A program made the position numbers and the translations under genes. The notes below the pieces were generated by a model that saw only the letters and a list, made by a program, of their open reading frames with translations, was not told the origin of the DNA and did not search any database. Of a stretch of 64,000 nt of DNA, positions 1 through 64,000 are shown in pieces. The DNA is from an uncultured Verrucomicrobiota bacterium (GTDB taxonomy: Bacteria > Verrucomicrobiota > Kiritimatiellia > CAIKKV01 > CAITUY01): the NCBI GenBank assembly GCA_964584205.1, contig CAZOZF010000002.1, positions 160 through 64,159 on the forward strand. The letters run 5' to 3'. Every line of letters begins with the position of its first letter. The first letter of the stretch is position 1.

Positions 1-115
1 CGACGCGAGACTTCGGCGTGATGACGAGGGACCGAATCCGATCCTGAATAAATTCACCAGTGAATCCATGCGGCGAAATCCTCGCGAATATTTTGACGGT
101 CTGGCTCGGGTGATG

Positions 116-1297
116 TTAATAAACATTAGATCGAAGGTCTTTTGGCAAGGACGGGACATCAACCGGAATCCAGTTGTTGCGGAGCGACTTGGTCGCCGCG
201 CATCCTGTGGCCACACTCATGCGTCCAGCCAGTGGTGTTGCCAGTGGCCGTTTTCCCTCAAGAAGCATATCAATGAAGTCGCGGCAGATCTGGGGATCGG
301 CACCCCCGTGCCCGCCGGTGGCCGGTTTCACGGTCAGGTCGGAGTTCGCCAGGTTTTTCCAGCGGTTGGAACGATCACGAAGCCGCACAATGACCTTTGA
401 ACTGTCGTCCAGGTTTTCAATCCGGCCTTCCGTGCCGATCAGCGTGTAGTTCCGGCAGTAGTCCGGGGCGAAATGGCATTGCATGTAGCTGGCGCGGATT
501 CCTCCGTCGAGTTGCATCATCATGATGCTGCTATCTTCGACATCGACTTCCTTGCGGAAGACGCACATATCCATCTTGTTGTCAGACCGGTTATCGCGGG
601 ACTGGTACTCGACGCAAGTGTCCTTTTCTTTGCATTTCGGGCAGCGCAGGGTGTTGGGCTTGTCGCCTCCGTAGTAATCCAGTCCGCCCGTCGCCGCCAC
701 GCGAGTGGTGTACTGGCCGGTCAGCCAGTGGATCATGTCAATATCGTGGGATGCCTTTTGCAGGAGGAGCCCGGTGCTGTTCTTCGAATTGGCGTGCCAG
801 TCGTGGTAGTACCACCCTCCGCCCGGGCCGACGAAATGGCGCACCCATACGGCCTTCACTTCTCCGATGGCGCCGGAATCAAGGGCGTCCTTCATGACCC
901 TGAAGATATTCATATAGCGCATGTTGAAGCCGATCATGAACTGCTTTCCAGAGGTTTTCCAGGCCCGGAGCATGCGGTCGCACCCTTCGGTTGTGATCGC
1001 CATGGGTTTCTCGGTGAACACATGTTTTCCAGCTTCAAAGGCGTCGCAGACATATTGCTCATGAGTGAAGTCAGGACTCATGACCGCGACGGCATCAATA
1101 TCCTTTCGATCCAGAAGTTTCCTGTAGTCGCTGGTGATATATCCCTTGCTGTTGACATTTTCGCGATACCAGCTCAAGGCGTCCTTGGAAACATCGGCCG
1201 CGCCCGCCACGATGGAGCGTCCCTTGGGGGCGTGCCAATGTTTGGCCAAACTGCCGCGCCCTGCTGAACCGATGACTCCTATTCTGACTTTATTCAT
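116..1297 (-). CDS. Gfo/Idh/MocA-family NAD(P)-dependent oxidoreductase (sugar dehydrogenase-like)
   Basis: 393-aa ORF; N-terminal Rossmann signature RIGVIGSAGRG and the EKP motif (HVFTEKP) typical of Gfo/Idh/MocA; last gene of the minus-strand operon. Confidence 0.85.
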   Translation of the reverse strand: MNKVRIGVIGSAGRGSLAKHWHAPKGRSIVAGAADVSKDALSWYRENVNSKGYITSDYRKLLDRKDIDAVAVMSPDFTHEQYVCDAFEAGKHVFTEKPMAITTEGCDRMLRAWKTSGKQFMIGFNMRYMNIFRVMKDALDSGAIGEVKAVWVRHFVGPGGGWYYHDWHANSKNSTGLLLQKASHDIDMIHWLTGQYTTRVAATGGLDYYGGDKPNTLRCPKCKEKDTCVEYQSRDNRSDNKMDMCVFRKEVDVEDSSIMMMQLDGGIRASYMQCHFAPDYCRNYTLIGTEGRIENLDDSSKVIVRLRDRSNRWKNLANSDLTVKPATGGHGGADPQICRDFIDMLLEGKRPLATPLAGRMSVATGCAATKSLRNNWIPVDVPSLPKDLRSNVY

Positions 1298-1341
1298 GAG
1301 TACATTCCTTTCTGTCGGGTGCCGTTACGAGTCCGCGTCCG

Positions 1342-3489
1342 CTATTTCGGCCTAATCTCGAAGATCAGAACCTCGAAGGGGCGCATGGAGAATCGGATCG
1401 GAACCGTTGCGGTACAGGTTTGCGTGAGCTTGGGCACGGTTCGCTGTTTAAAGGGGGCCGTCAACGTGTATGCCGTGGGGGTCTTTTTCGGGAGTTCGAG
1501 GAATTTCGCCAGTTCCAGAGTGCAGACTTGATGCTGTTCGTTCGGGTTCCGCAAGGTGATGATTCCCTTTTGGGGCGACCATGATGCCCATCCGTAGATT
1601 TCCAACTTGCGTGGATTTCCGCCAATCCAGTGTGAGTCCACAAGGGTTTCCGCGTTCGACCTTGCCCAGGTGGCGCACTGCGCCAAATCGTTCCAGTTGG
1701 TCGCGTTCAGGAGGCCGTGCGAAATATACATTTCCTGGAGTTGGACGCCTGTTCCGAAATAGGAGCGCACCTCATCCCGGAAGTCGTTCTCGGGATCCTG
1801 ACTGAGTTTGCCTGAATGCCTGGCATAGATGACGCCATGCAACATGAGGGATGATAGAGGGAAGAGGGGACCGCACCGGACAATCCTTTCATAGGTGTTG
1901 GCATCCCGGAAGGTCATCCAGCGTTGGCGCGCTGATCCCACTCCGTAATAAGCATGATCCCAGCCGCCGCGCCAGATCGAATCGCAGATGGAGAGCCAGA
2001 AGGGGGAGGGCCAGGTTCCCGTGGTGAGGTTGATGAACAGATCGGGCTTGATGATTCGCAGATCCTTGATCAACTCGATGGCTGCCTCGAAATCGCTGCC
2101 GAACTGGCTGCCGGGCACGACGCTATTGATGTTCCCGGTGCCGTCGAGTTTGAACTGGTTGATGCCAGAGTTCGTCACCAGATCCACGCAGGTCTGGTGG
2201 AAGGCCTTGTAGTAACGCGGTCCCGAGAGGGCAAATAAGGGTTTATTGGTGTTTCCGTCGGTCTCAAAGCCGGCCGCCATGCCCGAGGCCACCCGTTGCG
2301 CGCGGGGCAACTCGTATCCGCCCCACGGGGAAAGCCAGATGCCTGGAGCCGCGCCACATTTGGCGGCTTCTTCCTTGATCCGGGAAAAGCCGTTGGGGAA
2401 GCCTTCATGAAACTTCCATTCTCCGCCCCGCGTCTTGTCGTCCCAGCCATCATCGAACAGGAAAGACTCCATGGTTACGCCACGTTTTTCGCCCAGTTCC
2501 CGTGTAAACCCGCGGATCGAGTTCAGGCAGTCAGTTTCGTTGAAGGGGGTGAAATATCCGATATCGTACCAGGAATTGTAATGCAGGAATGTGCGGTAGG
2601 GATGGGCGCGTTCACGTTCCACATAATACAGGAAGCCGCGTCTGAGTTGCCCTTGCGGCGTGACGCCCGTTACTGCGGAACAGGTGAATATTCCGCCAGC
2701 TTTGATGGGGAGCGCAAGATCCAGCCAGCACCGGGTCTGGTGTTGCCCCCAGCTGTGCCGCAAAGGGTGGAGTGGGGTGGGCAGCGCGTCTTCGGCTTCT
2801 GAATCCTCATGGGTTTCCGCTTCTGGAACTGTCTGGGTCTCCCCGAACCGACCCAGTTTGACCTGGGCAGCGGCCATCGGGTGTTCGATGGACATGAATA
2901 TCGTTCCGGCTACCACCGGGGAGCCCGCCACGGTACCGCAGATTTCCGCGCCAGCTGGGAGCGGGCGATCAATCATGATGACCTGGGCGATATCTAGGGT
3001 TTTCGCCGGGTGGATGGTGATCTGTTGGCGGATGTAATTGGCACCATCGCCCAGGATGGCGCGCCATTCCACGCGCACCGCGCCATCGGACGTTACCAGC
3101 GATGCCGCGATGGCCCGACCGGGAAAGCGGTCCGCCAACTTGGAGGCGTCCGGAGCCGCCGACAAAGTCAGTTCCTGTAGTGCCCCGGTAACCGTCATTT
3201 CTGATGCCATGATTATCCGGCCATCCCTCAGCTTGAGTTGAAAAGCTTCGGCTGGCGCGGGCAGCACTTGACCGGTCTGTTTATCTTCAAGCGAGCCTGG
3301 AGTCAGATGCCCCCTGTTCACCTTCCAGGATTGTGCGATGAGTTGGTTGTGAAGTGTAACCAGGCGGTCTTGTTGAGTACACAAGGCAGAGCCCGGTTCA
3401 CGCCCCGGGAAGACCGAAGCATCCGCTCCTGAGGCAGCGAGCGTTATAATGAACATGGCTGTGATGACACCGAGGCGTTTTGAATTCAT
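1342..3489 (-). CDS. secreted clan GH-D-like glycoside hydrolase (GH27/GH36/GH129-like TIM barrel, family not assignable); paralog of 30316..32385
   Basis: 715 aa with signal peptide; central block FLYYVERERAHPYRTFLHYNSWYD...FLFDDGWDD resembles the GWNSW/DDGW catalytic-barrel motifs of alpha-galactosidase-like enzymes; colinear similarity to ORF 30316..32385 (LQE[LM]YI, EIYGWASW[ST]PQK, PFEVL[IV][FL]E); start overlaps upstream stop (ATGA at 3486-3489). Confidence 0.6.
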   Translation of the reverse strand: MNSKRLGVITAMFIITLAASGADASVFPGREPGSALCTQQDRLVTLHNQLIAQSWKVNRGHLTPGSLEDKQTGQVLPAPAEAFQLKLRDGRIIMASEMTVTGALQELTLSAAPDASKLADRFPGRAIAASLVTSDGAVRVEWRAILGDGANYIRQQITIHPAKTLDIAQVIMIDRPLPAGAEICGTVAGSPVVAGTIFMSIEHPMAAAQVKLGRFGETQTVPEAETHEDSEAEDALPTPLHPLRHSWGQHQTRCWLDLALPIKAGGIFTCSAVTGVTPQGQLRRGFLYYVERERAHPYRTFLHYNSWYDIGYFTPFNETDCLNSIRGFTRELGEKRGVTMESFLFDDGWDDKTRGGEWKFHEGFPNGFSRIKEEAAKCGAAPGIWLSPWGGYELPRAQRVASGMAAGFETDGNTNKPLFALSGPRYYKAFHQTCVDLVTNSGINQFKLDGTGNINSVVPGSQFGSDFEAAIELIKDLRIIKPDLFINLTTGTWPSPFWLSICDSIWRGGWDHAYYGVGSARQRWMTFRDANTYERIVRCGPLFPLSSLMLHGVIYARHSGKLSQDPENDFRDEVRSYFGTGVQLQEMYISHGLLNATNWNDLAQCATWARSNAETLVDSHWIGGNPRKLEIYGWASWSPQKGIITLRNPNEQHQVCTLELAKFLELPKKTPTAYTLTAPFKQRTVPKLTQTCTATVPIRFSMRPFEVLIFEIRPK

Positions 3490-4568
3490 TTTGTTCCTTC
3501 ATCGTAAAATGCGGCAATATTTTCCAACGGTGTGTCAGCCTGTAGGTGGTGTGCCGGTGCCAGAATGTACCCTCCGCCCTGGCCGCATTCCGTTTTCAGG
3601 CGTCGTACTGCGGAGCGGACTTCATTGGGAGAACCGGCTGGCATGGTGTGCTGTACGCATAGTCCGCCGAATAAGGCCAGACGCTTGCCGTAGCGCTTCT
3701 TGAGCTTGAAGGGGTCGATCGCCATCGGCTGAACCGGGTTAAGCACGTCCAGACCGATCTCGACCAGATCGTCCAGGATGGCCTCGCAGTTGCCGCAACT
3801 GTGGTAGCAGAGCTTGATGGATGGGTTGATTTTTTTCGGTTCGGCAAAAAGCTTTGCGAATCGGGGCTTGAGAAATGTGCGCCACATGTCGACGGACATC
3901 ATCATGCCCTGCTGGTGCGCGACATCGTCGCCAAACCAGACCATGTCCGCACCCATTTCGGCATGTTTGCGTGACGCCACCAGCGGAAAACGCATCACCT
4001 TATCCATCAGCGCATGAACGTAGTCCGGCTCCAGCGCCATGTCGGCCATTAGGTCCTCCATTCCGCGTAGATACCATGCGGCCTCGAAGACGCTGATCTG
4101 GCTGGATCCAATGATCCACTTTTCCTTGCCGTAGAGCGCCTTGATTTTTCGGAATGTGTCGTATTGCGATTCCTCTTCCGGATCGGGTAGCTGGAATGTG
4201 TCCAGCTTACCCGGGTCGCCAGTCAGTGGAGGCCCCACGATTTCCGTGTACTCTCCACTTTCGTTGCGGGCCCAGCGCCAGCGGATGCCCCATGGGCAGG
4301 TGTACTCCGGCCTCGCTCCGCCGTAGAAGCTTAGTTCCAGTCCGACGCAGGTTTTTACCATGTCGTTGCCGAGTGCGACGCCAAGGTCGGCATCGTGGAT
4401 GCCGAGTGTATTGCGAAGCCGTTCGGATATTTCGGGTACAAAGCTGGCAAAAATCGGAGTTCGGTCGGGTTGTTGGTGATTCAGTGCCGTCAACACGCGT
4501 TCCCGGGATGTCATGGATGTGTTCATGTGTTTCAGTTTCTCACAGGGCGAGGGAAGAGAGAAGTTCAC
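3486..4568 (-). CDS. uroporphyrinogen decarboxylase (URO-D)/MtaA-like family protein; methyltransferase-like, function unknown
   Basis: 360 aa; overall URO-D/MtaA fold signature (RVLTALNHQQPDRTPIF...; LCYHSCGNCEAILDDLVEIGLDVLNPVQP...; GGYILAPAHHLQADTPLENI); alternative start at M15 (4526) possible. Confidence 0.65.
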   Translation of the reverse strand: MNFSLPSPCEKLKHMNTSMTSRERVLTALNHQQPDRTPIFASFVPEISERLRNTLGIHDADLGVALGNDMVKTCVGLELSFYGGARPEYTCPWGIRWRWARNESGEYTEIVGPPLTGDPGKLDTFQLPDPEEESQYDTFRKIKALYGKEKWIIGSSQISVFEAAWYLRGMEDLMADMALEPDYVHALMDKVMRFPLVASRKHAEMGADMVWFGDDVAHQQGMMMSVDMWRTFLKPRFAKLFAEPKKINPSIKLCYHSCGNCEAILDDLVEIGLDVLNPVQPMAIDPFKLKKRYGKRLALFGGLCVQHTMPAGSPNEVRSAVRRLKTECGQGGGYILAPAHHLQADTPLENIAAFYDEGTK

Positions 4569-4645
4569 ATTAGGTCAAATATCGAGTGAATTGGGGCGGG
4601 TCGCTCCGCCTGATACCCTGCCTTTATTTTCTCAATTTTCTGGTG

Positions 4646-5833
4646 TCAGGTCGTGCCCGTAACGTCGTCATTTGTCGCCAGTCGGCGTCGGTATTCCTTT
4701 GGCGAACGGCCGAAGTGCCGATGGAAAACCCGGCCCATGTTCTGAGCGTAGCCGAACCCGCTTTGTTCTGCAACCTGGTCAATATTGATGCTCGCGTGCC
4801 GCAAAAGCGCCATGGCCTTATGCAGCCGGGCGTTCACGACTTCGTTGTGCACGCTTCGTCCCAGTAGCCGGCGGAAGCGCCGCTGCAGGACGCTCCGGGA
4901 AAGGCCGGCCTGTTGCGCAACGGTATCCAATTGCACGGAGCCGGTACAATGGTTGCGGATGTAGTGGAGTGCCCGGGCGATGGCCGCGTCGTTTACGCCG
5001 AGAAAATCCGTGGATTCCCGGACTGCCACATACCAAGGCTTGATGAGTATGGGTGCCTTCGGCGGCTTTTTCCCCTGCATCAGGCGGTCGAGAAGGGCGG
5101 CCGCTTCGTAGCCGACTTGCACATGGTTGGCTTCGACGCTGGACAGGGTGGGCGTGATCATCTCGCAAAGGGTGCGGTCATTTCCTACACCCACCAATGC
5201 TACCTGGTCGCCGATCACCAGATCCGCCGTCTGGCATGCTTCCCGCACCAGTAGTCCCTGGACATCGGAACATAGCATGATGCCTGCCGGAAGTTGCAGG
5301 CCGCCAAGCCACTTGGCCACGCGCGACACGAGTGTATGCCAATCGGTTTTCTTGAAGCCCTGTCGTGAGAGCATAAACGCGCGGCATGTGTGGTTGCGCT
5401 CTGCCAGATACGCAGTGAAGCCAGCGCAACGTTCCTCCGACCAGTATTCACCGCTGATGCCGAGGAAGGCGAAGTGTATGAAGCCGCGGTCCAGGAGGTG
5501 TTCTGCGGCCATGGCGGCAATTGCGGCATTTTCCACGTGAACAAGGGGGATGCCATGTTTCCGATGTACCCCCAGAACGTCAACGACAGGAACCCGCTTG
5601 GTCGCAACCGCATTGAGGATACGCTCATCCTGAAGGCGGGCGATGATGCCGTCACCGCTCCAGTTCCGGAACCAGGAGGGCGGCGCTTGCTCCAGGTCGT
5701 GCGGCTGGGCATAGACGGACCAGGGGGCATGTTCACGGATGTACTGCCCGATGCCAAACAGGATGTCCTGACCTGAGGAGAGCGACGTCTCCACCAGAAG
5801 AGCGACCCGGGGAGGGCGGGGATTAAGCTTCAT
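4646..5833 (-). CDS. XylR-type transcriptional regulator (periplasmic-binding-protein-like sugar sensor + C-terminal AraC-family HTH)
   Basis: 395 aa; N-terminal LacI/PBP-like sensor fold, C-terminal AraC HTH (VQLDTVAQQAGLSRSVLQRRFRR...FGRSPKEYRR); first gene of the minus-strand operon, divergent from 5907. Confidence 0.85.
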   Translation of the reverse strand: MKLNPRPPRVALLVETSLSSGQDILFGIGQYIREHAPWSVYAQPHDLEQAPPSWFRNWSGDGIIARLQDERILNAVATKRVPVVDVLGVHRKHGIPLVHVENAAIAAMAAEHLLDRGFIHFAFLGISGEYWSEERCAGFTAYLAERNHTCRAFMLSRQGFKKTDWHTLVSRVAKWLGGLQLPAGIMLCSDVQGLLVREACQTADLVIGDQVALVGVGNDRTLCEMITPTLSSVEANHVQVGYEAAALLDRLMQGKKPPKAPILIKPWYVAVRESTDFLGVNDAAIARALHYIRNHCTGSVQLDTVAQQAGLSRSVLQRRFRRLLGRSVHNEVVNARLHKAMALLRHASINIDQVAEQSGFGYAQNMGRVFHRHFGRSPKEYRRRLATNDDVTGTT

Positions 5834-5906
5834 TTTGTGTCTCCCGGATAGGTTCCCTTTTTCATTTCAATGAGATAAAGAATAGTCCAAAATGGATGTA
5901 TGTTAA
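5834..5906. promoter_or_regulatory. AT-rich divergent intergenic region between the two regulator genes (candidate bidirectional promoter/operator)
   Basis: 73-bp spacer, markedly AT-rich relative to a ~59% GC background (tttttcatttcaatgagataaagaatagtccaaaatggatgtatgttaa), flanked by divergently oriented start codons. Confidence 0.4.
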
Positions 5907-6836
5907 ATGGCGTGGACAATTGAAAGTTTAACAAAAATGACGGCCGTAAATCTGTATTCTGAGTCTTTGTTCAGATGCCAGTCTCTCGCCAGGCGGCTGC
6001 GTGCCCCGTCGGACTATCTTGAAGGAGTTAAGGGTATTCTTCCGGTCCTGCCGGAAAATGTACTTCAATTTCATCGACATAATGCCCGCTACATTAGTAA
6101 AGGCAGGCCCTTCCTCCACCACCGCTTTGTACTTATGTCCTGCCTGAGGGAAGCCGGCTGCATTGTGGTGGATGGAACCATATATCGTATTAAACCCGGC
6201 CAGGGCTTTTTGGTCTTCCCTTATCAAGCCCATTATTTTACCCGGCCTGAACACCCAGAACAGCTCAGTTGGTTATTTACCACTTTCGAATACTCCGCGC
6301 CCGGAAGTCTTGAACTGTTGAGGAACATGCCGCTGGTTTTCAATGTTCAGGATCTGCAACGACTTGGCCAAACAACTGTCGCGTTTCTCCAAAACTGTCA
6401 CGCCACTTCAGGGATCACCCTTGACGTGCCTCTTGAATTAGCCCTGTTGCTCTCCGGCCTGTTAGTGCGTTATCAACAGCAGAGCACATTATCCCGATGC
6501 AAGATTAGGCCTGACAGCGCTCAAATTCTATTTTTGAACCCGCTCTTTATGCATATTAACCAGAATCTTGGATGTCGTATCCACATGAAGGATCTCGCTC
6601 AATGCGTCCACCTGTCGACCAGCCATCTTCAGGCCCGATTTAAGCATATGCTTGGAATTGGAATCGGTGAGTTTATCCGGCACACCCGGGTTCACCGGGC
6701 CTGCGTATTGCTCAAAGGGACAGACCTCACTGTGACTCAGGTTGCAGATAAATGCGGCTTTGCCTCGGTCTACGCTTTCAGTAGGACCTTTAGGTGCGTG
6801 ATTGGCGATCCTCCCTCCGTTTTCCGACAGGGTTAA
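5907..6836 (+). CDS. AraC-family transcriptional regulator (cupin-like N-terminal domain + HTH)
   Basis: 309 aa; C-terminal AraC HTH (MKDLAQCVHLSTSHLQARFK...FIRHTRVHRACVLLKGTDLTVTQVADKCGFASVYAFSRTFR). Confidence 0.85.
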   Translation: MAWTIESLTKMTAVNLYSESLFRCQSLARRLRAPSDYLEGVKGILPVLPENVLQFHRHNARYISKGRPFLHHRFVLMSCLREAGCIVVDGTIYRIKPGQGFLVFPYQAHYFTRPEHPEQLSWLFTTFEYSAPGSLELLRNMPLVFNVQDLQRLGQTTVAFLQNCHATSGITLDVPLELALLLSGLLVRYQQQSTLSRCKIRPDSAQILFLNPLFMHINQNLGCRIHMKDLAQCVHLSTSHLQARFKHMLGIGIGEFIRHTRVHRACVLLKGTDLTVTQVADKCGFASVYAFSRTFRCVIGDPPSVFRQG

Positions 6837-6906
6837 GTTGATGAGGAAGGGGGGGCTGATGGCTCTTGCCTTATCGCTTACTCATAGAAAGCTTTCACGT
6901 TTTTCA

Positions 6907-6951
6907 GTGACCTGATTTGTCCAAAAATAGCCCCGAAATGCTCTAGGCAGG
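6907..6951 (+). promoter_or_regulatory. conserved upstream motif copy D (gtgacctgatttgtccaaaaatagccccgaaatgctctaggcagg)
   Basis: One of six copies of a ~47-nt motif; lies ~68 bp upstream of the 7020 start of the 582-aa surface protein gene. Confidence 0.5.
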
Positions 6952-7019
6952 CAGTGTGGGTTATGAGAAAATAGATGACTGAGGACAAGGTTGGTCTTTC
7001 AGCAAGGGGTGGTGAAGAT

Positions 7020-8723
7020 ATGAAGTCAAAGTTTCTGAATCCTTGTAAGCCACATTTCAGTAGTCGGTTCATTCAAGTGGCTTGGGCATCGGTTGCGTTG
7101 TTCTGCTGTGCTTTCGGCGCCGGTACGGCCTCTGCGGAAGCCAATTACTGGGACAGCAATGGCGCCAGCGCCAGCTTCGGTGCGGCTGGGGGTACGTGGG
7201 GAACGGATGCCTTCTGGAGCACGAATAGCGCTGGCGACACTTTGCCATCCATCACCAATCCCTCAACCTCCGACGACCTCAACTTCGGCTACACCAGCAC
7301 CGGCTTGAGCAATGGGACTATCACTGTTGTCACCGGCAGTGCCAACAGTCTGACCTTTGCGGCCGGGTCGGGTGCCATTACGTTATCCGGCGGCACGATC
7401 ACCTTGGCCGATGCCGCCACGATTTCCGTGAATAACGCCCCTACAAATGTCATCAGTTCGGTTATTGCGGGGGCGGCCACCAGCTTGACCAAGGTCGGAA
7501 CGGGGACTTTGACGCTGAGCGGCCTCAATACCTACAGCGGCGGGACGACCATCAGCGCGGGAACGGTTATCGTCGGAAATACCAATGCGTTGGGAACGGC
7601 GGGTGCGATTACGTTGGGGGATGTCAATTCCGGCGCAAATGCGATTACGTTGGTGGCCACTGCCAATCCGTATTCTCGTGCCTTCACCGTGGCAAACTAT
7701 GGGGGCGTGGTGACCCTTGCAACCGCCGGCGGGAAGTTTTCGGGGGCGATCACCTTGAACCGTGGCGTTAAACTGATACCGAATTCAAATAATGCGGCCA
7801 ATTTTGATGGTGGTTTTTCGGGGTCGGGTGATCTGACAATTGCGAATTATAATGGTTATGGCGTCAATTTCCGCTTCGCCGACAATACCTTTACTGGCAG
7901 CGTATTTGTTCTTGCGGGTAGCACGTTTGGGGTTGGTGGTGGCCAGTCGCTAACCGGGTCGCTCAAAAGCCTGATTCCAGACTCAGCGACTGTGAATGTC
8001 CTTGGCACGATGATGTTGAGCGAGCTTGCGCGCAACGAAACTATCGATGCCCTGACCGGTTCAGGCTCTGTGACATTCGGACAAGTTGGCGACATGTTGA
8101 CCGTCGGTGGGGGCAATGGCTCTGGCACGTTCAGCGGCATTATTAGCACTTCTGGCTCCTTTGCCAAGACCGGCACCGGTGCGCAGACACTTACGGGTAT
8201 CAACACCTACACTGGAACCACAACGGTCAACGGCGGCACCCTTCTGGTGAATGGGAAAATTACGGGTGCTGGTGCCGTCACTGTCAATAGTAGCGGCACG
8301 TTGGGTGGAACGGGGATGGTCTCTGGCGCGGTGACCGTGACCTCGGGCGGGACATTCTCGCCCGGCGACCCGGCGGTGAGCAACGGCATTGGACGGGTTA
8401 CGGTTAGCAACGACGTGACATTGGCTACGAACGGGATCTTTGCAGCCCAGATCGCGGCAGGCGGACTGGTTGATATGTTGGTGTCGACGCGGACGATCTC
8501 GAACCAGAATGCGACTTTGTCGCTTTCGGTGCTGGATGTGAACGCTCTGAAGGCGGAGTTCTTTACGGTCATGGTGGCTTCCAACATCGTGGGGACGTTT
8601 AACGGGCTTCCGGGTGGAGCCGGTCTTTCGGTTGGGGGGCGAAGTTTCGTCATTTCCTATCCAGGGAATACGAACGTGGTATTACAGTCCATGTCATTGG
8701 GTATGCTTCTGATGGTGCAATAG
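7020..8723 (+). CDS. secreted autotransporter-associated beta-strand-repeat (TIGR02601-like) surface protein, 567 aa
   Basis: Gly/Thr/Asn-rich repeats LTLSGLNTYSGGTTISAGT / GTGAQTLTGINTYTGTTTVNGGTLLVNG; signal peptide begins at the internal Met (MKSKF...CAFGAGTASA) so 7020 is preferred over the ORF-track start 6975; hydrophobic C-terminus; shares a ~650-bp near-identical segment with 8862..16145. Confidence 0.75.
   Translation: MKSKFLNPCKPHFSSRFIQVAWASVALFCCAFGAGTASAEANYWDSNGASASFGAAGGTWGTDAFWSTNSAGDTLPSITNPSTSDDLNFGYTSTGLSNGTITVVTGSANSLTFAAGSGAITLSGGTITLADAATISVNNAPTNVISSVIAGAATSLTKVGTGTLTLSGLNTYSGGTTISAGTVIVGNTNALGTAGAITLGDVNSGANAITLVATANPYSRAFTVANYGGVVTLATAGGKFSGAITLNRGVKLIPNSNNAANFDGGFSGSGDLTIANYNGYGVNFRFADNTFTGSVFVLAGSTFGVGGGQSLTGSLKSLIPDSATVNVLGTMMLSELARNETIDALTGSGSVTFGQVGDMLTVGGGNGSGTFSGIISTSGSFAKTGTGAQTLTGINTYTGTTTVNGGTLLVNGKITGAGAVTVNSSGTLGGTGMVSGAVTVTSGGTFSPGDPAVSNGIGRVTVSNDVTLATNGIFAAQIAAGGLVDMLVSTRTISNQNATLSLSVLDVNALKAEFFTVMVASNIVGTFNGLPGGAGLSVGGRSFVISYPGNTNVVLQSMSLGMLLMVQ
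7509..8155. repeat. ~650-bp direct repeat, copy 1 (~90% nt identity to 14859..15505)
   Basis: By-eye alignment of nt 7509-8155 with 14859-15505 at a constant offset of 7350; encoded peptide runs NTYSGGTTISAGTVIVGNTNALG...GNGSGTFSG[IV]ISTSG and is ~90% identical. Confidence 0.8.
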
Positions 8724-8750
8724 CAGGGATTCGATAGTCCTTCTTCTGGT

Positions 8751-8797
8751 GTGACCCGATTCACCCGAAAAAAGACCTAAACCGCTCTCTTCAGGGG
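8751..8797 (+). promoter_or_regulatory. conserved upstream motif copy A (gtgacccgattcacccgaaaaaagacctaaaccgctctcttcagggg)
   Basis: ~64 bp upstream of the start of the 2427-aa gene. Confidence 0.5.
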
Positions 8798-8861
8798 AAA
8801 TAGGAAGTGGGAGAATATTCAGATGAAGATAAATTGATATTTTTTTTGAGTCAGGGGGGGT

Positions 8862-11800
8862 ATGAGAGAAAACCTATCAAGTTGTAGAATCATTCTGGGG
8901 GTCCTCGCGGTCATCTGGACCACTTTGAGTTCCTCGCAGGCGGTAACCACTGGTTTTAATCAAACAACCGTGGGGCCTCACGATTATAATACGGCCGGCA
9001 ATTGGGTCGAGAACTCGCTTCCCGGCAATGGCATCTGGGACAGTTCGCTGACGTTGGGGGCGAATCAATTCGTTACATTCACCGGCGACACCTCATTGAC
9101 CACCGCGTTGAATTTCAATTATGCCGGCAACAAATCCCTCACGCTTTATTCTTCTGCGGCTGGGACCGTCAACCTTACGCTCGGTGGTGACATTGGCGTG
9201 AATACCAGTGGCGGCACCTCGGCAAACGTCACAATTGGTAATGCGACCCAGATCCTTAATGTCAACCTAGGCGGTACAACCCGCACCATGACGGTGGCGT
9301 CCGGTCGAACGTTGACCCTTCAGAATGTCGTTTCTAGTGGTGGCATCATAAAGGGGGGTGACGGCACGCTGACGCTGAACGGCAACAACACCTACAGCGG
9401 TGGCACCACCATCAGCGCGGGAACGAATATTCTCGGAAATGCCAATGCTTTGGGCACATCGGGAACGATCACGTTGGGCTCTTCCGGTTCCGGGGCGAGG
9501 TTGATGATTGCTGGACTTACCATTACACGCCCTATCACAGTGTCTGCAGGAACGGGTACAGTAGGTATTGGTGCACAGGGCGGTACCCTTAGTGGAGTGA
9601 TCGCGCTAAACCGTCCCGTCAGCTTGAGTGGAGTTAATGTCTATGGCGGCATTTCCGGGACGGGCGATGTGACTATCGACTCTTCATTCTACAGTGGATA
9701 TCTTATAACCAGTTTCGCCGCCGTGTCCGGCGGCGGCGTAGCCAATACCTTCAACGGAAATTTGTATATTCTTTCCGGTGCCACTTTGAACGTTGGCAGC
9801 GGTTGGGCGTCGAGCATCAGTGCGATTCCTGACTCATCGACAGTGAATGTAGTTGGCACTTTAAGTATATTAAAAAGCGCGAATGGCGAAACCATTGATG
9901 CTCTGACCGGAAACGGCATTGTGACTGCGGCTTCGAGTGGTGGAACGTTAACCATTGGCAGCGCCAATGGTTCCGGTGCTTTCAGCGGTGCTATCGGTGG
10001 TTCTGGCGCCATCATCGTCAAGACGGGTATCGGGACCGAGATCTTCAGCGGCGTCAATACCTACACGGGAACCACGACCGTCAATGGCGGGGCGCTCCTC
10101 ATCAACAGCCCCGGGTCCCTTCATGCCAGCAGTGCGGTTTCCGTGAATCCCGTCGGCTGGGCAACCCTCGGGGGAAACGGTACTATTAACGGTTCGGTTG
10201 CGGTAGCTGCGGGCGGTTTTTTGGCTCCAGGTAGCGCCTCCGGCACCATCGGCAAACTCTCCCTGTCCAGCACGCTGACCCTGAACGGGGGCTTTCTGGC
10301 CTTTGATCTCAACGCGGATACAACAGCCGGTACGACCTACGATCAGATCGCCATTACCAGTACCTTGACTATGAGTGGTGTGAACGTCATTCAGCTCAGT
10401 TCCCCCTCGGGTTCGATTGCGGTGGGAACCTATACGCTCATGACCTTTGCCTCCTCGACGGCAAGCACGTTCAAATTCCCGAATGGAACCGAATCCATGA
10501 TCATCGGGAGTTCCACCCTTACTCTCATTAACGGCACCACGAGCCTGACTCTAACCGTGGCTAACGCAAGCGCTTCAGTACCGCCCTTTGCTGCCTTGAC
10601 GTGGAAAGGTAATTCCAGCGGCACATGGGACACGTCAACCGCGAACTGGCTCAATAGCGCCGCCGTCTCGTCGGCCTACGCTGAAGGGAACCAGGTTGCG
10701 TTTGATGACACCGCTTCCGGGAACTTCTCCGTCAGCGGGGGGACGGTCTCGCCCCTTTCCGTGACTGTCGGCAACACCGTCAACGCCTACACGATTTCGG
10801 CCGCGATTGCGGGCCCCACGCCTTTACTCAAAATCGGGTCGGGTACCTTGACTCTCTCTGGCGCCAACACGTACAGTGGCGGTACAACGCTCTCCGCAGG
10901 AACGCTCAATCTTGCCAATACAACGGCCCTGGGTGCTACTGCCAGCACGCTTACAATCAATGGGGGAGCCATACTCGACGGCAATGTGACGATTGCGAAT
11001 GCCAACGCTCAGAATTGGAACGGTGATTTCACCTTCAGCGGGACCAGCGGAAGTTTGAACCTGGGAACCGGTGCGGTGACGCCGAGTGCCAATCGTACGG
11101 TCACCGTTTCGGCCAATACCCTGACCGTAGGCGGGGCGATCGGCGGTGGTGCCAAGAGTTTGACCAAGCTCGGCGACGGAACCCTGATCCTTTCCGGGGC
11201 GAACACCTACAGTAGCACGACGACGGTGGGTGGCGGTACATTGAAGATAGACGCCGGGGCCGGTGGCGCTCTCAATTCCTCGTCGCCGCTGACCTTCAAC
11301 ACCGGTGGTGGCGTGTTCAATTATGATAATGCGAATGCCGGGGGCGCCAAAAGTCAGAGCCTGGGGGCGCTGACGTTCAGTGCGGGGGATGGAGTGGTGA
11401 AGGTTACGCGTACGGCGATTCAGAATGTTTTTCTGACGCTAGCTTCTAGGGCCCGCACAGCCGGAGCTTCGGGGAACTTCGTTCTCACCGACACGGCTGG
11501 CGGTGGCGTCAATGGAACGAATCTCAAAATTGCATTAACGACACCGCCCACGGCCAGTGTCTTCATCGACCAAGGCACCTTTTTCAACGGATCCTCGTAC
11601 GCCGCCTATGACTCAGGCGGGTTCGTGCGGGCAATGAATTATACCACCGATAATAGCAGTGCTGGTGGCAGCGTGGGGAGCAGCTTCACGACTTTTACGG
11701 TCGCCAGCGCGAATGGCAAACACGTCGATCTTGGCACAGCCGGAATCATTTCGGCTGCGGGGACTGAAAGCATAAAGAGTTTGCGTATTGGCGGTGTTAA

Positions 11801-14800
11801 TACCGTTACCGTGGGTGCCGGGAATACTTTAACAATCGCAAACGGGGGTATCCTCAAGACGGGTAGTAATGCCTCGTCAATTAGTGGCGGAAACGCAATT
11901 TCGCCTACTGTTGAATTAGTGGTACGCACAGATACCAGTAGTGATGCGCTGACGATCAGCACGCCGGTTACAGGATCGCAGGCTCTGACCAAATCTGGCG
12001 CCGGCACAGTGACATTTTCCGGCGCGAACACCTACAGCGGCGCGACCAAGGTCGATGCGGGCACTCTTCTGGTGAACAATACGCATATTGTCAACAGCTC
12101 GACTGAAGCTTACACCGTGTTGAACGCTGCCACGCTGGGCGGTAGTGGTCAAATTAAATTGAATCAGGTTATCACCGTCAACAGTGGCGGGTTCCTTGCC
12201 CCTGGTAACGGGCTCAATTCGTCGCTGAAAATTGATGGTGGTACCAAGGCCACCGCGGGACTTCTTACCATGTCCTCCGGTGCGAAGTTCAGCTTTTCCT
12301 TGGATGCCACCGGAGCGGGTAACCCGACCATGCTGGACTTCTGGAATTACGCGGCTAACGATTTAGCGCTCAACAGCAACGTGGTCAACCTCACGCTTTC
12401 CGGGAATCACACGCCGGGCACTTACACAAATAGCATTTTTCGCTTCTACAGCGACACGGGCAGCTCGGCGACCCCCCACGGTATCAGTTCCGGCCTGACC
12501 ATTGGTACCGTGGATTCCGGCATCTCCTCGCCCTCCATCATCTACAGTGCAAATACGATCGACGTCGCCTACACGATCCTGCCCGGGGCGGCCGATGCGA
12601 TGCGATCGACCCTGACGCCGACGAGTGCGAGTATCACGGCCAATGGGATAGCCTCACAGATCTTGACCGTTCAGGCGAAAGATTCCTACGGCAACTACCT
12701 GACCTCTGGCGGCGCGACCGTGACGATCACGAAATCCTCCGGTACGGGTACGATTGGTAGCGTGACGGACAACAACAACGGCACCTATACGGCGACGGTG
12801 ACTGCGCCGGAGACCACGGGTAGCGGCGTCTTTGTGGCGACATTGGGTGGGGACCAGGTCAAGAGCGGAGAAGGTAGCCAGACGCAGGCGGCGGTCTCCT
12901 ATGTCTCTGGCCCGGCGGATCACCTTACGATCACCTCTTCGATCTCTGGCCTGATCGCTGGCGATACGAGGGAGATTACGGCTGAAATCCGGGATGGAAC
13001 CGGGAATCTGTGCACGGGAGATTCGACCTCGGTTCATTTCTCGCAGTCGGGTGCTGGTAGCGTCAGCGGTCTCCCCGCCGATGTGGCGGCCGTTTCCGGC
13101 ATTGCGACCCAGCAGGTTACAGGCAGTGCTGGGGGTTCAGTTACCATCACCGCGCATGTGGACGGGTTGACTGATGGCAGCACGACATTCACAGTGCTCC
13201 AATCCTCGGCAAGCGCCTATTCGATTCAGGTTTCTGGGAGCAGCAGTGCGACCACGGCGGCAGGCAGTGGCGTGCATCTGACGGTGATTGCACTGGATGG
13301 CTCCGGCAACACGATGACCGATTTCGACTCCGACAAGGCCCTTTCGTTCTATGGACTGGTCAGTTCCCCGAACAGCACGGCGCCGACGGTCACCGACAAG
13401 AATGGCGTCGCAAGATCGGTCACATCCACGGTCGGTTTGCCCAACACCACGCTCACATTTGTCGATGGCGTGGCGGATGTGGGTGGCGTAGATAATCCGG
13501 TGCTAACGGCGTATAACGGAATCAGCTCAGCGGTGATGTTGCATTGCTCGGATGGAACTAAGAGCACGGAAAGTACCCATGGCTCTGGCTTGAGTTTAAC
13601 AGTTAATCCCGCCAGTGCGAGCACGCTGACGGTGAACGGGTTCCCAACCTCCGCAACGGCGGGAATACCGGGCGATGTGACGGTGACGGCCAAGGATCCC
13701 TATGGAAACACAGACCCAAGTTATGCCGGAACAATCACATTCACCGTTGGGGTGGCTGATACCGGGAAGACAGTTCCGTCCGACTTTACGTTTATACCGG
13801 CCACGCACAATGGAGCGCATGCGTTTAGCGGTGGTGTGACACTCACGAAGGCAGTCACTGGCGGCGGCCAGTCGATCATTGCGACGGACAAGAATGCCGG
13901 GAGCATTAACGGGACACAAAGCGGTATCACGGTCAATCCCGGTACGGCGAATATGCTGGCACTCGATTCGGGGGACGGGCAGCTCGGGAGCGGGTCGGCG
14001 GCTCTTGCCAGTCCCTTCGTGGTAAAGGTGACTGATGTCTACAACAATCTGGTGCCGGGCGTCACGGTTGATTTTGCGGTCTCAACGTATCCTGCGAGTG
14101 CGACGGGGCAAGCGTTGAGCCCCGCGAGTCCCGCCACAGGTAGTGATGGCAAGGCGTCCAGCACTCTAACCTTGGGAGACAAGCAGGGGGCCTATACGGT
14201 TACTGCGACGGCCTCCGTTCCCAACGGTAGCCCCGTGACCTTCACCGCCACCGCCGCGCCGATAGGATCTGTGATCAAGGCTGGTACGGGAACCGACCTT
14301 GCGGCCGTCGGAAGTTGGGATGGTGGTGCCGTGCCGGGTTCCGGCAACAAGGCCTATTGGTCGAGTGCTTCACTCGGCGCAAATCTGACACTGGGTTCCT
14401 CTGCGTCGTGGGGGAGCATCACAGTTGAGGGCGCCCTAACAGACATCGGTATCACCGGGGCGGGTACGCTCACGCTCGGCGAGAACGGCATCGATCTGTC
14501 GGCATCCCCAGTCAATCTTTCGATCGGAAACCCTATCACGCTTGGAGCCGCCCAGACATGGGTCGTGAACTCGGCTAAGACGTTGACGGCATCGGGAATC
14601 GTCGGTGGAAGCGTGGCTAGCGCACTGGTCAAGGACGGCGCGGGCACGCTTACCCTATTGCATACCAACACGTACGGTGGTGATACGACGATCAGCAACG
14701 GAACGTTCGAAATCGGCGGCGCGGGTCAATTGGGTGGCGGAACGTATACCGGTGCCATCACGAACCACGGCCTATTGCGAGTGAACAGTTCCGCCAGTCA

Positions 14801-16145
14801 GACGCTGGGCGGCATCGTCAGCGGTAACGGAAGTCTGATTAAATCCAGCACAGGGACATTGACGCTGAACGGCATTAATACCTACAGCGGTGGGACGACG
14901 ATCAGCGCAGGTACGGTTATCGTTGGAAATACCAATGCGTTGGGCTCGTCGGGTACGATTACGTTGGGGGATGTCAATTCCGGCGCGAATGCGATTACGT
15001 TTGTGGCCACTGCCAATCCGTATTCTTGCCCCTTCACCGTGGCCAACTATGGGGGCACGGTGACCCTCACCACCGCTGGCGGGAAGTTTTCGGGAGCGAT
15101 CACGTTGAACCGCAACGTTAAATTGGTCCCGAATTCAAATAATGCGGCCAATTTTGATGGTGGTTTTTCCGGGTCGGGTGATCTGACGATTACGAATTAT
15201 AATGGTTATGGCGTCGCTCTCCGCTTTGCCGACAATACCTTTACTGGGAATGTATATGTTCTCGCGGGTAGCACGTTGAGTGTTGGTAGTAGCCAGGCGC
15301 TAAACGGGTCGCTCAAAAGCCTGATTCCCGACTCGTCTGTCGTAAATGTCCTCGGCACGATGACTGTGGCCTTACTTGGGCGCAACGAAACAATCGATGC
15401 CCTGACTGGTTCCGGCTCGGTGACGTTCGGTCAGGTTGGTGACACGTTGACCGTCGGTGGGGGTAATGGCTCCGGTACGTTCAGTGGCGTTATCAGCACC
15501 TCAGGCGGTATCATCAAGATCGGAACCGGCACGCAGACTCTCAGCGGTAATAACACCTACACAGGCGTAACGACGATCTCAAATGGCGCGCTGAAAGTTT
15601 CGGGGGGCTTGCTGGGTAATACCGCCATTTCGCTAGCCGGCACCGGCACCTTGGCTATCCAGCCGGGCAGTGCCACGGCGATTAGCGCGGGCAATACGGC
15701 TACCGCTTCGGCAGGCGCGACGTTGAACCTCGGTAGCAGGACCTTTGACATGACAGATTCAGCCGTTAGCACCTTTAGCCTTATGCAGGGGTCGAGCTTT
15801 TCGGGAGCCGCCCTGACGATTACCACGGGCGCAACCTTGAAGTTCAATCTTGGCAACACGGGTGCCGACCTGTTGGCGGTTACCAAGGCTGCTGCTGTGA
15901 GTGGAACGATTAATGTGACCCTTGATGCCACGGGTGCGGTTTCGCTGACACAGGGCACCTTCGCTCTCATTACGGCGGCTTCCGGTCTGATCAGTAGCAA
16001 CCCGACCTGGCAGTTCACCGGTGGCGGAACCACCCGGATTATCACCATCGGGGGGGCGGACTACGGACTGACCCTCACCCCCACGGATACGGCGATTTCG
16101 GTACACTGTTTCGCTATATGCGGCTCAGTTTATACGATTCGGTAA
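8862..16145 (+). CDS. giant (2427 aa) secreted surface/adhesin-like protein: autotransporter-associated beta-strand repeats + multiple bacterial Ig-like (Big_1/invasin-like) domains
   Basis: RBS aggggg upstream; signal peptide MRENLSSCRIILGVLAVIWTTLSSSQA; many LTLSGANTYSGGTT.SAGT repeat units; central Ig-like block (ITANGIASQILTVQAKDSYGNYL..., TSSISGLIAGDTREITAEIRDGTGNL..., VNGFPTSATAGIPGDVTVTAKDPYGNTD...); C-terminal module is a near-duplicate of gene 7020..8723. Confidence 0.85.
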   Translation: MRENLSSCRIILGVLAVIWTTLSSSQAVTTGFNQTTVGPHDYNTAGNWVENSLPGNGIWDSSLTLGANQFVTFTGDTSLTTALNFNYAGNKSLTLYSSAAGTVNLTLGGDIGVNTSGGTSANVTIGNATQILNVNLGGTTRTMTVASGRTLTLQNVVSSGGIIKGGDGTLTLNGNNTYSGGTTISAGTNILGNANALGTSGTITLGSSGSGARLMIAGLTITRPITVSAGTGTVGIGAQGGTLSGVIALNRPVSLSGVNVYGGISGTGDVTIDSSFYSGYLITSFAAVSGGGVANTFNGNLYILSGATLNVGSGWASSISAIPDSSTVNVVGTLSILKSANGETIDALTGNGIVTAASSGGTLTIGSANGSGAFSGAIGGSGAIIVKTGIGTEIFSGVNTYTGTTTVNGGALLINSPGSLHASSAVSVNPVGWATLGGNGTINGSVAVAAGGFLAPGSASGTIGKLSLSSTLTLNGGFLAFDLNADTTAGTTYDQIAITSTLTMSGVNVIQLSSPSGSIAVGTYTLMTFASSTASTFKFPNGTESMIIGSSTLTLINGTTSLTLTVANASASVPPFAALTWKGNSSGTWDTSTANWLNSAAVSSAYAEGNQVAFDDTASGNFSVSGGTVSPLSVTVGNTVNAYTISAAIAGPTPLLKIGSGTLTLSGANTYSGGTTLSAGTLNLANTTALGATASTLTINGGAILDGNVTIANANAQNWNGDFTFSGTSGSLNLGTGAVTPSANRTVTVSANTLTVGGAIGGGAKSLTKLGDGTLILSGANTYSSTTTVGGGTLKIDAGAGGALNSSSPLTFNTGGGVFNYDNANAGGAKSQSLGALTFSAGDGVVKVTRTAIQNVFLTLASRARTAGASGNFVLTDTAGGGVNGTNLKIALTTPPTASVFIDQGTFFNGSSYAAYDSGGFVRAMNYTTDNSSAGGSVGSSFTTFTVASANGKHVDLGTAGIISAAGTESIKSLRIGGVNTVTVGAGNTLTIANGGILKTGSNASSISGGNAISPTVELVVRTDTSSDALTISTPVTGSQALTKSGAGTVTFSGANTYSGATKVDAGTLLVNNTHIVNSSTEAYTVLNAATLGGSGQIKLNQVITVNSGGFLAPGNGLNSSLKIDGGTKATAGLLTMSSGAKFSFSLDATGAGNPTMLDFWNYAANDLALNSNVVNLTLSGNHTPGTYTNSIFRFYSDTGSSATPHGISSGLTIGTVDSGISSPSIIYSANTIDVAYTILPGAADAMRSTLTPTSASITANGIASQILTVQAKDSYGNYLTSGGATVTITKSSGTGTIGSVTDNNNGTYTATVTAPETTGSGVFVATLGGDQVKSGEGSQTQAAVSYVSGPADHLTITSSISGLIAGDTREITAEIRDGTGNLCTGDSTSVHFSQSGAGSVSGLPADVAAVSGIATQQVTGSAGGSVTITAHVDGLTDGSTTFTVLQSSASAYSIQVSGSSSATTAAGSGVHLTVIALDGSGNTMTDFDSDKALSFYGLVSSPNSTAPTVTDKNGVARSVTSTVGLPNTTLTFVDGVADVGGVDNPVLTAYNGISSAVMLHCSDGTKSTESTHGSGLSLTVNPASASTLTVNGFPTSATAGIPGDVTVTAKDPYGNTDPSYAGTITFTVGVADTGKTVPSDFTFIPATHNGAHAFSGGVTLTKAVTGGGQSIIATDKNAGSINGTQSGITVNPGTANMLALDSGDGQLGSGSAALASPFVVKVTDVYNNLVPGVTVDFAVSTYPASATGQALSPASPATGSDGKASSTLTLGDKQGAYTVTATASVPNGSPVTFTATAAPIGSVIKAGTGTDLAAVGSWDGGAVPGSGNKAYWSSASLGANLTLGSSASWGSITVEGALTDIGITGAGTLTLGENGIDLSASPVNLSIGNPITLGAAQTWVVNSAKTLTASGIVGGSVASALVKDGAGTLTLLHTNTYGGDTTISNGTFEIGGAGQLGGGTYTGAITNHGLLRVNSSASQTLGGIVSGNGSLIKSSTGTLTLNGINTYSGGTTISAGTVIVGNTNALGSSGTITLGDVNSGANAITFVATANPYSCPFTVANYGGTVTLTTAGGKFSGAITLNRNVKLVPNSNNAANFDGGFSGSGDLTITNYNGYGVALRFADNTFTGNVYVLAGSTLSVGSSQALNGSLKSLIPDSSVVNVLGTMTVALLGRNETIDALTGSGSVTFGQVGDTLTVGGGNGSGTFSGVISTSGGIIKIGTGTQTLSGNNTYTGVTTISNGALKVSGGLLGNTAISLAGTGTLAIQPGSATAISAGNTATASAGATLNLGSRTFDMTDSAVSTFSLMQGSSFSGAALTITTGATLKFNLGNTGADLLAVTKAAAVSGTINVTLDATGAVSLTQGTFALITAASGLISSNPTWQFTGGGTTRIITIGGADYGLTLTPTDTAISVHCFAICGSVYTIR
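9370..10020. repeat. diverged third copy of the ~650-bp module (protein-level ~55-60% similarity to 7509..8155 / 14859..15505)
   Basis: Peptide LTLNGNNTYSGGTTISAGTNILGNANALGTSGTITLG...SISAIPDSSTVNVVGTLSILKSANGETIDALTGNG...GSANGSGAFSGAIGGSG is colinear with the two near-identical copies. Confidence 0.55.
14859..15505. repeat. ~650-bp direct repeat, copy 2 (~90% nt identity to 7509..8155)
   Basis: See copy 1; lies inside the 3' part of the 2427-aa gene. Confidence 0.8.
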
Positions 16146-16199
16146 CGGGACTCGCCCTGCCTTTTCATCCTCCGGGCCCGTGGGTTCGCCCTTGGCAAT

Positions 16200-16246
16200 T
16201 TGACCCGATTCGCCCTAAAAAAAACTCATAATGCTCTATGCAGACC
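16200..16246 (+). promoter_or_regulatory. conserved upstream motif copy B (ttgacccgattcgccctaaaaaaaactcataatgctctatgcagacc)
   Basis: ~70 bp upstream of the GH95 start at 16316; contains TTGACC and cATAAT hexamers. Confidence 0.5.
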
Positions 16247-16315
16247 GCCGTGAATGTGGGAGAACGTTTCGAGTTCATTTGCCGATTAATACAATGCAGG
16301 AGAAGGGTGGTCGTA

Positions 16316-18949
16316 ATGAGAAAAATGTCTACGATGGGGTGTATGCATTTCCTGGCGCTTGTGTTTGTAGGGTTTATCATCCCGGCTTTCGCCAGCATGG
16401 AAAATATCCTGTGGTATCAGAAGCCCGCCGGTTACTCCATCAATGAAGCGCTGCCCGTTGGTAACGGGAAACTGGGGGGGCTGATTGATGGGGTGCCAAT
16501 CGTCGAGCGTGTGGTGCTCAACGAAATCAGTCTCTGGACCGGGGATGAAAAGACGGCGACCGGCGGGTACGATCAAATGGGTTCTTACCAGACGCTGGGC
16601 GTTCTCCTTGTTGATACCGCCGCCCGGCTGGGCGAGGATGAAGTAAAGGTGCCGACCGTGATCTGCGCCAGCAGGCAGGAACCCTATTATCAGAGTGAAG
16701 GTATTGCGGCGAGTGTGGACAACAAGCTTGGAACCAAATGGTGTGTAGTGCCCGATGGAGTGCCGCTGATCTGGGAAGTCAGGCTGCCCGAGGCCCGCGT
16801 GGTCAATCAGTACTCGTTCACCTCAGCCCCTGATGTCCCGGAACGGGATCCGTCCACCTGGGAGTTCAGTGGATCCAGCAACGGCAGGGACTGGATCACC
16901 TTGGATCGCCATGAGAATGATAAGCCTTTTACAAAACGCTGCGAAGTAAAGGCTTTTACATGCACGAATACCCAGGCGTTCAAGAGCTACAGGGTGACGT
17001 TTGCTCCCAATAAACGCGTCATGCATTTCCAGCTTTCCGAAATATCCATTCCGGGCGTGGTATTTCCGGCCCGAGAGGCTCCCGCCACGGTGGAGGCCTA
17101 TCGCCGGTCGCTTGATATTTCCACCGCACTGCATTGGGTGTCTTACAAGTTGGGTGACATGAACTGCCGGCGCGAAACGTTTGCCTCGCATCCGGATGAG
17201 GTGATGGTCATGCGGCTGACGGCGGATAAACCCGGGTCATGCAGTGGGGCGGTTCAACTTAAAGGCGGTCACCGTGAGGAGACCCAGGCATTCGGTAATG
17301 GATTGGAATTTTCCGGAGTACTCACCAATAACCTGAAGTACGACACCCGCGTTGTGGTACTGAATGACGGGGGCAAGGTGCGGTCAAGCGAGGGCCGGGT
17401 GTTTTTCGATAAATGTGATAGCGTTACGATCCTGCTGGCGGCCGCTACGGATTATACGCCCGATCATTCCCGAGCCTACCGGGGTGGGGATCCCAAGGAG
17501 ATTGTCGGGAAGCGGCTTGCCGCAGCGGCTAGGAAGACTTATGACGCCCTGAAGACGGCGCATATCAAAGAGTACCAGTCCTATTTCAGCCGGGTGGCGC
17601 TTGATGTCGGGGCGACCCCGGCGGATCGGTTGTCCCTTCCAACCGATAAGCGGAAGAGCCTGCATGCCGAGAAGGGGGGGGATGCCGATCTCGAGGAGTT
17701 GATGTTCCAATATGGACGCTACCTGCTGATCAGTTGTTCGAGACCCGGCGGATTGCCGGCGAACCTGCAGGGGCTGTGGAACGACAACAATACGCCCCCA
17801 TGGCACAGTGATTACCACGCGAACATCAATGTTCAGATGAACTACTGGCTTGCCGAACCGGCTAATCTGTCCGAGTGTCACACGACCTTTTTGAATTTAA
17901 TTACGAGTCAGCTTCCGGCATGGCGCAAGGCAACGGCGGAAGCCAGGGAATTCAAGTCGGAGACAGGTAAGCCGGTGGGGTGGGCCGTCCGGACCTCGCA
18001 TGGCATCAATGGTGACATGGGCTGGCAGTGGGACATCACGGCGAACGCCTGGTATTGCCAGCATTTCTGGTGGCACTATGTCTATACTGGCGACAAGGCT
18101 TGGCTGAAGACTGTGGCCTATCCCATCATCAAGGAAATCTGTGAATTCTGGGAAGTGCGCATGAAGGCGTTGCCGGATGGAACATTGGTGGTTCCGAATG
18201 GCTGGTCGCCGGAGCATGGTCCCGTCGAGGATGGTGTGAGTTACAACCAGGAGATTGCGTGGGATCTCTTTAATAACTTTGTCGCGGCCAGTGAGGCTTT
18301 GGGTGTGGATGCGGTATACCGGAAGAGGATTGCGGATATGCGCGACAAGCTGATGGTTCCAAAAATCGGGAAATGGGGACAGCTCCAGGAGTGGATGGTT
18401 GACCGGGATGATCCCAATGATCACCATCGCCACACCTCGCATCTGTTCGGGCTTTTCCCGGGGGAACAGTTCAGTGTTTCCAAAACTCCCGCCTTGGCGG
18501 CCGGGGCCAAAAAATCACTCGACGCGCGGGGGCCGGTGGGTGATGTCAGGGAGTGGTCATTTGCCTGGCGAACCGCGCTCTATGCCCGGTTGCGTGAGGG
18601 TGAAAGCGCGTACACGATGTTCAGGAACCTTTTGAACGACCGGAATACCTGTCTCAATCTGTTTGGCAATCATCCGCCGATGCAGATGGATGGCAATTTT
18701 GGTATCACCGCAGGGATCTGCGAGATGCTGATGCAGTCCTACACCGGTACGATCGAGCTGTTGCCTGCGATTCCCAGGGCCTGGCCGAGTGGAATCGTGA
18801 AAGGGTTGAAGGCCCGTGGCAATTTCACCGTGGACATTGCCTGGGCCGACGGCAAGGTTGTTTCCTATAGCATTCGTTCTCCGGATCGTCGTAAAGTTAC
18901 GGTGCGCGTTAATGGCGAGGAAAAAATCGTGAAGACGGATGAACTCTAA
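16316..18949 (+). CDS. glycoside hydrolase family 95 (alpha-L-fucosidase/alpha-L-galactosidase type) with an inserted F5/8 type C (discoidin) carbohydrate-binding domain
   Basis: GH95 motifs LPVGNGKLGGLIDG...LNEISLWTGDE, WHSDYHANINVQMNYW and HRHTSHLFGLFPG; F5/8-C-like insert (LGTKWCVVPDGVPLIWEVRLPEARVVNQYSFTSAP...WEFSGSSNGRDW); start set to the Met preceded by an aggaga RBS (ORF-track start 16238 is probably too far upstream). Confidence 0.88.
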   Translation: MRKMSTMGCMHFLALVFVGFIIPAFASMENILWYQKPAGYSINEALPVGNGKLGGLIDGVPIVERVVLNEISLWTGDEKTATGGYDQMGSYQTLGVLLVDTAARLGEDEVKVPTVICASRQEPYYQSEGIAASVDNKLGTKWCVVPDGVPLIWEVRLPEARVVNQYSFTSAPDVPERDPSTWEFSGSSNGRDWITLDRHENDKPFTKRCEVKAFTCTNTQAFKSYRVTFAPNKRVMHFQLSEISIPGVVFPAREAPATVEAYRRSLDISTALHWVSYKLGDMNCRRETFASHPDEVMVMRLTADKPGSCSGAVQLKGGHREETQAFGNGLEFSGVLTNNLKYDTRVVVLNDGGKVRSSEGRVFFDKCDSVTILLAAATDYTPDHSRAYRGGDPKEIVGKRLAAAARKTYDALKTAHIKEYQSYFSRVALDVGATPADRLSLPTDKRKSLHAEKGGDADLEELMFQYGRYLLISCSRPGGLPANLQGLWNDNNTPPWHSDYHANINVQMNYWLAEPANLSECHTTFLNLITSQLPAWRKATAEAREFKSETGKPVGWAVRTSHGINGDMGWQWDITANAWYCQHFWWHYVYTGDKAWLKTVAYPIIKEICEFWEVRMKALPDGTLVVPNGWSPEHGPVEDGVSYNQEIAWDLFNNFVAASEALGVDAVYRKRIADMRDKLMVPKIGKWGQLQEWMVDRDDPNDHHRHTSHLFGLFPGEQFSVSKTPALAAGAKKSLDARGPVGDVREWSFAWRTALYARLREGESAYTMFRNLLNDRNTCLNLFGNHPPMQMDGNFGITAGICEMLMQSYTGTIELLPAIPRAWPSGIVKGLKARGNFTVDIAWADGKVVSYSIRSPDRRKVTVRVNGEEKIVKTDEL

Positions 18950-18972
18950 TCTGTGAACTGAAAGAGATTCCG

Positions 18973-21354
18973 ATGAAGAATCTGATTCGGGCTGTTGGGC
19001 GGGGGATAACGCTCGTGTGTTTTTGTGCGGGTTTGGGTGTCGCCGCGATGGGGGATGAAACCCGTTTGGAGGATCTCCCCAATCTCAATTTGATCAAGAG
19101 TGGCAACAACCAGAAGCCCGGCAAGGATAAGTCGGTTTCCGGCCAGCCACTGCAGATGGGGGGCGAGACGTTTGAGCATGGGGTGGGGGTTCATGCGCCC
19201 AGCGTGGCTCTGTTCAACCTTAATGGGAAGTCCGAGAAGTTCCATGCCGTTGTGGGGGTGAGTGATCTCAAAGGAGAACCCGGCTCGGTGGAGTTTTTCG
19301 CGACGGGCGACGGGAAAGTCCTTTACCGGAGCGGGGTGATCAAGGGTGGCGTGATGAAGGATGGTGTATTGAAGGTAGGCGACAAGCCCAAGGTCATTGA
19401 TCTTAACCTGACTGGGGTCAAACTCCTCCGGCTTGATGTGACCGATGGTCGGGATCAGACTTGGAGCGATCACGCCAATTGGGCCGATGCGGTGTTCACT
19501 TGGAAAGGGGTGGCGCCGGCCTTGATGGAAGTGCCCCTGCCGGAGGCGACCGATCCGCGCTGGCCCCGGTTTGAACGCGGGGTGGATGTCGCGGCCGAAG
19601 AGGCCTATCCTCCCGCCGAGAAGCTGGTCAAATCGCCCGGCGGAACAACCTACTATGTTGATCCGCAGAAGGGGCGTGACGAGAACTCCGGGACCCAGGC
19701 GTCCCTGCCGTGGCGCAACCTGAGAAAGGTAAACCGTCTCCTGCTTGCTGCCGGGGACAGGATTGAGCTGAAGCCTGGCTTCTACGCGGACACGCTGAAG
19801 CCCTCCGGTGCCGGAACGGTTAAACGCCCCATCATTATCCGTTTTGCGCCGGGCGAATATGATTTTCAGCCGAAGACTGCATTTAAACTCAAGCTCCACA
19901 TCAGCAACACGAATGATGATCCGGGTACGCCCAAGGCCATTGCACTGGCCTTCCAGGGGGTTCGTCATGTACTTGTGCTTGGCGGGGCAAAAGGCACCCG
20001 TAGTGACATCTATATGCGCGGAAAAATGATTCAGACGTTTTTCGATCATGTCGAGGATGTCTGCCTACAGGGGTTGGCGTTTGATTATCGACGACCAACC
20101 GTATCGGAATACACCGTGGAGGATGTTGTCGCTGATCATGCCGATCTGGCCATTAACCAGGATTCGAAATATATAGTTGAGAATGACCGCTTGGTGTGGG
20201 TGGGCGAAGGGTGGCGTCATGATGCGTTTCGGCAGAGTGCCCAGCAGCAAGGAGATCCCATTGAGGGAACCTTATGGCGATCAGGGGTCAATTTCAGTAA
20301 AATCTCGAGCGTTGAGGAGTTGGCGGCCAACAAGGTCCGTGTTCGTTTTTCCGAAAACCCCGGTTTCGCCAAAGGCAAGGTTTGGCAGGAACGTGATACG
20401 TACCGCGATTGCGCGGGTTCCTTTGCGCGTAACAGCAAGGACATCACCTGGGAGGATTGCGCCTATCATTTTATGCATGGCATGGGATTGGTGAACCAAT
20501 ATTGCGAGAACCTGACCCTGAAGAAGGTTGAACTGGCGCCACGGCCCGGTTCGGGACGTACCTGCGCCTGTTGGGCAGATGCCATCCAGGTCTCCGGTTG
20601 CAGGGGGAAGTTTATTGCCGAGGATTGCACTTTCTCAGGGACAAATGATGATCCGATCAATGTGCATGGCACGCATTTGCGAATCATAGGGCGGCCGGCT
20701 CCCGATCAGTTGCTGGTAAGGTTCTGTCACTGGCAGACGTACGGGTTCGAGGCTTTTTTTGCTGGAGATGAGGTTGATTTTGTCCGTTCGGATTCCCTGC
20801 GCGTATTTGCCTCCGGTAAGATCAAGAAGGCTGAGTTGAAAGGCGAGCGGGAGATGATGCTCACCTTGGAGCAGCCGGCTCCGGCTGGAATTATGGCTAA
20901 TGATGTCCTTGAGAATGTCACCTGGACGCCCGAGGTCTATGTCCGGAATTGCAAGGTGACCATGTGCTCCACTCGGGGGTTCCTGCTTACCACCCGGCGA
21001 AAGGTGGTGATTGAGAACAATATCTTTAACAAGACCGCGATGGCGGCCATTCTGGTGGCTGACGATGCGCGAAGCTGGTTTGAGTCGGGGCCGGTGCGTG
21101 ATATGACGATCCGCAGCAATACCTTTATTAAGTGTGGAATTTCTATTTCACCCGAAAACATAACGGCCAACCCTGCCGAGCCTGTTCATGAAAACATCCG
21201 GATCGAGGGCAACCTGTTCACGGACAACGGGGTTAGTGCCAAAAGCGTCAAGGGCTTAGTGATAACCGGGAACAGGTCGCCCTCCGGGACGGTGAAAGTC
21301 AATACGACTGCCTGCACGGACGTGATCAATGAAAACAATTCTAGGATTGAATGA
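18973..21354 (+). CDS. secreted NPCBM-domain protein fused to a right-handed parallel beta-helix domain (candidate glycosidase/polysaccharide lyase of unassigned family)
   Basis: Signal peptide; NPCBM/NEW2 signature GGETFEHGVGVHAPSVALFNL...FHAVVGVSDLKGEPGSVEFFATGDGKVLYRSG; PbH1-like repeats (VIENNIFNKTAMAAIL, TIRSNTFIKCGISI, IEGNLFTDNGVSA); stop TGA overlaps an ATG of the next gene. Confidence 0.7.
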   Translation: MKNLIRAVGRGITLVCFCAGLGVAAMGDETRLEDLPNLNLIKSGNNQKPGKDKSVSGQPLQMGGETFEHGVGVHAPSVALFNLNGKSEKFHAVVGVSDLKGEPGSVEFFATGDGKVLYRSGVIKGGVMKDGVLKVGDKPKVIDLNLTGVKLLRLDVTDGRDQTWSDHANWADAVFTWKGVAPALMEVPLPEATDPRWPRFERGVDVAAEEAYPPAEKLVKSPGGTTYYVDPQKGRDENSGTQASLPWRNLRKVNRLLLAAGDRIELKPGFYADTLKPSGAGTVKRPIIIRFAPGEYDFQPKTAFKLKLHISNTNDDPGTPKAIALAFQGVRHVLVLGGAKGTRSDIYMRGKMIQTFFDHVEDVCLQGLAFDYRRPTVSEYTVEDVVADHADLAINQDSKYIVENDRLVWVGEGWRHDAFRQSAQQQGDPIEGTLWRSGVNFSKISSVEELAANKVRVRFSENPGFAKGKVWQERDTYRDCAGSFARNSKDITWEDCAYHFMHGMGLVNQYCENLTLKKVELAPRPGSGRTCACWADAIQVSGCRGKFIAEDCTFSGTNDDPINVHGTHLRIIGRPAPDQLLVRFCHWQTYGFEAFFAGDEVDFVRSDSLRVFASGKIKKAELKGEREMMLTLEQPAPAGIMANDVLENVTWTPEVYVRNCKVTMCSTRGFLLTTRRKVVIENNIFNKTAMAAILVADDARSWFESGPVRDMTIRSNTFIKCGISISPENITANPAEPVHENIRIEGNLFTDNGVSAKSVKGLVITGNRSPSGTVKVNTTACTDVINENNSRIE

Positions 21355-21401
21355 AGGGCTGTCTACCGATTCCTTCAGTTCGGATGAAGGGTAAGGATCT
21401 C

Positions 21402-24400
21402 ATGAATCAGCTGCTTAATACTTTTTGGGTCATCCTGTTTCTCGGTCTCTTGGGTTATCCCCGGGTATCGGCAGGGGGCGAAACACGACTGGAAGATCTG
21501 CCCAGCCTCAATCTGGTTGAAAATGGAGGGGGAGTTGCGAAAAGGGATAGAGCGACAAATGATCATCCGTTGCAGATGTGTGGTCAGAAGTATGAACATG
21601 GACTGGGCGTTCATGCCCCGTGCGTTGTGATGTTCAGTCTTGATGGGAAAGTGGAGAAATTTCATGCCCTGATCGGGTTTAGTGATTTTCCGGGTGATCG
21701 CGGGTCTATCGAATTCATGATGATCGGCGACGGGAAAGTTCTGTATCGGAGCGGCGTCATGAAAGGCGGTTTAAATAGCAAAGGCGTGATGACGTTTGCT
21801 GTCGACAAGCCGAAGATTGTGGATGTTCCCCTTGCGGGCATCAAGAAGCTCAGGATTGAAGTGTCTGATACCGGCGATAACAAATGGGGTGATCATGTCA
21901 ACTTGGTGAATGCCCTGTTTACGTGGGAAGAGACGCCCCCCAGGATCGTGGATGTGGAGGAATATGTGGGGCACGCTTTTCCTCCCGTCGGCAACACCAT
22001 GGGTACGGGGGGGGAACAGGTAGTCAGCGTTCCGTGGACCGGGAAGTGGATCGGGCCAGCCAAAGCCGATGCGAATACGTGGATTTGTTACCGCAAGAAT
22101 TTCGAGGTGGGAAGTGTTCCTGCATCGGTGCCGGCTCGCATCGCGGTCGATTCAAAATACTGGTTGTGGATCAATGGCAAGCTGGTGGTGCGCGAAGGTG
22201 GCCTCAAGCGCGGTCCGGCGCCGAATGACGGATATTACGATGCGGTGGAACTTGCGCCCTACCTGAAGAGGGGAAGTAACACGATAGCCGTCCTGGCCTG
22301 GTATTTCGGCAAGCAGGGGTTCTCTCATAAGAGCAGTGGCAAGCCAGGGTTTGTGATGGAGGCCAAGATCGATAAGGCATCTGTTGCAACCGATGGAGCC
22401 TGGAAGATGCGGATCCATCCGGCATTTGGTACGGCGGGTGAGCCCTTGTCGAATTACCGGCTTCCGGAAGCCAGTATTCTTTTTGATGCGACGAAGGATA
22501 TCGGAGCTTGGATGGAGCCCTCTTATGATGATTCCGGATGGAACGTTCCAGTAACGTCGGGGAGCCCGCCGGTGGCGCCGTGGGGAAAGCTCGTGCTTCG
22601 GCCGGTTCCGCAATGGAAGGATTTTGGGCTGAAAGCCTATACCAATGCGGCGGCATTTCCGGCGGTTAGTGATGGCAAAGTGATCAAGGCCGTTCTGCCT
22701 TACAATGCCCATGTGACCCCATATTTCAAGATTGAGGCGACGGCAGGCCAGAAGATCGATATCCGTACCGACGACATCAAGGGTGGCGGCGAATTCAGTG
22801 TTCACGCCGAGTACATCACCCGGGACGGGGTGCAGGAGTTTGAGGCCCCGGGCTGGATGAATGGCCATGTCGTCGAGTATACGATTCCGGCTGGTTCCAA
22901 GATTCTGTCGCTGCTGTACCGTGAGACCGGGTATAATGCTGAGTTTGTAGGCTCGTTCCGATGTGAAGACCCTTTCCTTAACACGCTCTGGGAGAAATCA
23001 AAACGGACGCTTTATGTCACCATGCGGGATAACTACATGGACTGTCCGGATCGAGAGCGGGCGCAGTGGTGGGGCGATGCGGTCAATGAACTCGGTGAAG
23101 CATTTTACGTCTTTGATCCGCCTGGCTATCAACTCGCGCGCAAGGGAATTCTTGAATTGGCAAATTGGCAGAGGCCTGACAAGACCATGTATTCTCCCAT
23201 CCCTGCCGGAAACTGGTGGGCGGAACTGCCTCCTCAAATACTGGCCAGTGTCGGGAAATATGGTTTTTGGACCTATTATTTCTATACCGGGGACGCCGAA
23301 ACAATACGGGAGGTGTATCCCCATGTCCGTGATTACCTGACGGTCTGGAAACTGGACGAGGACAGTCTTGTAATCCACCGCAAAGGCGACTGGGATTGGT
23401 CGGATTGGGGGAGCCAGATTGACGTAAGGTTGTTGGACAGCGTGTGGTACCACCTGGCGCTCCAGGGGGCGATCGAAATGGCCAAGTTGTGCGGGGCGGA
23501 AGGCGATTTACCGGCATGGCAGGCCCGGCTAAAGGCTGTGGAAAAGGGGATCAATACGAAATTATGGAACGGGAAGGAGTACCGTTCGCCCGGCTACAAG
23601 GGGGATACCGATGACCGCGGGAATGGTCTGGCGGTGGTGGCCGGGATCGCTGGACCAGACAAGTATGCGGCATTGCGTGAGGTGCTCGACGCTCACCGAA
23701 ATGCCAGTCCCTACATGGAGAAGTATGTGCTTGAGTCCCTTTTCATGATGGGTGAAGCGCAGCTGGGTCTCGACCGAATGAGGCAACGCTATGTCAAAAT
23801 GGTCGGCAGTGAGATCACCACGCTTTGGGAAGGGTGGGATGGCTATGGTGGTTGTAACGGCTATAACCATGCCTGGAGCGGTGGGCCGCTGACGATGATG
23901 TCCCAGTATGTGATTGGGGTGGCACCAGACAAGGTGGCTTATGAGCAGTACCATGTACTGCCTCAGTTGGGGGATTTGACGACTCTGGAGGGTGTTGTCC
24001 CGACGGTAAAGGGTAACATCCAGGTTTCGCTGAAACGTGATGCGGCTTCATTCGGTCTGAAGTTGCTGTCGCCGAATGGAACGAGGGCTGTGGTTGGGCT
24101 GCCGCAGGAAAAAGGGCGGAGGATCGTCAGTGTGACCCTCAACGGAAAGACGGTTTGGAAGAAGGGTAAGCCGGGAGAGCCGGTCCGTGGCATGGCCTGC
24201 AAGGGGGAAGACGAACGCTATTGCCGTTTTGAGGTGGTTCCTGGCTCGTGGAGTTTCAGCGCTCTGTATGATGGGGTTTCGTCGATTCCTGTCGCTCTAA
24301 CTGCTGCCCAGCTTGCTGAATACCCGCTGAAACTCCGGGAGATCCGTGTCAGGGATCCATTCATTCTCGCCGATCAAACAACGAGCAACTATTATCTCTA

Positions 24401-25217
24401 TGCCCAATGCGGGAACCGGTTGCTTAATGATAATCTTGGGATCGGGGTAGAGGTCTATCGCAGTAAGGATCTGGTCAACTGGGCTAAGCCCGTGCCGGTT
24501 TTTGAGCGGCCTACATCGAATTTCTGGGGGGGCAAGGAAGTTTGGGCGCCTGAAGTCCATAAGTTGGGTGACGCCTATTTCATGTTCGTTTCATTTCCCG
24601 GACGACAAGGCGGACGGGGTACACAAATCCTGAAGGCTCAACGACCAGAGGGACCTTTTGTGATTGCGGGTGAAGGGGCGAACACGCCGCCAGAGCAACG
24701 GGCTCTGGATGGCACTCCCTGGGTCGATGCCAATGGTGCGAATTGGCTGGTTTATTGCAATGAGTGGTGTCAGGTCGGGGATGGCACCGTGCGTGCGATA
24801 CGGATGTCTTCGGATTGGATGACCCGACAGGGTGAGTCATATCTGCTTTTCAAGGCCTCTGAAGCGCCATGGGTCGGGCCGTATAGCGATAAGAAATATG
24901 TTACCGATGGTCCGTATTTGTATCGGACCAAGGGCGGAAAAGATGGTAAAGGCAAACTACTTATGATCTGGTCCAGTTTCGGTAAAGGTCGCGATTATGC
25001 GGTGGGGCTGGCCGAGTCACAAAGCGGGAGAGTCGAGGGACCATGGCTCCAGTCATGGGAGCCCCTGTTCCCAAGCAATGGCGGACATGGCATGTGCTTT
25101 CAGGATTTTTCCGGGAATCTCCGGTTGGTGTTGCATCAGCCGAATCAATCCCCCAACGAGCGTGCGAAACTTCTCAAGCTGAAAGAAGTAGAGGGGCGCC
25201 TGGTGGTGGAGAAGTGA
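21402..25217 (+). CDS. secreted tri-modular glycosidase: NPCBM + GH78-like (alpha-L-rhamnosidase-type (alpha/alpha)6) + C-terminal GH43 beta-propeller
   Basis: Start chosen at the Met giving the signal peptide MNQLLNTFWVILFLGLLGYPRVSA (ORF-track start 21351 overlaps the upstream stop). NPCBM: YEHGLGVHAPCVVMFSLDGKVEKFHALIGFSD...GSIEFMMIGDGKVLYRSG. GH78-like: WICYRKNF...WLWINGKLV and MDCPDRERAQWWGDA. GH43: IRVRDPFILADQTTSNYYLYAQ...VWAPEVHKLGDAYFMFVS...DGPYLYRTK. Confidence 0.75.
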   Translation: MNQLLNTFWVILFLGLLGYPRVSAGGETRLEDLPSLNLVENGGGVAKRDRATNDHPLQMCGQKYEHGLGVHAPCVVMFSLDGKVEKFHALIGFSDFPGDRGSIEFMMIGDGKVLYRSGVMKGGLNSKGVMTFAVDKPKIVDVPLAGIKKLRIEVSDTGDNKWGDHVNLVNALFTWEETPPRIVDVEEYVGHAFPPVGNTMGTGGEQVVSVPWTGKWIGPAKADANTWICYRKNFEVGSVPASVPARIAVDSKYWLWINGKLVVREGGLKRGPAPNDGYYDAVELAPYLKRGSNTIAVLAWYFGKQGFSHKSSGKPGFVMEAKIDKASVATDGAWKMRIHPAFGTAGEPLSNYRLPEASILFDATKDIGAWMEPSYDDSGWNVPVTSGSPPVAPWGKLVLRPVPQWKDFGLKAYTNAAAFPAVSDGKVIKAVLPYNAHVTPYFKIEATAGQKIDIRTDDIKGGGEFSVHAEYITRDGVQEFEAPGWMNGHVVEYTIPAGSKILSLLYRETGYNAEFVGSFRCEDPFLNTLWEKSKRTLYVTMRDNYMDCPDRERAQWWGDAVNELGEAFYVFDPPGYQLARKGILELANWQRPDKTMYSPIPAGNWWAELPPQILASVGKYGFWTYYFYTGDAETIREVYPHVRDYLTVWKLDEDSLVIHRKGDWDWSDWGSQIDVRLLDSVWYHLALQGAIEMAKLCGAEGDLPAWQARLKAVEKGINTKLWNGKEYRSPGYKGDTDDRGNGLAVVAGIAGPDKYAALREVLDAHRNASPYMEKYVLESLFMMGEAQLGLDRMRQRYVKMVGSEITTLWEGWDGYGGCNGYNHAWSGGPLTMMSQYVIGVAPDKVAYEQYHVLPQLGDLTTLEGVVPTVKGNIQVSLKRDAASFGLKLLSPNGTRAVVGLPQEKGRRIVSVTLNGKTVWKKGKPGEPVRGMACKGEDERYCRFEVVPGSWSFSALYDGVSSIPVALTAAQLAEYPLKLREIRVRDPFILADQTTSNYYLYAQCGNRLLNDNLGIGVEVYRSKDLVNWAKPVPVFERPTSNFWGGKEVWAPEVHKLGDAYFMFVSFPGRQGGRGTQILKAQRPEGPFVIAGEGANTPPEQRALDGTPWVDANGANWLVYCNEWCQVGDGTVRAIRMSSDWMTRQGESYLLFKASEAPWVGPYSDKKYVTDGPYLYRTKGGKDGKGKLLMIWSSFGKGRDYAVGLAESQSGRVEGPWLQSWEPLFPSNGGHGMCFQDFSGNLRLVLHQPNQSPNERAKLLKLKEVEGRLVVEK

Positions 25218-25259
25218 TGTCGTAAATAAATGGAAAATCGTTCTGCTAAGCGTGTAAAT

Positions 25260-26849
25260 ATGAAAAAAATCGGGATGTCGGCCTTGCTAATGTTAATGAG
25301 CCTGTCGGCCTATGCCGACGTAACCTTGCATGGATTATTCACGGATCACATGGTCCTTCAGCGCGCCATACCGGTTTCGGTCTATGGCAGGGCTGAACCA
25401 GGAGAGAAGGTGACCGTCTCCTTTTCTGGCCAGGTGAAATCCGCCATTACGGATAAAGATGGCAATTGGGCCATCAGGCTTGACGCGATGAAGGCCTCAA
25501 CGAACTCTGCCATAATCAGCATTGTCGGGAAAAACAAACTGGTCCTCAATAATGTGGTTGTGGGGGACGTCTGGATTTGTTGCGGTCAGTCCAATATGGA
25601 ATTCCTGCTGGGGCATTGTGGGCGGCCGGATGACGTCAAGGAAGCTGACTACCCGCTAATTCGGCAGTTCTCCGTGCCTCACGATTTTGCCGGGTACCGG
25701 AAGACGGATGTCAAGGGCAGTTGGATGACTTGTACGCCCAAGACGGCTGGAAACTTCACTGCGGTAGGTTATTATTTCGCCCGAAAAATTAACCGCGAAA
25801 CCGGCATTCCGATTGGACTGATCAGGAGCGTGTCGAGCGGGACATCCATTGAGCCTTTCTGCTCTGCGGAAGGATTGGCTTCCATTCCCGAACTGGCGGA
25901 AGAAAAGGGGCGGCTTGATAAAACGATGGTGGAATACCGTAACAATGTGTCGAATACCCTTTCCAAGCTGGAAATCTATATCGCGGATGTGCGCAAAGCC
26001 CTCGCTGGTAATACGGTATTGCCCGATGCGGTCCAGATTCCCGGGAATCCTGGAACCGGCCCCTGTAGCTGGCTTTGTGTTTATAATGGCATGATTCACC
26101 CCCTCATCAACTTCAGGATCAAGGGGGCGCTCTACTATCAGGGTGAGACCAACGGCAGTGAGGAAAACGGATATTTTCACAAAATGCGCGCGCTTATCGG
26201 GGGCTGGCGCAAAGCATGGAACCAGGGCGACTTCCCGTTTTATTTCGTTCAGCTTCCCAACTACAGCAATCCTGTAAGCCGTCCGGACGGTGGTGATGGT
26301 TGGGCCAAAACCCGTATGGGCCAGTTTAAAACACTGGCTGTCACCAACACCGGGATGGCGGTAACGATCGAATTGGCCGACGTTGGTAACCCCGGCAATG
26401 TTCATCCCACGAATAAGCGGGATGTGGGTGAGCGTCTGGCGCTCTGGTCCCTTGCCAAGGACTACCCTGCGACGACGCTCAAGTCAGGTGGCAAGGCGGC
26501 CGATCTCGTCTACAGCGGTCCATTGTATAAGGAGATCAAGATCGAGGGCGGTAAGATCCGTGTCATATTCGGGAGTGTCGGTTCCGGGCTGATTGTGGCT
26601 ACCAAGAAGGGGTATGAGCCCGTGGTCAAGGATCCACAGGGCAAGCTCCAGAGGTTTGCCATTGCCGGTGAAGACAAGAAATGGGTTTGGGCGGATGCCG
26701 TTATCGAGGGTAAGACCGTCGTGGTTTCCAGCCCTGAAGTTCCCCGGCCGGTAGCGGTTCGCTATGCCTTCTCAACTAATCCTGATGGCTGCAACCTTTA
26801 CAACAACGAAGGTCTGCCGGCCTCTCCGTTCCGTACGGACGAATGGTAG
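25260..26849 (+). CDS. sialate O-acetylesterase-like (DUF303/SASA, SGNH-type) carbohydrate esterase
   Basis: Signal peptide MKKIGMSALLMLMSLSAYA; hallmark GDVWICCGQSNMEF block of the 9-O-acetylesterase family; ORF-track start 25230 moved to the signal-peptide Met. Confidence 0.8.
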   Translation: MKKIGMSALLMLMSLSAYADVTLHGLFTDHMVLQRAIPVSVYGRAEPGEKVTVSFSGQVKSAITDKDGNWAIRLDAMKASTNSAIISIVGKNKLVLNNVVVGDVWICCGQSNMEFLLGHCGRPDDVKEADYPLIRQFSVPHDFAGYRKTDVKGSWMTCTPKTAGNFTAVGYYFARKINRETGIPIGLIRSVSSGTSIEPFCSAEGLASIPELAEEKGRLDKTMVEYRNNVSNTLSKLEIYIADVRKALAGNTVLPDAVQIPGNPGTGPCSWLCVYNGMIHPLINFRIKGALYYQGETNGSEENGYFHKMRALIGGWRKAWNQGDFPFYFVQLPNYSNPVSRPDGGDGWAKTRMGQFKTLAVTNTGMAVTIELADVGNPGNVHPTNKRDVGERLALWSLAKDYPATTLKSGGKAADLVYSGPLYKEIKIEGGKIRVIFGSVGSGLIVATKKGYEPVVKDPQGKLQRFAIAGEDKKWVWADAVIEGKTVVVSSPEVPRPVAVRYAFSTNPDGCNLYNNEGLPASPFRTDEW

Positions 26850-26880
26850 ACTGTTTCGCAATCATAAGTAGGAGTTCCTG

Positions 26881-29800
26881 ATGATGATTTCCGTTGCGCG
26901 CATGAAGCCAATATTGGCAATCCTGGGTCTAAGTGTGATGCTGTTTCGTCTTTCCGCGGTAGGGGGCGAAACACGACTGGAAGATCTACCCGATCTCGAG
27001 CTTGTTGAAAATCTCGATAAAACTCCGCTCAAGGATCAGTCGGCCTCATGGACGCCCATACAAATGGGCGGTGAGAAATTTCAACATGGGTTGGGGACTC
27101 ATGCACCGTTTGTCGCCATGATCAGGCTTGACGGGCATACCGGGAAATTTCATGCCGTCGTTGGTGTGAATGGTATGACGAAAGATCGCGGATCGGTGGA
27201 GTTCATCGTGAGTGGTGATGGCAAGGTCCTGTTCCGCAGCGGTGTGATGAAGGGCGATGTGGTGAAGGATGGCAAGGTGACCATCCCTGCCGACCTGCCC
27301 AAGGTGATCGATCTTGATCTGACGGGAGTCAAGCGGCTCAAGCTTGAGGCGACCATCGGCGGCGACAACACCTGGGGCGATGATGCCAACTGGGCTGATG
27401 CGATGTTCACGTGGAAAGGTCAAGCGCCCAGAATCGTCGAAATCGTGGATGATGCCAGCAGTGTTGCCGGTGATGCGCCTCCCGTGGTTAAGTCACCCGA
27501 TGACACGATCTACGTTCCGGAATCCGGGACGAACCGTGTTCCAGGTGCCAAAGTTGATGGGCCGCGGTCTAAAGCAGGGAAGAATGCGGCACCGTCGGCG
27601 CCTGACCGGCTGACTGTCGAAGGCGTGCGTGAGCCGATGGGCATCGATAACCCTGCCCCCGTATTCGGCTGGGTCGCCTCGCATGTGGTTCGTGGGCAGA
27701 AGCAGCGCGGCTATCAGATCCTTGTGGCGTCCAATAGAAAGATCATTGATGCGGATAAGGGGGATGTCTGGTCAATTCAGGAGAAGGAATCGTCACAACA
27801 ATGTGCGATTGCCTATGCCGGGCCTTCCTTGGCGAGCCGGACGCGATATTGGTGGAAGGTACGGGTATGGGATGAGGGCGGCAGTGTTTCGCCCTTCAGC
27901 CAGCCGGCGACGTTTGAGACGGCGATGATGAAGCCGACGGACTGGAAGGCCCAGTGGATCGGCGGTGATTTTACCCGGATGCGCAAGGAGTTCGTAGTGG
28001 ATCCGGTAAAGACGATTGCCCAGGCGCGTGCCTATGTCTCGGGTCAGGGGTATTATGAATTACGGCTTAATGGGAAGAAGGTGGGTGACCATGTCCTGGA
28101 TCCTGGCTATACCGACTACAAATTTCGAGCCCTGTACAGTACCTATGACGTCAAGGAACTGCTTAAGCCCGGCGCCAATGCGCTGGGGGTCATGCTGGGA
28201 GACGCCTATCTGATCAGGTGGGAGCTCAAGCAGCCGTCCGATAAAATGGCGGTCGTGCAGATTGAGGTGAAGTATACCGATAATACCACGGCGACTGTTG
28301 TTACTGATCCGGGTTGGCTGGGAGAGAACCGTGGACCGATGGTCGCGAACAGTGTGTATGTTGGCGAAGTATATGACGCGAGGTTGGAAGATGCCTGGGA
28401 TCTGCCGGGATATTCTGGAACCGGTTGGACAGCAGTCATGGTCAAGACGCCGCCACCGATTGTGAATGCCCAGCTGCAGGCGATCAAGGTGGTTGATACA
28501 CTGAAACCGGTCAAGATGAGCGGGAAGGATGGGGATTACATCTTCGATTTCGGGCAGAATATCGCCGGGTGGCTCAGGATTTCGGCAGCGGCACCGGCTG
28601 GCACTGTCATGAAGATGGATTATGGCGAGGGGGATTGGCCCGCCAGCAGCCAGAAGGATCAGTATACTTTCAAGGGCGGGGGCGTGGAAACTTGGGAGCC
28701 GCGGTTTACTTACCATGGTTTTCGGACCGCTAAGCTTTCCGGAGTGACGGGGCTTACGAGCAATAGCGTGGTTGCCTGTGTGGTGCATAGCGCGGTCGAG
28801 CCCGCCGGTGATTTCACCTGCTCTTCGCCGATGCTCAATAAGATTCACAAGGCCTTTCTTTGGACTCTTGTAAACAATATGCACAGCATCCCCACCGATT
28901 GCTGTCAGCGTGACGAACGTAAGGGTTGGTTGGGCGATGCACTGGTCACGGTGGAAGCGGCGTGCCTGAATCTCGATATGAAGGCGTTCATGGCAAAATG
29001 GTTCCGTGATATCCAGGATTATCAGGATTTCCGGAATACCAATGGGACCGTTGCGAATATTGCGCCCTGTCCCACATTTGAGTTAACCCAACCGGGCCGC
29101 CGCAATTGGGAATCCCAGGATATCCCGTGGAATTCGGCGGCGGTATCCATTCCGTGGGACTTGTACATGGCTACGGGTGACAAGATCCTGTTGGCTAAAC
29201 ATTATGGCATGATGAGGCGCTACGTGGAGTATGTCCGTTCCGTTTCGCCGGAGAATATCTGCCGGTCTAATCGCTGGGGCGACTGGACCGGCGGCCCCAC
29301 TGAGGCGGCTTTGCTGTCGACCGGCTATTACTACCGCTGTGCCGATCTGCTCTCGCGAACTGCTTTGGAACTGGGAAAAACTGAGGATGCCGAAACCTAT
29401 GCGAAGCTGGCGGTGGATATCAAGGCGGCCTTTAACAAGCGATGGCTCAAGTTCGATCGCTATTACAACAAGAACGAACAGGTGGCCAATGCGATGGCGC
29501 TTTCTTTTGATCTGGTGCCAGCCGAGCGCAAGGGGGCCGTGCTGGCCCGCCTGAAACAGGGGATTGAATACAAGGGCGGGCATTTGACCACCGGTGTGGT
29601 GGGGACGCATTGCCTGATGAACGCGCTTTGGCGGAATGAGGCAATCGAGACGGCCTATACCCTCGCTAACCAGAAGACCGCGCCCAGCTGGGGCAACATG
29701 ATTGAAAAAGGTGCCACGACCATATGGGAGTTCTGGGATGGGCACGGCTCCTGGAATCATCCCATGCTCGGTGGCCCTGTTGATGCCTGGTTCTACAAGG

Positions 29801-30162
29801 GGGTATTGGGAATCTATTCGACCAAGCCCGGATATGAGGAGCTGGCGATCCGGCCCCAGATCGGCGGTGGTTTGACATTTGCCAAGGGGTATGTGCAGAC
29901 CCCGCGGGGTAAGGTGGCCTCGGAATGGCAGGCCAATGGCACCTCGGTCACGTTGAATGTAAGCATTCCCTTCAACAGCAAGGCCGCCGTCAGTTTCCCG
30001 AAACCAGCGGCCGGTGTTGTCGCTATTTATGAGGGAAGCACCTTGGTCTGGAAGAATGGTGTCCTGGTGGCAAAAACCGTAGGAATGTACGGCGCGAGTG
30101 AGGACGGGAACTACATCCGGTTTATCGTTGGCTCGGGCGATTATTGTTTTAGACAGATGTGA
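26881..30162 (+). CDS. secreted NPCBM + GH78 alpha-L-rhamnosidase
   Basis: aggag RBS 7 nt upstream; NPCBM (FQHGLGTHAPFVAMIRLDGHTGKFHAVVGVNG...GSVEFIVSGDGKVLFRSG); GH78 N-terminal (PVFGWVASHVVRGQKQRGYQILVAS...RYWWKVRVWDEGG) and catalytic hallmark IPTDCCQRDERKGWLGDA. Confidence 0.88.
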   Translation: MMISVARMKPILAILGLSVMLFRLSAVGGETRLEDLPDLELVENLDKTPLKDQSASWTPIQMGGEKFQHGLGTHAPFVAMIRLDGHTGKFHAVVGVNGMTKDRGSVEFIVSGDGKVLFRSGVMKGDVVKDGKVTIPADLPKVIDLDLTGVKRLKLEATIGGDNTWGDDANWADAMFTWKGQAPRIVEIVDDASSVAGDAPPVVKSPDDTIYVPESGTNRVPGAKVDGPRSKAGKNAAPSAPDRLTVEGVREPMGIDNPAPVFGWVASHVVRGQKQRGYQILVASNRKIIDADKGDVWSIQEKESSQQCAIAYAGPSLASRTRYWWKVRVWDEGGSVSPFSQPATFETAMMKPTDWKAQWIGGDFTRMRKEFVVDPVKTIAQARAYVSGQGYYELRLNGKKVGDHVLDPGYTDYKFRALYSTYDVKELLKPGANALGVMLGDAYLIRWELKQPSDKMAVVQIEVKYTDNTTATVVTDPGWLGENRGPMVANSVYVGEVYDARLEDAWDLPGYSGTGWTAVMVKTPPPIVNAQLQAIKVVDTLKPVKMSGKDGDYIFDFGQNIAGWLRISAAAPAGTVMKMDYGEGDWPASSQKDQYTFKGGGVETWEPRFTYHGFRTAKLSGVTGLTSNSVVACVVHSAVEPAGDFTCSSPMLNKIHKAFLWTLVNNMHSIPTDCCQRDERKGWLGDALVTVEAACLNLDMKAFMAKWFRDIQDYQDFRNTNGTVANIAPCPTFELTQPGRRNWESQDIPWNSAAVSIPWDLYMATGDKILLAKHYGMMRRYVEYVRSVSPENICRSNRWGDWTGGPTEAALLSTGYYYRCADLLSRTALELGKTEDAETYAKLAVDIKAAFNKRWLKFDRYYNKNEQVANAMALSFDLVPAERKGAVLARLKQGIEYKGGHLTTGVVGTHCLMNALWRNEAIETAYTLANQKTAPSWGNMIEKGATTIWEFWDGHGSWNHPMLGGPVDAWFYKGVLGIYSTKPGYEELAIRPQIGGGLTFAKGYVQTPRGKVASEWQANGTSVTLNVSIPFNSKAAVSFPKPAAGVVAIYEGSTLVWKNGVLVAKTVGMYGASEDGNYIRFIVGSGDYCFRQM

Positions 30163-30206
30163 CCCGAGTCACTCTGAAATCGACTCGAAACGATCTGTGC
30201 AGAAGG
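30159..30206 (+). promoter_or_regulatory. conserved upstream motif copy E (gtgacccgagtcactctgaaatcgactcgaaacgatctgtgcagaagg)
   Basis: Begins at the TGA stop of the GH78 gene; ~110 bp upstream of the 30316 start. Confidence 0.5.
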
Positions 30207-30315
30207 CACGTCATGTGAAAGACTACATACAGTCAATGCGAATCAGGTTTATTGTGGAGCCCTTCGTATTGCCGGATGTGCCACTTTTAAAAACGGGAAG
30301 ATCAGGAGTATTATC

Positions 30316-32385
30316 ATGCAAATTGTGCCTGCGGTTCTCTCTCTTACACTCGTCGGGATCATCGGTGTCGGGTCGACCTTGGGCGCGGCTTCATCGGCGC
30401 CACGTGAGCTTTCCGCGCCGGCGGATATTATCTATGCCAAGGTTATGCCTGGTAGGGCCACCGCCATTCAGTCGGGCCGGAATTTCGTCCTGGCGAACAA
30501 TGTGCTTGAGATGGGGTGGTCGCTGGAGGCCGGGCATTTGCGGCTGACCCGTATTGCGGATCGGATGAACGGACGTTCCTATCTCCAGAGCAATGAGGTG
30601 TTTGAAGTCCAGTTGGATAACCGGACCAGGATTTCCTCGTCCGCTTGCCAGCTTGTAGGATCGCCGACGCTTGAGGTGATCACCCCCGTGTCTGATTCTG
30701 CCTGTGCGGCGATGCATTTAGGTGGCTGGAAGATTGCGGCCCGGTTCAAGCATGAAGCCGCCGGCTTAACGGTTCAATGGAATGCTGAACTCCGGGACGG
30801 GTCGCACTATGTGCGCCAGATTCTCCGTATCGAAGGGGCAAAGGGAACGTTATCCGAGGTCAACTGCCTGGAGACCAACGTCGGGCGGGCATGGAATGAG
30901 GGCTCGGTTTTGGCCGGCAATCCCGTATGCAATGATCATCTGTTCATGGGCCAGGAATTGCCGATGTCGAAGAATGTGGTGAAGAGTGGGGTGCTTTCTG
31001 GCGATTCCGGAGCGGTTTCATGTGGCTTGTCCTGCAAGCTTCCGCTTCAGACCGGCAAGGCGTATGAGTTTTCGTCAGTTCTGGGCGCTTATCCTGAAGG
31101 GCAACGTCGCCGTGCCTTCCTGCGGTACCTGGAGCGTGAACGGGCCCGGCCTTATCGGCAATTCCTGCACTATAATTGCTGGTTCGATCTTCACATCAAA
31201 CTCAATGAGCAGGATATCTTGAAGAACGTCCAGGCATTTACCGAGGAAATGACGGTCAAGCGGGGAGTTGCGATGGATTCATATGTGTTGGATGACGGGT
31301 GGGACAATCCACGTGAAGGATTCTGGACGATTGACAGGAAGAAATTCCCGTCGGGATTTGATACGGTTACGTCGGAGCTGGACCGTGTGAATTCGCACAT
31401 GGGCATCTGGATATCACCGTTGGCCGGGTATGCCTTCATCGGGGAGCGGGTGGAGCATGCCAGTAAGCTGGGCCTGGTGCGTGCAGGTTCGTTTCTTGAT
31501 CTGTCATATGCTCCGTACTACGAGTGGTTCAGGGATTTCTGCGCAAACATGGTGAAGACCAATAAGGTGAATTATTTCAAGTGGGATAAGGCCGGCGAGG
31601 GGGCTTCGCCGCATTTCATGGCCCTCCTGTCATGCGCCCGGGAATTACGTCAAATTGACCCCAATCTCTTTTTCAATGTTACCGTGGGAACCTGGGCGTC
31701 GCCGTTCTGGTTGAATGTGATCGATAGCACCTGGCGCGGTGGGGAGGATGTTGGCTGGGACTGGACTTGTAAGGGGAATGACCGCGAGAAATGGCTCAAT
31801 TACAGGGATGGTGTGACCTATCGGAATGTGGTCAAGGCAGGGCCTCTCTATCCCTTGAATTCGATCATGAATCATGGAATTGTCCATGCGTCACTGGGTG
31901 CGGCGGGACGTGCGGCCGGCACGGGAACGGATCTGCGCAATGAGGCGCGTTCATATTTCGGGTCGGGAACAGCGCTTCAGGAGCTGTACATCCAGCCGAG
32001 CATCATGACGTCCCAGGCGTGGGACACCGTGGCGGCAGCGGCGAAGTGGGCGCGTCTGAATGCCGATGTCCTGGTGGATACGCACTGGGTGGGCGGGGAT
32101 CCCACTAACCGCGAGATTTATGGCTGGGCGTCATGGACGCCGCAGAAGGCGACTCTCACTTTGAGGAATCCGGATGACCAACCGCGTGAGATCACGCTGG
32201 ATGCCGTTGAGGTGTTTGAATTGCCCTCATTTGCCGCGAAGGATTATGTAATGACGAGCCCCTATGCGGATCAACGGATCCAGAAGGTGGAAATGAAGGC
32301 CGGAAACCCAAGCGTGTACTCGCTTCAGCCTTTCGAAGTGCTTGTGCTGGAGTCTAGTCCAACGAAGGATAAATATATCAGATAG
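30316..32385 (+). CDS. secreted clan GH-D-like glycoside hydrolase (paralog of 1342..3489)
   Basis: aggag RBS; signal peptide; FLRYLERERARPYRQFLHYNCWFD...YVLDDGWDN; C-terminal blocks shared with 1342..3489. Confidence 0.6.
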   Translation: MQIVPAVLSLTLVGIIGVGSTLGAASSAPRELSAPADIIYAKVMPGRATAIQSGRNFVLANNVLEMGWSLEAGHLRLTRIADRMNGRSYLQSNEVFEVQLDNRTRISSSACQLVGSPTLEVITPVSDSACAAMHLGGWKIAARFKHEAAGLTVQWNAELRDGSHYVRQILRIEGAKGTLSEVNCLETNVGRAWNEGSVLAGNPVCNDHLFMGQELPMSKNVVKSGVLSGDSGAVSCGLSCKLPLQTGKAYEFSSVLGAYPEGQRRRAFLRYLERERARPYRQFLHYNCWFDLHIKLNEQDILKNVQAFTEEMTVKRGVAMDSYVLDDGWDNPREGFWTIDRKKFPSGFDTVTSELDRVNSHMGIWISPLAGYAFIGERVEHASKLGLVRAGSFLDLSYAPYYEWFRDFCANMVKTNKVNYFKWDKAGEGASPHFMALLSCARELRQIDPNLFFNVTVGTWASPFWLNVIDSTWRGGEDVGWDWTCKGNDREKWLNYRDGVTYRNVVKAGPLYPLNSIMNHGIVHASLGAAGRAAGTGTDLRNEARSYFGSGTALQELYIQPSIMTSQAWDTVAAAAKWARLNADVLVDTHWVGGDPTNREIYGWASWTPQKATLTLRNPDDQPREITLDAVEVFELPSFAAKDYVMTSPYADQRIQKVEMKAGNPSVYSLQPFEVLVLESSPTKDKYIR

Positions 32386-32421
32386 ACCGCTTGCAGGTCG
32401 TAATCCAATCGAGGATAGACA

Positions 32422-32733
32422 ATGAGAAGCATAGTGTTGTCATTAATGATTGGTACTTTGATCCAATCCGTTGCCGCCAGGGAAGTGACGAATATCGATG
32501 CCGGCAAGGAGATGGTGGGGGCTATTGATTCCTGGAACAAGATTTTTGGACAGCGCGGGATCGCGGTGACCGAATATGGCGCGGGTGCCAGCATCTATCA
32601 CCATGTTGAGGAGCCTGGGCATCCGTATTCAAATGGCATGTGGCATCAAGGCGATAACGAGGTTCAGGTTCAGGGTGGCGCGGGTAAAAATCAATATACC
32701 GATAGAGCTGTTTTTAGGGTGAATCAGGAATAG
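32422..32733 (+). CDS. small secreted hypothetical protein (103 aa)
   Basis: gagga RBS-like sequence upstream, N-terminal signal peptide MRSIVLSLMIGTLIQSVAA, fits exactly between flanking genes; no recognisable domain. Confidence 0.45.
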   Translation: MRSIVLSLMIGTLIQSVAAREVTNIDAGKEMVGAIDSWNKIFGQRGIAVTEYGAGASIYHHVEEPGHPYSNGMWHQGDNEVQVQGGAGKNQYTDRAVFRVNQE

Positions 32734-32766
32734 TCCGCGTAAAATGAGAATGATAGGGAGTTGTGA

Positions 32767-35700
32767 ATGACCAAGAAATCATTGTTATCCAACATCTTTC
32801 TGATGGCTGTTTGCCTCCTGCTGGTTGTCCCTGCCGATCTCCGCGCCACGTGGTACGGGGAGAATGTGGCAAACGGTTCAGATGTCATGATGATGGATGT
32901 GTGTTGGCCGTTCTGGCCGGAGAGCACCTATTCCGCAATCTGGAATTTCGGGACCAATCCCACGGGGATCGGTGGTTACGGCGGGTTTGCCAATGGGATT
33001 CCGTCAGTTCCTCCGGATCATCGCCCCAATTTGGATCCCGCGGTCCAGGCGGCATTTCATCCCGGCTCCGTGTGGTCATTTTGGGGTGGGAACAAGGACG
33101 GTGAGCCCGTCCGTGTCGTCGCCTCGTCGGAATACACCTATCCCCGCCAGTATGTCGTCGAAGGCGCCAGTGGTTCACTGGGAGGTTATGGCTGGCCGTT
33201 CATGAAGAACGGGGAGTGGTACACCATGATGATGAAGATATGGGAGCCGGTGGGGGTGACGAATGACCAGTACTCCTATATTGGCCGCTGGATCAAGGAC
33301 ATCGCCACCGGGAAGTGGTACCTCTATGGCATCGTGCGTTTGCCTGTGCCGGGGACATCTTTCAATAGTAATAACGGTTTCCTTGAGGATATTGGAAATA
33401 GTGGCCGGTCGGTACGTTCCTTATACCGGCGGCTAGGGTACTGCCGCAAGGATGGGACGTGGCGTTCATCGAATAAGGTAACCATTAATGTGGATCCCAA
33501 GAACGGTCAATTTGATAATTATTGGGTGGTGGAGGTCAAACCGGAAGGGGATCACGAGATCCTGGCGATGGAGCTGTCGTGGAATAAGGCGTTGATGCCG
33601 TTCAAATTGTCCGGAGCACCATTGGCCTTTAAATCGAAAAATGAATTCACGGTCAAGCAGCCTGCGGCGCCGTCGCTCGACAAGCCGCAAGTGGCTTCGG
33701 TGTCAGCCGAGTCCAATGGCCGACAGGTGTTGGTGAAATGGGAGCTTGCGGCTACATCCTCCCCTCAGTTTCTCTATCGCATTGAGGTCTTCAATAATGT
33801 CGCTTGCCAAGGGGTGCCCCTGGTTGTCAGGCAGGAACGGATGCCCATCGTGAACACCGTTCTGCTTGATGCAGTTGTGGCGAAGCCCACCGTGCGATTC
33901 ACCCTGACGGATGTGTTCGATCAGGCCATCACCCCCATGGTGGTAGCGGTCAAAGCCGCCGCCAAGCCGTCTCCATCGACTACGGCTACCATGGCGACAG
34001 GATTGGGTTATGAGCTGCTGCACAAATTTAAGGGGAATGATCGGTTGCTGCTCAAGGATTTTGGCGGCGGGGAATTGTTCCAGAAGGGAATTGCGCGCGG
34101 GTTCGATACCTCGCTGGCCAGTGCGTTGGGCAAGCGTTACGCCTTCCGTTTCAAGGGGTTTTTGCGGGCGCCCGCCGATGGATTATACGTGCTGAGGATG
34201 CAGGGCACTGATGGATACAGTATCGCTGTTGATGGGAAGGAAACATTGGTCTGGGATGGCCCACATGGGCCTGCCGAACGCTCTGGTTTCATGAATCTGG
34301 CAAAAGGTGATCACTCCCTGGCGGTGGACTATTTTGTCGATCAGGCGTCATCGCCATTCTTCAAAATGGAGTGGGAAGGGCCTGGCCTGGCCCGACAGGA
34401 AATACCCGTATCGGCATTGATGCACCAGGATGCCGGCCAAACACCTGTAGCGACGCTGACAACCTTCGGCGGTAACAATGGCACCGCCACGCTCAAGGTC
34501 GATGTCAATCCACGGGGCCATGCCATCGCCAAGCTCCAGTTATTTCTGGGAACGATGCAAATTGCCGAAAGCACGGGCGCCGCTCTTGCCTATTCCGGTC
34601 CGATGCTGGAGGGCACCAATACACTCTGGACGCGGGTTACCTATGATGGCAATTGCACGATGGATTCACAGCCGCAGAACCTGGTGGTCAAGGGAACTCC
34701 GATTCAAGGCGGGTGGACCATGTCGGTGGTTGGTGAATCCAAGGCGGTGAAGGGCTTGTGGCAGACCGCGCCAGATGCCTTTTCCTTTATAGGAGAAGGT
34801 GAATATGTCGTGACTCGCCGTATCACCGGCGATTTTACGCTGACGTGCCGGCTTGATTTCTGGTCTGGTGAGAAAGGGGAGCGGGTGAACGGGTGGTCTT
34901 GGGTTGGGCTTACGGCAAGGGAAAAGGGCAAGGAACGTTGGTGGGGTCAGGAGTTCGGCATTTACCAGATGGCGCAGTGTGGGTTGCGTACAACCCCTGA
35001 TTTTAGCGATCAGGGTGCTAGCCGCATCAGTAGTTACGCGTTGCCGAAGGGGCATCCATGGTTGCGGATGGTGCGCAGGGGGCAGGTCTGGACGGCCTGG
35101 TCCTCGGCTGATGGCGAAATTTGGGAGTTAGGGGCAACCCACCTGAAGCCTGCCTCGGAGGGGATGGATGCCGGTTTGGTCTTCCGCGTATTGCCGCAAG
35201 ATGCCCAGGCGTATTTCCAGGCGAAGGTATCTTGCCTCAAACTTGAAGCCGGTGTGGCTAAGGATTCGGTGTTCCCGGGTTCTGTCCCGGCCACTCATAC
35301 TGATGGGCCCCGTTGGACCGGTGTCGTGATGGCGCGTTCCGATGCCAACATCGTCGTGTTGCGTTCCTCAGAGAAGGGCTTGCTGCGATCGTCTGATGAC
35401 GGGAAGAGCTGGTCGTCCGCCAACGGCAACTTGAGTGGCGCCGCCAATGCGGTTCGTAGTGTTGCCATTCATCCGAAAGATCCGCAGATCATGTATCGCG
35501 CCGCCGGATGGGTCGGAGATTCCGGGGCATGGGAGGGTGGTTTATGGAAGTCAACGGATGCGGGGCTTAATTGGAAGAAGCTCGATTTCCCAGGCGATTT
35601 TGATGGCGTGGGGCCCTCTGCCCTTTGCGGTGAGGTTGTCGCTTTCGATCCCGAAAAGCCGGAGACGGTTTATGCCGGATGTGAGACCAAGGGCTTGTAC

Positions 35701-36372
35701 CGGAGTGAAGATGGCGGTGTCAAATGGACCAAGCTGGGGATTGAGAACGAACGCATCACAGCCGTGGTTCTATGCGGATGGATTCGCGGCGAGAATGGCC
35801 TGCCGCGGATACATGCCGTCACGTGTCCTGACGCCTTGATGACGCTTCTGGGGCGCGGCAAGCCGGCGTTAGCGGCATCCGTCAAGACCGCGCATGATTA
35901 CGTCAGCCTCAACGGAGGGAAAAGTTTGTGGCCGGTTGGTGAATGGAGCGAAGTAGGTTATCTGAATGTCGCCTTCGATAAAGGTTCAGCGGATGAACCT
36001 TCCTATGCCACCACGCATGGGTTTTGCATGTCGCTCAAAAACCGCTATATGTTCCTGTTTCCCGCAGCTAAAAACATGGAGACTTTACGGCCAGTCACGG
36101 CGGTTGCCAGTTCGGGGCGCGGGGATACCCGGTGCGGTCGGGCCCTGCTGCAAGCGCTGAATCCAGTTAAGTCGGGCCGACTGTCGCGTAGTGACGAATA
36201 CGGCTTGAAGTGGAACTGGATCGAGACGCGCGGTGATATTCCGCAGGGCGGCTACATTGCGTTTAGCGGGGAATACGTCAAGGGCGAGCACTGGTGGTTA
36301 CTGGCAACGGATGGACTATACCGATCCAAGGATGGCGGAAAGACGTTGACGAAGGTGATGGGTGAACGATGA
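32767..36372 (+). CDS. large secreted multidomain protein (1201 aa): N-terminal domain of unknown function + PA14 domain + C-terminal BNR/Asp-box beta-propeller (candidate novel glycosidase/glycan-binding protein)
   Basis: Signal peptide; PA14-like block (FKGFLRAPADGLYVLRMQGTDGYSIAVDGKETLVWDGP...DHSLAVDYFVDQASSPFFKMEWEGPG); four Asp-box repeats (LRSSDDGKSWS, WKSTDAGLNWKK, YRSEDGGVKWTKL, YRSKDGGKTLTKV). Confidence 0.7.
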   Translation: MTKKSLLSNIFLMAVCLLLVVPADLRATWYGENVANGSDVMMMDVCWPFWPESTYSAIWNFGTNPTGIGGYGGFANGIPSVPPDHRPNLDPAVQAAFHPGSVWSFWGGNKDGEPVRVVASSEYTYPRQYVVEGASGSLGGYGWPFMKNGEWYTMMMKIWEPVGVTNDQYSYIGRWIKDIATGKWYLYGIVRLPVPGTSFNSNNGFLEDIGNSGRSVRSLYRRLGYCRKDGTWRSSNKVTINVDPKNGQFDNYWVVEVKPEGDHEILAMELSWNKALMPFKLSGAPLAFKSKNEFTVKQPAAPSLDKPQVASVSAESNGRQVLVKWELAATSSPQFLYRIEVFNNVACQGVPLVVRQERMPIVNTVLLDAVVAKPTVRFTLTDVFDQAITPMVVAVKAAAKPSPSTTATMATGLGYELLHKFKGNDRLLLKDFGGGELFQKGIARGFDTSLASALGKRYAFRFKGFLRAPADGLYVLRMQGTDGYSIAVDGKETLVWDGPHGPAERSGFMNLAKGDHSLAVDYFVDQASSPFFKMEWEGPGLARQEIPVSALMHQDAGQTPVATLTTFGGNNGTATLKVDVNPRGHAIAKLQLFLGTMQIAESTGAALAYSGPMLEGTNTLWTRVTYDGNCTMDSQPQNLVVKGTPIQGGWTMSVVGESKAVKGLWQTAPDAFSFIGEGEYVVTRRITGDFTLTCRLDFWSGEKGERVNGWSWVGLTAREKGKERWWGQEFGIYQMAQCGLRTTPDFSDQGASRISSYALPKGHPWLRMVRRGQVWTAWSSADGEIWELGATHLKPASEGMDAGLVFRVLPQDAQAYFQAKVSCLKLEAGVAKDSVFPGSVPATHTDGPRWTGVVMARSDANIVVLRSSEKGLLRSSDDGKSWSSANGNLSGAANAVRSVAIHPKDPQIMYRAAGWVGDSGAWEGGLWKSTDAGLNWKKLDFPGDFDGVGPSALCGEVVAFDPEKPETVYAGCETKGLYRSEDGGVKWTKLGIENERITAVVLCGWIRGENGLPRIHAVTCPDALMTLLGRGKPALAASVKTAHDYVSLNGGKSLWPVGEWSEVGYLNVAFDKGSADEPSYATTHGFCMSLKNRYMFLFPAAKNMETLRPVTAVASSGRGDTRCGRALLQALNPVKSGRLSRSDEYGLKWNWIETRGDIPQGGYIAFSGEYVKGEHWWLLATDGLYRSKDGGKTLTKVMGER

Positions 36373-36396
36373 AATAAAACGAAAGAACACAATAAC

Positions 36397-36684
36397 ATGC
36401 ATAAGCAGTGGATGATGGCGGTTCTGTTGTTGGCAACCAAGAAAGGCTATGACCCTGTGGTTAAAGATCCACAGGGCAAATTGCAGAAGTTTGCCATTGC
36501 CTGGGAAACCCGGAAATGGGTGTGGGCGGATGCCGTTATTGATGGGGTGACCGTGGTGGTCTCCAGCCCTGAAGTTCCAAAGCCCGTGGCCGTGCGGTAT
36601 GCGTTCACCATGAACCCCGACGGGTGTAACCTTTATAATAACGAGGGACTCCCCGCTTCCCCATTCCGAACCGATAATTGGTAA
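36397..36684 (+). pseudogene. remnant of a sialate-O-acetylesterase gene (C-terminal 84 codons only)
   Basis: nt 36433-36684 are ~80% identical to 26601-26849 (3' end of gene 25260..26849); encoded ATKKGYDPVVKDPQGKLQKFAIA...VAVRYAFTMNPDGCNLYNNEGLPASPFRTDNW matches the esterase C-terminus; no catalytic domain upstream. Confidence 0.7.
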
Positions 36685-36708
36685 TGATGATAACGAGAGG
36701 ATAAGGCA

Positions 36709-38709
36709 ATGAGAAGAATGATCAATCTGGCGCGTGTTGTGACGTGCGCCGTGATTCTTTCGGCGGGAATCTCTGTTGCGGTTGCAAATGAGGTTACGGT
36801 TCAGGAGCTGGCCGTCAAGGATGCGCCTGCAGGAGCGGTTTGGCTCGATGGATTTGATTTGGGTTCCGTGGAGACCGGGTGGGGGAAAGTTGGGGCGGGA
36901 AAATCCGCGGCAGGAAAACCGATTACTGTTGGTAAGAAGGCTTTCGTCCACGGTATTGGAGTTCATGCGCCGAGTGTGGCGGGGATTGATCTCGGGAAGG
37001 CCGCAAGCCGGTTTGTTGCAGTGGTTGGGGTAGATGATGAAACCGGAGTCGGTGGATCAGTCGTTTTTCAGGTCTGGGTTGATCGGGTGAAAAAAGCGGA
37101 TTCCGGCCTGATGAAGGGCGGAGATGCCCCTAAATTGATTTCCGTGGATCTGACGGGGGCGGAAAAGATGGCCCTCGTCGTAACCGATGGCAGAAATGGT
37201 AATGATTCCGATCATGCCGACTGGGCTGGCGCCGCGCTTTACACGCAGAGGAATTCAGTCAAATTCGAGCCGGGGCTCTTCACCATCCCGAACGTCATGC
37301 CTAAAATATCCTCAATTGATCAGTCAAAGACGGCCATCAATGGGCCTCGGATTGTCGGTACGACTCCTGGGCGGCCCTTTGTGTTCCTGGTTCCCGCCAC
37401 CGGCGAAGAACTGAGGGACTATACGGCGAAAAAACTTCCCGCCGGTTTGGTGATCGATCCTGATACCGGCATTATATCAGGTTCCGTCGTGAAGCCCGGT
37501 AGCTATGAGGTCATGCTTTCGGTCGCGGGTCGGAGCGGGGTGGCCACCCGTAAGTTGGTGATTGAGGCGGGTGAGCACAAGCTGGCCAGGACGCCGCCGA
37601 TGGGCTGGAATTCATGGAACTGCTGGGCAGGTGCGATTGATGACGCCAAAGTGCGCGCGGCGGCTGATGCCATGGTCGCCAGTGGCCTGGCTGCCCATGG
37701 TTATCAATACATCAATATTGATGACTGCTGGCAGAAAGGACGTGATGCCAATGGGGAAATTGTGCCGAATGCAAAATTTCCAGACATGAAAGCACTGGCC
37801 GATTACGTGCACAGCAAGGGTTTACGGCTGGGGATCTATTCGTCGCCTGGCCCGCAGACCTGTGCCGGTTTCGAGGGTAGTTACCGGCACGAGGAGCAGG
37901 ATGCGAAGACCTACGCGACGTGGGGTATGGATTACCTCAAGCATGACTGGTGCTCTTACGGTTCGGTGGTGACGGCTAAGGTCTACCAGCTCGAGGATTA
38001 CGCGAAACCTTTCAGGATCATGGGCGAGGCGCTCGATGCCTGCGGGCGTGACATCGTTTACAGTCTTTGTCAGTACGGTATGGGTAACGTCTGGGAATGG
38101 GGCGCGGACGTTGGAGGGAATTGCTGGCGTACGACCTATGATATCACCGATATGTGGGAAAGCATGTCCCGCATCGGATTCGGCCAGAATGGGCACGAAA
38201 AGTATGCCGGGCCAGGCCGCTGGAACGATCCGGATATGCTTGTCGTGGGCAGGGTGGGTTGGGGACCGAACCTGCATCCGACCCGGCTCAAATATGTGGA
38301 ACAGGTTACGCATCTAACTCTATGGAGCCTCCTGTCTGCTCCCCTCCTGATCGGGTGTGACATGACGACGATGGATAAATTCACGTTGGACTTGCTCACC
38401 AATGATGAGGTTCTCGACGTTAATCAGGATCCGCTGGGTAAGCCGGCGGGCCGGGTGGCTGAAAATAATGGCATCCAGGTGTGGAGCCGGCCGCTTCAAG
38501 ATGGCGCTGTGGCGGTGGGTATTTTCAACACCGGAATGGAGGACCTTGACGGGATTGTTAAGTGGTCTGATATCGGCGTCCAAGGCAAGCAGACTGTGCG
38601 TGATCTCTGGTTAAAGCAGGATCTGGGTGTCTTTGACGGACAGTACGCAGTCAAGGTGCCTGCGCATGGCGCGTTCATGTTCAAGATCGGAGCGCCACGC
38701 AGGGACTAG
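36709..38709 (+). CDS. secreted NPCBM + GH27 alpha-galactosidase
   Basis: gagagga RBS; NPCBM (FVHGIGVHAPSVAGIDL...FVAVVGVDDETGVGGSVVFQVWVDR); GH27 catalytic motifs GWNSWNCW, INIDDCWQ, LRLGIYSSPGPQTCAG, LKHDWC. Confidence 0.9.
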   Translation: MRRMINLARVVTCAVILSAGISVAVANEVTVQELAVKDAPAGAVWLDGFDLGSVETGWGKVGAGKSAAGKPITVGKKAFVHGIGVHAPSVAGIDLGKAASRFVAVVGVDDETGVGGSVVFQVWVDRVKKADSGLMKGGDAPKLISVDLTGAEKMALVVTDGRNGNDSDHADWAGAALYTQRNSVKFEPGLFTIPNVMPKISSIDQSKTAINGPRIVGTTPGRPFVFLVPATGEELRDYTAKKLPAGLVIDPDTGIISGSVVKPGSYEVMLSVAGRSGVATRKLVIEAGEHKLARTPPMGWNSWNCWAGAIDDAKVRAAADAMVASGLAAHGYQYINIDDCWQKGRDANGEIVPNAKFPDMKALADYVHSKGLRLGIYSSPGPQTCAGFEGSYRHEEQDAKTYATWGMDYLKHDWCSYGSVVTAKVYQLEDYAKPFRIMGEALDACGRDIVYSLCQYGMGNVWEWGADVGGNCWRTTYDITDMWESMSRIGFGQNGHEKYAGPGRWNDPDMLVVGRVGWGPNLHPTRLKYVEQVTHLTLWSLLSAPLLIGCDMTTMDKFTLDLLTNDEVLDVNQDPLGKPAGRVAENNGIQVWSRPLQDGAVAVGIFNTGMEDLDGIVKWSDIGVQGKQTVRDLWLKQDLGVFDGQYAVKVPAHGAFMFKIGAPRRD

Positions 38710-38733
38710 GATAACCGTGAAGGGACTGACATC

Positions 38734-40959
38734 ATGATATCGTTATCAATAAGAGTGGCAGCATATCTCGGCACCAGCCTGGTCATCCTCGGGACAGGTT
38801 TAGGCGTCAGCCAGGGTGCCGTTGTGCCTGATCCGCAGTTGGCTGGCTTCAGTCTGACAACGAAGGCTTTCACCGTTTATTACAAGGTGGACAAGGACGG
38901 TTCGCTTTTGAATGGCGTGAAGAAGCCCGGGGACGCTGGCGCGTTTCCTGTGGGCGGGCAGGTATTTCCTGGAAGATTTGTCAGATCCAAGGAGGGCTAC
39001 TGTCACGGGCCCCGATATGCAGGACCTCTTTCGGTCGCGCTTCCAGGTGGCGATAGTTCCCTGGATCTGGTCTATGAGTCCCACCGCTTGATCCAGGAAT
39101 CCTCCAATGTCGAGCATGCGGTTATCATGTTGCGCGATCGCCAGGTGCCTGTCGGTGTGGAATTGCATGTGCGCGCCTACCGGGATGAGAGTGTAGTCGA
39201 GCAGTGGCTTGTCCTCAGGAACGGAACTATGAAACCCGTGCATGTCAAACGGCTGGACTCCTTGTATTTGCAGGGTCAGAACGGCGATAAGATGTTCCTT
39301 GAATGGTATGAAAGCAAGGAGGGCAATGAGGCTAGTCGGCCGGAGCGAGAAAAGTTTCTGAAGGGTGGGCGCCTTCTGGAAAGCCGGCATGGAAATCGAC
39401 ATGTGTCGGGGCCGGAACCGTTTTTCAGTCTTGGATTTGGTGATTTTCCAGATGAAGAAAAAGTGCCCTGCATGGTGGCTGCCCTGTCATGGTCTGGTAG
39501 CACGCGCCTATCCTTCGAAATTCATGAGGGGAATGCCTTGGAGTCTTCCTTTGGCGTGAATCAGCCCCTCACCGTGATGGTTGGGCCGGAACAGTCGCTG
39601 ACGTCGCCGACATGTGTCTATTCTTTCAGCGCGGCTGGCAAGGGGCCGGCGAGTCGCAATTTCCACCGCTGGATGCGCCGGTATGGCCTGCGGGATGGGG
39701 ATCGCCTGCGATTGGTCGATAACAATTCATGGGAAGGGTGCGGCATGGAAGTCTCGGAATCGTCCGTTGTTGACATGATGAAGATCAGTGCCGAACTTGG
39801 CATCGAGCTGTATGTCATGGACGATGGCTGGTTTGGCAATGGTGACAATGCACGGACCTGTGCCAAAGCTGGTCTTGGAGACTGGCAGATCAACCGGAAG
39901 CGATTTCCGAACGGACTCGAGCCGCTGCTTAAAGCAGGACGGGAATCCAATATTGCCCTTGGGATCTGGTTTGAACCGGAAATGGTCAATCCTCGGAGTA
40001 CATTGTTCCTGAAACATCCTGACTGGGTCATGCGGGTGCCTGGACGCGAGTTGGATCTCCAGCGTGACCAGGTGGTTCTCGATGTGGTCAATCCCGCCGT
40101 GCAGGAATTCATGTTTCACTCGGTGAACAATATTCTCAAGGCCTGTCCCGGGATCCGTTTTGTGAAGTGGGATGCCAATTCCAGCATCAATAATCCGTAT
40201 TCACCCTTCCTGGGGGCAGACCGTCAGGGGGAGATGCTCAACCGATATATGGCCGGTTACTACGGTGTGCTGGAGAAGCTGGTTGCCGCGTATCCGGAAA
40301 TCGATTTCCAGGCTTGTGCCGCGGGCGGGGGACGCTCCGATCTTGGGGCCTTGAAATACAGTCATACATTCTGGCCAAGCGATAACACTAATCCGGGCTA
40401 CCGGTTGGGCGCGATCTGGAACTTCTCGACGTGCCTGCCCGCCCTGGCCGCTACGTGTCATGTCACTCATTCAGGTGGTAAGGAGTATCAGCCCAAGTAT
40501 CGTTTTGATGTTGCCATGATGGGGCAACTCGGCATGGAGGTGGATCCGCGCAAATCCGAGCCTGAATACCTCGAGGCGGCCAAGGTTGGTATTGCCGCCT
40601 ACAAAGCGGTTCGCGATATTGTTCAACTCGGGGATCAGTATCGTCATCAACATCCGTATGATTCTTCAACACCAGCGGTCAATTATGTGGCTGCGGATAA
40701 GAGGCGCGCCTTGATTCTGGCGTACCAGACCGGCCATGTCGCGCAGCCCCTTGTATTTTCCTGTCCGGTAAGCGGTCTGGATCCGTTGCGAAATTATCGT
40801 GTGGCCGAAATCAATTTGCCAGCTGGTGACGCCCGGCCACGCCTGGCCAGGGACGTCAAGGGGGGTCAGCCCGGAAGTGAGTGGGTGAAACAGGGGGTGC
40901 CGCTGATCTTTACGCGCCGCTTTGATAGCGCGGCGGTCTTGCTTGAGGTTGTTCCCTGA
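38734..40959 (+). CDS. GH36 alpha-galactosidase
   Basis: YVMDDGWFGNGDNARTCAKAGLGDWQINRKRFPNGLEPLL...LGIWFEPEMVNPRSTLFLKHPDW matches the AgaA-type GH36 catalytic-core signature. Confidence 0.9.
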   Translation: MISLSIRVAAYLGTSLVILGTGLGVSQGAVVPDPQLAGFSLTTKAFTVYYKVDKDGSLLNGVKKPGDAGAFPVGGQVFPGRFVRSKEGYCHGPRYAGPLSVALPGGDSSLDLVYESHRLIQESSNVEHAVIMLRDRQVPVGVELHVRAYRDESVVEQWLVLRNGTMKPVHVKRLDSLYLQGQNGDKMFLEWYESKEGNEASRPEREKFLKGGRLLESRHGNRHVSGPEPFFSLGFGDFPDEEKVPCMVAALSWSGSTRLSFEIHEGNALESSFGVNQPLTVMVGPEQSLTSPTCVYSFSAAGKGPASRNFHRWMRRYGLRDGDRLRLVDNNSWEGCGMEVSESSVVDMMKISAELGIELYVMDDGWFGNGDNARTCAKAGLGDWQINRKRFPNGLEPLLKAGRESNIALGIWFEPEMVNPRSTLFLKHPDWVMRVPGRELDLQRDQVVLDVVNPAVQEFMFHSVNNILKACPGIRFVKWDANSSINNPYSPFLGADRQGEMLNRYMAGYYGVLEKLVAAYPEIDFQACAAGGGRSDLGALKYSHTFWPSDNTNPGYRLGAIWNFSTCLPALAATCHVTHSGGKEYQPKYRFDVAMMGQLGMEVDPRKSEPEYLEAAKVGIAAYKAVRDIVQLGDQYRHQHPYDSSTPAVNYVAADKRRALILAYQTGHVAQPLVFSCPVSGLDPLRNYRVAEINLPAGDARPRLARDVKGGQPGSEWVKQGVPLIFTRRFDSAAVLLEVVP

Positions 40960-40989
40960 TGATTTTAGAACAGGAAAAGAAAGGTTGAT

Positions 40990-43900
40990 GTGATGTCTAC
41001 TGGAAATTCGAGCCTGTCGGGTGTGATTGCGCTGTCGGTATTGTTTCTGCTGGCTGTTCATGGTGATGTCCGTGCGGAAAAGGTTGAGCACTGGAAGCAT
41101 ATTAATGTTGAAGACGAGTTGTGGACGAATGCCGGCGGAGCGGGAGACGGTCTTCTGGGTTTTGGCGAATTCATGATTTATTCCGGAGCTACCTTTGACC
41201 AGACGGGGGGGCGAATTGGCAGTGTTACTAATTGGGGTGCCCCGGTCGCTTCCATTGGTTGGAGCACCGGTGGTTCATACAAGATGTCGGGTTTGGCTAT
41301 ATTTACAACGGCTACGGATGTAGTACTTGGTCATGCCAAGAGTGGGGGCCAGGTTGCGGGCTGGAGTTTAACCGACATCGCCAGCGCTACGCTGGGGGGT
41401 GCCCTGGATTTCCGTGACGGTGCCGCGAATCACCTTCTTCTTGGCGGGGCGGCCACTTTTCGCGCGGGAAGCCTTCGCGGGTTGGATCGCGACGGTGAAT
41501 ACATCAGCTTTGCCTGTGGCGCTACAGCCTCCCAGGCCACGCTTACGATTGGATCCCGGGATCAGTCCTACTATGAGGATTTGGTTTCCAAAGGGTACAT
41601 CCGCATCAATCGAGTGAAGCAAACCAACTTCAGCAAGTTTCAAGTCAAAGGCAGTACGTTGTCGCTGGTCCCGCTGTCCATGAGGCTGGCGATTACCTCC
41701 GTTAATGGCGGATCTAGCCCCAGTGCTGGCGACGGCTTTGATGTGACCGTTCAGGTTCTGGATCTGAATAATGCTCCGGCCAAAGTCGGTGCGGATAGGG
41801 TGGTGACGCTCATGCGTAAGGCCGGTAGCGGCATTTTGGATGGGACAACCAATATTACCATCGCGGCAGGCTCCCATACGAAAAAAATCAGCGGAGTGAC
41901 CTACACCAAGGCGGAAAATGGCGTGGTGCTCACCGCCTTGTGTGACGGAGTGGGGGATGGCGACAGCCCAACCTTCACGGTCGCGGCGGGGACTCCCAGA
42001 AAGCTGGTGTTCTGCGCCCAGCCGGAGGCGACAGTGCTGGGGTGGCCGATCAGTCCGGTCGTGACGGTTCAGATTCAGGATGCCAATGGCAATACCGTGG
42101 TCGGCGAGTCCCGCCGCGTGACGATCAGTAGCTCTACAACCGCTTTCTCCGGCGACAGTATCCTCGCCACGAATGCCGTCGAGGGTGTGGCGAATTTTAG
42201 CGCGCTCAAGCCAGTCCGGATCGCCAGTTCTAACATGCTGGTGGCCAGCGTGGGTTCGCTGGCGGGGGCGACCTCCCGCACCTTCGCCGTCTCTTCGGAT
42301 TGTGTGGCTCATGCCTCGCCGGAAAAGTGCGCACAGTTCAACGCCTTTAAGGAGATCCCCATCAACTCCATTACCCCCAAGGGGTGGTTGCGTGAATTTC
42401 TGGTTCGGCAAAATACAGGACTCACGGGAAACCGTGAAATATTGTCCTACCCGTTCAACACCTGTCTTTGGGCCGGCCGCATCCCGTACAACGGGAACGG
42501 CGACGACTGGTGGCGCTACGAACAAACCGCTTACCTGACCGACGGGATGCTCCGGCTCGGCTATCTCATCCGCGATGACAAGCTCATGCAGGCCGGGCGT
42601 GACGGCGTGGCGTATGTGCTCGCGCATCCTATGGAAAAAGGCCGCCTCGGCCACCCCTTTTTCACCAGCCAGTGGCCGATGGCCGTTTTTTTTCGTGCCA
42701 TGCAGGCCGAATACTCAGCCACCACTGATCCCAAGCTCCTGGAGGCGCTTCGCCAGCACTACCTTTCCTTTTCAACCGCGGAGTTGCGCGGGGGGCGGAA
42801 TGTCATCAACGTTGAGGGCATGCTTTGGACATACGGCAAGACCGGTGATCGCAAGCTTCTTAATCGCGCGAATGCGATCTACGATCAAGGGCAGGGTATA
42901 TGGGGCAGAGGTGCTCTGGGCGCGCCAGGAAAGGATGTTGAGCATGGAGTCACCTACAATGAAATGGCGAAACTGCCGGCGATCTTCTATGCCTACACCG
43001 GCAACAAGGACTATCTGTCCGCCTCAGTCAACGCCTTCAGGAAGCTGGATCGTGATCACATGCTGCCCGATGGAGTTCCCAGTTCCAACGAATTCCTGGC
43101 GGGAAAGGATATTCACCAGAGCCACGAAACCTGTGACATTTCGGATTATACATGGAGCGTCGGCTACCTCTTGATGGCCACCGGCGACGCTGCCTGGGCA
43201 GATCACATCGAAAAGGCCATTTTCAATGCCGGGCCCGGTTGCGTTTCCAAGGATTTCAAGAACCTCCAATATTTTTCTGGCGTTAACCAGGTCATCGCGA
43301 CGGGCGACTCTAATCACAACAAACATTTCCATGGTTCCACCTGGATGGCCTACCGTCCTTGTCATGAGACGGAATGTTGTGCTGGCAATGTGCACCGTTT
43401 CATGCCCAACTACGCTGCCCGCATGTGGATGAGCGATACCAATGGCGGGCTTGTGGCGACACTTTATGGACCGTCGTCAATGACGCTGCCGATCAATCAA
43501 GGGCGACAACAGCTGACCGTCACAGAAAACACGGGCTATCCTTTTTCCGAAACCATTACCTTCACGTTCAACACACCGACTCCTGTCGAGATGCCATTTT
43601 CGTTCCGCATTCCCGGGTGGTGTGTAGCCCCGTCGGTTATAGTCAACCAGCGGCCCTATTCGGGTCAGCTCACCCCTGGCGCCTTCACCACCCTGAGCCG
43701 GACCTTCCGGAATGGCGATATCGTCACGTTGCGCCTGCCCATGCCTTTGAAACTAATTAAGTGGGAAAACCAAGGGGTTGCCGTTGAGCGCGGTCCTCTG
43801 CTTTTTGCCTATCCGGTGCCCGAGAAGGTGACGGAGGATACCCGGACTTATGCCAATATGCGCGGTAAGAAATCGTCTGACCCGGTCAATTTCCCGGCCC

Positions 43901-44193
43901 TTGATATTAGGCCTGATGGGCCATGGAATTACGCGCTCGCGGCAAATTCCGCCGCTGACCTCAAGTTGGTGACGAATGAATCCAATGGTTATCCGTTCGA
44001 TCCTGGCGCCAGTCCTCTGGTCATCAAGGTGCCTGCCAGGAAGGTCAAGGGGTGGAGCTTGGTTGAGGACCGTTACACGCCGCCGTTGCCGGACCGTGAC
44101 AAGGTTGAGTGCGAGGCGGCTGTGGAAACCATTACCCTCGTCCCGTATGGTAGTACGCGATTGCGAATTGGGGTTTTTCCTGTGGCACGGTGA
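40990..44193 (+). CDS. secreted GH127-like (DUF1680, beta-L-arabinofuranosidase-type) enzyme with N-terminal Ig-like domains
   Basis: Signal peptide; Big/invasin-like Ig domain (PEATVLGWPISPVVTVQIQDANGNTVVGESRRVTISS); DUF1680 core with the Glu-Thr-Cys (HQSHETCD) and Cys-Cys (HETECCAGN) motifs corresponding to the HypBA1 Zn/nucleophile site. Confidence 0.75.
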   Translation: MMSTGNSSLSGVIALSVLFLLAVHGDVRAEKVEHWKHINVEDELWTNAGGAGDGLLGFGEFMIYSGATFDQTGGRIGSVTNWGAPVASIGWSTGGSYKMSGLAIFTTATDVVLGHAKSGGQVAGWSLTDIASATLGGALDFRDGAANHLLLGGAATFRAGSLRGLDRDGEYISFACGATASQATLTIGSRDQSYYEDLVSKGYIRINRVKQTNFSKFQVKGSTLSLVPLSMRLAITSVNGGSSPSAGDGFDVTVQVLDLNNAPAKVGADRVVTLMRKAGSGILDGTTNITIAAGSHTKKISGVTYTKAENGVVLTALCDGVGDGDSPTFTVAAGTPRKLVFCAQPEATVLGWPISPVVTVQIQDANGNTVVGESRRVTISSSTTAFSGDSILATNAVEGVANFSALKPVRIASSNMLVASVGSLAGATSRTFAVSSDCVAHASPEKCAQFNAFKEIPINSITPKGWLREFLVRQNTGLTGNREILSYPFNTCLWAGRIPYNGNGDDWWRYEQTAYLTDGMLRLGYLIRDDKLMQAGRDGVAYVLAHPMEKGRLGHPFFTSQWPMAVFFRAMQAEYSATTDPKLLEALRQHYLSFSTAELRGGRNVINVEGMLWTYGKTGDRKLLNRANAIYDQGQGIWGRGALGAPGKDVEHGVTYNEMAKLPAIFYAYTGNKDYLSASVNAFRKLDRDHMLPDGVPSSNEFLAGKDIHQSHETCDISDYTWSVGYLLMATGDAAWADHIEKAIFNAGPGCVSKDFKNLQYFSGVNQVIATGDSNHNKHFHGSTWMAYRPCHETECCAGNVHRFMPNYAARMWMSDTNGGLVATLYGPSSMTLPINQGRQQLTVTENTGYPFSETITFTFNTPTPVEMPFSFRIPGWCVAPSVIVNQRPYSGQLTPGAFTTLSRTFRNGDIVTLRLPMPLKLIKWENQGVAVERGPLLFAYPVPEKVTEDTRTYANMRGKKSSDPVNFPALDIRPDGPWNYALAANSAADLKLVTNESNGYPFDPGASPLVIKVPARKVKGWSLVEDRYTPPLPDRDKVECEAAVETITLVPYGSTRLRIGVFPVAR

Positions 44194-44205
44194 TGGAGAA
44201 ACATT

Positions 44206-47181
44206 ATGGATGTGCTCAAGGTTATGATGGTGGCTGTTGTGGTTTCCGGGGGATTGTGCCTGGTTGGTCACTCGATTCCGCTTCCTGAGACGGCGATTCC
44301 CCGTTTGAGTCCCCGCCCAATCAAGATCGACGGGGTGAGGAACGCCCAGATTGATCTCAACGGCCGGTGGCGCTTCAATCCGGCACCCTGTGATGGTTTC
44401 ATGACCAATTCCTTCGAGGTCACTTCCTCGGTGGGCTGGGCAGATATTCAGGTTCCCGGACAATGGCTTCAGCAAGGGTTTGCTGTGGCTCCGGACAGTG
44501 CTGCCGGATATGTCCGTCAATTTGACCTGCCCGCCGACTGGCGGGGCAAACGTATCAAATTGCGGTGTGATGCCGTCTATAGCGATGTCACGATATGGGT
44601 GGGAGGGCGGGAGGTGGGCCGGCATCAGGGCGGGTTTACCCCGTTTGAATGTGATGTCACGGAGGCGGTACAGCATGGTCGGGAGAATACCATTGCCCTC
44701 AGGGTTCAGAGTGGGAGTGATGCTGATAAACTGGCCAGTGGTATCCAGTATGCCTGTCATGATCTTGGTGGCATCACGCGGAAAATCTATCTGGTGGCTT
44801 TGCCTGAATTAAATGTTGCGGCGCTTCGCATCCGCTCGACCTTTGACAGCCAATTCAAGAATGCCGAGCTGACGGTGGATTTCTCACTTGCCAACGAAAG
44901 TCTCATGATGTCATCCCCGGCATCACTGGGCCTTGAATTGCGGAGTCCGGAAGAACACAAAGTCGGTGTTGCCGCGGTTACGGTTCCAGCCATCAAGGCT
45001 GGCAAAATCGCAGCGCTACAGATTCGCATGAAGGTAGCCAAACCGCTGAAGTGGGATGTTGAGCACCCGAACCTATATACGGTCAAAATCGTTTTTGGAT
45101 CCGGCAGGACGGCTGAAACATTGTCTTCCCGTTTCGGATTTCGGCAGGTTGAGGTGCGTGGCAACCAGATGTTCGTTAATGGAAATGTGGTGAAGTTGAG
45201 GGGCGTGTGTCGTCATGAGGTGCATCCCACACGAGGGCGGTCATTGGAAGGTGATTTATGGCGCCGGGACGCCGAACTGTTTGCCCGTGGGAACGTCAAC
45301 CTTATCCGCACTTCGCACTACCCGCCGGCGGAGGAGTTCCTGGAAGCCTGCGATGAAGTTGGCTTGTTGGTCGAGCTTGAGGCCCCGATCTGCTGGGCAG
45401 GGCATGGTGCCAGTTTCAAACGCCTGAAGGCGCCCGATAGTCAGGCGGTTGATGATTACGTTCTGCAAGCCAACCTGGAGAGCGTGGGGATGTCCTATAA
45501 TCACCCGTCCGTGATCCTGCGCTCATTAGCCAATGAATCGAACTGGAATCCGCTCTTTGCCGGGGTTAATGCCGCCGTGCGGCAGGCCGATCCCACACGA
45601 CCGGTTGCCTTTCACGATCAGTGCTGGGGGGGCGCCAACAATCTTGGTTCCACTGAAATGCAGGTCGGGAATTATCACTATCCGGGTCTGGATGGGCCGG
45701 CCAAGGGAGATGAGTCAAAACGCCCGCTCTACTTCGGTGAGTATTGCCATCTTAACGCCTATAACCGGCGTGAACAAATGGGGGATCCGGGGTTGCGTGA
45801 TGCCTGGGGACTGGGCTTCGCCAACATGTGGGAGACCATGCGCGCCCATCCCGGTTGTTTGGGTGGCTCACTATGGGCGGCCATGGATGACACCTTTTTC
45901 CTGCCTGGGGAACGCACCGTAGGCTATGGTACATGGGGGCCACTTGACGGTTGGCGCCGTCCCAAGCCGGAATACTGGCACATGACCAAAGCCTATTCAC
46001 CCGTGCGGATCCTGGACGAGACCGTGTGTGTTCCGCCTCTCGGTGACCCGATCCGGTTGACAGTAGAGAATCGCAGCGATTTCGCGAATCTAGATGAGAT
46101 GCGTTTTGATTGGAAATTGGCCTGGAAATCGGGCCGGACGAAAGTGGAGGCCGCCCCCGGTCAGAAGGGGATATTGGTGGTTCCGGCTAAGTTTCGCGAC
46201 TTGGCGGGTGAGGTGCTGGAAATCAGCGTGACGGGTCCGCGTGGCTTCACAGTGGACCGCTATCGCTACATCATCGGCGGTGAAGCGTTGGTCGCGCCAG
46301 CTCCTATGCGTAAGCTGGGTTCATTGGAGTTGACTCAGGCCACTAATGAAATTGCGATTAGTGGCAAAGGGTTTAAGTACCTCATTGACTCGGCCTCAGG
46401 ACAACTGAAAGCCGGAAAAGCCGGTCGGCATGAGTTTAGTCTGTCCGGGCCCTGTTTGACCATGATCCCGCTCGATAGCGAAGGGGGCGGGGCTCAATTG
46501 ACTGGGAAGGAACCGGAATTCAAGCCTTTATGGGGGCTGTATACCGGGTGGAAAGCTTCGTCGGTCACGGTGATGCAAACAGGACAGGTTGTCGGGGTGA
46601 AGGTTGCGGGTGCCTATGCGGAAGCTGAAGGTGGGTATGAGTTGTTGATAGACGGAAGCGGACGTTTGAGTGTGAACTGGGCCTTTACCTCGAAGCAAGA
46701 GATCAATCCGCGCCAGACCGGCATGACGTTTGGTTTGCCTGAGACTTGTGACACATTGACCTGGCGGCGACGCGGTCAATGGACTGTGTATCCTGAAGAT
46801 CACATCGGCCGTTTGTCCGGTACTGCGAAGGCATTCCGGGGCCATCCTGACTGTGGTCTTGCCGGTCCGCGAACACAACCGGCCTGGTCTTGGAGCGAAG
46901 ACCAGAATCAATATGGCTGCAATGATTTCAGGTCTACCAAGTCCAATATATTTGAAGCGGCGTTGAAGGATGGTCATGGGGTTGGCCTACGTGCGGTGGC
47001 TGCTGCGGATCGTCATGCGCATGCCTGGATCGATGGCGGCAAGGCCATGTTGATGGTCGCCGACTATGTCAATGAAGGGGCCGAAGGCTATTTGCAATGT
47101 ACCCGGGCCATTCCGGACAGGAAGGTGCCCAAAGGCGGCACTATCTCCGGGTCGGCGCAGGTGGAGGTTACGGGTAACTGA
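44206..47181 (+). CDS. GH2-family glycosidase (beta-galactosidase/beta-mannosidase-like), secreted
   Basis: GH2 sugar-binding N-terminus (RIKLRCDAVYSDVTIWVGGREVGRHQGGFTPFECDVTEAV), TIM-barrel blocks VKLRGVCRHEVHPTRG...NLIRTSHYPP...CDEVGLLVELEAPICW and NESNW. Confidence 0.8.
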   Translation: MDVLKVMMVAVVVSGGLCLVGHSIPLPETAIPRLSPRPIKIDGVRNAQIDLNGRWRFNPAPCDGFMTNSFEVTSSVGWADIQVPGQWLQQGFAVAPDSAAGYVRQFDLPADWRGKRIKLRCDAVYSDVTIWVGGREVGRHQGGFTPFECDVTEAVQHGRENTIALRVQSGSDADKLASGIQYACHDLGGITRKIYLVALPELNVAALRIRSTFDSQFKNAELTVDFSLANESLMMSSPASLGLELRSPEEHKVGVAAVTVPAIKAGKIAALQIRMKVAKPLKWDVEHPNLYTVKIVFGSGRTAETLSSRFGFRQVEVRGNQMFVNGNVVKLRGVCRHEVHPTRGRSLEGDLWRRDAELFARGNVNLIRTSHYPPAEEFLEACDEVGLLVELEAPICWAGHGASFKRLKAPDSQAVDDYVLQANLESVGMSYNHPSVILRSLANESNWNPLFAGVNAAVRQADPTRPVAFHDQCWGGANNLGSTEMQVGNYHYPGLDGPAKGDESKRPLYFGEYCHLNAYNRREQMGDPGLRDAWGLGFANMWETMRAHPGCLGGSLWAAMDDTFFLPGERTVGYGTWGPLDGWRRPKPEYWHMTKAYSPVRILDETVCVPPLGDPIRLTVENRSDFANLDEMRFDWKLAWKSGRTKVEAAPGQKGILVVPAKFRDLAGEVLEISVTGPRGFTVDRYRYIIGGEALVAPAPMRKLGSLELTQATNEIAISGKGFKYLIDSASGQLKAGKAGRHEFSLSGPCLTMIPLDSEGGGAQLTGKEPEFKPLWGLYTGWKASSVTVMQTGQVVGVKVAGAYAEAEGGYELLIDGSGRLSVNWAFTSKQEINPRQTGMTFGLPETCDTLTWRRRGQWTVYPEDHIGRLSGTAKAFRGHPDCGLAGPRTQPAWSWSEDQNQYGCNDFRSTKSNIFEAALKDGHGVGLRAVAAADRHAHAWIDGGKAMLMVADYVNEGAEGYLQCTRAIPDRKVPKGGTISGSAQVEVTGN

Positions 47182-47210
47182 TTAGCCTTCCTGTTTTCAT
47201 TGTTTATGCG

Positions 47211-47259
47211 CTACGCCCCAATGCGCTCTAAATTAGACCCGAAACGCTCTCTTCAGACG
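47211..47259 (+). promoter_or_regulatory. conserved upstream motif copy C (ctacgccccaatgcgctctaaattagacccgaaacgctctcttcagacg)
   Basis: ~87 bp upstream of the tdh start at 47346; the 3' half is almost identical to copy A. Confidence 0.45.
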
Positions 47260-47345
47260 ATCCCGTTTGTGGGAGATTGACCGTCACAAAGAAGCTGATG
47301 AGTGATGGGGTTGAATCGCATTCAAACCTAGCGGAGGAAAGTTCC

Positions 47346-48386
47346 ATGAACCGTATGAAAGCCTTGGTAAAGCGCAACGCCACTCCAGGTCTTTGGCTGG
47401 AGGATGTGCCCTTTCCTGAGGTTGGGATTAATGATGTCCTGATCAAGGTATTCCGGACTGGGATTTGTGGCACTGATTTGCATATATACAACTGGGATGC
47501 ATGGGCTCAGAAAACCATCCCGGTTCCCCTCGTGATTGGTCATGAATTTGTCGGGACGATTGTGGAGGTCGGGGCGAACGTGAAGGATTTTCATTCTGGC
47601 GATATTGTCAGCGGGGAAGGACATGTTGTTTGTGGGCGATGCCGGAACTGCCTGGCCGGACGTCGTCACCTGTGCAAGGATACCCAGGGCGTGGGGGTTA
47701 ACCGGACTGGGGCGTTTGCGGAGTATCTGGCGTTACCCGTAACCAATGTGTGGGGACATGCGCCGGGGCTCGATCGTGATATCCAGTCCATTTTCGATCC
47801 CTTTGGGAACGCTGTTCATACCGCCCTTAAATTTGAATCGCTGGGGGAAGACGTCCTCATCACTGGAGCCGGGCCCATCGGAATCATGGCGGCGGCTGTG
47901 GCCAAGCATGCCGGGGCCCGGTATGTTGTCATTACGGATACCAATCCCTACCGACTCGATCTGGCCCGGAAAATGGGGGTGACGTTGGCGGTCGATCCGA
48001 CCCGGGAGAGTCTGCCAGAGGTTCAGAAGAAGCTCGGCATGAAGGAAGGGTTTGATATCGGATTGGAAATGAGCGGGAATCCTGGCGCCTTTCGTGATAT
48101 GCTGGCCAACATGGCACACGGGGGCAAGATTGCGATGCTGGGTATCCCTCCGGAATCGGGCACCATGGACTGGAATAAGGTCATTTTCAATATGTTGACG
48201 ATCAGTGGGATCTACGGGCGGGAGATGTATGAGACCTGGTACAAGATGACAGCGCTTTTGCAGTCCGGACTGGATATTAGCCAGATTGTGACCCATCGAT
48301 TCCACTATACGGACTTCCAGAAAGGGTTTGATGCGATGCTTTCAGGGAACTGCGGGAAAGTGGTGCTGACCTGGTGTGAGGGGTGA
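47346..48386 (+). CDS. tdh: L-threonine 3-dehydrogenase
   Basis: Colinear similarity to E. coli Tdh along the full length ([58 protein letters not shown]...[21 protein letters not shown]...[25 protein letters not shown]); ggagg RBS ~9 nt before this Met (ORF-track start 47277 is too far upstream). Confidence 0.93.
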
Positions 48387-48389
48387 TAT

Positions 48390-49577
48390 ATGCTTACTCA
48401 TTCCTTCAAGTTGCAATTGAGCGGGACGATGGAAGAGATACGCGGCGCGGGCCTTCTTAAGAACGAGCGGATCATCGCGTCCCCGCAACGCCCCAGACTC
48501 AGTACCTCTGTCCGGGCTGAGGTGCTCAATATGTGTGCCAATAACTATCTCGGGTTGGCCTCCCATTCCGAGGTGATTGCCGCAGCCCATGCCGCTCTCG
48601 ATCAATGGGGCTATGGTATGGCCAGTGTCAGGTTTATTTGTGGCACCCAGCCATTGCATAAGCAGTTGGAGCAGGCCTTAAGTGATTTTCTCGGAATGGA
48701 GGAAACCCTTCTGTATTCCTCCTGTTTCGATGCGAACGGTGGGTTGTTTGAAACCCTGCTTGGCGAGCCGGACGCCGTTATTTCTGACGAACTCAACCAT
48801 GCCTCGATCATCGATGGGATCCGCTTGTGCAAAGCCAGGCGTTACCGCTACCTGAACAACGATATGGCCGACCTTGAGGCCCGGCTCCGGGAGGCTCTGG
48901 ATGCGCGTCATCGCTTGATCGCCACCGATGGGGTTTTCTCGATGGATGGCACGTTGGCCAACCTGCCGGCAATCTGTGATCTGGCTGAACGTTATGATGC
49001 GATGGTTATGGTTGACGATTCCCATGCCGTTGGCTTCATGGGTGCCCATGGCCGGGGAACGCACGAACATCATGGGGTGATGGGGCGGGTGGACATTATT
49101 ACCGGCACGCTCGGAAAGGCGTTGGGTGGCGGCTGCGGTGGGTATACCAGCGCCCGTGCCGGCATAGTTCAGTTGCTTCGTCAAAGGTCACGCCCTTACC
49201 TTTTTTCCAATTCCCTGCCACCCCCGGTCGTCGGGGCTTCTCTGAAAGTCATGTCGATGTTGGTTCATTCGGCCGAACTGCGTGACCGGTTGGAGTCCAA
49301 TGCCCGCTTTCTCCGTGAGGGCCTTGCCCGGGCCGGATTCACACTGGTTTCCGGCGTTCATCCGATTATTCCGATTATGTTGGGCGATGCCGCCCTGGCA
49401 ACGCGTATGGCAGACCGGCTCCTTGAGAAGGGCGTCTATGTGATTGGTTTCTCTTATCCGGTGGTGCCCGTTGGAAAGGCTCGTATCCGCGTGCAGGTTT
49501 CGGCCGCCCATACGCGTGCCGATCTGGAGTTCGCGCTTCAGATGTTTACCGAAGTGAAGCAAGAGTTCGGTGTTTAG
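48390..49577 (+). CDS. kbl: 2-amino-3-ketobutyrate CoA ligase (glycine C-acetyltransferase), PLP-dependent
   Basis: Kbl/AONS-family signature ([46 protein letters not shown]...[15 protein letters not shown]; FSMDG lysine region); immediately downstream of tdh. Confidence 0.93.
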
Positions 49578-49591
49578 GAGTAACAGCCCGA

Positions 49592-51823
49592 TTGAAAATG
49601 GTTTTGCTAGCAGGGATGTGCGCGTGTGTTGGCGTGGGTGGTGTTTCTGGCTCGAGCCAGGCGATTCCGTTTCCGGAGGCGTTGCAGGATGCCGCGATGT
49701 CGGTTGCCAAAATGACGGACGGGCAAAGCGAAGGACTGATTGTCGGCAACGGCGACCTGTACGGGGTGGTCTGGGAGAAACAAGGCGGGCTTTTCCTGCG
49801 GATCACCCGCAATGAGATCTGGGACGCGCGGCTTGATACTTCAAAAGATGGTCCTATTTCCCGGGTGAATGTCCGATCCCGGGCGGTGACTGGTACGACG
49901 GGCGCTCCGCCAAGTTATGGCTCTCCTTATCCCCAGCCACGGTGTGCGGCCGCTATCCGAATCGGGGGTGCGGCGCCGGCGCTCGCTAAAGGGGATGTGG
50001 ATTTGCGGCGGGCGGTCATGACGGTGACGTCCGGCAACAGCAAATGTACCGAGATCCGGGCCCTGGCCGACCGGAATGTAATGCTTATCAATACGGCAGG
50101 CAAGGTGGCGATAGAGGAGATCCTTTCCGGAACCCTGCCCCGGGCCAAGGCCGGAACCACCGACGGTGTCGCCTGGCTGCATATGGTGATGCCCGGGGAT
50201 GTCGACTATAAGGGGATGGAATACAGTGTCGCGGTGGCAGGTGATGGGCGGATGAAAACCGTTTCACTTGTCACATCATTTGACGTAGCTACAGGGGATG
50301 TGTGCCGTGCCGCGATTGCCTTGGCCACCAAGACGCTCGACGAGGTGAACAAGAGCCCGGACGCGTTGATCGCGAAGCATGAGGGGGTTTGGGTTGATTA
50401 CTGGGCCCGCAGCGGTATTGCGCTGGCGGATCGGGACTTTCAGCGTTGGTGGTACCGGATGTTGTATTTTGCGCGGACCATCTGTCAGCCCGGTGGCCGG
50501 TTCCCGCCGGGCCTGATGCCACCTCTGGTAACGGATAACACACCTTGGCATGCGGATTTCCACTTCAATTACAACTCATGGCAGCCGTTCTGGTCGGTTG
50601 TTTCGGCGAATCATGCTGACCTTGCGGATTCGTGGCTTACCTACGTTGATGGATTGTTGCCGCGGGCGCAGTGGCAGGCCAGGGAAATCTATGGCTGTGA
50701 CGGGGTCTTCTATTCGATTTCCCAGTATCTGCACGAACCGGATCCGGCCATCTGTAAGAGTGTCAACAAGCGGGCCGGACCGATGAATCCGTGGGGAATG
50801 ACCATCGGTATGGTGGGAATGACGGCCCAGAGTCTGTGGCACCGGCACCTGTGCGATCCGGATCGCGCCATCCTGGAAAAGAAGATCTACCCGACGTTGA
50901 GGGAAGCGGCGCGGTTTTATGTTTCCTTCATGAAGCAATGCGGCAGGGATGCGGATGGGAAAGTCTTGCTGGGGCCATCGTACAGTCCTGAGCATGGTAA
51001 TATGGGTATCGACAATTGTCCCTTTGATATTGCCTATGTTCATTACACGTTTGAGGCCTTTTGCAAAGCCGCCCGTGAGCTGGGTAAGGATCCGGCGCTG
51101 GTGGCAGAGTGCCAGGACATGAAGACGCTTCTTTCCGAATACCCTGTGGCGTTGGATGCCCAAGGACAACCGGTTGTCGTGGACTGGCGAGGCTGTAAGT
51201 ACAAAGAAGTCCCCATTCATAATCTGACCGTTCCGGCGGCGCCTGTGTTTCCCGGCGAGCAGGTGACCTGGTTCTCTCCGGAGCCGGTCAAGGAGTTGTT
51301 TCGCCGCACCATTCGTGACACCCGGTTCAATGGCAATAATTCACACGTCATATTTAATATTGCCAAGGCCCGTTTATCCATGCCTGAAGCGTTATCTGAT
51401 GCCCGGCAATGGTTTAAAAGCCGGGAGCTGCACAATGGTCTGTTCGTTTGGCAGGGACATGAGCATGGGACTTTTATGACGGAAAGCATCGGGGTTACGG
51501 CGCTGGTAACCGAATTCCTGATGCAGAGTGTGGGGGATATCATTCGGGTCTTTCCTTGTTGGCCGAAAGACCAGCCCGCTTCGTTCCGCCAATTGCGGGC
51601 GCAGGGCGGCTTCCTTGTGTCTTCCAGTCAGCAGGCGGGCAAGGTGGTTATTCTGGAAATCACCTCGACCGTCGGCGGGCGATTGCGGGTGTTGAGTCCG
51701 TGGCCGACGCTTATGGTAAAGTGCGGCCTTGATGGGGCGAAGCTCATGAACCCTGATGCTCAAGGTGTCGTGACGCTGAGTACGCAGCCCGGCGAGCACG
51801 TGGTGTTTGGACCGGCGGAGTGA
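49592..51823 (+). CDS. secreted GH95-like (alpha/alpha)6-barrel glycosidase, divergent from canonical GH95 (paralog 1 of 2)
   Basis: Signal peptide; N-terminal LIVGNGDLYGVVW...RNEIWDARL and the block WHADFHFNYNSWQPFW echo GH95 motifs (GNGRLGAMVFGG; DYHxNINxQMNYW) at low identity; tandem paralog follows. Confidence 0.6.
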   Translation: MKMVLLAGMCACVGVGGVSGSSQAIPFPEALQDAAMSVAKMTDGQSEGLIVGNGDLYGVVWEKQGGLFLRITRNEIWDARLDTSKDGPISRVNVRSRAVTGTTGAPPSYGSPYPQPRCAAAIRIGGAAPALAKGDVDLRRAVMTVTSGNSKCTEIRALADRNVMLINTAGKVAIEEILSGTLPRAKAGTTDGVAWLHMVMPGDVDYKGMEYSVAVAGDGRMKTVSLVTSFDVATGDVCRAAIALATKTLDEVNKSPDALIAKHEGVWVDYWARSGIALADRDFQRWWYRMLYFARTICQPGGRFPPGLMPPLVTDNTPWHADFHFNYNSWQPFWSVVSANHADLADSWLTYVDGLLPRAQWQAREIYGCDGVFYSISQYLHEPDPAICKSVNKRAGPMNPWGMTIGMVGMTAQSLWHRHLCDPDRAILEKKIYPTLREAARFYVSFMKQCGRDADGKVLLGPSYSPEHGNMGIDNCPFDIAYVHYTFEAFCKAARELGKDPALVAECQDMKTLLSEYPVALDAQGQPVVVDWRGCKYKEVPIHNLTVPAAPVFPGEQVTWFSPEPVKELFRRTIRDTRFNGNNSHVIFNIAKARLSMPEALSDARQWFKSRELHNGLFVWQGHEHGTFMTESIGVTALVTEFLMQSVGDIIRVFPCWPKDQPASFRQLRAQGGFLVSSSQQAGKVVILEITSTVGGRLRVLSPWPTLMVKCGLDGAKLMNPDAQGVVTLSTQPGEHVVFGPAE

Positions 51824-51847
51824 TGTAGTCGGAAATTGGAGGTTAGC

Positions 51848-53962
51848 ATGAGGAAACTGGGCATTGGGGCCGTTCTAATAAGTGCCGTTCTGTCGGCGCA
51901 GGGTATGAACTACAGCGGGGTTTTTACCGAGCCGCCGAAAAGTGTTCCAACCTACTACATGCCTGATGGGCCCCTGCTGGGGAACGGCGATGTCGGTGTC
52001 GTGCTGGCAGGTCCACCGGAAGAGCAGCGTTTTTACATCGGCAAGAATGACTGGTGGGGGTATGGCGATGGCTCACGCGCGATGCCGGCCGGCGGATTGA
52101 CGCTTGCGATAACCGAGTTGAAAGGCGCGAGCTACCGGCAGGAACAGGATTTGGCTTTGGCGGAAGTCCGAGGCTCGTTCACCAATGGCGAGGTGGTGGT
52201 GCAGACACGGTCGTTTGTTGATGCCGAGTCCAACCTGCTGATAACGGAAGTGAAGTGCGCCGGGACAAAGCCGGTGACGGCCGTTTTTTCACAGAGAAAC
52301 GGTTTAGATGATCCCTGGGGAACCCGACGGACAAGTATTCCATCCGGCATCCTGTGTTGTACACGGGTGAGCGGGGATGCTCCTCCTGAAAAGAGGATGG
52401 AGATAGGGGTCGTGAGCCGCATCATCGGTGGAGCGCTGGTCGTGGACAGCGCAGGCACAATAACGTTGACCCTCAAAGCAGGCGAAGTCGTAACGATTGT
52501 AACGTGTGTGCTCTCCAAACTGGACGATCCTGGTTTTCTTGAGTCGGCAAAAAAGAAAGTGTCAGCATTGGAGATAAAGGACTTTCGGTCCATTTCAATC
52601 AAGCACAGGGAGTGGTGGAAGAATTTCTGGTCAAAATCGTTTATAGAGATTCCCGATAAGGAGATTGAGAAGCGCTGGTACGCAGCCTTGTATGTGATGG
52701 GGTCTTGTAGCAAGGCGGGGAAGGTCGCGCCCGGGTTGTGGGGGTGCTGGGTCACCATTTTTGCCCAATGGCAGGGCGATTATCACTTGAATTATAATTT
52801 TCAGGCGCCGTATTACATCGTCTATTCCAGTAACCATGCCGATTTGTCAGCCCCCTATTATCGGGCGATCCTGGAGTCGGTGCCTCGAGCCAGAGAGGTG
52901 GCAAGGAAGAACGGGTGGAAAGGCGTGCACTTTCCAGTATGTATTGGTCCCCGGGGTATTTTTCCGGAGGGGGAAAGGGATCATGGACAGCGTTCGAATG
53001 CCGCGTATGTGGCCTTGAATTTCATCTGGCAGTACCAGTATACGAAGGATAAGGAATTCCTGAAGACGACGGCCTATCCGTATCTGCTGGAAGTGGCGGC
53101 ATTCTGGGAGGATTACCTCAAGCTGGAAAACAAACGGTATGTGATCTACAAGGATGCCATCCATGAGGGGTCAGGCGATAACATAAACCCGATTCTCTCG
53201 CTGGGGCTTGTCAGGACACTTTTCACGAGCCTGATATCCATGAGCAAGGATATCGGTGTGGATGAGGCCCGGCGTGCGAAGTGGCAGGACATCCTGGACA
53301 AGCTCAGCGCATTCCCGTTACAGGAGCGCAATGGGAAAACCGTGTTCCGTTATACGGAGAAGGGGTTGGATTGGTGGAAAGACAACACTCTGGGTATCCA
53401 GCATATCTTTCCGTGTGGCACCATCGGCCTGGACAGCGATCCAAAGCTGCTGGAAATCTGCCATAACACAATTGACGAGATGGGGCGTTGGGCTGATTAC
53501 AACGGCTTTTCATCGTGGTATACCGCCTGTGCCCGTATCGGGTACGATCCCAAAACGATCCTGACGAAAATGCGTACGGAGTGTGATAAGCATTCCTTTC
53601 CGAATCTCCTGCTATTTTATGGTGGTGGCGGAATAGAGAGTTGTGGTGGCTTTCTGGCGATCAACGAGATGTTATTGCAGAGCCATGAGGGTGTGCTCCG
53701 CTTTTTCCCTTGCTGGCCCAGGGATCAGGATGCCCGCTTTGGGACGCTGCGCGCTGTGGGTGCCTTCCTTGTCAGCGCCGAGCTGAAGAATGGCGTGGTC
53801 GGCGGCGTGAAGATCATCAGTGAGAAGGGGGCCGATTGTACCGTGCAGAACCCCTGGCCCGGCAAGAAGGTGACCATCTCCGGCCGGAAGCCGCTTGAGG
53901 GCGCGCGGTTCACGTTCAAAACCAAGCCGGGCGAAATCATGGAATTGCGGCCGCAAACATGA
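51848..53962 (+). CDS. secreted GH95-like (alpha/alpha)6-barrel glycosidase (paralog 2 of 2)
   Basis: ggagg RBS 5 nt before the ATG at 51848 (the ORF track began at an upstream TTG, 51836); signal peptide MRKLGIGAVLISAVLSAQG; LLGNGDVGVVL...KNDWWGYGDG, WQGDYHLNYNFQAPYY; colinear with 49592..51823. Confidence 0.6.
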   Translation: MRKLGIGAVLISAVLSAQGMNYSGVFTEPPKSVPTYYMPDGPLLGNGDVGVVLAGPPEEQRFYIGKNDWWGYGDGSRAMPAGGLTLAITELKGASYRQEQDLALAEVRGSFTNGEVVVQTRSFVDAESNLLITEVKCAGTKPVTAVFSQRNGLDDPWGTRRTSIPSGILCCTRVSGDAPPEKRMEIGVVSRIIGGALVVDSAGTITLTLKAGEVVTIVTCVLSKLDDPGFLESAKKKVSALEIKDFRSISIKHREWWKNFWSKSFIEIPDKEIEKRWYAALYVMGSCSKAGKVAPGLWGCWVTIFAQWQGDYHLNYNFQAPYYIVYSSNHADLSAPYYRAILESVPRAREVARKNGWKGVHFPVCIGPRGIFPEGERDHGQRSNAAYVALNFIWQYQYTKDKEFLKTTAYPYLLEVAAFWEDYLKLENKRYVIYKDAIHEGSGDNINPILSLGLVRTLFTSLISMSKDIGVDEARRAKWQDILDKLSAFPLQERNGKTVFRYTEKGLDWWKDNTLGIQHIFPCGTIGLDSDPKLLEICHNTIDEMGRWADYNGFSSWYTACARIGYDPKTILTKMRTECDKHSFPNLLLFYGGGGIESCGGFLAINEMLLQSHEGVLRFFPCWPRDQDARFGTLRAVGAFLVSAELKNGVVGGVKIISEKGADCTVQNPWPGKKVTISGRKPLEGARFTFKTKPGEIMELRPQT

Positions 53963-53987
53963 AGAACCTTCTTAAGGAGATGCTAAA

Positions 53988-56453
53988 ATGAAGAAAATCT
54001 TATGCAGGACCGTGATGCGTTTCATCCTGTTGGTGCTTTTGCCTTCCAGCATGATGGGAGCAGGCTCTGCTAACATGCAGTTAAGACGCACGGTCAATCT
54101 TGACGGCCCGTGGCAGATTGCCCAGGGCGGTATGGATAAGGTTCCTGATAAATTCGAGCATACGGTCCCGGTGCCCGGTCTGGTGGATCTGGCGACCCCG
54201 GCGTTTAGTGACGTTGGCATCCGGACTGGCGTGCGTAGCGCCTTCTGGTATCGGAGGACGTTCACGCTGGAGGGCAAAGTTCCTTCCGTGGCCACGCTTA
54301 AAATCGGCAAAGCCATGTTCGGGGCAAGTGTGATTCTGAACGGCAAGTCGCTCGGGGAACATCTGCCCTGTTTCACGCCCGGATTGTTCAACGCGCGCGA
54401 GGCGCTGAAAGCTGGCGAGAACGAAGTGGTCATCCGCATCGGTGCGACCCGGGAATCCTTGCCGAATACCATGCCCAGCGGTTTTGACGAGGAGAAGAGC
54501 CGTTACATTCCTGGACTATTCGATTCCGTCGAGTTGCTGCTATCGGGGACGCCCGCCATCGTCAACGTTCAGGTTGCGCCGGATGTGACCAACCAGCAGG
54601 CTCGGGTGCGTCTCTGGCTGGCGCAGGTGACGGAGGGGGAGGTGACCGTTGAAGTGAGCGAGGCGAAGTCAGGCAAGGTGGCTGGCAAGGCGACAGGTCG
54701 CCTGGTGCCCGGTGTGGAGCAAACGCTGGATATGGTTGTGCCGCTGACCCAATGCCAGCTGTGGTCGCCGGAAACCCCATTCCTGTATGAGCTTACCGCC
54801 AGGACGCCTGGGGACAGCTTCACGACGCGCTTCGGGCTGCGCGAGTTCCGGTTGGATCCTGTAACAGGACGGGCAATGCTCAATGGCAAACCCTATTTTA
54901 TGCGCGGCAGCAATTTTACCGTGTACCGGTTTCTTGAGGACGCTGACCGTGCGGCGTTGCCCTGGGATGAAGCCTGGGTGCGCCTGCTGCATAAGCGCGT
55001 GAAAGATATGCACTGGAACTCCTTACGCTACAGCATCGGGTTCCCTCCTGAAGCCTGGTACCGAATTGCAGACGAGGAAGGTATCCTGATCCAGGATGAA
55101 TTCCCCATTTGGAAGCTGCCGGATACCGTGAAGACACCTGAACTGGCGAAAGAATATGAAGAGTGGATGCGCGAACGGTGGAACCATCCTTGCGTTGTGA
55201 TCTGGGACGGTAATAATGAGACATGGACCGACCAGACGGCGCCCGCGATCAAGCAGGTGCGCGGTCTCGACATGTCAAACCGTCCATGGGACAACAGCTA
55301 CCAGTACCCGGCGGAGCCTGGTGATGTGTACGAGGCGCACCCTTATCATTTCAATGAGAACAACTTCATACTGGCTGATCTCGCTACTGCCGATAAAGTT
55401 CCGCAGGGGAACGTTACGAGGAACGACAGTAAACATGCGGTGATCATCAACGAGTATGGTTGGCTTTGGTTGACCCGAGACGGCCTGCCCACGACGCTCA
55501 CCAAGAAACATTATCAGCGATGGCTTGGAAAAGATTCCACGGTAGAGCAGAGGCGGAACCTCTATGCGCGCTATCTTGCGGCGGACACGGAATTCTGGCG
55601 TGCCAATCGCAAGGTTGCAGGGGTGATGGAATTCTCGTCGTTGAGCTATTCACGTCCAAATGGCCAGACCAGCGATCATTGGCTTGATGTGAAAAAGCTG
55701 ACCTGGGAGCCTGAGTTCTATCATTATGTGAAGGACGCATTCGCTCCGGTGGGACTCATGCTCGATACCTGGCGTGAGCGCTGGATGATCGGGGAGACGG
55801 CGACGTTTCCGGTTGTGGTCGTCAACGATCTGGAAAAGCCGTGGAAGGGACAGGTTCAGTTTTGCCTTAAGAAACAGGACAAGGTCATTGCAAAACAGAA
55901 ACTTCCTGCTGAGGTGGCAGGTCTGGGCACCAACCGGATTGAGTTTGCCTCGTTAGTCTTGAAGGAAGGCGGTGACTATGTTGCGGAAGCCACTCTGCTG
56001 GATACGCCCGACGGTCCGGTGAGCAGTGTGCGCCACTTCACGGCTTATACGCCGGCGCAGATAGGTCTTGCATACGGCAAACCAGTAAAGGCCTCATCTT
56101 CTGAAAATGCGAGAAACTGCACATCGCCTGACGCCGTGACGGATGGACGCCCTGACACCGGCTGGATGTCACAGGCATCCGATCCGCAGTGGATCGCCGT
56201 TGATCTCGGAGCTTCAACCAAGATCAGCCGGGTGGAGTTGATGTGGGCGCTGGCGTCCGGTGGCGGTTATGCGATCCAGGTTTCGGATGACGGTCAGAAT
56301 TGGACTGATGCTTATAAAACCAATGAAGGCCGGGGCGGCAATGAGACGATAACGTTCAATCCGGTGAGTGCGCGATGGGTTCGCGTTTACGGAACTCGCA
56401 GAAACACCGGCTGGGGATACTCGATGTGGGAGATTCGCGTGTTCGAGAAATAA
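53988..56453 (+). CDS. secreted GH2-like glycosidase with C-terminal F5/8 type C (discoidin) domain
   Basis: Signal peptide; GH2-type sugar-binding N-terminus and TIM-barrel blocks (NGKPYFMRGSNFTVYRF..., WNHPCVVIWDGNNE); C-terminal discoidin-like domain (PDTGWMSQASDPQWIAVDLGASTKISRVELMWA...WEIRVF). Confidence 0.7.
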   Translation: MKKILCRTVMRFILLVLLPSSMMGAGSANMQLRRTVNLDGPWQIAQGGMDKVPDKFEHTVPVPGLVDLATPAFSDVGIRTGVRSAFWYRRTFTLEGKVPSVATLKIGKAMFGASVILNGKSLGEHLPCFTPGLFNAREALKAGENEVVIRIGATRESLPNTMPSGFDEEKSRYIPGLFDSVELLLSGTPAIVNVQVAPDVTNQQARVRLWLAQVTEGEVTVEVSEAKSGKVAGKATGRLVPGVEQTLDMVVPLTQCQLWSPETPFLYELTARTPGDSFTTRFGLREFRLDPVTGRAMLNGKPYFMRGSNFTVYRFLEDADRAALPWDEAWVRLLHKRVKDMHWNSLRYSIGFPPEAWYRIADEEGILIQDEFPIWKLPDTVKTPELAKEYEEWMRERWNHPCVVIWDGNNETWTDQTAPAIKQVRGLDMSNRPWDNSYQYPAEPGDVYEAHPYHFNENNFILADLATADKVPQGNVTRNDSKHAVIINEYGWLWLTRDGLPTTLTKKHYQRWLGKDSTVEQRRNLYARYLAADTEFWRANRKVAGVMEFSSLSYSRPNGQTSDHWLDVKKLTWEPEFYHYVKDAFAPVGLMLDTWRERWMIGETATFPVVVVNDLEKPWKGQVQFCLKKQDKVIAKQKLPAEVAGLGTNRIEFASLVLKEGGDYVAEATLLDTPDGPVSSVRHFTAYTPAQIGLAYGKPVKASSSENARNCTSPDAVTDGRPDTGWMSQASDPQWIAVDLGASTKISRVELMWALASGGGYAIQVSDDGQNWTDAYKTNEGRGGNETITFNPVSARWVRVYGTRRNTGWGYSMWEIRVFEK

Positions 56454-56743
56454 GTATGCATGGGGAAATATTGGGGAATGCCATCTGCCCGAAATGAAAA
56501 TGTTTCACTTCATAAAGTGCAGGTTACGTGCCGAAACGAATCAGGCCATTTCAGTTTTGTTTTTAGCCCTGGTGTTTTCCGCGGTGAAGGCGGAATGTGT
56601 GGAGACGTGTCCTGTGTCGAAATACACGGCGGTGTTCACGGCACCGCCAAGGTTTAACCCGCCGCTGGACTCGCAGGGGAGAGCTGCAACATCGACAATC
56701 CGAGGGCAAATAAGGCTGTCAGTCTATATGTTTTCAGTTTGGC

Positions 56744-56791
56744 GTGACTCGAATAACTCGGAAATTGCGCCGATTCGCTCTGTTCAGGTGG
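56744..56791 (+). promoter_or_regulatory. conserved upstream motif copy F (gtgactcgaataactcggaaattgcgccgattcgctctgttcaggtgg)
   Basis: ~91 bp upstream of the 56882 start; lies in the only long (~430 bp) relatively AT-rich intergenic gap of the island. Confidence 0.45.
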
Positions 56792-56881
56792 GCTGCCCTG
56801 TGTAAACGTATAAGTCAGTAACGGATACACTTGAGCGGGAATGATCATGGCTTGTCAGAAGATGAACTGTGGACATAATGG

Positions 56882-59266
56882 ATGGGAAAATTCATGAAAG
56901 CAACGAAAGTCCGGTTTTTCAGCAGGGTTGCGTTGGCGGTGTTGTGTCTGTGGGCCTTCCCCGGCGTGAACCGGGTTGCGTTCGCTGGAGTCGGGATACA
57001 GGCCACAATGGGCAAGATCATGCCCTTAGGCGATTCGATCACCAGAGGTAACGACGTTCTCGGCGGCTACCGCTCCCCGCTATCTACCCTCCTGACCAAC
57101 TGGCTTGACACTTTCACGTTCGTGGGGTCGGCGACCGACAATGCGACCACAAATCTCACGGCCGCCGGCCAGACGCATCACGAGGGCCACGGCGGCTATA
57201 CCATCTCAGCAGGAGGTGCTGGCAACTTATACTCTAATCTGGTGACATGGATCGGACCTAGCGGGGCAGCCCCGGATAGGATTCTGTTGATGATCGGTAG
57301 CAACGATATCAATTTGTCGTATGACAAGGCTAACGCCCCGGCTCGCCTGAGCGCCCTCATTGACCTCATCTATTTCTACAGGCCGAGTGTGAAACTCTAT
57401 GTGGCGTCGATCATTCCTAATGGACTTGGGAAAGAATCCGACGTGCTGGCCTACAACGCTGCCATCCCGGGTATCGTGGCCAGCAACCAGGTTCTTGGGC
57501 GGAGCGTGGTATATGTCCCCATGCATGATGCGTTGAGTACCAACACGGACTTGGCCGACGGGTTGCATCCCAACGCGGTCGGATACCAGAAAATGGCACA
57601 GGTCTGGAATGAGGCGCTCAATACAAGTGCTACTGGGATGGTCACCACTACCACGCTGGATTCATCGGTCAACCCGTCCGTCTATGGTCAGCAGGTCATT
57701 TTCACGGCGACGGTTAAAACCAACGGTGTTGTGGCGATGGGAACGGCCGGGAATATCGTGTTTTCGGTGGATGGGTTAGCGAGGGCCTTCGTGGAGGTTT
57801 CTAACGGGGCCGCTGCCTATACGAACAGTAGCCTCGCAACGGGAGCTCATGCCATGCGGGCCGTCTATGTCGGCGATGGAACGTATGCCGCCAGTGCGGT
57901 CAATTTCGCCCAGACCAACAATCCGGGCCCCGCCAGCAAGCTGGGGTTTGGTCAACAACCTGCGGCGACGAGACCGGGCTTTGCGATCAGCCCGGCTGTG
58001 ACGGTGCTGGTTCAGGATGTCGACGGCAATATCGTGACCGGCGATAACAGTACCGATGTGACGATCAGTGGGACTGTCTTTTCAGGTGACAGTACTCTGA
58101 CTGCGAAAGCTTCCGGCGGTGTGGCGACGTTCAGTAATCTCAAGCCAATGACGTTGGGTGATAGCAATACGCTGGCGGCCAGCGCTGCTTCACTCGCCGG
58201 GTCGACCTCTAGTCCGTTCCATGTGGGTATTGTCGTCAATTCCGGGAGTTTTATCCCTCCTAGAAACACGAACACGACCGTGGGAGTCTGGGATTCATAC
58301 ATTATCAGTGATAGCCAGTCGTTTATTGTGGGCAACTGGAACACCGGAGGTGCGATTCTGAACCAGACCGGTGGGACCATCACGTTTACCGGTACTTGGG
58401 TGGGTCGTATGGGTATTGGCTCTTCGGATGGGCCAACCTGGGGTGAATACAATATGTCTGGAAATGCAGTCTTCAGCGCGACGGGCCTTAATGGCGCCAG
58501 TAGCGTCTATTCCTACACGATCACGGGGTATTTGGGGAAATCCAAGCTAACGATGACCGACACGGCCACAGCGAATATTGGTAGTCTGACGCTAAAACCT
58601 TTCAGCGGTGCCGCTGCAAAGATTGAGCTATCGGGTCACGCCAGCTTGACTATTGGTAAGATCGGAAACAACACAGATGGTTACATCATTGGCGCCGGCT
58701 GTTATATTGATTTTGTTTCCGGTAGTCAGGCCACGCTCACGATAACCGGCACGCATGACTTTACGAATCTGGTTAGCGCGGGCTCCATCCGGGTCGATGG
58801 GATTGCACAATCCAACTTCAGTGCCTTTGCAGTATCGGGCAATACCTTGTCGCTTGTTGCAACGCTGACTGCGAGTGCGCATCCGACGCCGACATTGTGG
58901 CTGAACCAGTATTACGGCGTAACGAATTATGCAGCTGTGGCAGAAGTGGATACTGATGGGGACGGAATGAGTGCTTGGGAGGAGTACATTTCGGGGACCG
59001 ACCCAACCAACACGCAGTCTTCATTCAAAATAATAGAGTTGACGAGAGTGAGGTCGACAAACGTTGTGGTCTGGTTGGGCGGCAATACCAGTCTGCCTCC
59101 ATTCGGGATATTGGTATCCAGTAACCTGAGTGCCATAGCGGGGGGCTGGACTCAACTTTCAACAAAAGTCCGGTCGGCAGATGGAACTAATTTCTGGTAT
59201 GACGATTCCACTGCGTCATTGATAATGCCACGCTACTATAAGATTGTCGCCACCAATGCACCCTAA
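56882..59266 (+). CDS. secreted SGNH/GDSL-type hydrolase (esterase) fused to Ig-like domains and a C-terminal region with a TSP3/dockerin-like Ca-binding motif
   Basis: Signal peptide; SGNH blocks (GDSIT; LLMIGSNDI; DGLHPN); Ig-like domains similar to those in 40990..44193 (VTVLVQDVDGNIVTGDNSTDVTISG...FSNLKPMTLGDSNTLAASAASLAGSTSSPFHV); C-terminal DTDGDGMSAWEEYISGTDPTN; alternative start at 56894. Confidence 0.7.
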   Translation: MGKFMKATKVRFFSRVALAVLCLWAFPGVNRVAFAGVGIQATMGKIMPLGDSITRGNDVLGGYRSPLSTLLTNWLDTFTFVGSATDNATTNLTAAGQTHHEGHGGYTISAGGAGNLYSNLVTWIGPSGAAPDRILLMIGSNDINLSYDKANAPARLSALIDLIYFYRPSVKLYVASIIPNGLGKESDVLAYNAAIPGIVASNQVLGRSVVYVPMHDALSTNTDLADGLHPNAVGYQKMAQVWNEALNTSATGMVTTTTLDSSVNPSVYGQQVIFTATVKTNGVVAMGTAGNIVFSVDGLARAFVEVSNGAAAYTNSSLATGAHAMRAVYVGDGTYAASAVNFAQTNNPGPASKLGFGQQPAATRPGFAISPAVTVLVQDVDGNIVTGDNSTDVTISGTVFSGDSTLTAKASGGVATFSNLKPMTLGDSNTLAASAASLAGSTSSPFHVGIVVNSGSFIPPRNTNTTVGVWDSYIISDSQSFIVGNWNTGGAILNQTGGTITFTGTWVGRMGIGSSDGPTWGEYNMSGNAVFSATGLNGASSVYSYTITGYLGKSKLTMTDTATANIGSLTLKPFSGAAAKIELSGHASLTIGKIGNNTDGYIIGAGCYIDFVSGSQATLTITGTHDFTNLVSAGSIRVDGIAQSNFSAFAVSGNTLSLVATLTASAHPTPTLWLNQYYGVTNYAAVAEVDTDGDGMSAWEEYISGTDPTNTQSSFKIIELTRVRSTNVVVWLGGNTSLPPFGILVSSNLSAIAGGWTQLSTKVRSADGTNFWYDDSTASLIMPRYYKIVATNAP

Positions 59267-59294
59267 AAGAAGTAATGCCAAGGCAGGAGTGGAT

Positions 59295-62200
59295 ATGAAA
59301 TGGGTTCTTATGGTTGCATTTTGGGCCGTCACTTCCCTGGCAGGTGAACAGCCTGCCTTGAAGATGCATCCGTTCAATAAGGATTGGCAAGTTGTCATCA
59401 ATGCGGCCACTGCGACAACGTCTACGGTATGGCAGGCGGTCACGTTGCCTCATACCGCCCGGTTGGAGTCCGTGTTGCCTGGAAATAAGATGTGGATGGG
59501 TGACTGTCTCTACCGAAAAGTGTTCTTTGTCAGTCCGGAGTGGGAGAACAAACGGGTTTGTCTCAATATTGAGGCGGCCATGCATACTGCAGAAGTCTTT
59601 CTGAATGAGAAACGGGTGGCATCGCATATGGGAGGGTATCTTCCTTTTCAGGCCGATCTGTCGGGACTGTTGGCGGTCGGATCCACCAATGAGCTGTTGA
59701 TCAAGCTGGATAATCGGGAAACTCCGGATATTCCGCCCGGGCGGCCTTACAGCAAATTGGATTTCAACTGGTATCATGGTCTTTATCGTAATGTTGATTT
59801 ACAGGTTACTGATCCGCTTCATATTACTGATCCCGTGGCCGCCAATCTGCCGGCATCGGGCGGGATCTTTGTGACGTATCCCTCGGTATCGCCTGATTCG
59901 GCCGCCGTTCAGGTTCAGGTTCATGTAAAGAATGACCGATCCGTGTCGGCTAGGTTTGTGGTGCGGTGTGCCCTTGCGGGTCAAAACGTTCAATCCGAAC
60001 CGGCAACATTGGCGCCGGGGGAGATGAGCGCCTATACCCTCTCTTTGGTTGTCCCTGCACCTAAGCTCTGGAGTCCGGATGCCCCTCATTTATATCCGCT
60101 TACCACCGAGATCCGCACGGCGGAGGGTGTTGTAGTTGAGAGTCAATGCCTCCGGGTGGGGATCCGTTCCGTGACCTGCAAGGCCGGCCGGTTTGCCATT
60201 AATGGCCGACCGATGTATTTACGCGGAACGAACCGCCATCAGGAATATCCCTACATCGGTTATGCCCTTCCGGATAGTGCCCAGTGGCGAGACGCCGCTA
60301 TGATCAAGCAGGCTGGGTTTGCCCTAGTTCGCCTTTCCCATTACCCGAACTCCAGTGCCTTTCTGGATGCTTGTGACTATTACGGCATTGTCGTTATGGA
60401 GCCTGTACCGGGCTGGCAATTCTACAAGAACGGGCTTTTTGCTGAACGTTCCCTGCAGATGGCTCGTGACATGATCCGGCGTGACCGTAATCATCCCGCC
60501 TGCATATTCTGGGAGACTTCCCTGAATGAGGCCAAACACCCGGATGCCTTCCTCAAACAACTGCACGAGATCGTTGGGCAGGAATATCCTGGGGCGCTTT
60601 CGGCCAGCCATATCAATAAATTCCATGATATTTTCATTCCGGCCCGGCAGCACACGAATGGCCCGAAATTCTGGGATGAGTGGAAACAGGGCGATAAGCC
60701 CATCTTTACGGCGGAATATGGTGATTGGGAATATTACGCCGACAATGCCGCCAATTTCAACCAGACCGGCATCAAGGAACTCAAGGGCGAGGAGATTAAC
60801 AGCCGGCAACGGCGGTCGGACGGAGAGCGGCGCATGCTGCAACAGGCGCTGAATTTCCAGGAGAGTCACAACCAGAACCATGTTTGTCCTTCGATGATCG
60901 GTGACGCCAATTGGTTGTTCAACGATTACAGTCGCGGCTGTGCGCCGGATCATTGCACCAGCGGGATCGTGGATGTTTTCCGGCTGCCGAAGTTTGTCTA
61001 TTATTTTTATCAAAGCCAGCGTGACCCGACGGATGGGATCCTGGCCAACCCCGGGGTGTTTATTGCCTCCTATTGGACTGCACAATCGTCGATTCCCGTC
61101 CGGGTTTTCTCCAATGGTGATGAGGTCGAGCTCCTGCTCAATGGGGTGAGTCTAGGGCGGCGCAAGCCTGACCAAGACCACTTTTCACGATATCTGGCGC
61201 ATGCGCCGTTTACGTTTCCTGTCAAGGCATTCGAGCCCGGTGAACTCAAGGCAATCTCCTACATGGGTGGCAGACCTGTCGCACAGCATGTGATTCGAAC
61301 TCCAGAGAAACCTGCCAGGATTAGATTGGTAGCCCGGTTGTCGGGTATTCCCATTTCCAGGAATTCCAAGGACGCATTTTTTGTCCATGCTGAGATTGTA
61401 GACCGCAACGGAACGCTCGTTCCGGATGCTGCTTTGCCGGTGAGTTTCGTAACCACGGAGGCCGAATTGGCTTCGCCTGGACAGGTTAACGCTGAAGCCG
61501 GAATCGCAACGGCATTGCTATTATCTGGCGGGACAGATCGGCCTGTTGTTGTCCAGGCGACGGCGGAGGGACTTGAGTCGGATTCACTTGTCCTTCTGGC
61601 TCAGGATACGCTTCGCAATACCATCAGTCTTGACGGCCAGTGGCAGATTGGTCAGGGCGTGATGGACCAGGTGCCGGAGAAATTCGAGCACACGGTTCCG
61701 GTGCCCGGACTGGTGGATCTGGCGACTCCGGCCTTTGGTGATATTGGGATCAAGAGCGGACAGCGGAGTGCCTTTTGGCATCCGCGAACGTTCACGCTTG
61801 ATGCCCTGCCGCCGGTGGCTCGCCGTCAACAAATCATAACGATTCATGCCGCACGGTTCACGGTTCTGACACCGAATTGTGTGCGTTTTGAATACCAGAA
61901 AGACGGGAAATTCACGGATGAACCGACCCTTTTCGTTAATCGACGTGTGATCAACCCGGTTCCTTTTGTTCAGCGTTTTGAGGGTAACGCCACTGTCATT
62001 GAAACCAGTTCGATCCGTATCCGATATATCCCGGATGGAAGGGCTTTTCATCCAGGGAATCTCCAGGTGATGATCCGTAAAGGGACAGGATGGGTTGAAT
62101 GGACGCCTGGCGCAAAGCCTTTTTGTAACCTCCGGGGGCCGATCTCGACACTCGACAATGTCAGCGGGCCGGTGGAACTCCCTGAAGGGCTTCTTGCTAG

Positions 62201-64000
62201 AGATGGTTGGTCGGTTGTTGACGATACCGGGAAACCCATTTTCGTCAACGACTGGATCGCGCCGCGTCCCGTTGAGCGGGGGCTTGACTGGTATCTTTTC
62301 GGCTATGGTTCGGATTACAAGGCGGCGCTCGCCTCCCTAGCGGCGATTTCGGGGCCAGTGCCCATCCCCCGGAAGCATGTTTTCGGCTCCTGGTATTGTC
62401 GATGGTTTGATTATACCGAGGCGCAGTTCCGTCAAATTGCAGAAGAATACAGGCAACACGATTTTCCGCTCGATATCCTGGTGATGGATATGGGATGGCA
62501 TACGCAGAAGGACGCCAAGACTGGCATCGGGCACTTTATCGGATTGGGTTGGACCGGTTGGAGTTGGAATCGCGCGCTCCTGCCCAATGCCGAGAAGCTC
62601 CTCGCTGACCTTCGAGCCGATGGTTTGTTTGTTACCTTGAATGCCCATCCGCACGATGGGGTCCGTGCCCATGAAACCTGTTACCCGGATTTCATGCGGA
62701 TGCTGGGGAAAGACCCGGTAAAGGATGAAGTGCCGAAATTCAATGCGGGGGACCGGACCTATATGGATGCTTACTTCAAGGCTGCACACTGGCCCCTGGA
62801 GAAGGCGGGGGTTGATTTCTGGTGGGTGGATTGGCAGCAGGACAGCAAGCCCGGCTTGGAGTATGTTCCTGGCGTACCTGGATTGCGACATCTCCCCTGG
62901 CTTAATCACCTTTACTTCACCTATAGCCAGACACTGGGAAAACGCGGATTGGGCTTCAGTCGCTGGGGTGGGTGGGGGGACCAGCGCAACCCCATCCAGT
63001 TTTCAGGTGATTCCGGAGGATGTTGGGAGATGTTGAAGTTCGAGATTGAGTTCACCTTGCGTTCGGGCAACAGCGGGTGTTTCTTCTGGGCTCATGACAT
63101 CGGGGGATTTTTTGATGGCAACGATGCGGAATTACTCGCGCGCTGGATTCAGTTTGGCGCGGTGAGTTCATCGCTTCGGCTCCATAGTTACGGCAACATG
63201 GATCGGCGCCCCTGGCTCTGGGGGCCTGAAACGGAGCGGTCTGCTCGCATTGCCTACCATTTGAGGTCTCAGTTGCTGCCCTATATTTACTCCAGTGCTC
63301 GCCAGTGCAACACTAAAGCCCTACCGTTGCTCAGGCCTCTCTATCTTGAATATCCTGAACAAGAGTTTGCCTACAGTCATATGAACGAATATTTTTTCGG
63401 GGAGCACCTGCTTGCCGCTCCTGTTACGACCAAGGGGGAAGGGGTGCGAAAAGTTGCCGGACAAACCCTCTGGATTCCTGAGGGGACATGGTTCCACTGG
63501 TTCAGTGGCGAGTCATTTGTTGGCCCGAAGACCGTTTTTCTCAAGTCCACACTGGATGAGTTTCCCTTGTTGGTGCGCGGTGGGACTCCGATTCCCTTAC
63601 AGCCGTATACGGCGCGGATGACTACCACCCCGCTCACCAATCTGGTGGTGCGCTGCTGGCCCGGAAAAGACGGGGTCATGGGAATCAATGAACTCTACGA
63701 AGACGATGGGCAGTCTGAACGATATCGCTATGGCGATTATGCTGTCACAAAGTTGTCGTATATCCGTCAAGGTGAACATATTACTATTGGCGTTGAGCCG
63801 GTGGTTGGTACATATCAGAGCCAACCGCTAAAACGTACCGTTACCATCGAGTTGCCGTGCGTCTCACCCGTGGTCAAGGTTTTGTCAAACGATCAGGCCA
63901 TAACAGCCGAGTATGATCGAAAAACCGCTACCTGTCGGATCATTTTGCCTGACCGCGATATCCGATCAAGGCTGACGATCAAAGTTGAAGTCAAAAGTGA
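59295..64000 (+). CDS. giant bifunctional glycosidase, 3'-incomplete (runs off the window end): N-terminal GH2 (beta-galactosidase-like) + internal beta-sandwich + C-terminal GH31 (alpha-xylosidase/alpha-glucosidase-like)
   Basis: Not in the ORF track because no stop occurs before the window end. I translated the frame continuously from the ATG at 59295 (aggag RBS upstream; signal peptide MKWVLMVAFWAVTSLAG) to 64000 and spot-checked it at 60300, 61080-61620, 62340, 63060 and 63960. GH2 blocks: DFNWYHGLYRNV, RGTNRHQEYPYIG...VRLSHYPNS...CDYYGIVVMEPV, NHPACIFWETSLNEA. GH31 blocks: LDILVMDMGWH, GVDFWWVDWQQD, GCFFWAHDIGGF. Confidence 0.75.
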   Translation, partial: MKWVLMVAFWAVTSLAGEQPALKMHPFNKDWQVVINAATATTSTVWQAVTLPHTARLESVLPGNKMWMGDCLYRKVFFVSPEWENKRVCLNIEAAMHTAEVFLNEKRVASHMGGYLPFQADLSGLLAVGSTNELLIKLDNRETPDIPPGRPYSKLDFNWYHGLYRNVDLQVTDPLHITDPVAANLPASGGIFVTYPSVSPDSAAVQVQVHVKNDRSVSARFVVRCALAGQNVQSEPATLAPGEMSAYTLSLVVPAPKLWSPDAPHLYPLTTEIRTAEGVVVESQCLRVGIRSVTCKAGRFAINGRPMYLRGTNRHQEYPYIGYALPDSAQWRDAAMIKQAGFALVRLSHYPNSSAFLDACDYYGIVVMEPVPGWQFYKNGLFAERSLQMARDMIRRDRNHPACIFWETSLNEAKHPDAFLKQLHEIVGQEYPGALSASHINKFHDIFIPARQHTNGPKFWDEWKQGDKPIFTAEYGDWEYYADNAANFNQTGIKELKGEEINSRQRRSDGERRMLQQALNFQESHNQNHVCPSMIGDANWLFNDYSRGCAPDHCTSGIVDVFRLPKFVYYFYQSQRDPTDGILANPGVFIASYWTAQSSIPVRVFSNGDEVELLLNGVSLGRRKPDQDHFSRYLAHAPFTFPVKAFEPGELKAISYMGGRPVAQHVIRTPEKPARIRLVARLSGIPISRNSKDAFFVHAEIVDRNGTLVPDAALPVSFVTTEAELASPGQVNAEAGIATALLLSGGTDRPVVVQATAEGLESDSLVLLAQDTLRNTISLDGQWQIGQGVMDQVPEKFEHTVPVPGLVDLATPAFGDIGIKSGQRSAFWHPRTFTLDALPPVARRQQIITIHAARFTVLTPNCVRFEYQKDGKFTDEPTLFVNRRVINPVPFVQRFEGNATVIETSSIRIRYIPDGRAFHPGNLQVMIRKGTGWVEWTPGAKPFCNLRGPISTLDNVSGPVELPEGLLARDGWSVVDDTGKPIFVNDWIAPRPVERGLDWYLFGYGSDYKAALASLAAISGPVPIPRKHVFGSWYCRWFDYTEAQFRQIAEEYRQHDFPLDILVMDMGWHTQKDAKTGIGHFIGLGWTGWSWNRALLPNAEKLLADLRADGLFVTLNAHPHDGVRAHETCYPDFMRMLGKDPVKDEVPKFNAGDRTYMDAYFKAAHWPLEKAGVDFWWVDWQQDSKPGLEYVPGVPGLRHLPWLNHLYFTYSQTLGKRGLGFSRWGGWGDQRNPIQFSGDSGGCWEMLKFEIEFTLRSGNSGCFFWAHDIGGFFDGNDAELLARWIQFGAVSSSLRLHSYGNMDRRPWLWGPETERSARIAYHLRSQLLPYIYSSARQCNTKALPLLRPLYLEYPEQEFAYSHMNEYFFGEHLLAAPVTTKGEGVRKVAGQTLWIPEGTWFHWFSGESFVGPKTVFLKSTLDEFPLLVRGGTPIPLQPYTARMTTTPLTNLVVRCWPGKDGVMGINELYEDDGQSERYRYGDYAVTKLSYIRQGEHITIGVEPVVGTYQSQPLKRTVTIELPCVSPVVKVLSNDQAITAEYDRKTATCRIILPDRDIRSRLTIKVEVKS

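Follow-up and report, generated by a model that had tools for sequence, protein, structure and literature searches.

Does the long reading frame that closes this window (the whole 64,000-nucleotide stretch of DNA that was analysed) encode a genuine two-enzyme protein, or does it record an error of assembly or a gene on its way to decay? Frame 1 runs without a stop from position 59295 to the window end (1568 codons). In Logan contig L001, which is 100% identical to window positions 53071-64000, the frame ends at a TGA 46 nt beyond the window, giving a full product of 1583 aa. The same protein appears with a longer start call as P0121 on the JGI/NCBI contig (64666 nt). It consists, in order, of a whole GH2 (768 codons), 74 codons of the family of the nearby gene 53988, and a GH31 minus its first ~35 codons. 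The corresponding features are:

59295..64000, + strand: fused GH2-linker-GH31 ORF (P0001), an open frame that runs past the window end
59295..59342, + strand: predicted Sec signal peptide of the fusion, MKWVLMVAFWAVTSLA, read from the sequence with an inferred cleavage site
59295..61598, + strand: GH2 module, aa 1-768 (Pfam; blastp to stand-alone orthologs)
61599..61820, + strand: 74-codon insert, aa 769-842, a probable inter-module linker (blastp, codon-level breakpoints, family alignment)
61821..64000, + strand: GH31 module from aa 843 on, cut by the window end after aa 1568 of 1583 (blastp, Pfam)
53988..56453, + strand: gene 53988, encoding an 821-aa GH2-like protein with a C-terminal F5/8 type C (CBM32-like) domain (Pfam)
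54069..54293, + strand: paralogous segment, codons 28-102 of gene 53988 (tblastn of the insert, codon alignment)

A first-pass annotation had proposed that a complete GH2 and a complete GH31 enzyme were joined here in frame by rearrangement. The ORF, Pfam and orthologs bear this out: a single uninterrupted ORF accommodates complete catalytic modules from two GH families, each co-linear with a full stand-alone ortholog. We conclude that the locus is very probably a real, lineage-specific, in-frame fusion of neighbouring secreted-glycosidase genes that are separate in related genomes.

What did the locus look like before the fusion? We compared it with ENA GROS21 scaffolds (L002 and L003), JGI Ga0373119_1479469 (L004), Logan SRR24319168 (L005) and the MAG ELA573 (L006), all from related uncultured bacteria. 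The orthologous loci clearly carry two genes, in L002/L003 and L004 and also in L005 and L006. In L002/L003, a GH2 (768 aa), a 238-nt spacer and a GH31 (759 aa) follow each other as separate ORFs; in L004, the GH2 (768 aa) is followed by a GDSL_2 gene and then by the GH31 (756 aa). Across the related contigs, stand-alone GH31 proteins measure 756-762 aa and GH2 proteins 768 aa, each with its own signal peptide, and the 53988-like 74 codons are absent from all orthologous GH2 and GH31 genes. Since the relatives have two ORFs with their own signal peptides and without the insert, the fusion is derived. The syntenic pairs (GH2 84-85%, GH31 79-83% identical) share gene order and strand with the fusion but differ from it in having a GH2 stop, a GH31 signal peptide and either 238 nt or the GDSL_2 gene in between. 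Synteny is anchored by a GH95 gene (89.5% identity) and by the gene directly upstream of the fusion, whose counterpart just ahead of the separate GH2 in L004 is a GDSL gene of 85.6% identity:

56882..59266, + strand: GDSL esterase gene, directly upstream, synteny anchor (Pfam)

The N-terminal signal peptide is the sole one remaining in the fusion, and stand-alone GH2 orthologs open in the same way (MKWFPVVALWAVSSLA and MKSITMMALWVVSSMA). Loss of the GH31 signal peptide, as proposed in the first-pass annotation, is confirmed by alignment to stand-alone GH31 orthologs. Its further suggestion, that the ancestral GH31 began with the N-terminal module of gene 53988, is not borne out by the orthologs: all five stand-alone GH31 proteins (L002, L003, L004, L005 and L006; 79-83% identical) pass from their own signal peptide directly to the counterpart of fusion aa 843, and the module is found in 0/5. 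A 53988-like::GH31 hybrid could only have been an unobserved intermediate. L006 had come up as a possible insert-bearing GH31 through a genome-scan match from residue 781, which lies inside the insert; on reading, the locus holds a separate GH31 of the usual kind, signal peptide included.

Four Pfam domains of the GH2 half exceed their gathering cut-offs, namely Glyco_hydro_2_N (PF02837, aa 68-170, 39.8 bits, cut-off 28), Glyco_hydro_2 (PF00703, aa 193-291, 49.8 bits, cut-off 23), Glyco_hydro_2_C (PF02836, aa 294-416, 80.7 bits, cut-off 21) and DUF4982 (aa 599-663, 59.9 bits, cut-off 23.9), while Glyco_hydro2_C5 (aa 687-765, 30.1 bits) falls below its cut-off of 32. By blastp, aa 1-767 of 768 align with the GH2 genes of L002 and L004 at 84-85% identity. 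The PDB matches of this half are GH2 beta-galactosidases (E = 7e-63), and many of its homologs carry the JGI name beta-galactosidase. The motifs RNHPACIFWETSLNE (E412) and FTAEYGDW (E474) were located in the sequence. From GH2 family knowledge, we take E412 of SLNE to be the acid/base and E474 of AEYG to be the nucleophile. Going by where the HMMER match ends, E412 falls on LacZ E461; E474 is presumed to be the nucleophile from its motif.

60528-60530, + strand: predicted GH2 acid/base Glu412, SLNE motif (by motif)
60714-60716, + strand: predicted GH2 nucleophile Glu474, AEYG motif (by motif)

The GH2 half resembles the five-domain GH2 beta-galactosidases with DUF4982 (Paracoccus sp. 32d, PDB 5EUV/5LDR; Bacteroides 6D1P and 6ED1), with N, Ig-like, TIM-barrel, DUF4982 and C5 domains as well as the predicted acid/base and nucleophile motifs. 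Most of the ~865-aa homologs extend beyond domain 5 by a further C-terminal tail of ~70 aa, whereas the 768-aa clade has no tail; in the fusion, linker and GH31 sit where the longer homologs have theirs. P0002 (833 bits), a candidate relative of the fusion, proved to be an internally duplicated GH2 that lacks a GH31.

A domain search of the C-terminal half, on which the first-pass annotation had made its GH31 assignment depend, found the catalytic domain. Pfam places the GH31 TIM barrel (PF01055) at aa 1023-1333 (175.9 bits, cut-off 23.5), the GH31 third domain (PF21365) at aa 1343-1431 (63.9 bits) and DUF5110 (PF17137) at aa 1464-1521 (46.7 bits), that is, a TIM barrel with proximal and distal C-domains. 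By blastp, the module is 81-83% identical to the GH31 proteins of L002, L004 and L005, from their residue 32-37 to the end. Its best solved-structure match is LlGH31_u1 of Lactococcus lactis (PDB 7WJ9-7WJF, 7WLG; 35.7% identity over 631 aa, E = 2e-122), a nigerose-specific alpha-1,3-glucosidase with D341 as nucleophile and D394 as acid/base (PMC9061262). These residues have aligned counterparts in the fusion:

62829-62831, + strand: GH31 nucleophile Asp1179 (FWWVDWQQ), aligned to LlGH31_u1 D341
63009-63011, + strand: GH31 acid/base Asp1239 (FSGDSGG), aligned to LlGH31_u1 D394

Does the GH31 half share the activity of LlGH31_u1? D341, D394 and Q343 are all kept, and both proteins have the same domain order, beginning at the same N-domain strand. 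In LlGH31_u1, strict alpha-1,3 specificity involves the subsite +1/+2 residues Tyr99 (from the neighbouring protomer), His427 and Ser455, of which Tyr99 is not strictly conserved in homologs; the enzyme is a hexamer, and its assembly needs the N-domain (PMC9061262). These contacts beyond subsite -1 (Y99, H427, S455) are replaced by G, F and Y in the fusion. Moreover, LlGH31_u1 matches from its chain start, without a signal-peptide stretch, whereas the fusion is predicted to be exported and tethered to GH2. Because of these residue changes, and of the hexameric as opposed to the exported, GH2-tethered state, the specificity may differ from that of LlGH31_u1. By sequence, the GH31 half belongs to the GH31_u1 clade, but one cannot take its specificity to be equal.

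The first-pass annotation had favoured an alpha-xylosidase working together with the beta-galactosidase on xyloglucan. The PDB entry named 'Alpha-xylosidase' that tops the matches of the GH31 half is LlGH31_u1, and alpha-xylosidase entries match far more weakly (YicI, E = 5e-27; 7kmp, 2e-26; MeXyl31, 1e-22). With a nigerose-specific alpha-1,3-glucosidase as the closest characterised enzyme in GH31, there is no support for the xyloglucan reading. Judged from these matches, the GH31 half is most likely an alpha-glucosidase, the specificities of both halves being read through identities of <=36% to characterised enzymes.

Where does the insert come from? Its homologous counterpart in 53988-family genes is codons 28-102, the first part of the mature N-terminal beta-sandwich without the signal peptide, and the insert covers about the first 40% of this GH2-type domain. 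Compared with aa 28-102 of gene 53988, it is ~70% identical in amino acids and 73% in nucleotides, with one codon missing (codon register; blastp 69% over 75 aa, E = 5e-27); within the window, the two segments match at blastn E = 2e-42 and tblastn E = 3e-32. The first-pass annotation had rightly recognised the junction as a repeat of the 5' part of gene 53988, and the two peptides it quoted for junction and gene are correct on translation. Identity on its coordinates is 80.3% rather than ~85%, in line with a repeat search in the window (61624-61801 vs 54094-54271, 178 nt, 80%), and its repeat of ~175 nt at 61629-61808, while homologous, is part of a longer homology that spans 61599-61820 in codon register. 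It had also taken the neighbouring gene as the source. The insert is as close or closer to L094, a 53988-family gene from another metagenome (76% aa), and has a one-codon deletion in common with it, so that the neighbour is not established as the donor.

Blastn and tblastn searches of the window and of the related loci L002-L005 found no third copy of the insert. A metagenome DNA scan with the 18-residue common peptide gave 0 matches even to the source contig, which means that the scanned collection is without this sample; a looser scan picked up eight genes of the 53988 family, the motif being N-terminal in 8/8 and internal in 0/8. A protein search with the 76-aa insert returned five short candidates, all N-terminal fragments of 53988-family genes, and missed the source proteins, which makes it uninformative on a closer donor. 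The GDSL_2 gene that lies between GH2 and GH31 in L004 was considered as a source and rejected: its translations are without similarity to the insert, and the gene has no homolog in the window. The catalytic region of gene 53988 itself has as its nearest solved match the beta-D-galactofuranosidase 9j6m (E = 5e-22), and genes of its family adjoin GH95 genes in CAZyme islands of this kind.

The breakpoints are exact. The insert replaces precisely the GH2 stop codon, the spacer (in some relatives the GDSL_2 gene too) and the GH31 signal peptide. By codon alignment, its start is the position of the ortholog GH2 stop codon, and it coincides with the final signal-peptide residue of the donor family, with the donor's native frame kept. 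Because the insert starts where the donor signal peptide ends, the chimera has one N-terminal signal peptide and none internally. A scan of 59000-62200 for promoters and terminators gave counts within ~1.5 sd of shuffled expectation and 0 sites at either junction.

Could the contig be an assembly or binning chimera, in which GH2, a fragment of another gene and GH31 were wrongly joined? The source is a metagenome assembly, the junction sequence has a paralog 7.5 kb away, and the first-pass annotation had itself offered an assembly join at a repeat as the alternative. However, the two copies of the repeat match exactly over at most 17 nt, and none of the 19-mers in 61500-61900 occurs elsewhere in the window. 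Without an exact run above 17 nt, the copies stay unconnected in de Bruijn graphs at usual k. A chimera would take a pair of misjoins with 222 nt between them, each keeping the reading frame as well as the donor's native frame and each cutting signal peptides precisely, and it would require a fragment matching no other sequence at hand. Synteny with relatives is intact on both flanks. Finally, the JGI/NCBI 64.7-kb contig and the Logan contig have different ends and agree base for base (100% over 10.9 kb); they may use the same reads, possibly of one sample, and thus count as independent assemblies and not as independent observations. With two in-frame breakpoints, a 17-nt longest run and an identical second assembly, we consider a misjoin highly improbable.

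Is the fused gene still functional? It might be a recent accident, real in DNA and already decaying, with one or both modules inactive or misfolded. It occurs in one lineage only; a truncated beta-sandwich piece in mid-protein could be aggregation-prone; and a bulky N-terminal fusion might disturb an N-domain-dependent hexamer such as that of LlGH31_u1 (PMC9061262). Against such decay, the 4.75-kb frame is intact without a stop and the catalytic residues, those of GH2 as predicted from motifs, are kept in both halves. Compared pairwise with stand-alone orthologs, each half has a dN/dS of 0.07-0.14, equal to ortholog-ortholog values, and dN on the fusion branch is no larger than in the stand-alone orthologs, although with one fused sequence these values do not separate selection before the fusion from selection after it. 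The DNA of the insert has come to differ by ~27% from its nearest relatives, which means that the frame could have remained intact for a long time. We regard a non-functional accident as improbable.

What does the insert itself do? In an AF2 run on aa 680-1040, it shows pLDDT < 50 and no secondary structure, while the adjoining GH31 N-domain reaches pLDDT 73-96. The run is usable for the insert and the GH31 N-domain only, as the GH2 C-terminal part was poor owing to full-length GH2 rows that aligned badly to the sub-sequence; with so shallow and composite an alignment, the low pLDDT is weak evidence for disorder. In the family alignment, the insert also departs from residues that are otherwise invariant, with FWHPR in place of FWYRR and QIG in place of QIA. 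On this modelling, it is probably a linker. The 74-residue remnant might instead be under selection as a working element, through beta-strand docking on the GH31 N-domain or the 53988 protein, or through active-site geometry. A 19-residue run is identical to gene 53988 with synonymous DNA differences only (91% nt), so the insert could still be constrained rather than a passive linker. This block and a low dN/dS of 0.09-0.23 may be compatible with a working role, which we nevertheless regard as rather unlikely; if the insert had one, the enzyme would be a true three-gene mosaic, with a domain fragment in a new role.

How might the fusion have arisen and how would it work? The rearrangement would have taken away the GH31 export signal. 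An in-frame join behind an exported protein would then be the sole way to keep GH31 in its compartment, and this may be the reason that the product survived. The insert, presumably unable to fold as a beta-sandwich domain, would act as a flexible tether of ~75 residues. The protein would be exported once by the Sec pathway, carrying two independent retaining exo-glycosidase sites, one GH2 and beta-galactosidase-like, the other of the GH31 'u1' clade and most likely an alpha-glucosidase. The two activities would thereby be held close together, in a fixed 1:1 ratio, on common oligosaccharides freed by the surrounding CAZyme island.

Either two in-frame deletions may have trimmed an intervening 53988-family gene, or a single deletion may have been patched with a copied 222-nt segment; the choice concerns the route only, and not the present nature of the locus. 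In the former case, a 53988-family gene once stood between GH2 and GH31. A first deletion would have joined donor codon ~102 in frame to GH31 codon ~36, giving as intermediate a secreted GH31 headed by the signal peptide and the 75 initial mature residues of the donor (a weaker version of the ancestral GH31 discussed above). A second in-frame deletion would then have taken out the stretch from the GH2 stop through the spacer to the end of the donor signal peptide. This route leaves an exported, working enzyme after each step, and it fits an insert in the donor's native frame that begins at the donor signal-peptide boundary. The GH2-GH31 slot is variable in relatives (GDSL_2 gene in L004, nothing in L002), and the adjacency of 53988-family to GH95 genes in such islands also speaks for it. 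Yet it requires two precise in-frame deletions, and neither a 53988-family gene between GH2 and GH31 nor a GH31 with that N-terminus occurs in any relative. We give it a chance a little short of even.

Alternatively, a deletion or break from the GH2 end to the mature GH31 start could have been repaired by copying ~222 nt of a 53988-family gene, either through ectopic patch repair or through template switching. In favour are a short piece that keeps the frame exactly, a family member (53988) just 7.5 kb upstream in the same orientation, and a possible 3-4-nt overlap (G GCN, Ala codon) at the right junction. The divergence of the insert from this neighbour fits poorly: DNA identity is 73% (core 80%), dS is ~0.9, as deep as divergence from related species, and the one-codon deletion is common to the insert and L094 and not to the neighbour. 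With such a dS and a deletion in common with L094, the event would be old or the template another paralog. Patch repair is conceivable, though on the unlikely side.

What, then, does the locus add? Multi-enzyme glycosidase fusions are common, and the kind of object is not new. A search of 5.8-billion clusters found no other protein covering both halves, an exhaustive HMMER search with a junction-centred query found no other GH2-GH31 fusion in its best 150 matches, and a literature search on GH2-GH31 fusions gave no relevant report. The fusion is a tidy, apparently one-off case of an ordinary event, multi-enzyme gene fusion. Its value is that three parental pieces are identifiable and both breakpoints are placed to the codon. 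It offers a natural example of a GH2 stop and a GH31 signal peptide swapped for a signal-peptide-less fragment of a third gene, illustrates how fusion could rescue export of a downstream enzyme and how part of a folded domain could find new use as a linker, and provides a natural template for engineering GH2-GH31 two-activity enzymes. It also carries a warning for annotation: the PDB label 'alpha-xylosidase' for this GH31 clade is a legacy name, the characterised activity being that of an alpha-1,3-glucosidase.

How does it compare with known arrangements? In two Anaerolineales MAGs (L063 and L065), GH31 and GH2 adjoin on one strand, as the parental pair does here, which suggests functional coupling. 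Matches to residues 64-1568 had made these loci candidates for independent fusions; they are two adjoining genes and differ from the fusion in that GH31 comes first, the ORFs are separated by a spacer and the GH2 is of a different, 580-aa type. Other fusions of both clades are CE2-GH2-GH53 (P0382), GH13-GH31 (P0292), GDPD-GH31 (P0333) and GH31-histidine phosphatase (P0286). None of them pairs GH2 with GH31, but like the fusion they combine at least two catalytic modules per polypeptide for a common glycan. Thus, both clades readily enter fusions.

A frame of 1568 codons without a stop runs in frame 1 from 59295 on the forward strand to the window end. A 10,988-nt Logan contig (L001, run SRR12261226) is 100% identical to window 53071-64000 and places the TGA of this ORF 46 nt past the window end, giving a 1583-aa product (P0001). 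The fusion protein is also encoded on a 64,666-nt JGI/NCBI contig, where its start was called 13 codons upstream (P0121). Because stand-alone orthologs start MKW.../MKS..., the ATG at 59295 is the better start, which the Logan gene call also favours; the P0121 start region corresponds to window 59256-59294 (MHPKRSNAKAGVD...) and overlaps the end of the GDSL gene. The first-pass annotation had proposed that this single frame unites a GH2 and a GH31 enzyme, and a Pfam search of the translated ORF bears this out, with one domain set in each half and a GH31 catalytic barrel in the second:

aa 68-170, Glyco_hydro_2_N
aa 193-291, Glyco_hydro_2
aa 294-416, Glyco_hydro_2_C
aa 599-663, DUF4982
aa 687-765, Glyco_hydro2_C5, slightly below cut-off (30.1 vs 32 bits)
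aa 1023-1333, GH31 TIM barrel (175.9 bits)
aa 1343-1431, GH31 third domain
aa 1464-1521, DUF5110

What is the origin of this frame? Comparison of the full protein with genes of related loci (blastp) splits it into three co-linear pieces: residues 1-767 match the first 767 residues encoded by stand-alone GH2 genes 768 aa in length, at 84-85% identity, residues 769-842 match residues 28-102 of gene 53988, an 821-aa GH2-like enzyme encoded at 53988-56453 (+) (69% over 75 aa, E = 5e-27), and residues 841-1567 match stand-alone GH31 proteins of 756-762 aa from residues ~32-37 to the end (81-83% identity). In codon alignments, GCT (Ala769) occupies the exact site of the TAG or TAA stop of the orthologous GH2 genes and is aligned to the final signal-peptide residue of gene 53988, Ala28 (...GAGSA, then NMQ). 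At the right breakpoint, 53988 homology ends at ...PPVA842 and GH31 homology begins at R843 (ARRQQ, as in the related loci L005 and L006); because both parents have an Ala codon here, a microhomology of 3-4 nt is possible. Since the codon alignments fix both breakpoints, the insert can be delimited to 61599-61820 (74 codons, 222 nt), and the matching part of gene 53988 is one codon longer. At the DNA level, 61624-61801 and 54094-54271 form a repeat of 178 nt with 80% identity (blastn E = 2e-42 and tblastn E = 3e-32 within the window), and blastn and tblastn searches of the window found no third copy. The junction repeat of the gene 53988 5' end described in the first pass is real, but the identity of ~85% given for it comes to 80.3% when recomputed over its own intervals.

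In related uncultured bacteria, GH2 and GH31 are separate genes, arranged as follows:

L002 and L003: GDSL, GDSL_2, GH2 (768 aa), 238-nt spacer, GH31 (759 aa), RhaT, aldose epimerase
L004: GH95, SSF, URO-D, GDSL, GH2 (768 aa), GDSL_2 (441 aa), GH31 (756 aa)
L005: GDSL_2, GH31
L006: stand-alone GH31 bearing a signal peptide of its own

Synteny between the window and L004 is solid, since the GDSL gene of the window is 85.6% identical to the GDSL directly upstream of GH2 in L004, and a partial GH95 gene there shares 89.5% identity with the second GH95 of the window. Blast searches found nothing insert-like in L002-L005, and the close GH31 homologs P0123, P0124 and P0125 (81-83% identity, 756-762 aa) span just 89% of the insert-containing query. 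GDSL_2, considered as a source of the insert, encodes a protein unrelated to it. Because the relatives carry separate genes without the insert, the fused state is derived; it has lost the stop codon of GH2 together with the spacer and the initial ~35 codons of GH31. An ancestral GH31 already bearing a 53988-type module, as had been imagined, is not supported by these stand-alone loci.

Could the fusion instead be an assembler join at the repeat, an option left standing in the first pass? Such a join is unlikely: the longest exact run common to the two repeat copies is 17 nt, no 19-mer of 61500-61900 occurs elsewhere in the window, and there are two breakpoints, each in frame, with the insert in its native donor frame. 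Two assemblies with differing contig ends also match exactly, which is evidence from contigs rather than reads and possibly from the same sample. We consider it highly probable that the locus is a genuine in-frame fusion with 53988-family filler serving as a tether.

The immediate donor of that filler is a separate question. Gene 53988 is GH2-like with a C-terminal F5/8 type C domain, and the solved structure nearest to its catalytic region is the beta-D-galactofuranosidase 9j6m. The insert is a member sequence of this family, of which a degenerate DNA scan for FEHTVPVPGLVD found eight further members in JGI metagenomes, all eight with the motif N-terminal in a full-length gene. In the family alignment, the insert is 70% (aa) and 73% (nt) identical to gene 53988 and 76% (aa) and 75% (nt) identical to the family gene of metagenome contig L094, with which it has a one-codon deletion and several residues in common; these two genes share 76% aa identity with each other across the insert stretch. 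Because the dS between insert and gene 53988 (~0.9) is as deep as that between this organism and related species (0.7-1.5) and the L094 gene is nearer, gene 53988 is a paralog of the donor and at most a candidate donor itself; the earlier idea that the neighbouring gene was re-used is not supported. Either the event is old or the template was another family member.

On L094 (Ga0247841_10000896, 1-8600), the family gene nearest the insert has GH95-like genes on both sides, and two GH95 genes precede gene 53988 in the window; because GH95-type neighbours occur in both, the pairing seems conserved across distant relatives. On an ENA contig (L086, 10001-12472), a family gene is broken into four successive short ORFs (104, 387, 264 and 87 aa), suggesting either a pseudogene or frameshift errors.

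Pairwise dN/dS against orthologs was 0.10-0.14 for the GH2 half (0.10 between orthologs) and 0.07-0.08 for the GH31 half (0.08-0.12 between orthologs), and dN from fusion to ortholog did not exceed dN from ortholog to ortholog. The GH2 motifs SLNE (E412) and AEYG (E474) are retained, and D1179, Q1181 and D1239 align with D341, Q343 and D394 of LlGH31_u1, a GH31 enzyme of Lactococcus lactis. The sole signal peptide left is N-terminal; the donor's is lost, and so, as already suggested, is that of GH31. Because of this arrangement, the fusion likely kept GH31 exported.

By Pfam coordinates (PF22666 positions 47-119 map to gene 53988 aa 83-153), the insert covers about the first 40% of a GH2 N-terminal beta-sandwich, a domain that it presumably cannot form alone. 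In an AF2 model of aa 680-1040, the insert had pLDDT < 50 and no secondary structure and the GH31 N-domain directly after it was confident (pLDDT 73-96); because the alignment was shallow, the model only weakly suggests a flexible linker. Where all nine remaining members of the family are invariant, the insert has changed (FWYRR to FWHPR, QIA to QIG), which fits loss of the original structural role, but the 19-residue block KFEHTVPVPGLVDLATPAF, the same in insert and gene 53988 (91% nt identity), counts against it. The block spans 57 nt (61680-61736 vs 54150-54206) with five differences, all synonymous, and the flanking 30-nt blocks drop to 43-80% identity between copies; gene conversion of the insert with gene 53988, or a family motif under strong constraint, could be the cause.

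Among the best matches in a search of 5.8 billion clusters, no second protein spans both halves, and an exhaustive HMMER search of 1.84 billion representatives with a junction-centred 541-aa query gave no both-sided junction match among the best 150. Anaerolineales matches taken as GH2-GH31 fusions are really adjoining separate genes in reverse order, and a literature search found no report of a GH2-GH31 fusion. Multi-catalytic CAZymes are a well-known kind, and both clades enter other fusions; the architectures seen among relatives of either half are GH13-GH31 (P0292), GDPD-GH31 (P0333), GH31-histidine phosphatase (P0286) and CE2-GH2-GH53 (P0382). The value of the locus lies in a fully traceable three-gene origin and in a domain fragment recycled as a linker. 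A 3752-nt ENA contig encodes a 1085-aa GH2 (P0002) repeated in tandem from the TIM barrel onward, query aa 315-742 matching twice; the assembly may be at fault here, or the gene may truly be duplicated internally.

The fusion lies in a CAZyme island of ~50 kb, all on the same strand, with three GH95, two GH78, GH43, GH27, GH36, a weak GH36-like match, a GH127-like gene and three GH2, as well as SASA and GDSL esterases and four NPCBM-headed enzymes. A giant surface or autotransporter-like protein stands at its head:

6975-8723 (+), 582-aa PATR protein, preceding the giant
8862-16145 (+), 2427-aa giant protein with at least 8 PATR repeats, Invasin_D3 and Big_1
18973-21354 (+), NPCBM/NEW2-headed beta-helix/GLAA-B-like protein
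21351-25217 (+), second two-enzyme ORF, 1288 aa: NPCBM/NEW2, GH78 alpha-L-rhamnosidase core, C-terminal GH43
26881-30162 (+), NPCBM/NEW2-headed GH78
36709-38709 (+), NPCBM/NEW2-headed GH27

With four NPCBM/NEW2-headed enzymes, this genome seems to re-use N-terminal modules habitually, and against that background the insert at 61599 is less odd.

What might the two halves act on? The solved structures nearest to the GH2 half are the beta-galactosidases 5EUV/5LDR (E = 7e-63), many of its homologs are named beta-galactosidase by JGI, and its relative P0382 is fused to a GH53 galactanase. The GH31 half has 7WJ9 as its best PDB match; this entry was deposited as 'Alpha-xylosidase', but its paper (PMC9061262) shows it to be LlGH31_u1, an alpha-1,3-glucosidase with strict specificity for nigero-oligosaccharides. 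With true alpha-xylosidases the matches reach only E values of about 1e-22 to 1e-27. Because the best match is an alpha-1,3-glucosidase and alpha-xylosidases are far weaker, the alpha-xylosidase assignment put forward earlier is not supported, and the xyloglucan side-chain role (beta-Gal then alpha-Xyl) is conceivable but likewise unsupported. The GH13 amylase-type partner of the GH31-half relative P0292 also points to alpha-glucoside chemistry. The depositors' name clashes with the published nigerose-specific activity (PMC9061262) throughout 7WJ9-7WJF and 7WLG, and name-based transfer from such entries would mis-annotate the entire GH31_u1 clade. LlGH31_u1 itself is 35.7% identical to the GH31 half over 631 aa, and three of its residues contacting sugars past subsite -1 differ in the fusion (Y99 to G, H427 to F, S455 to Y).
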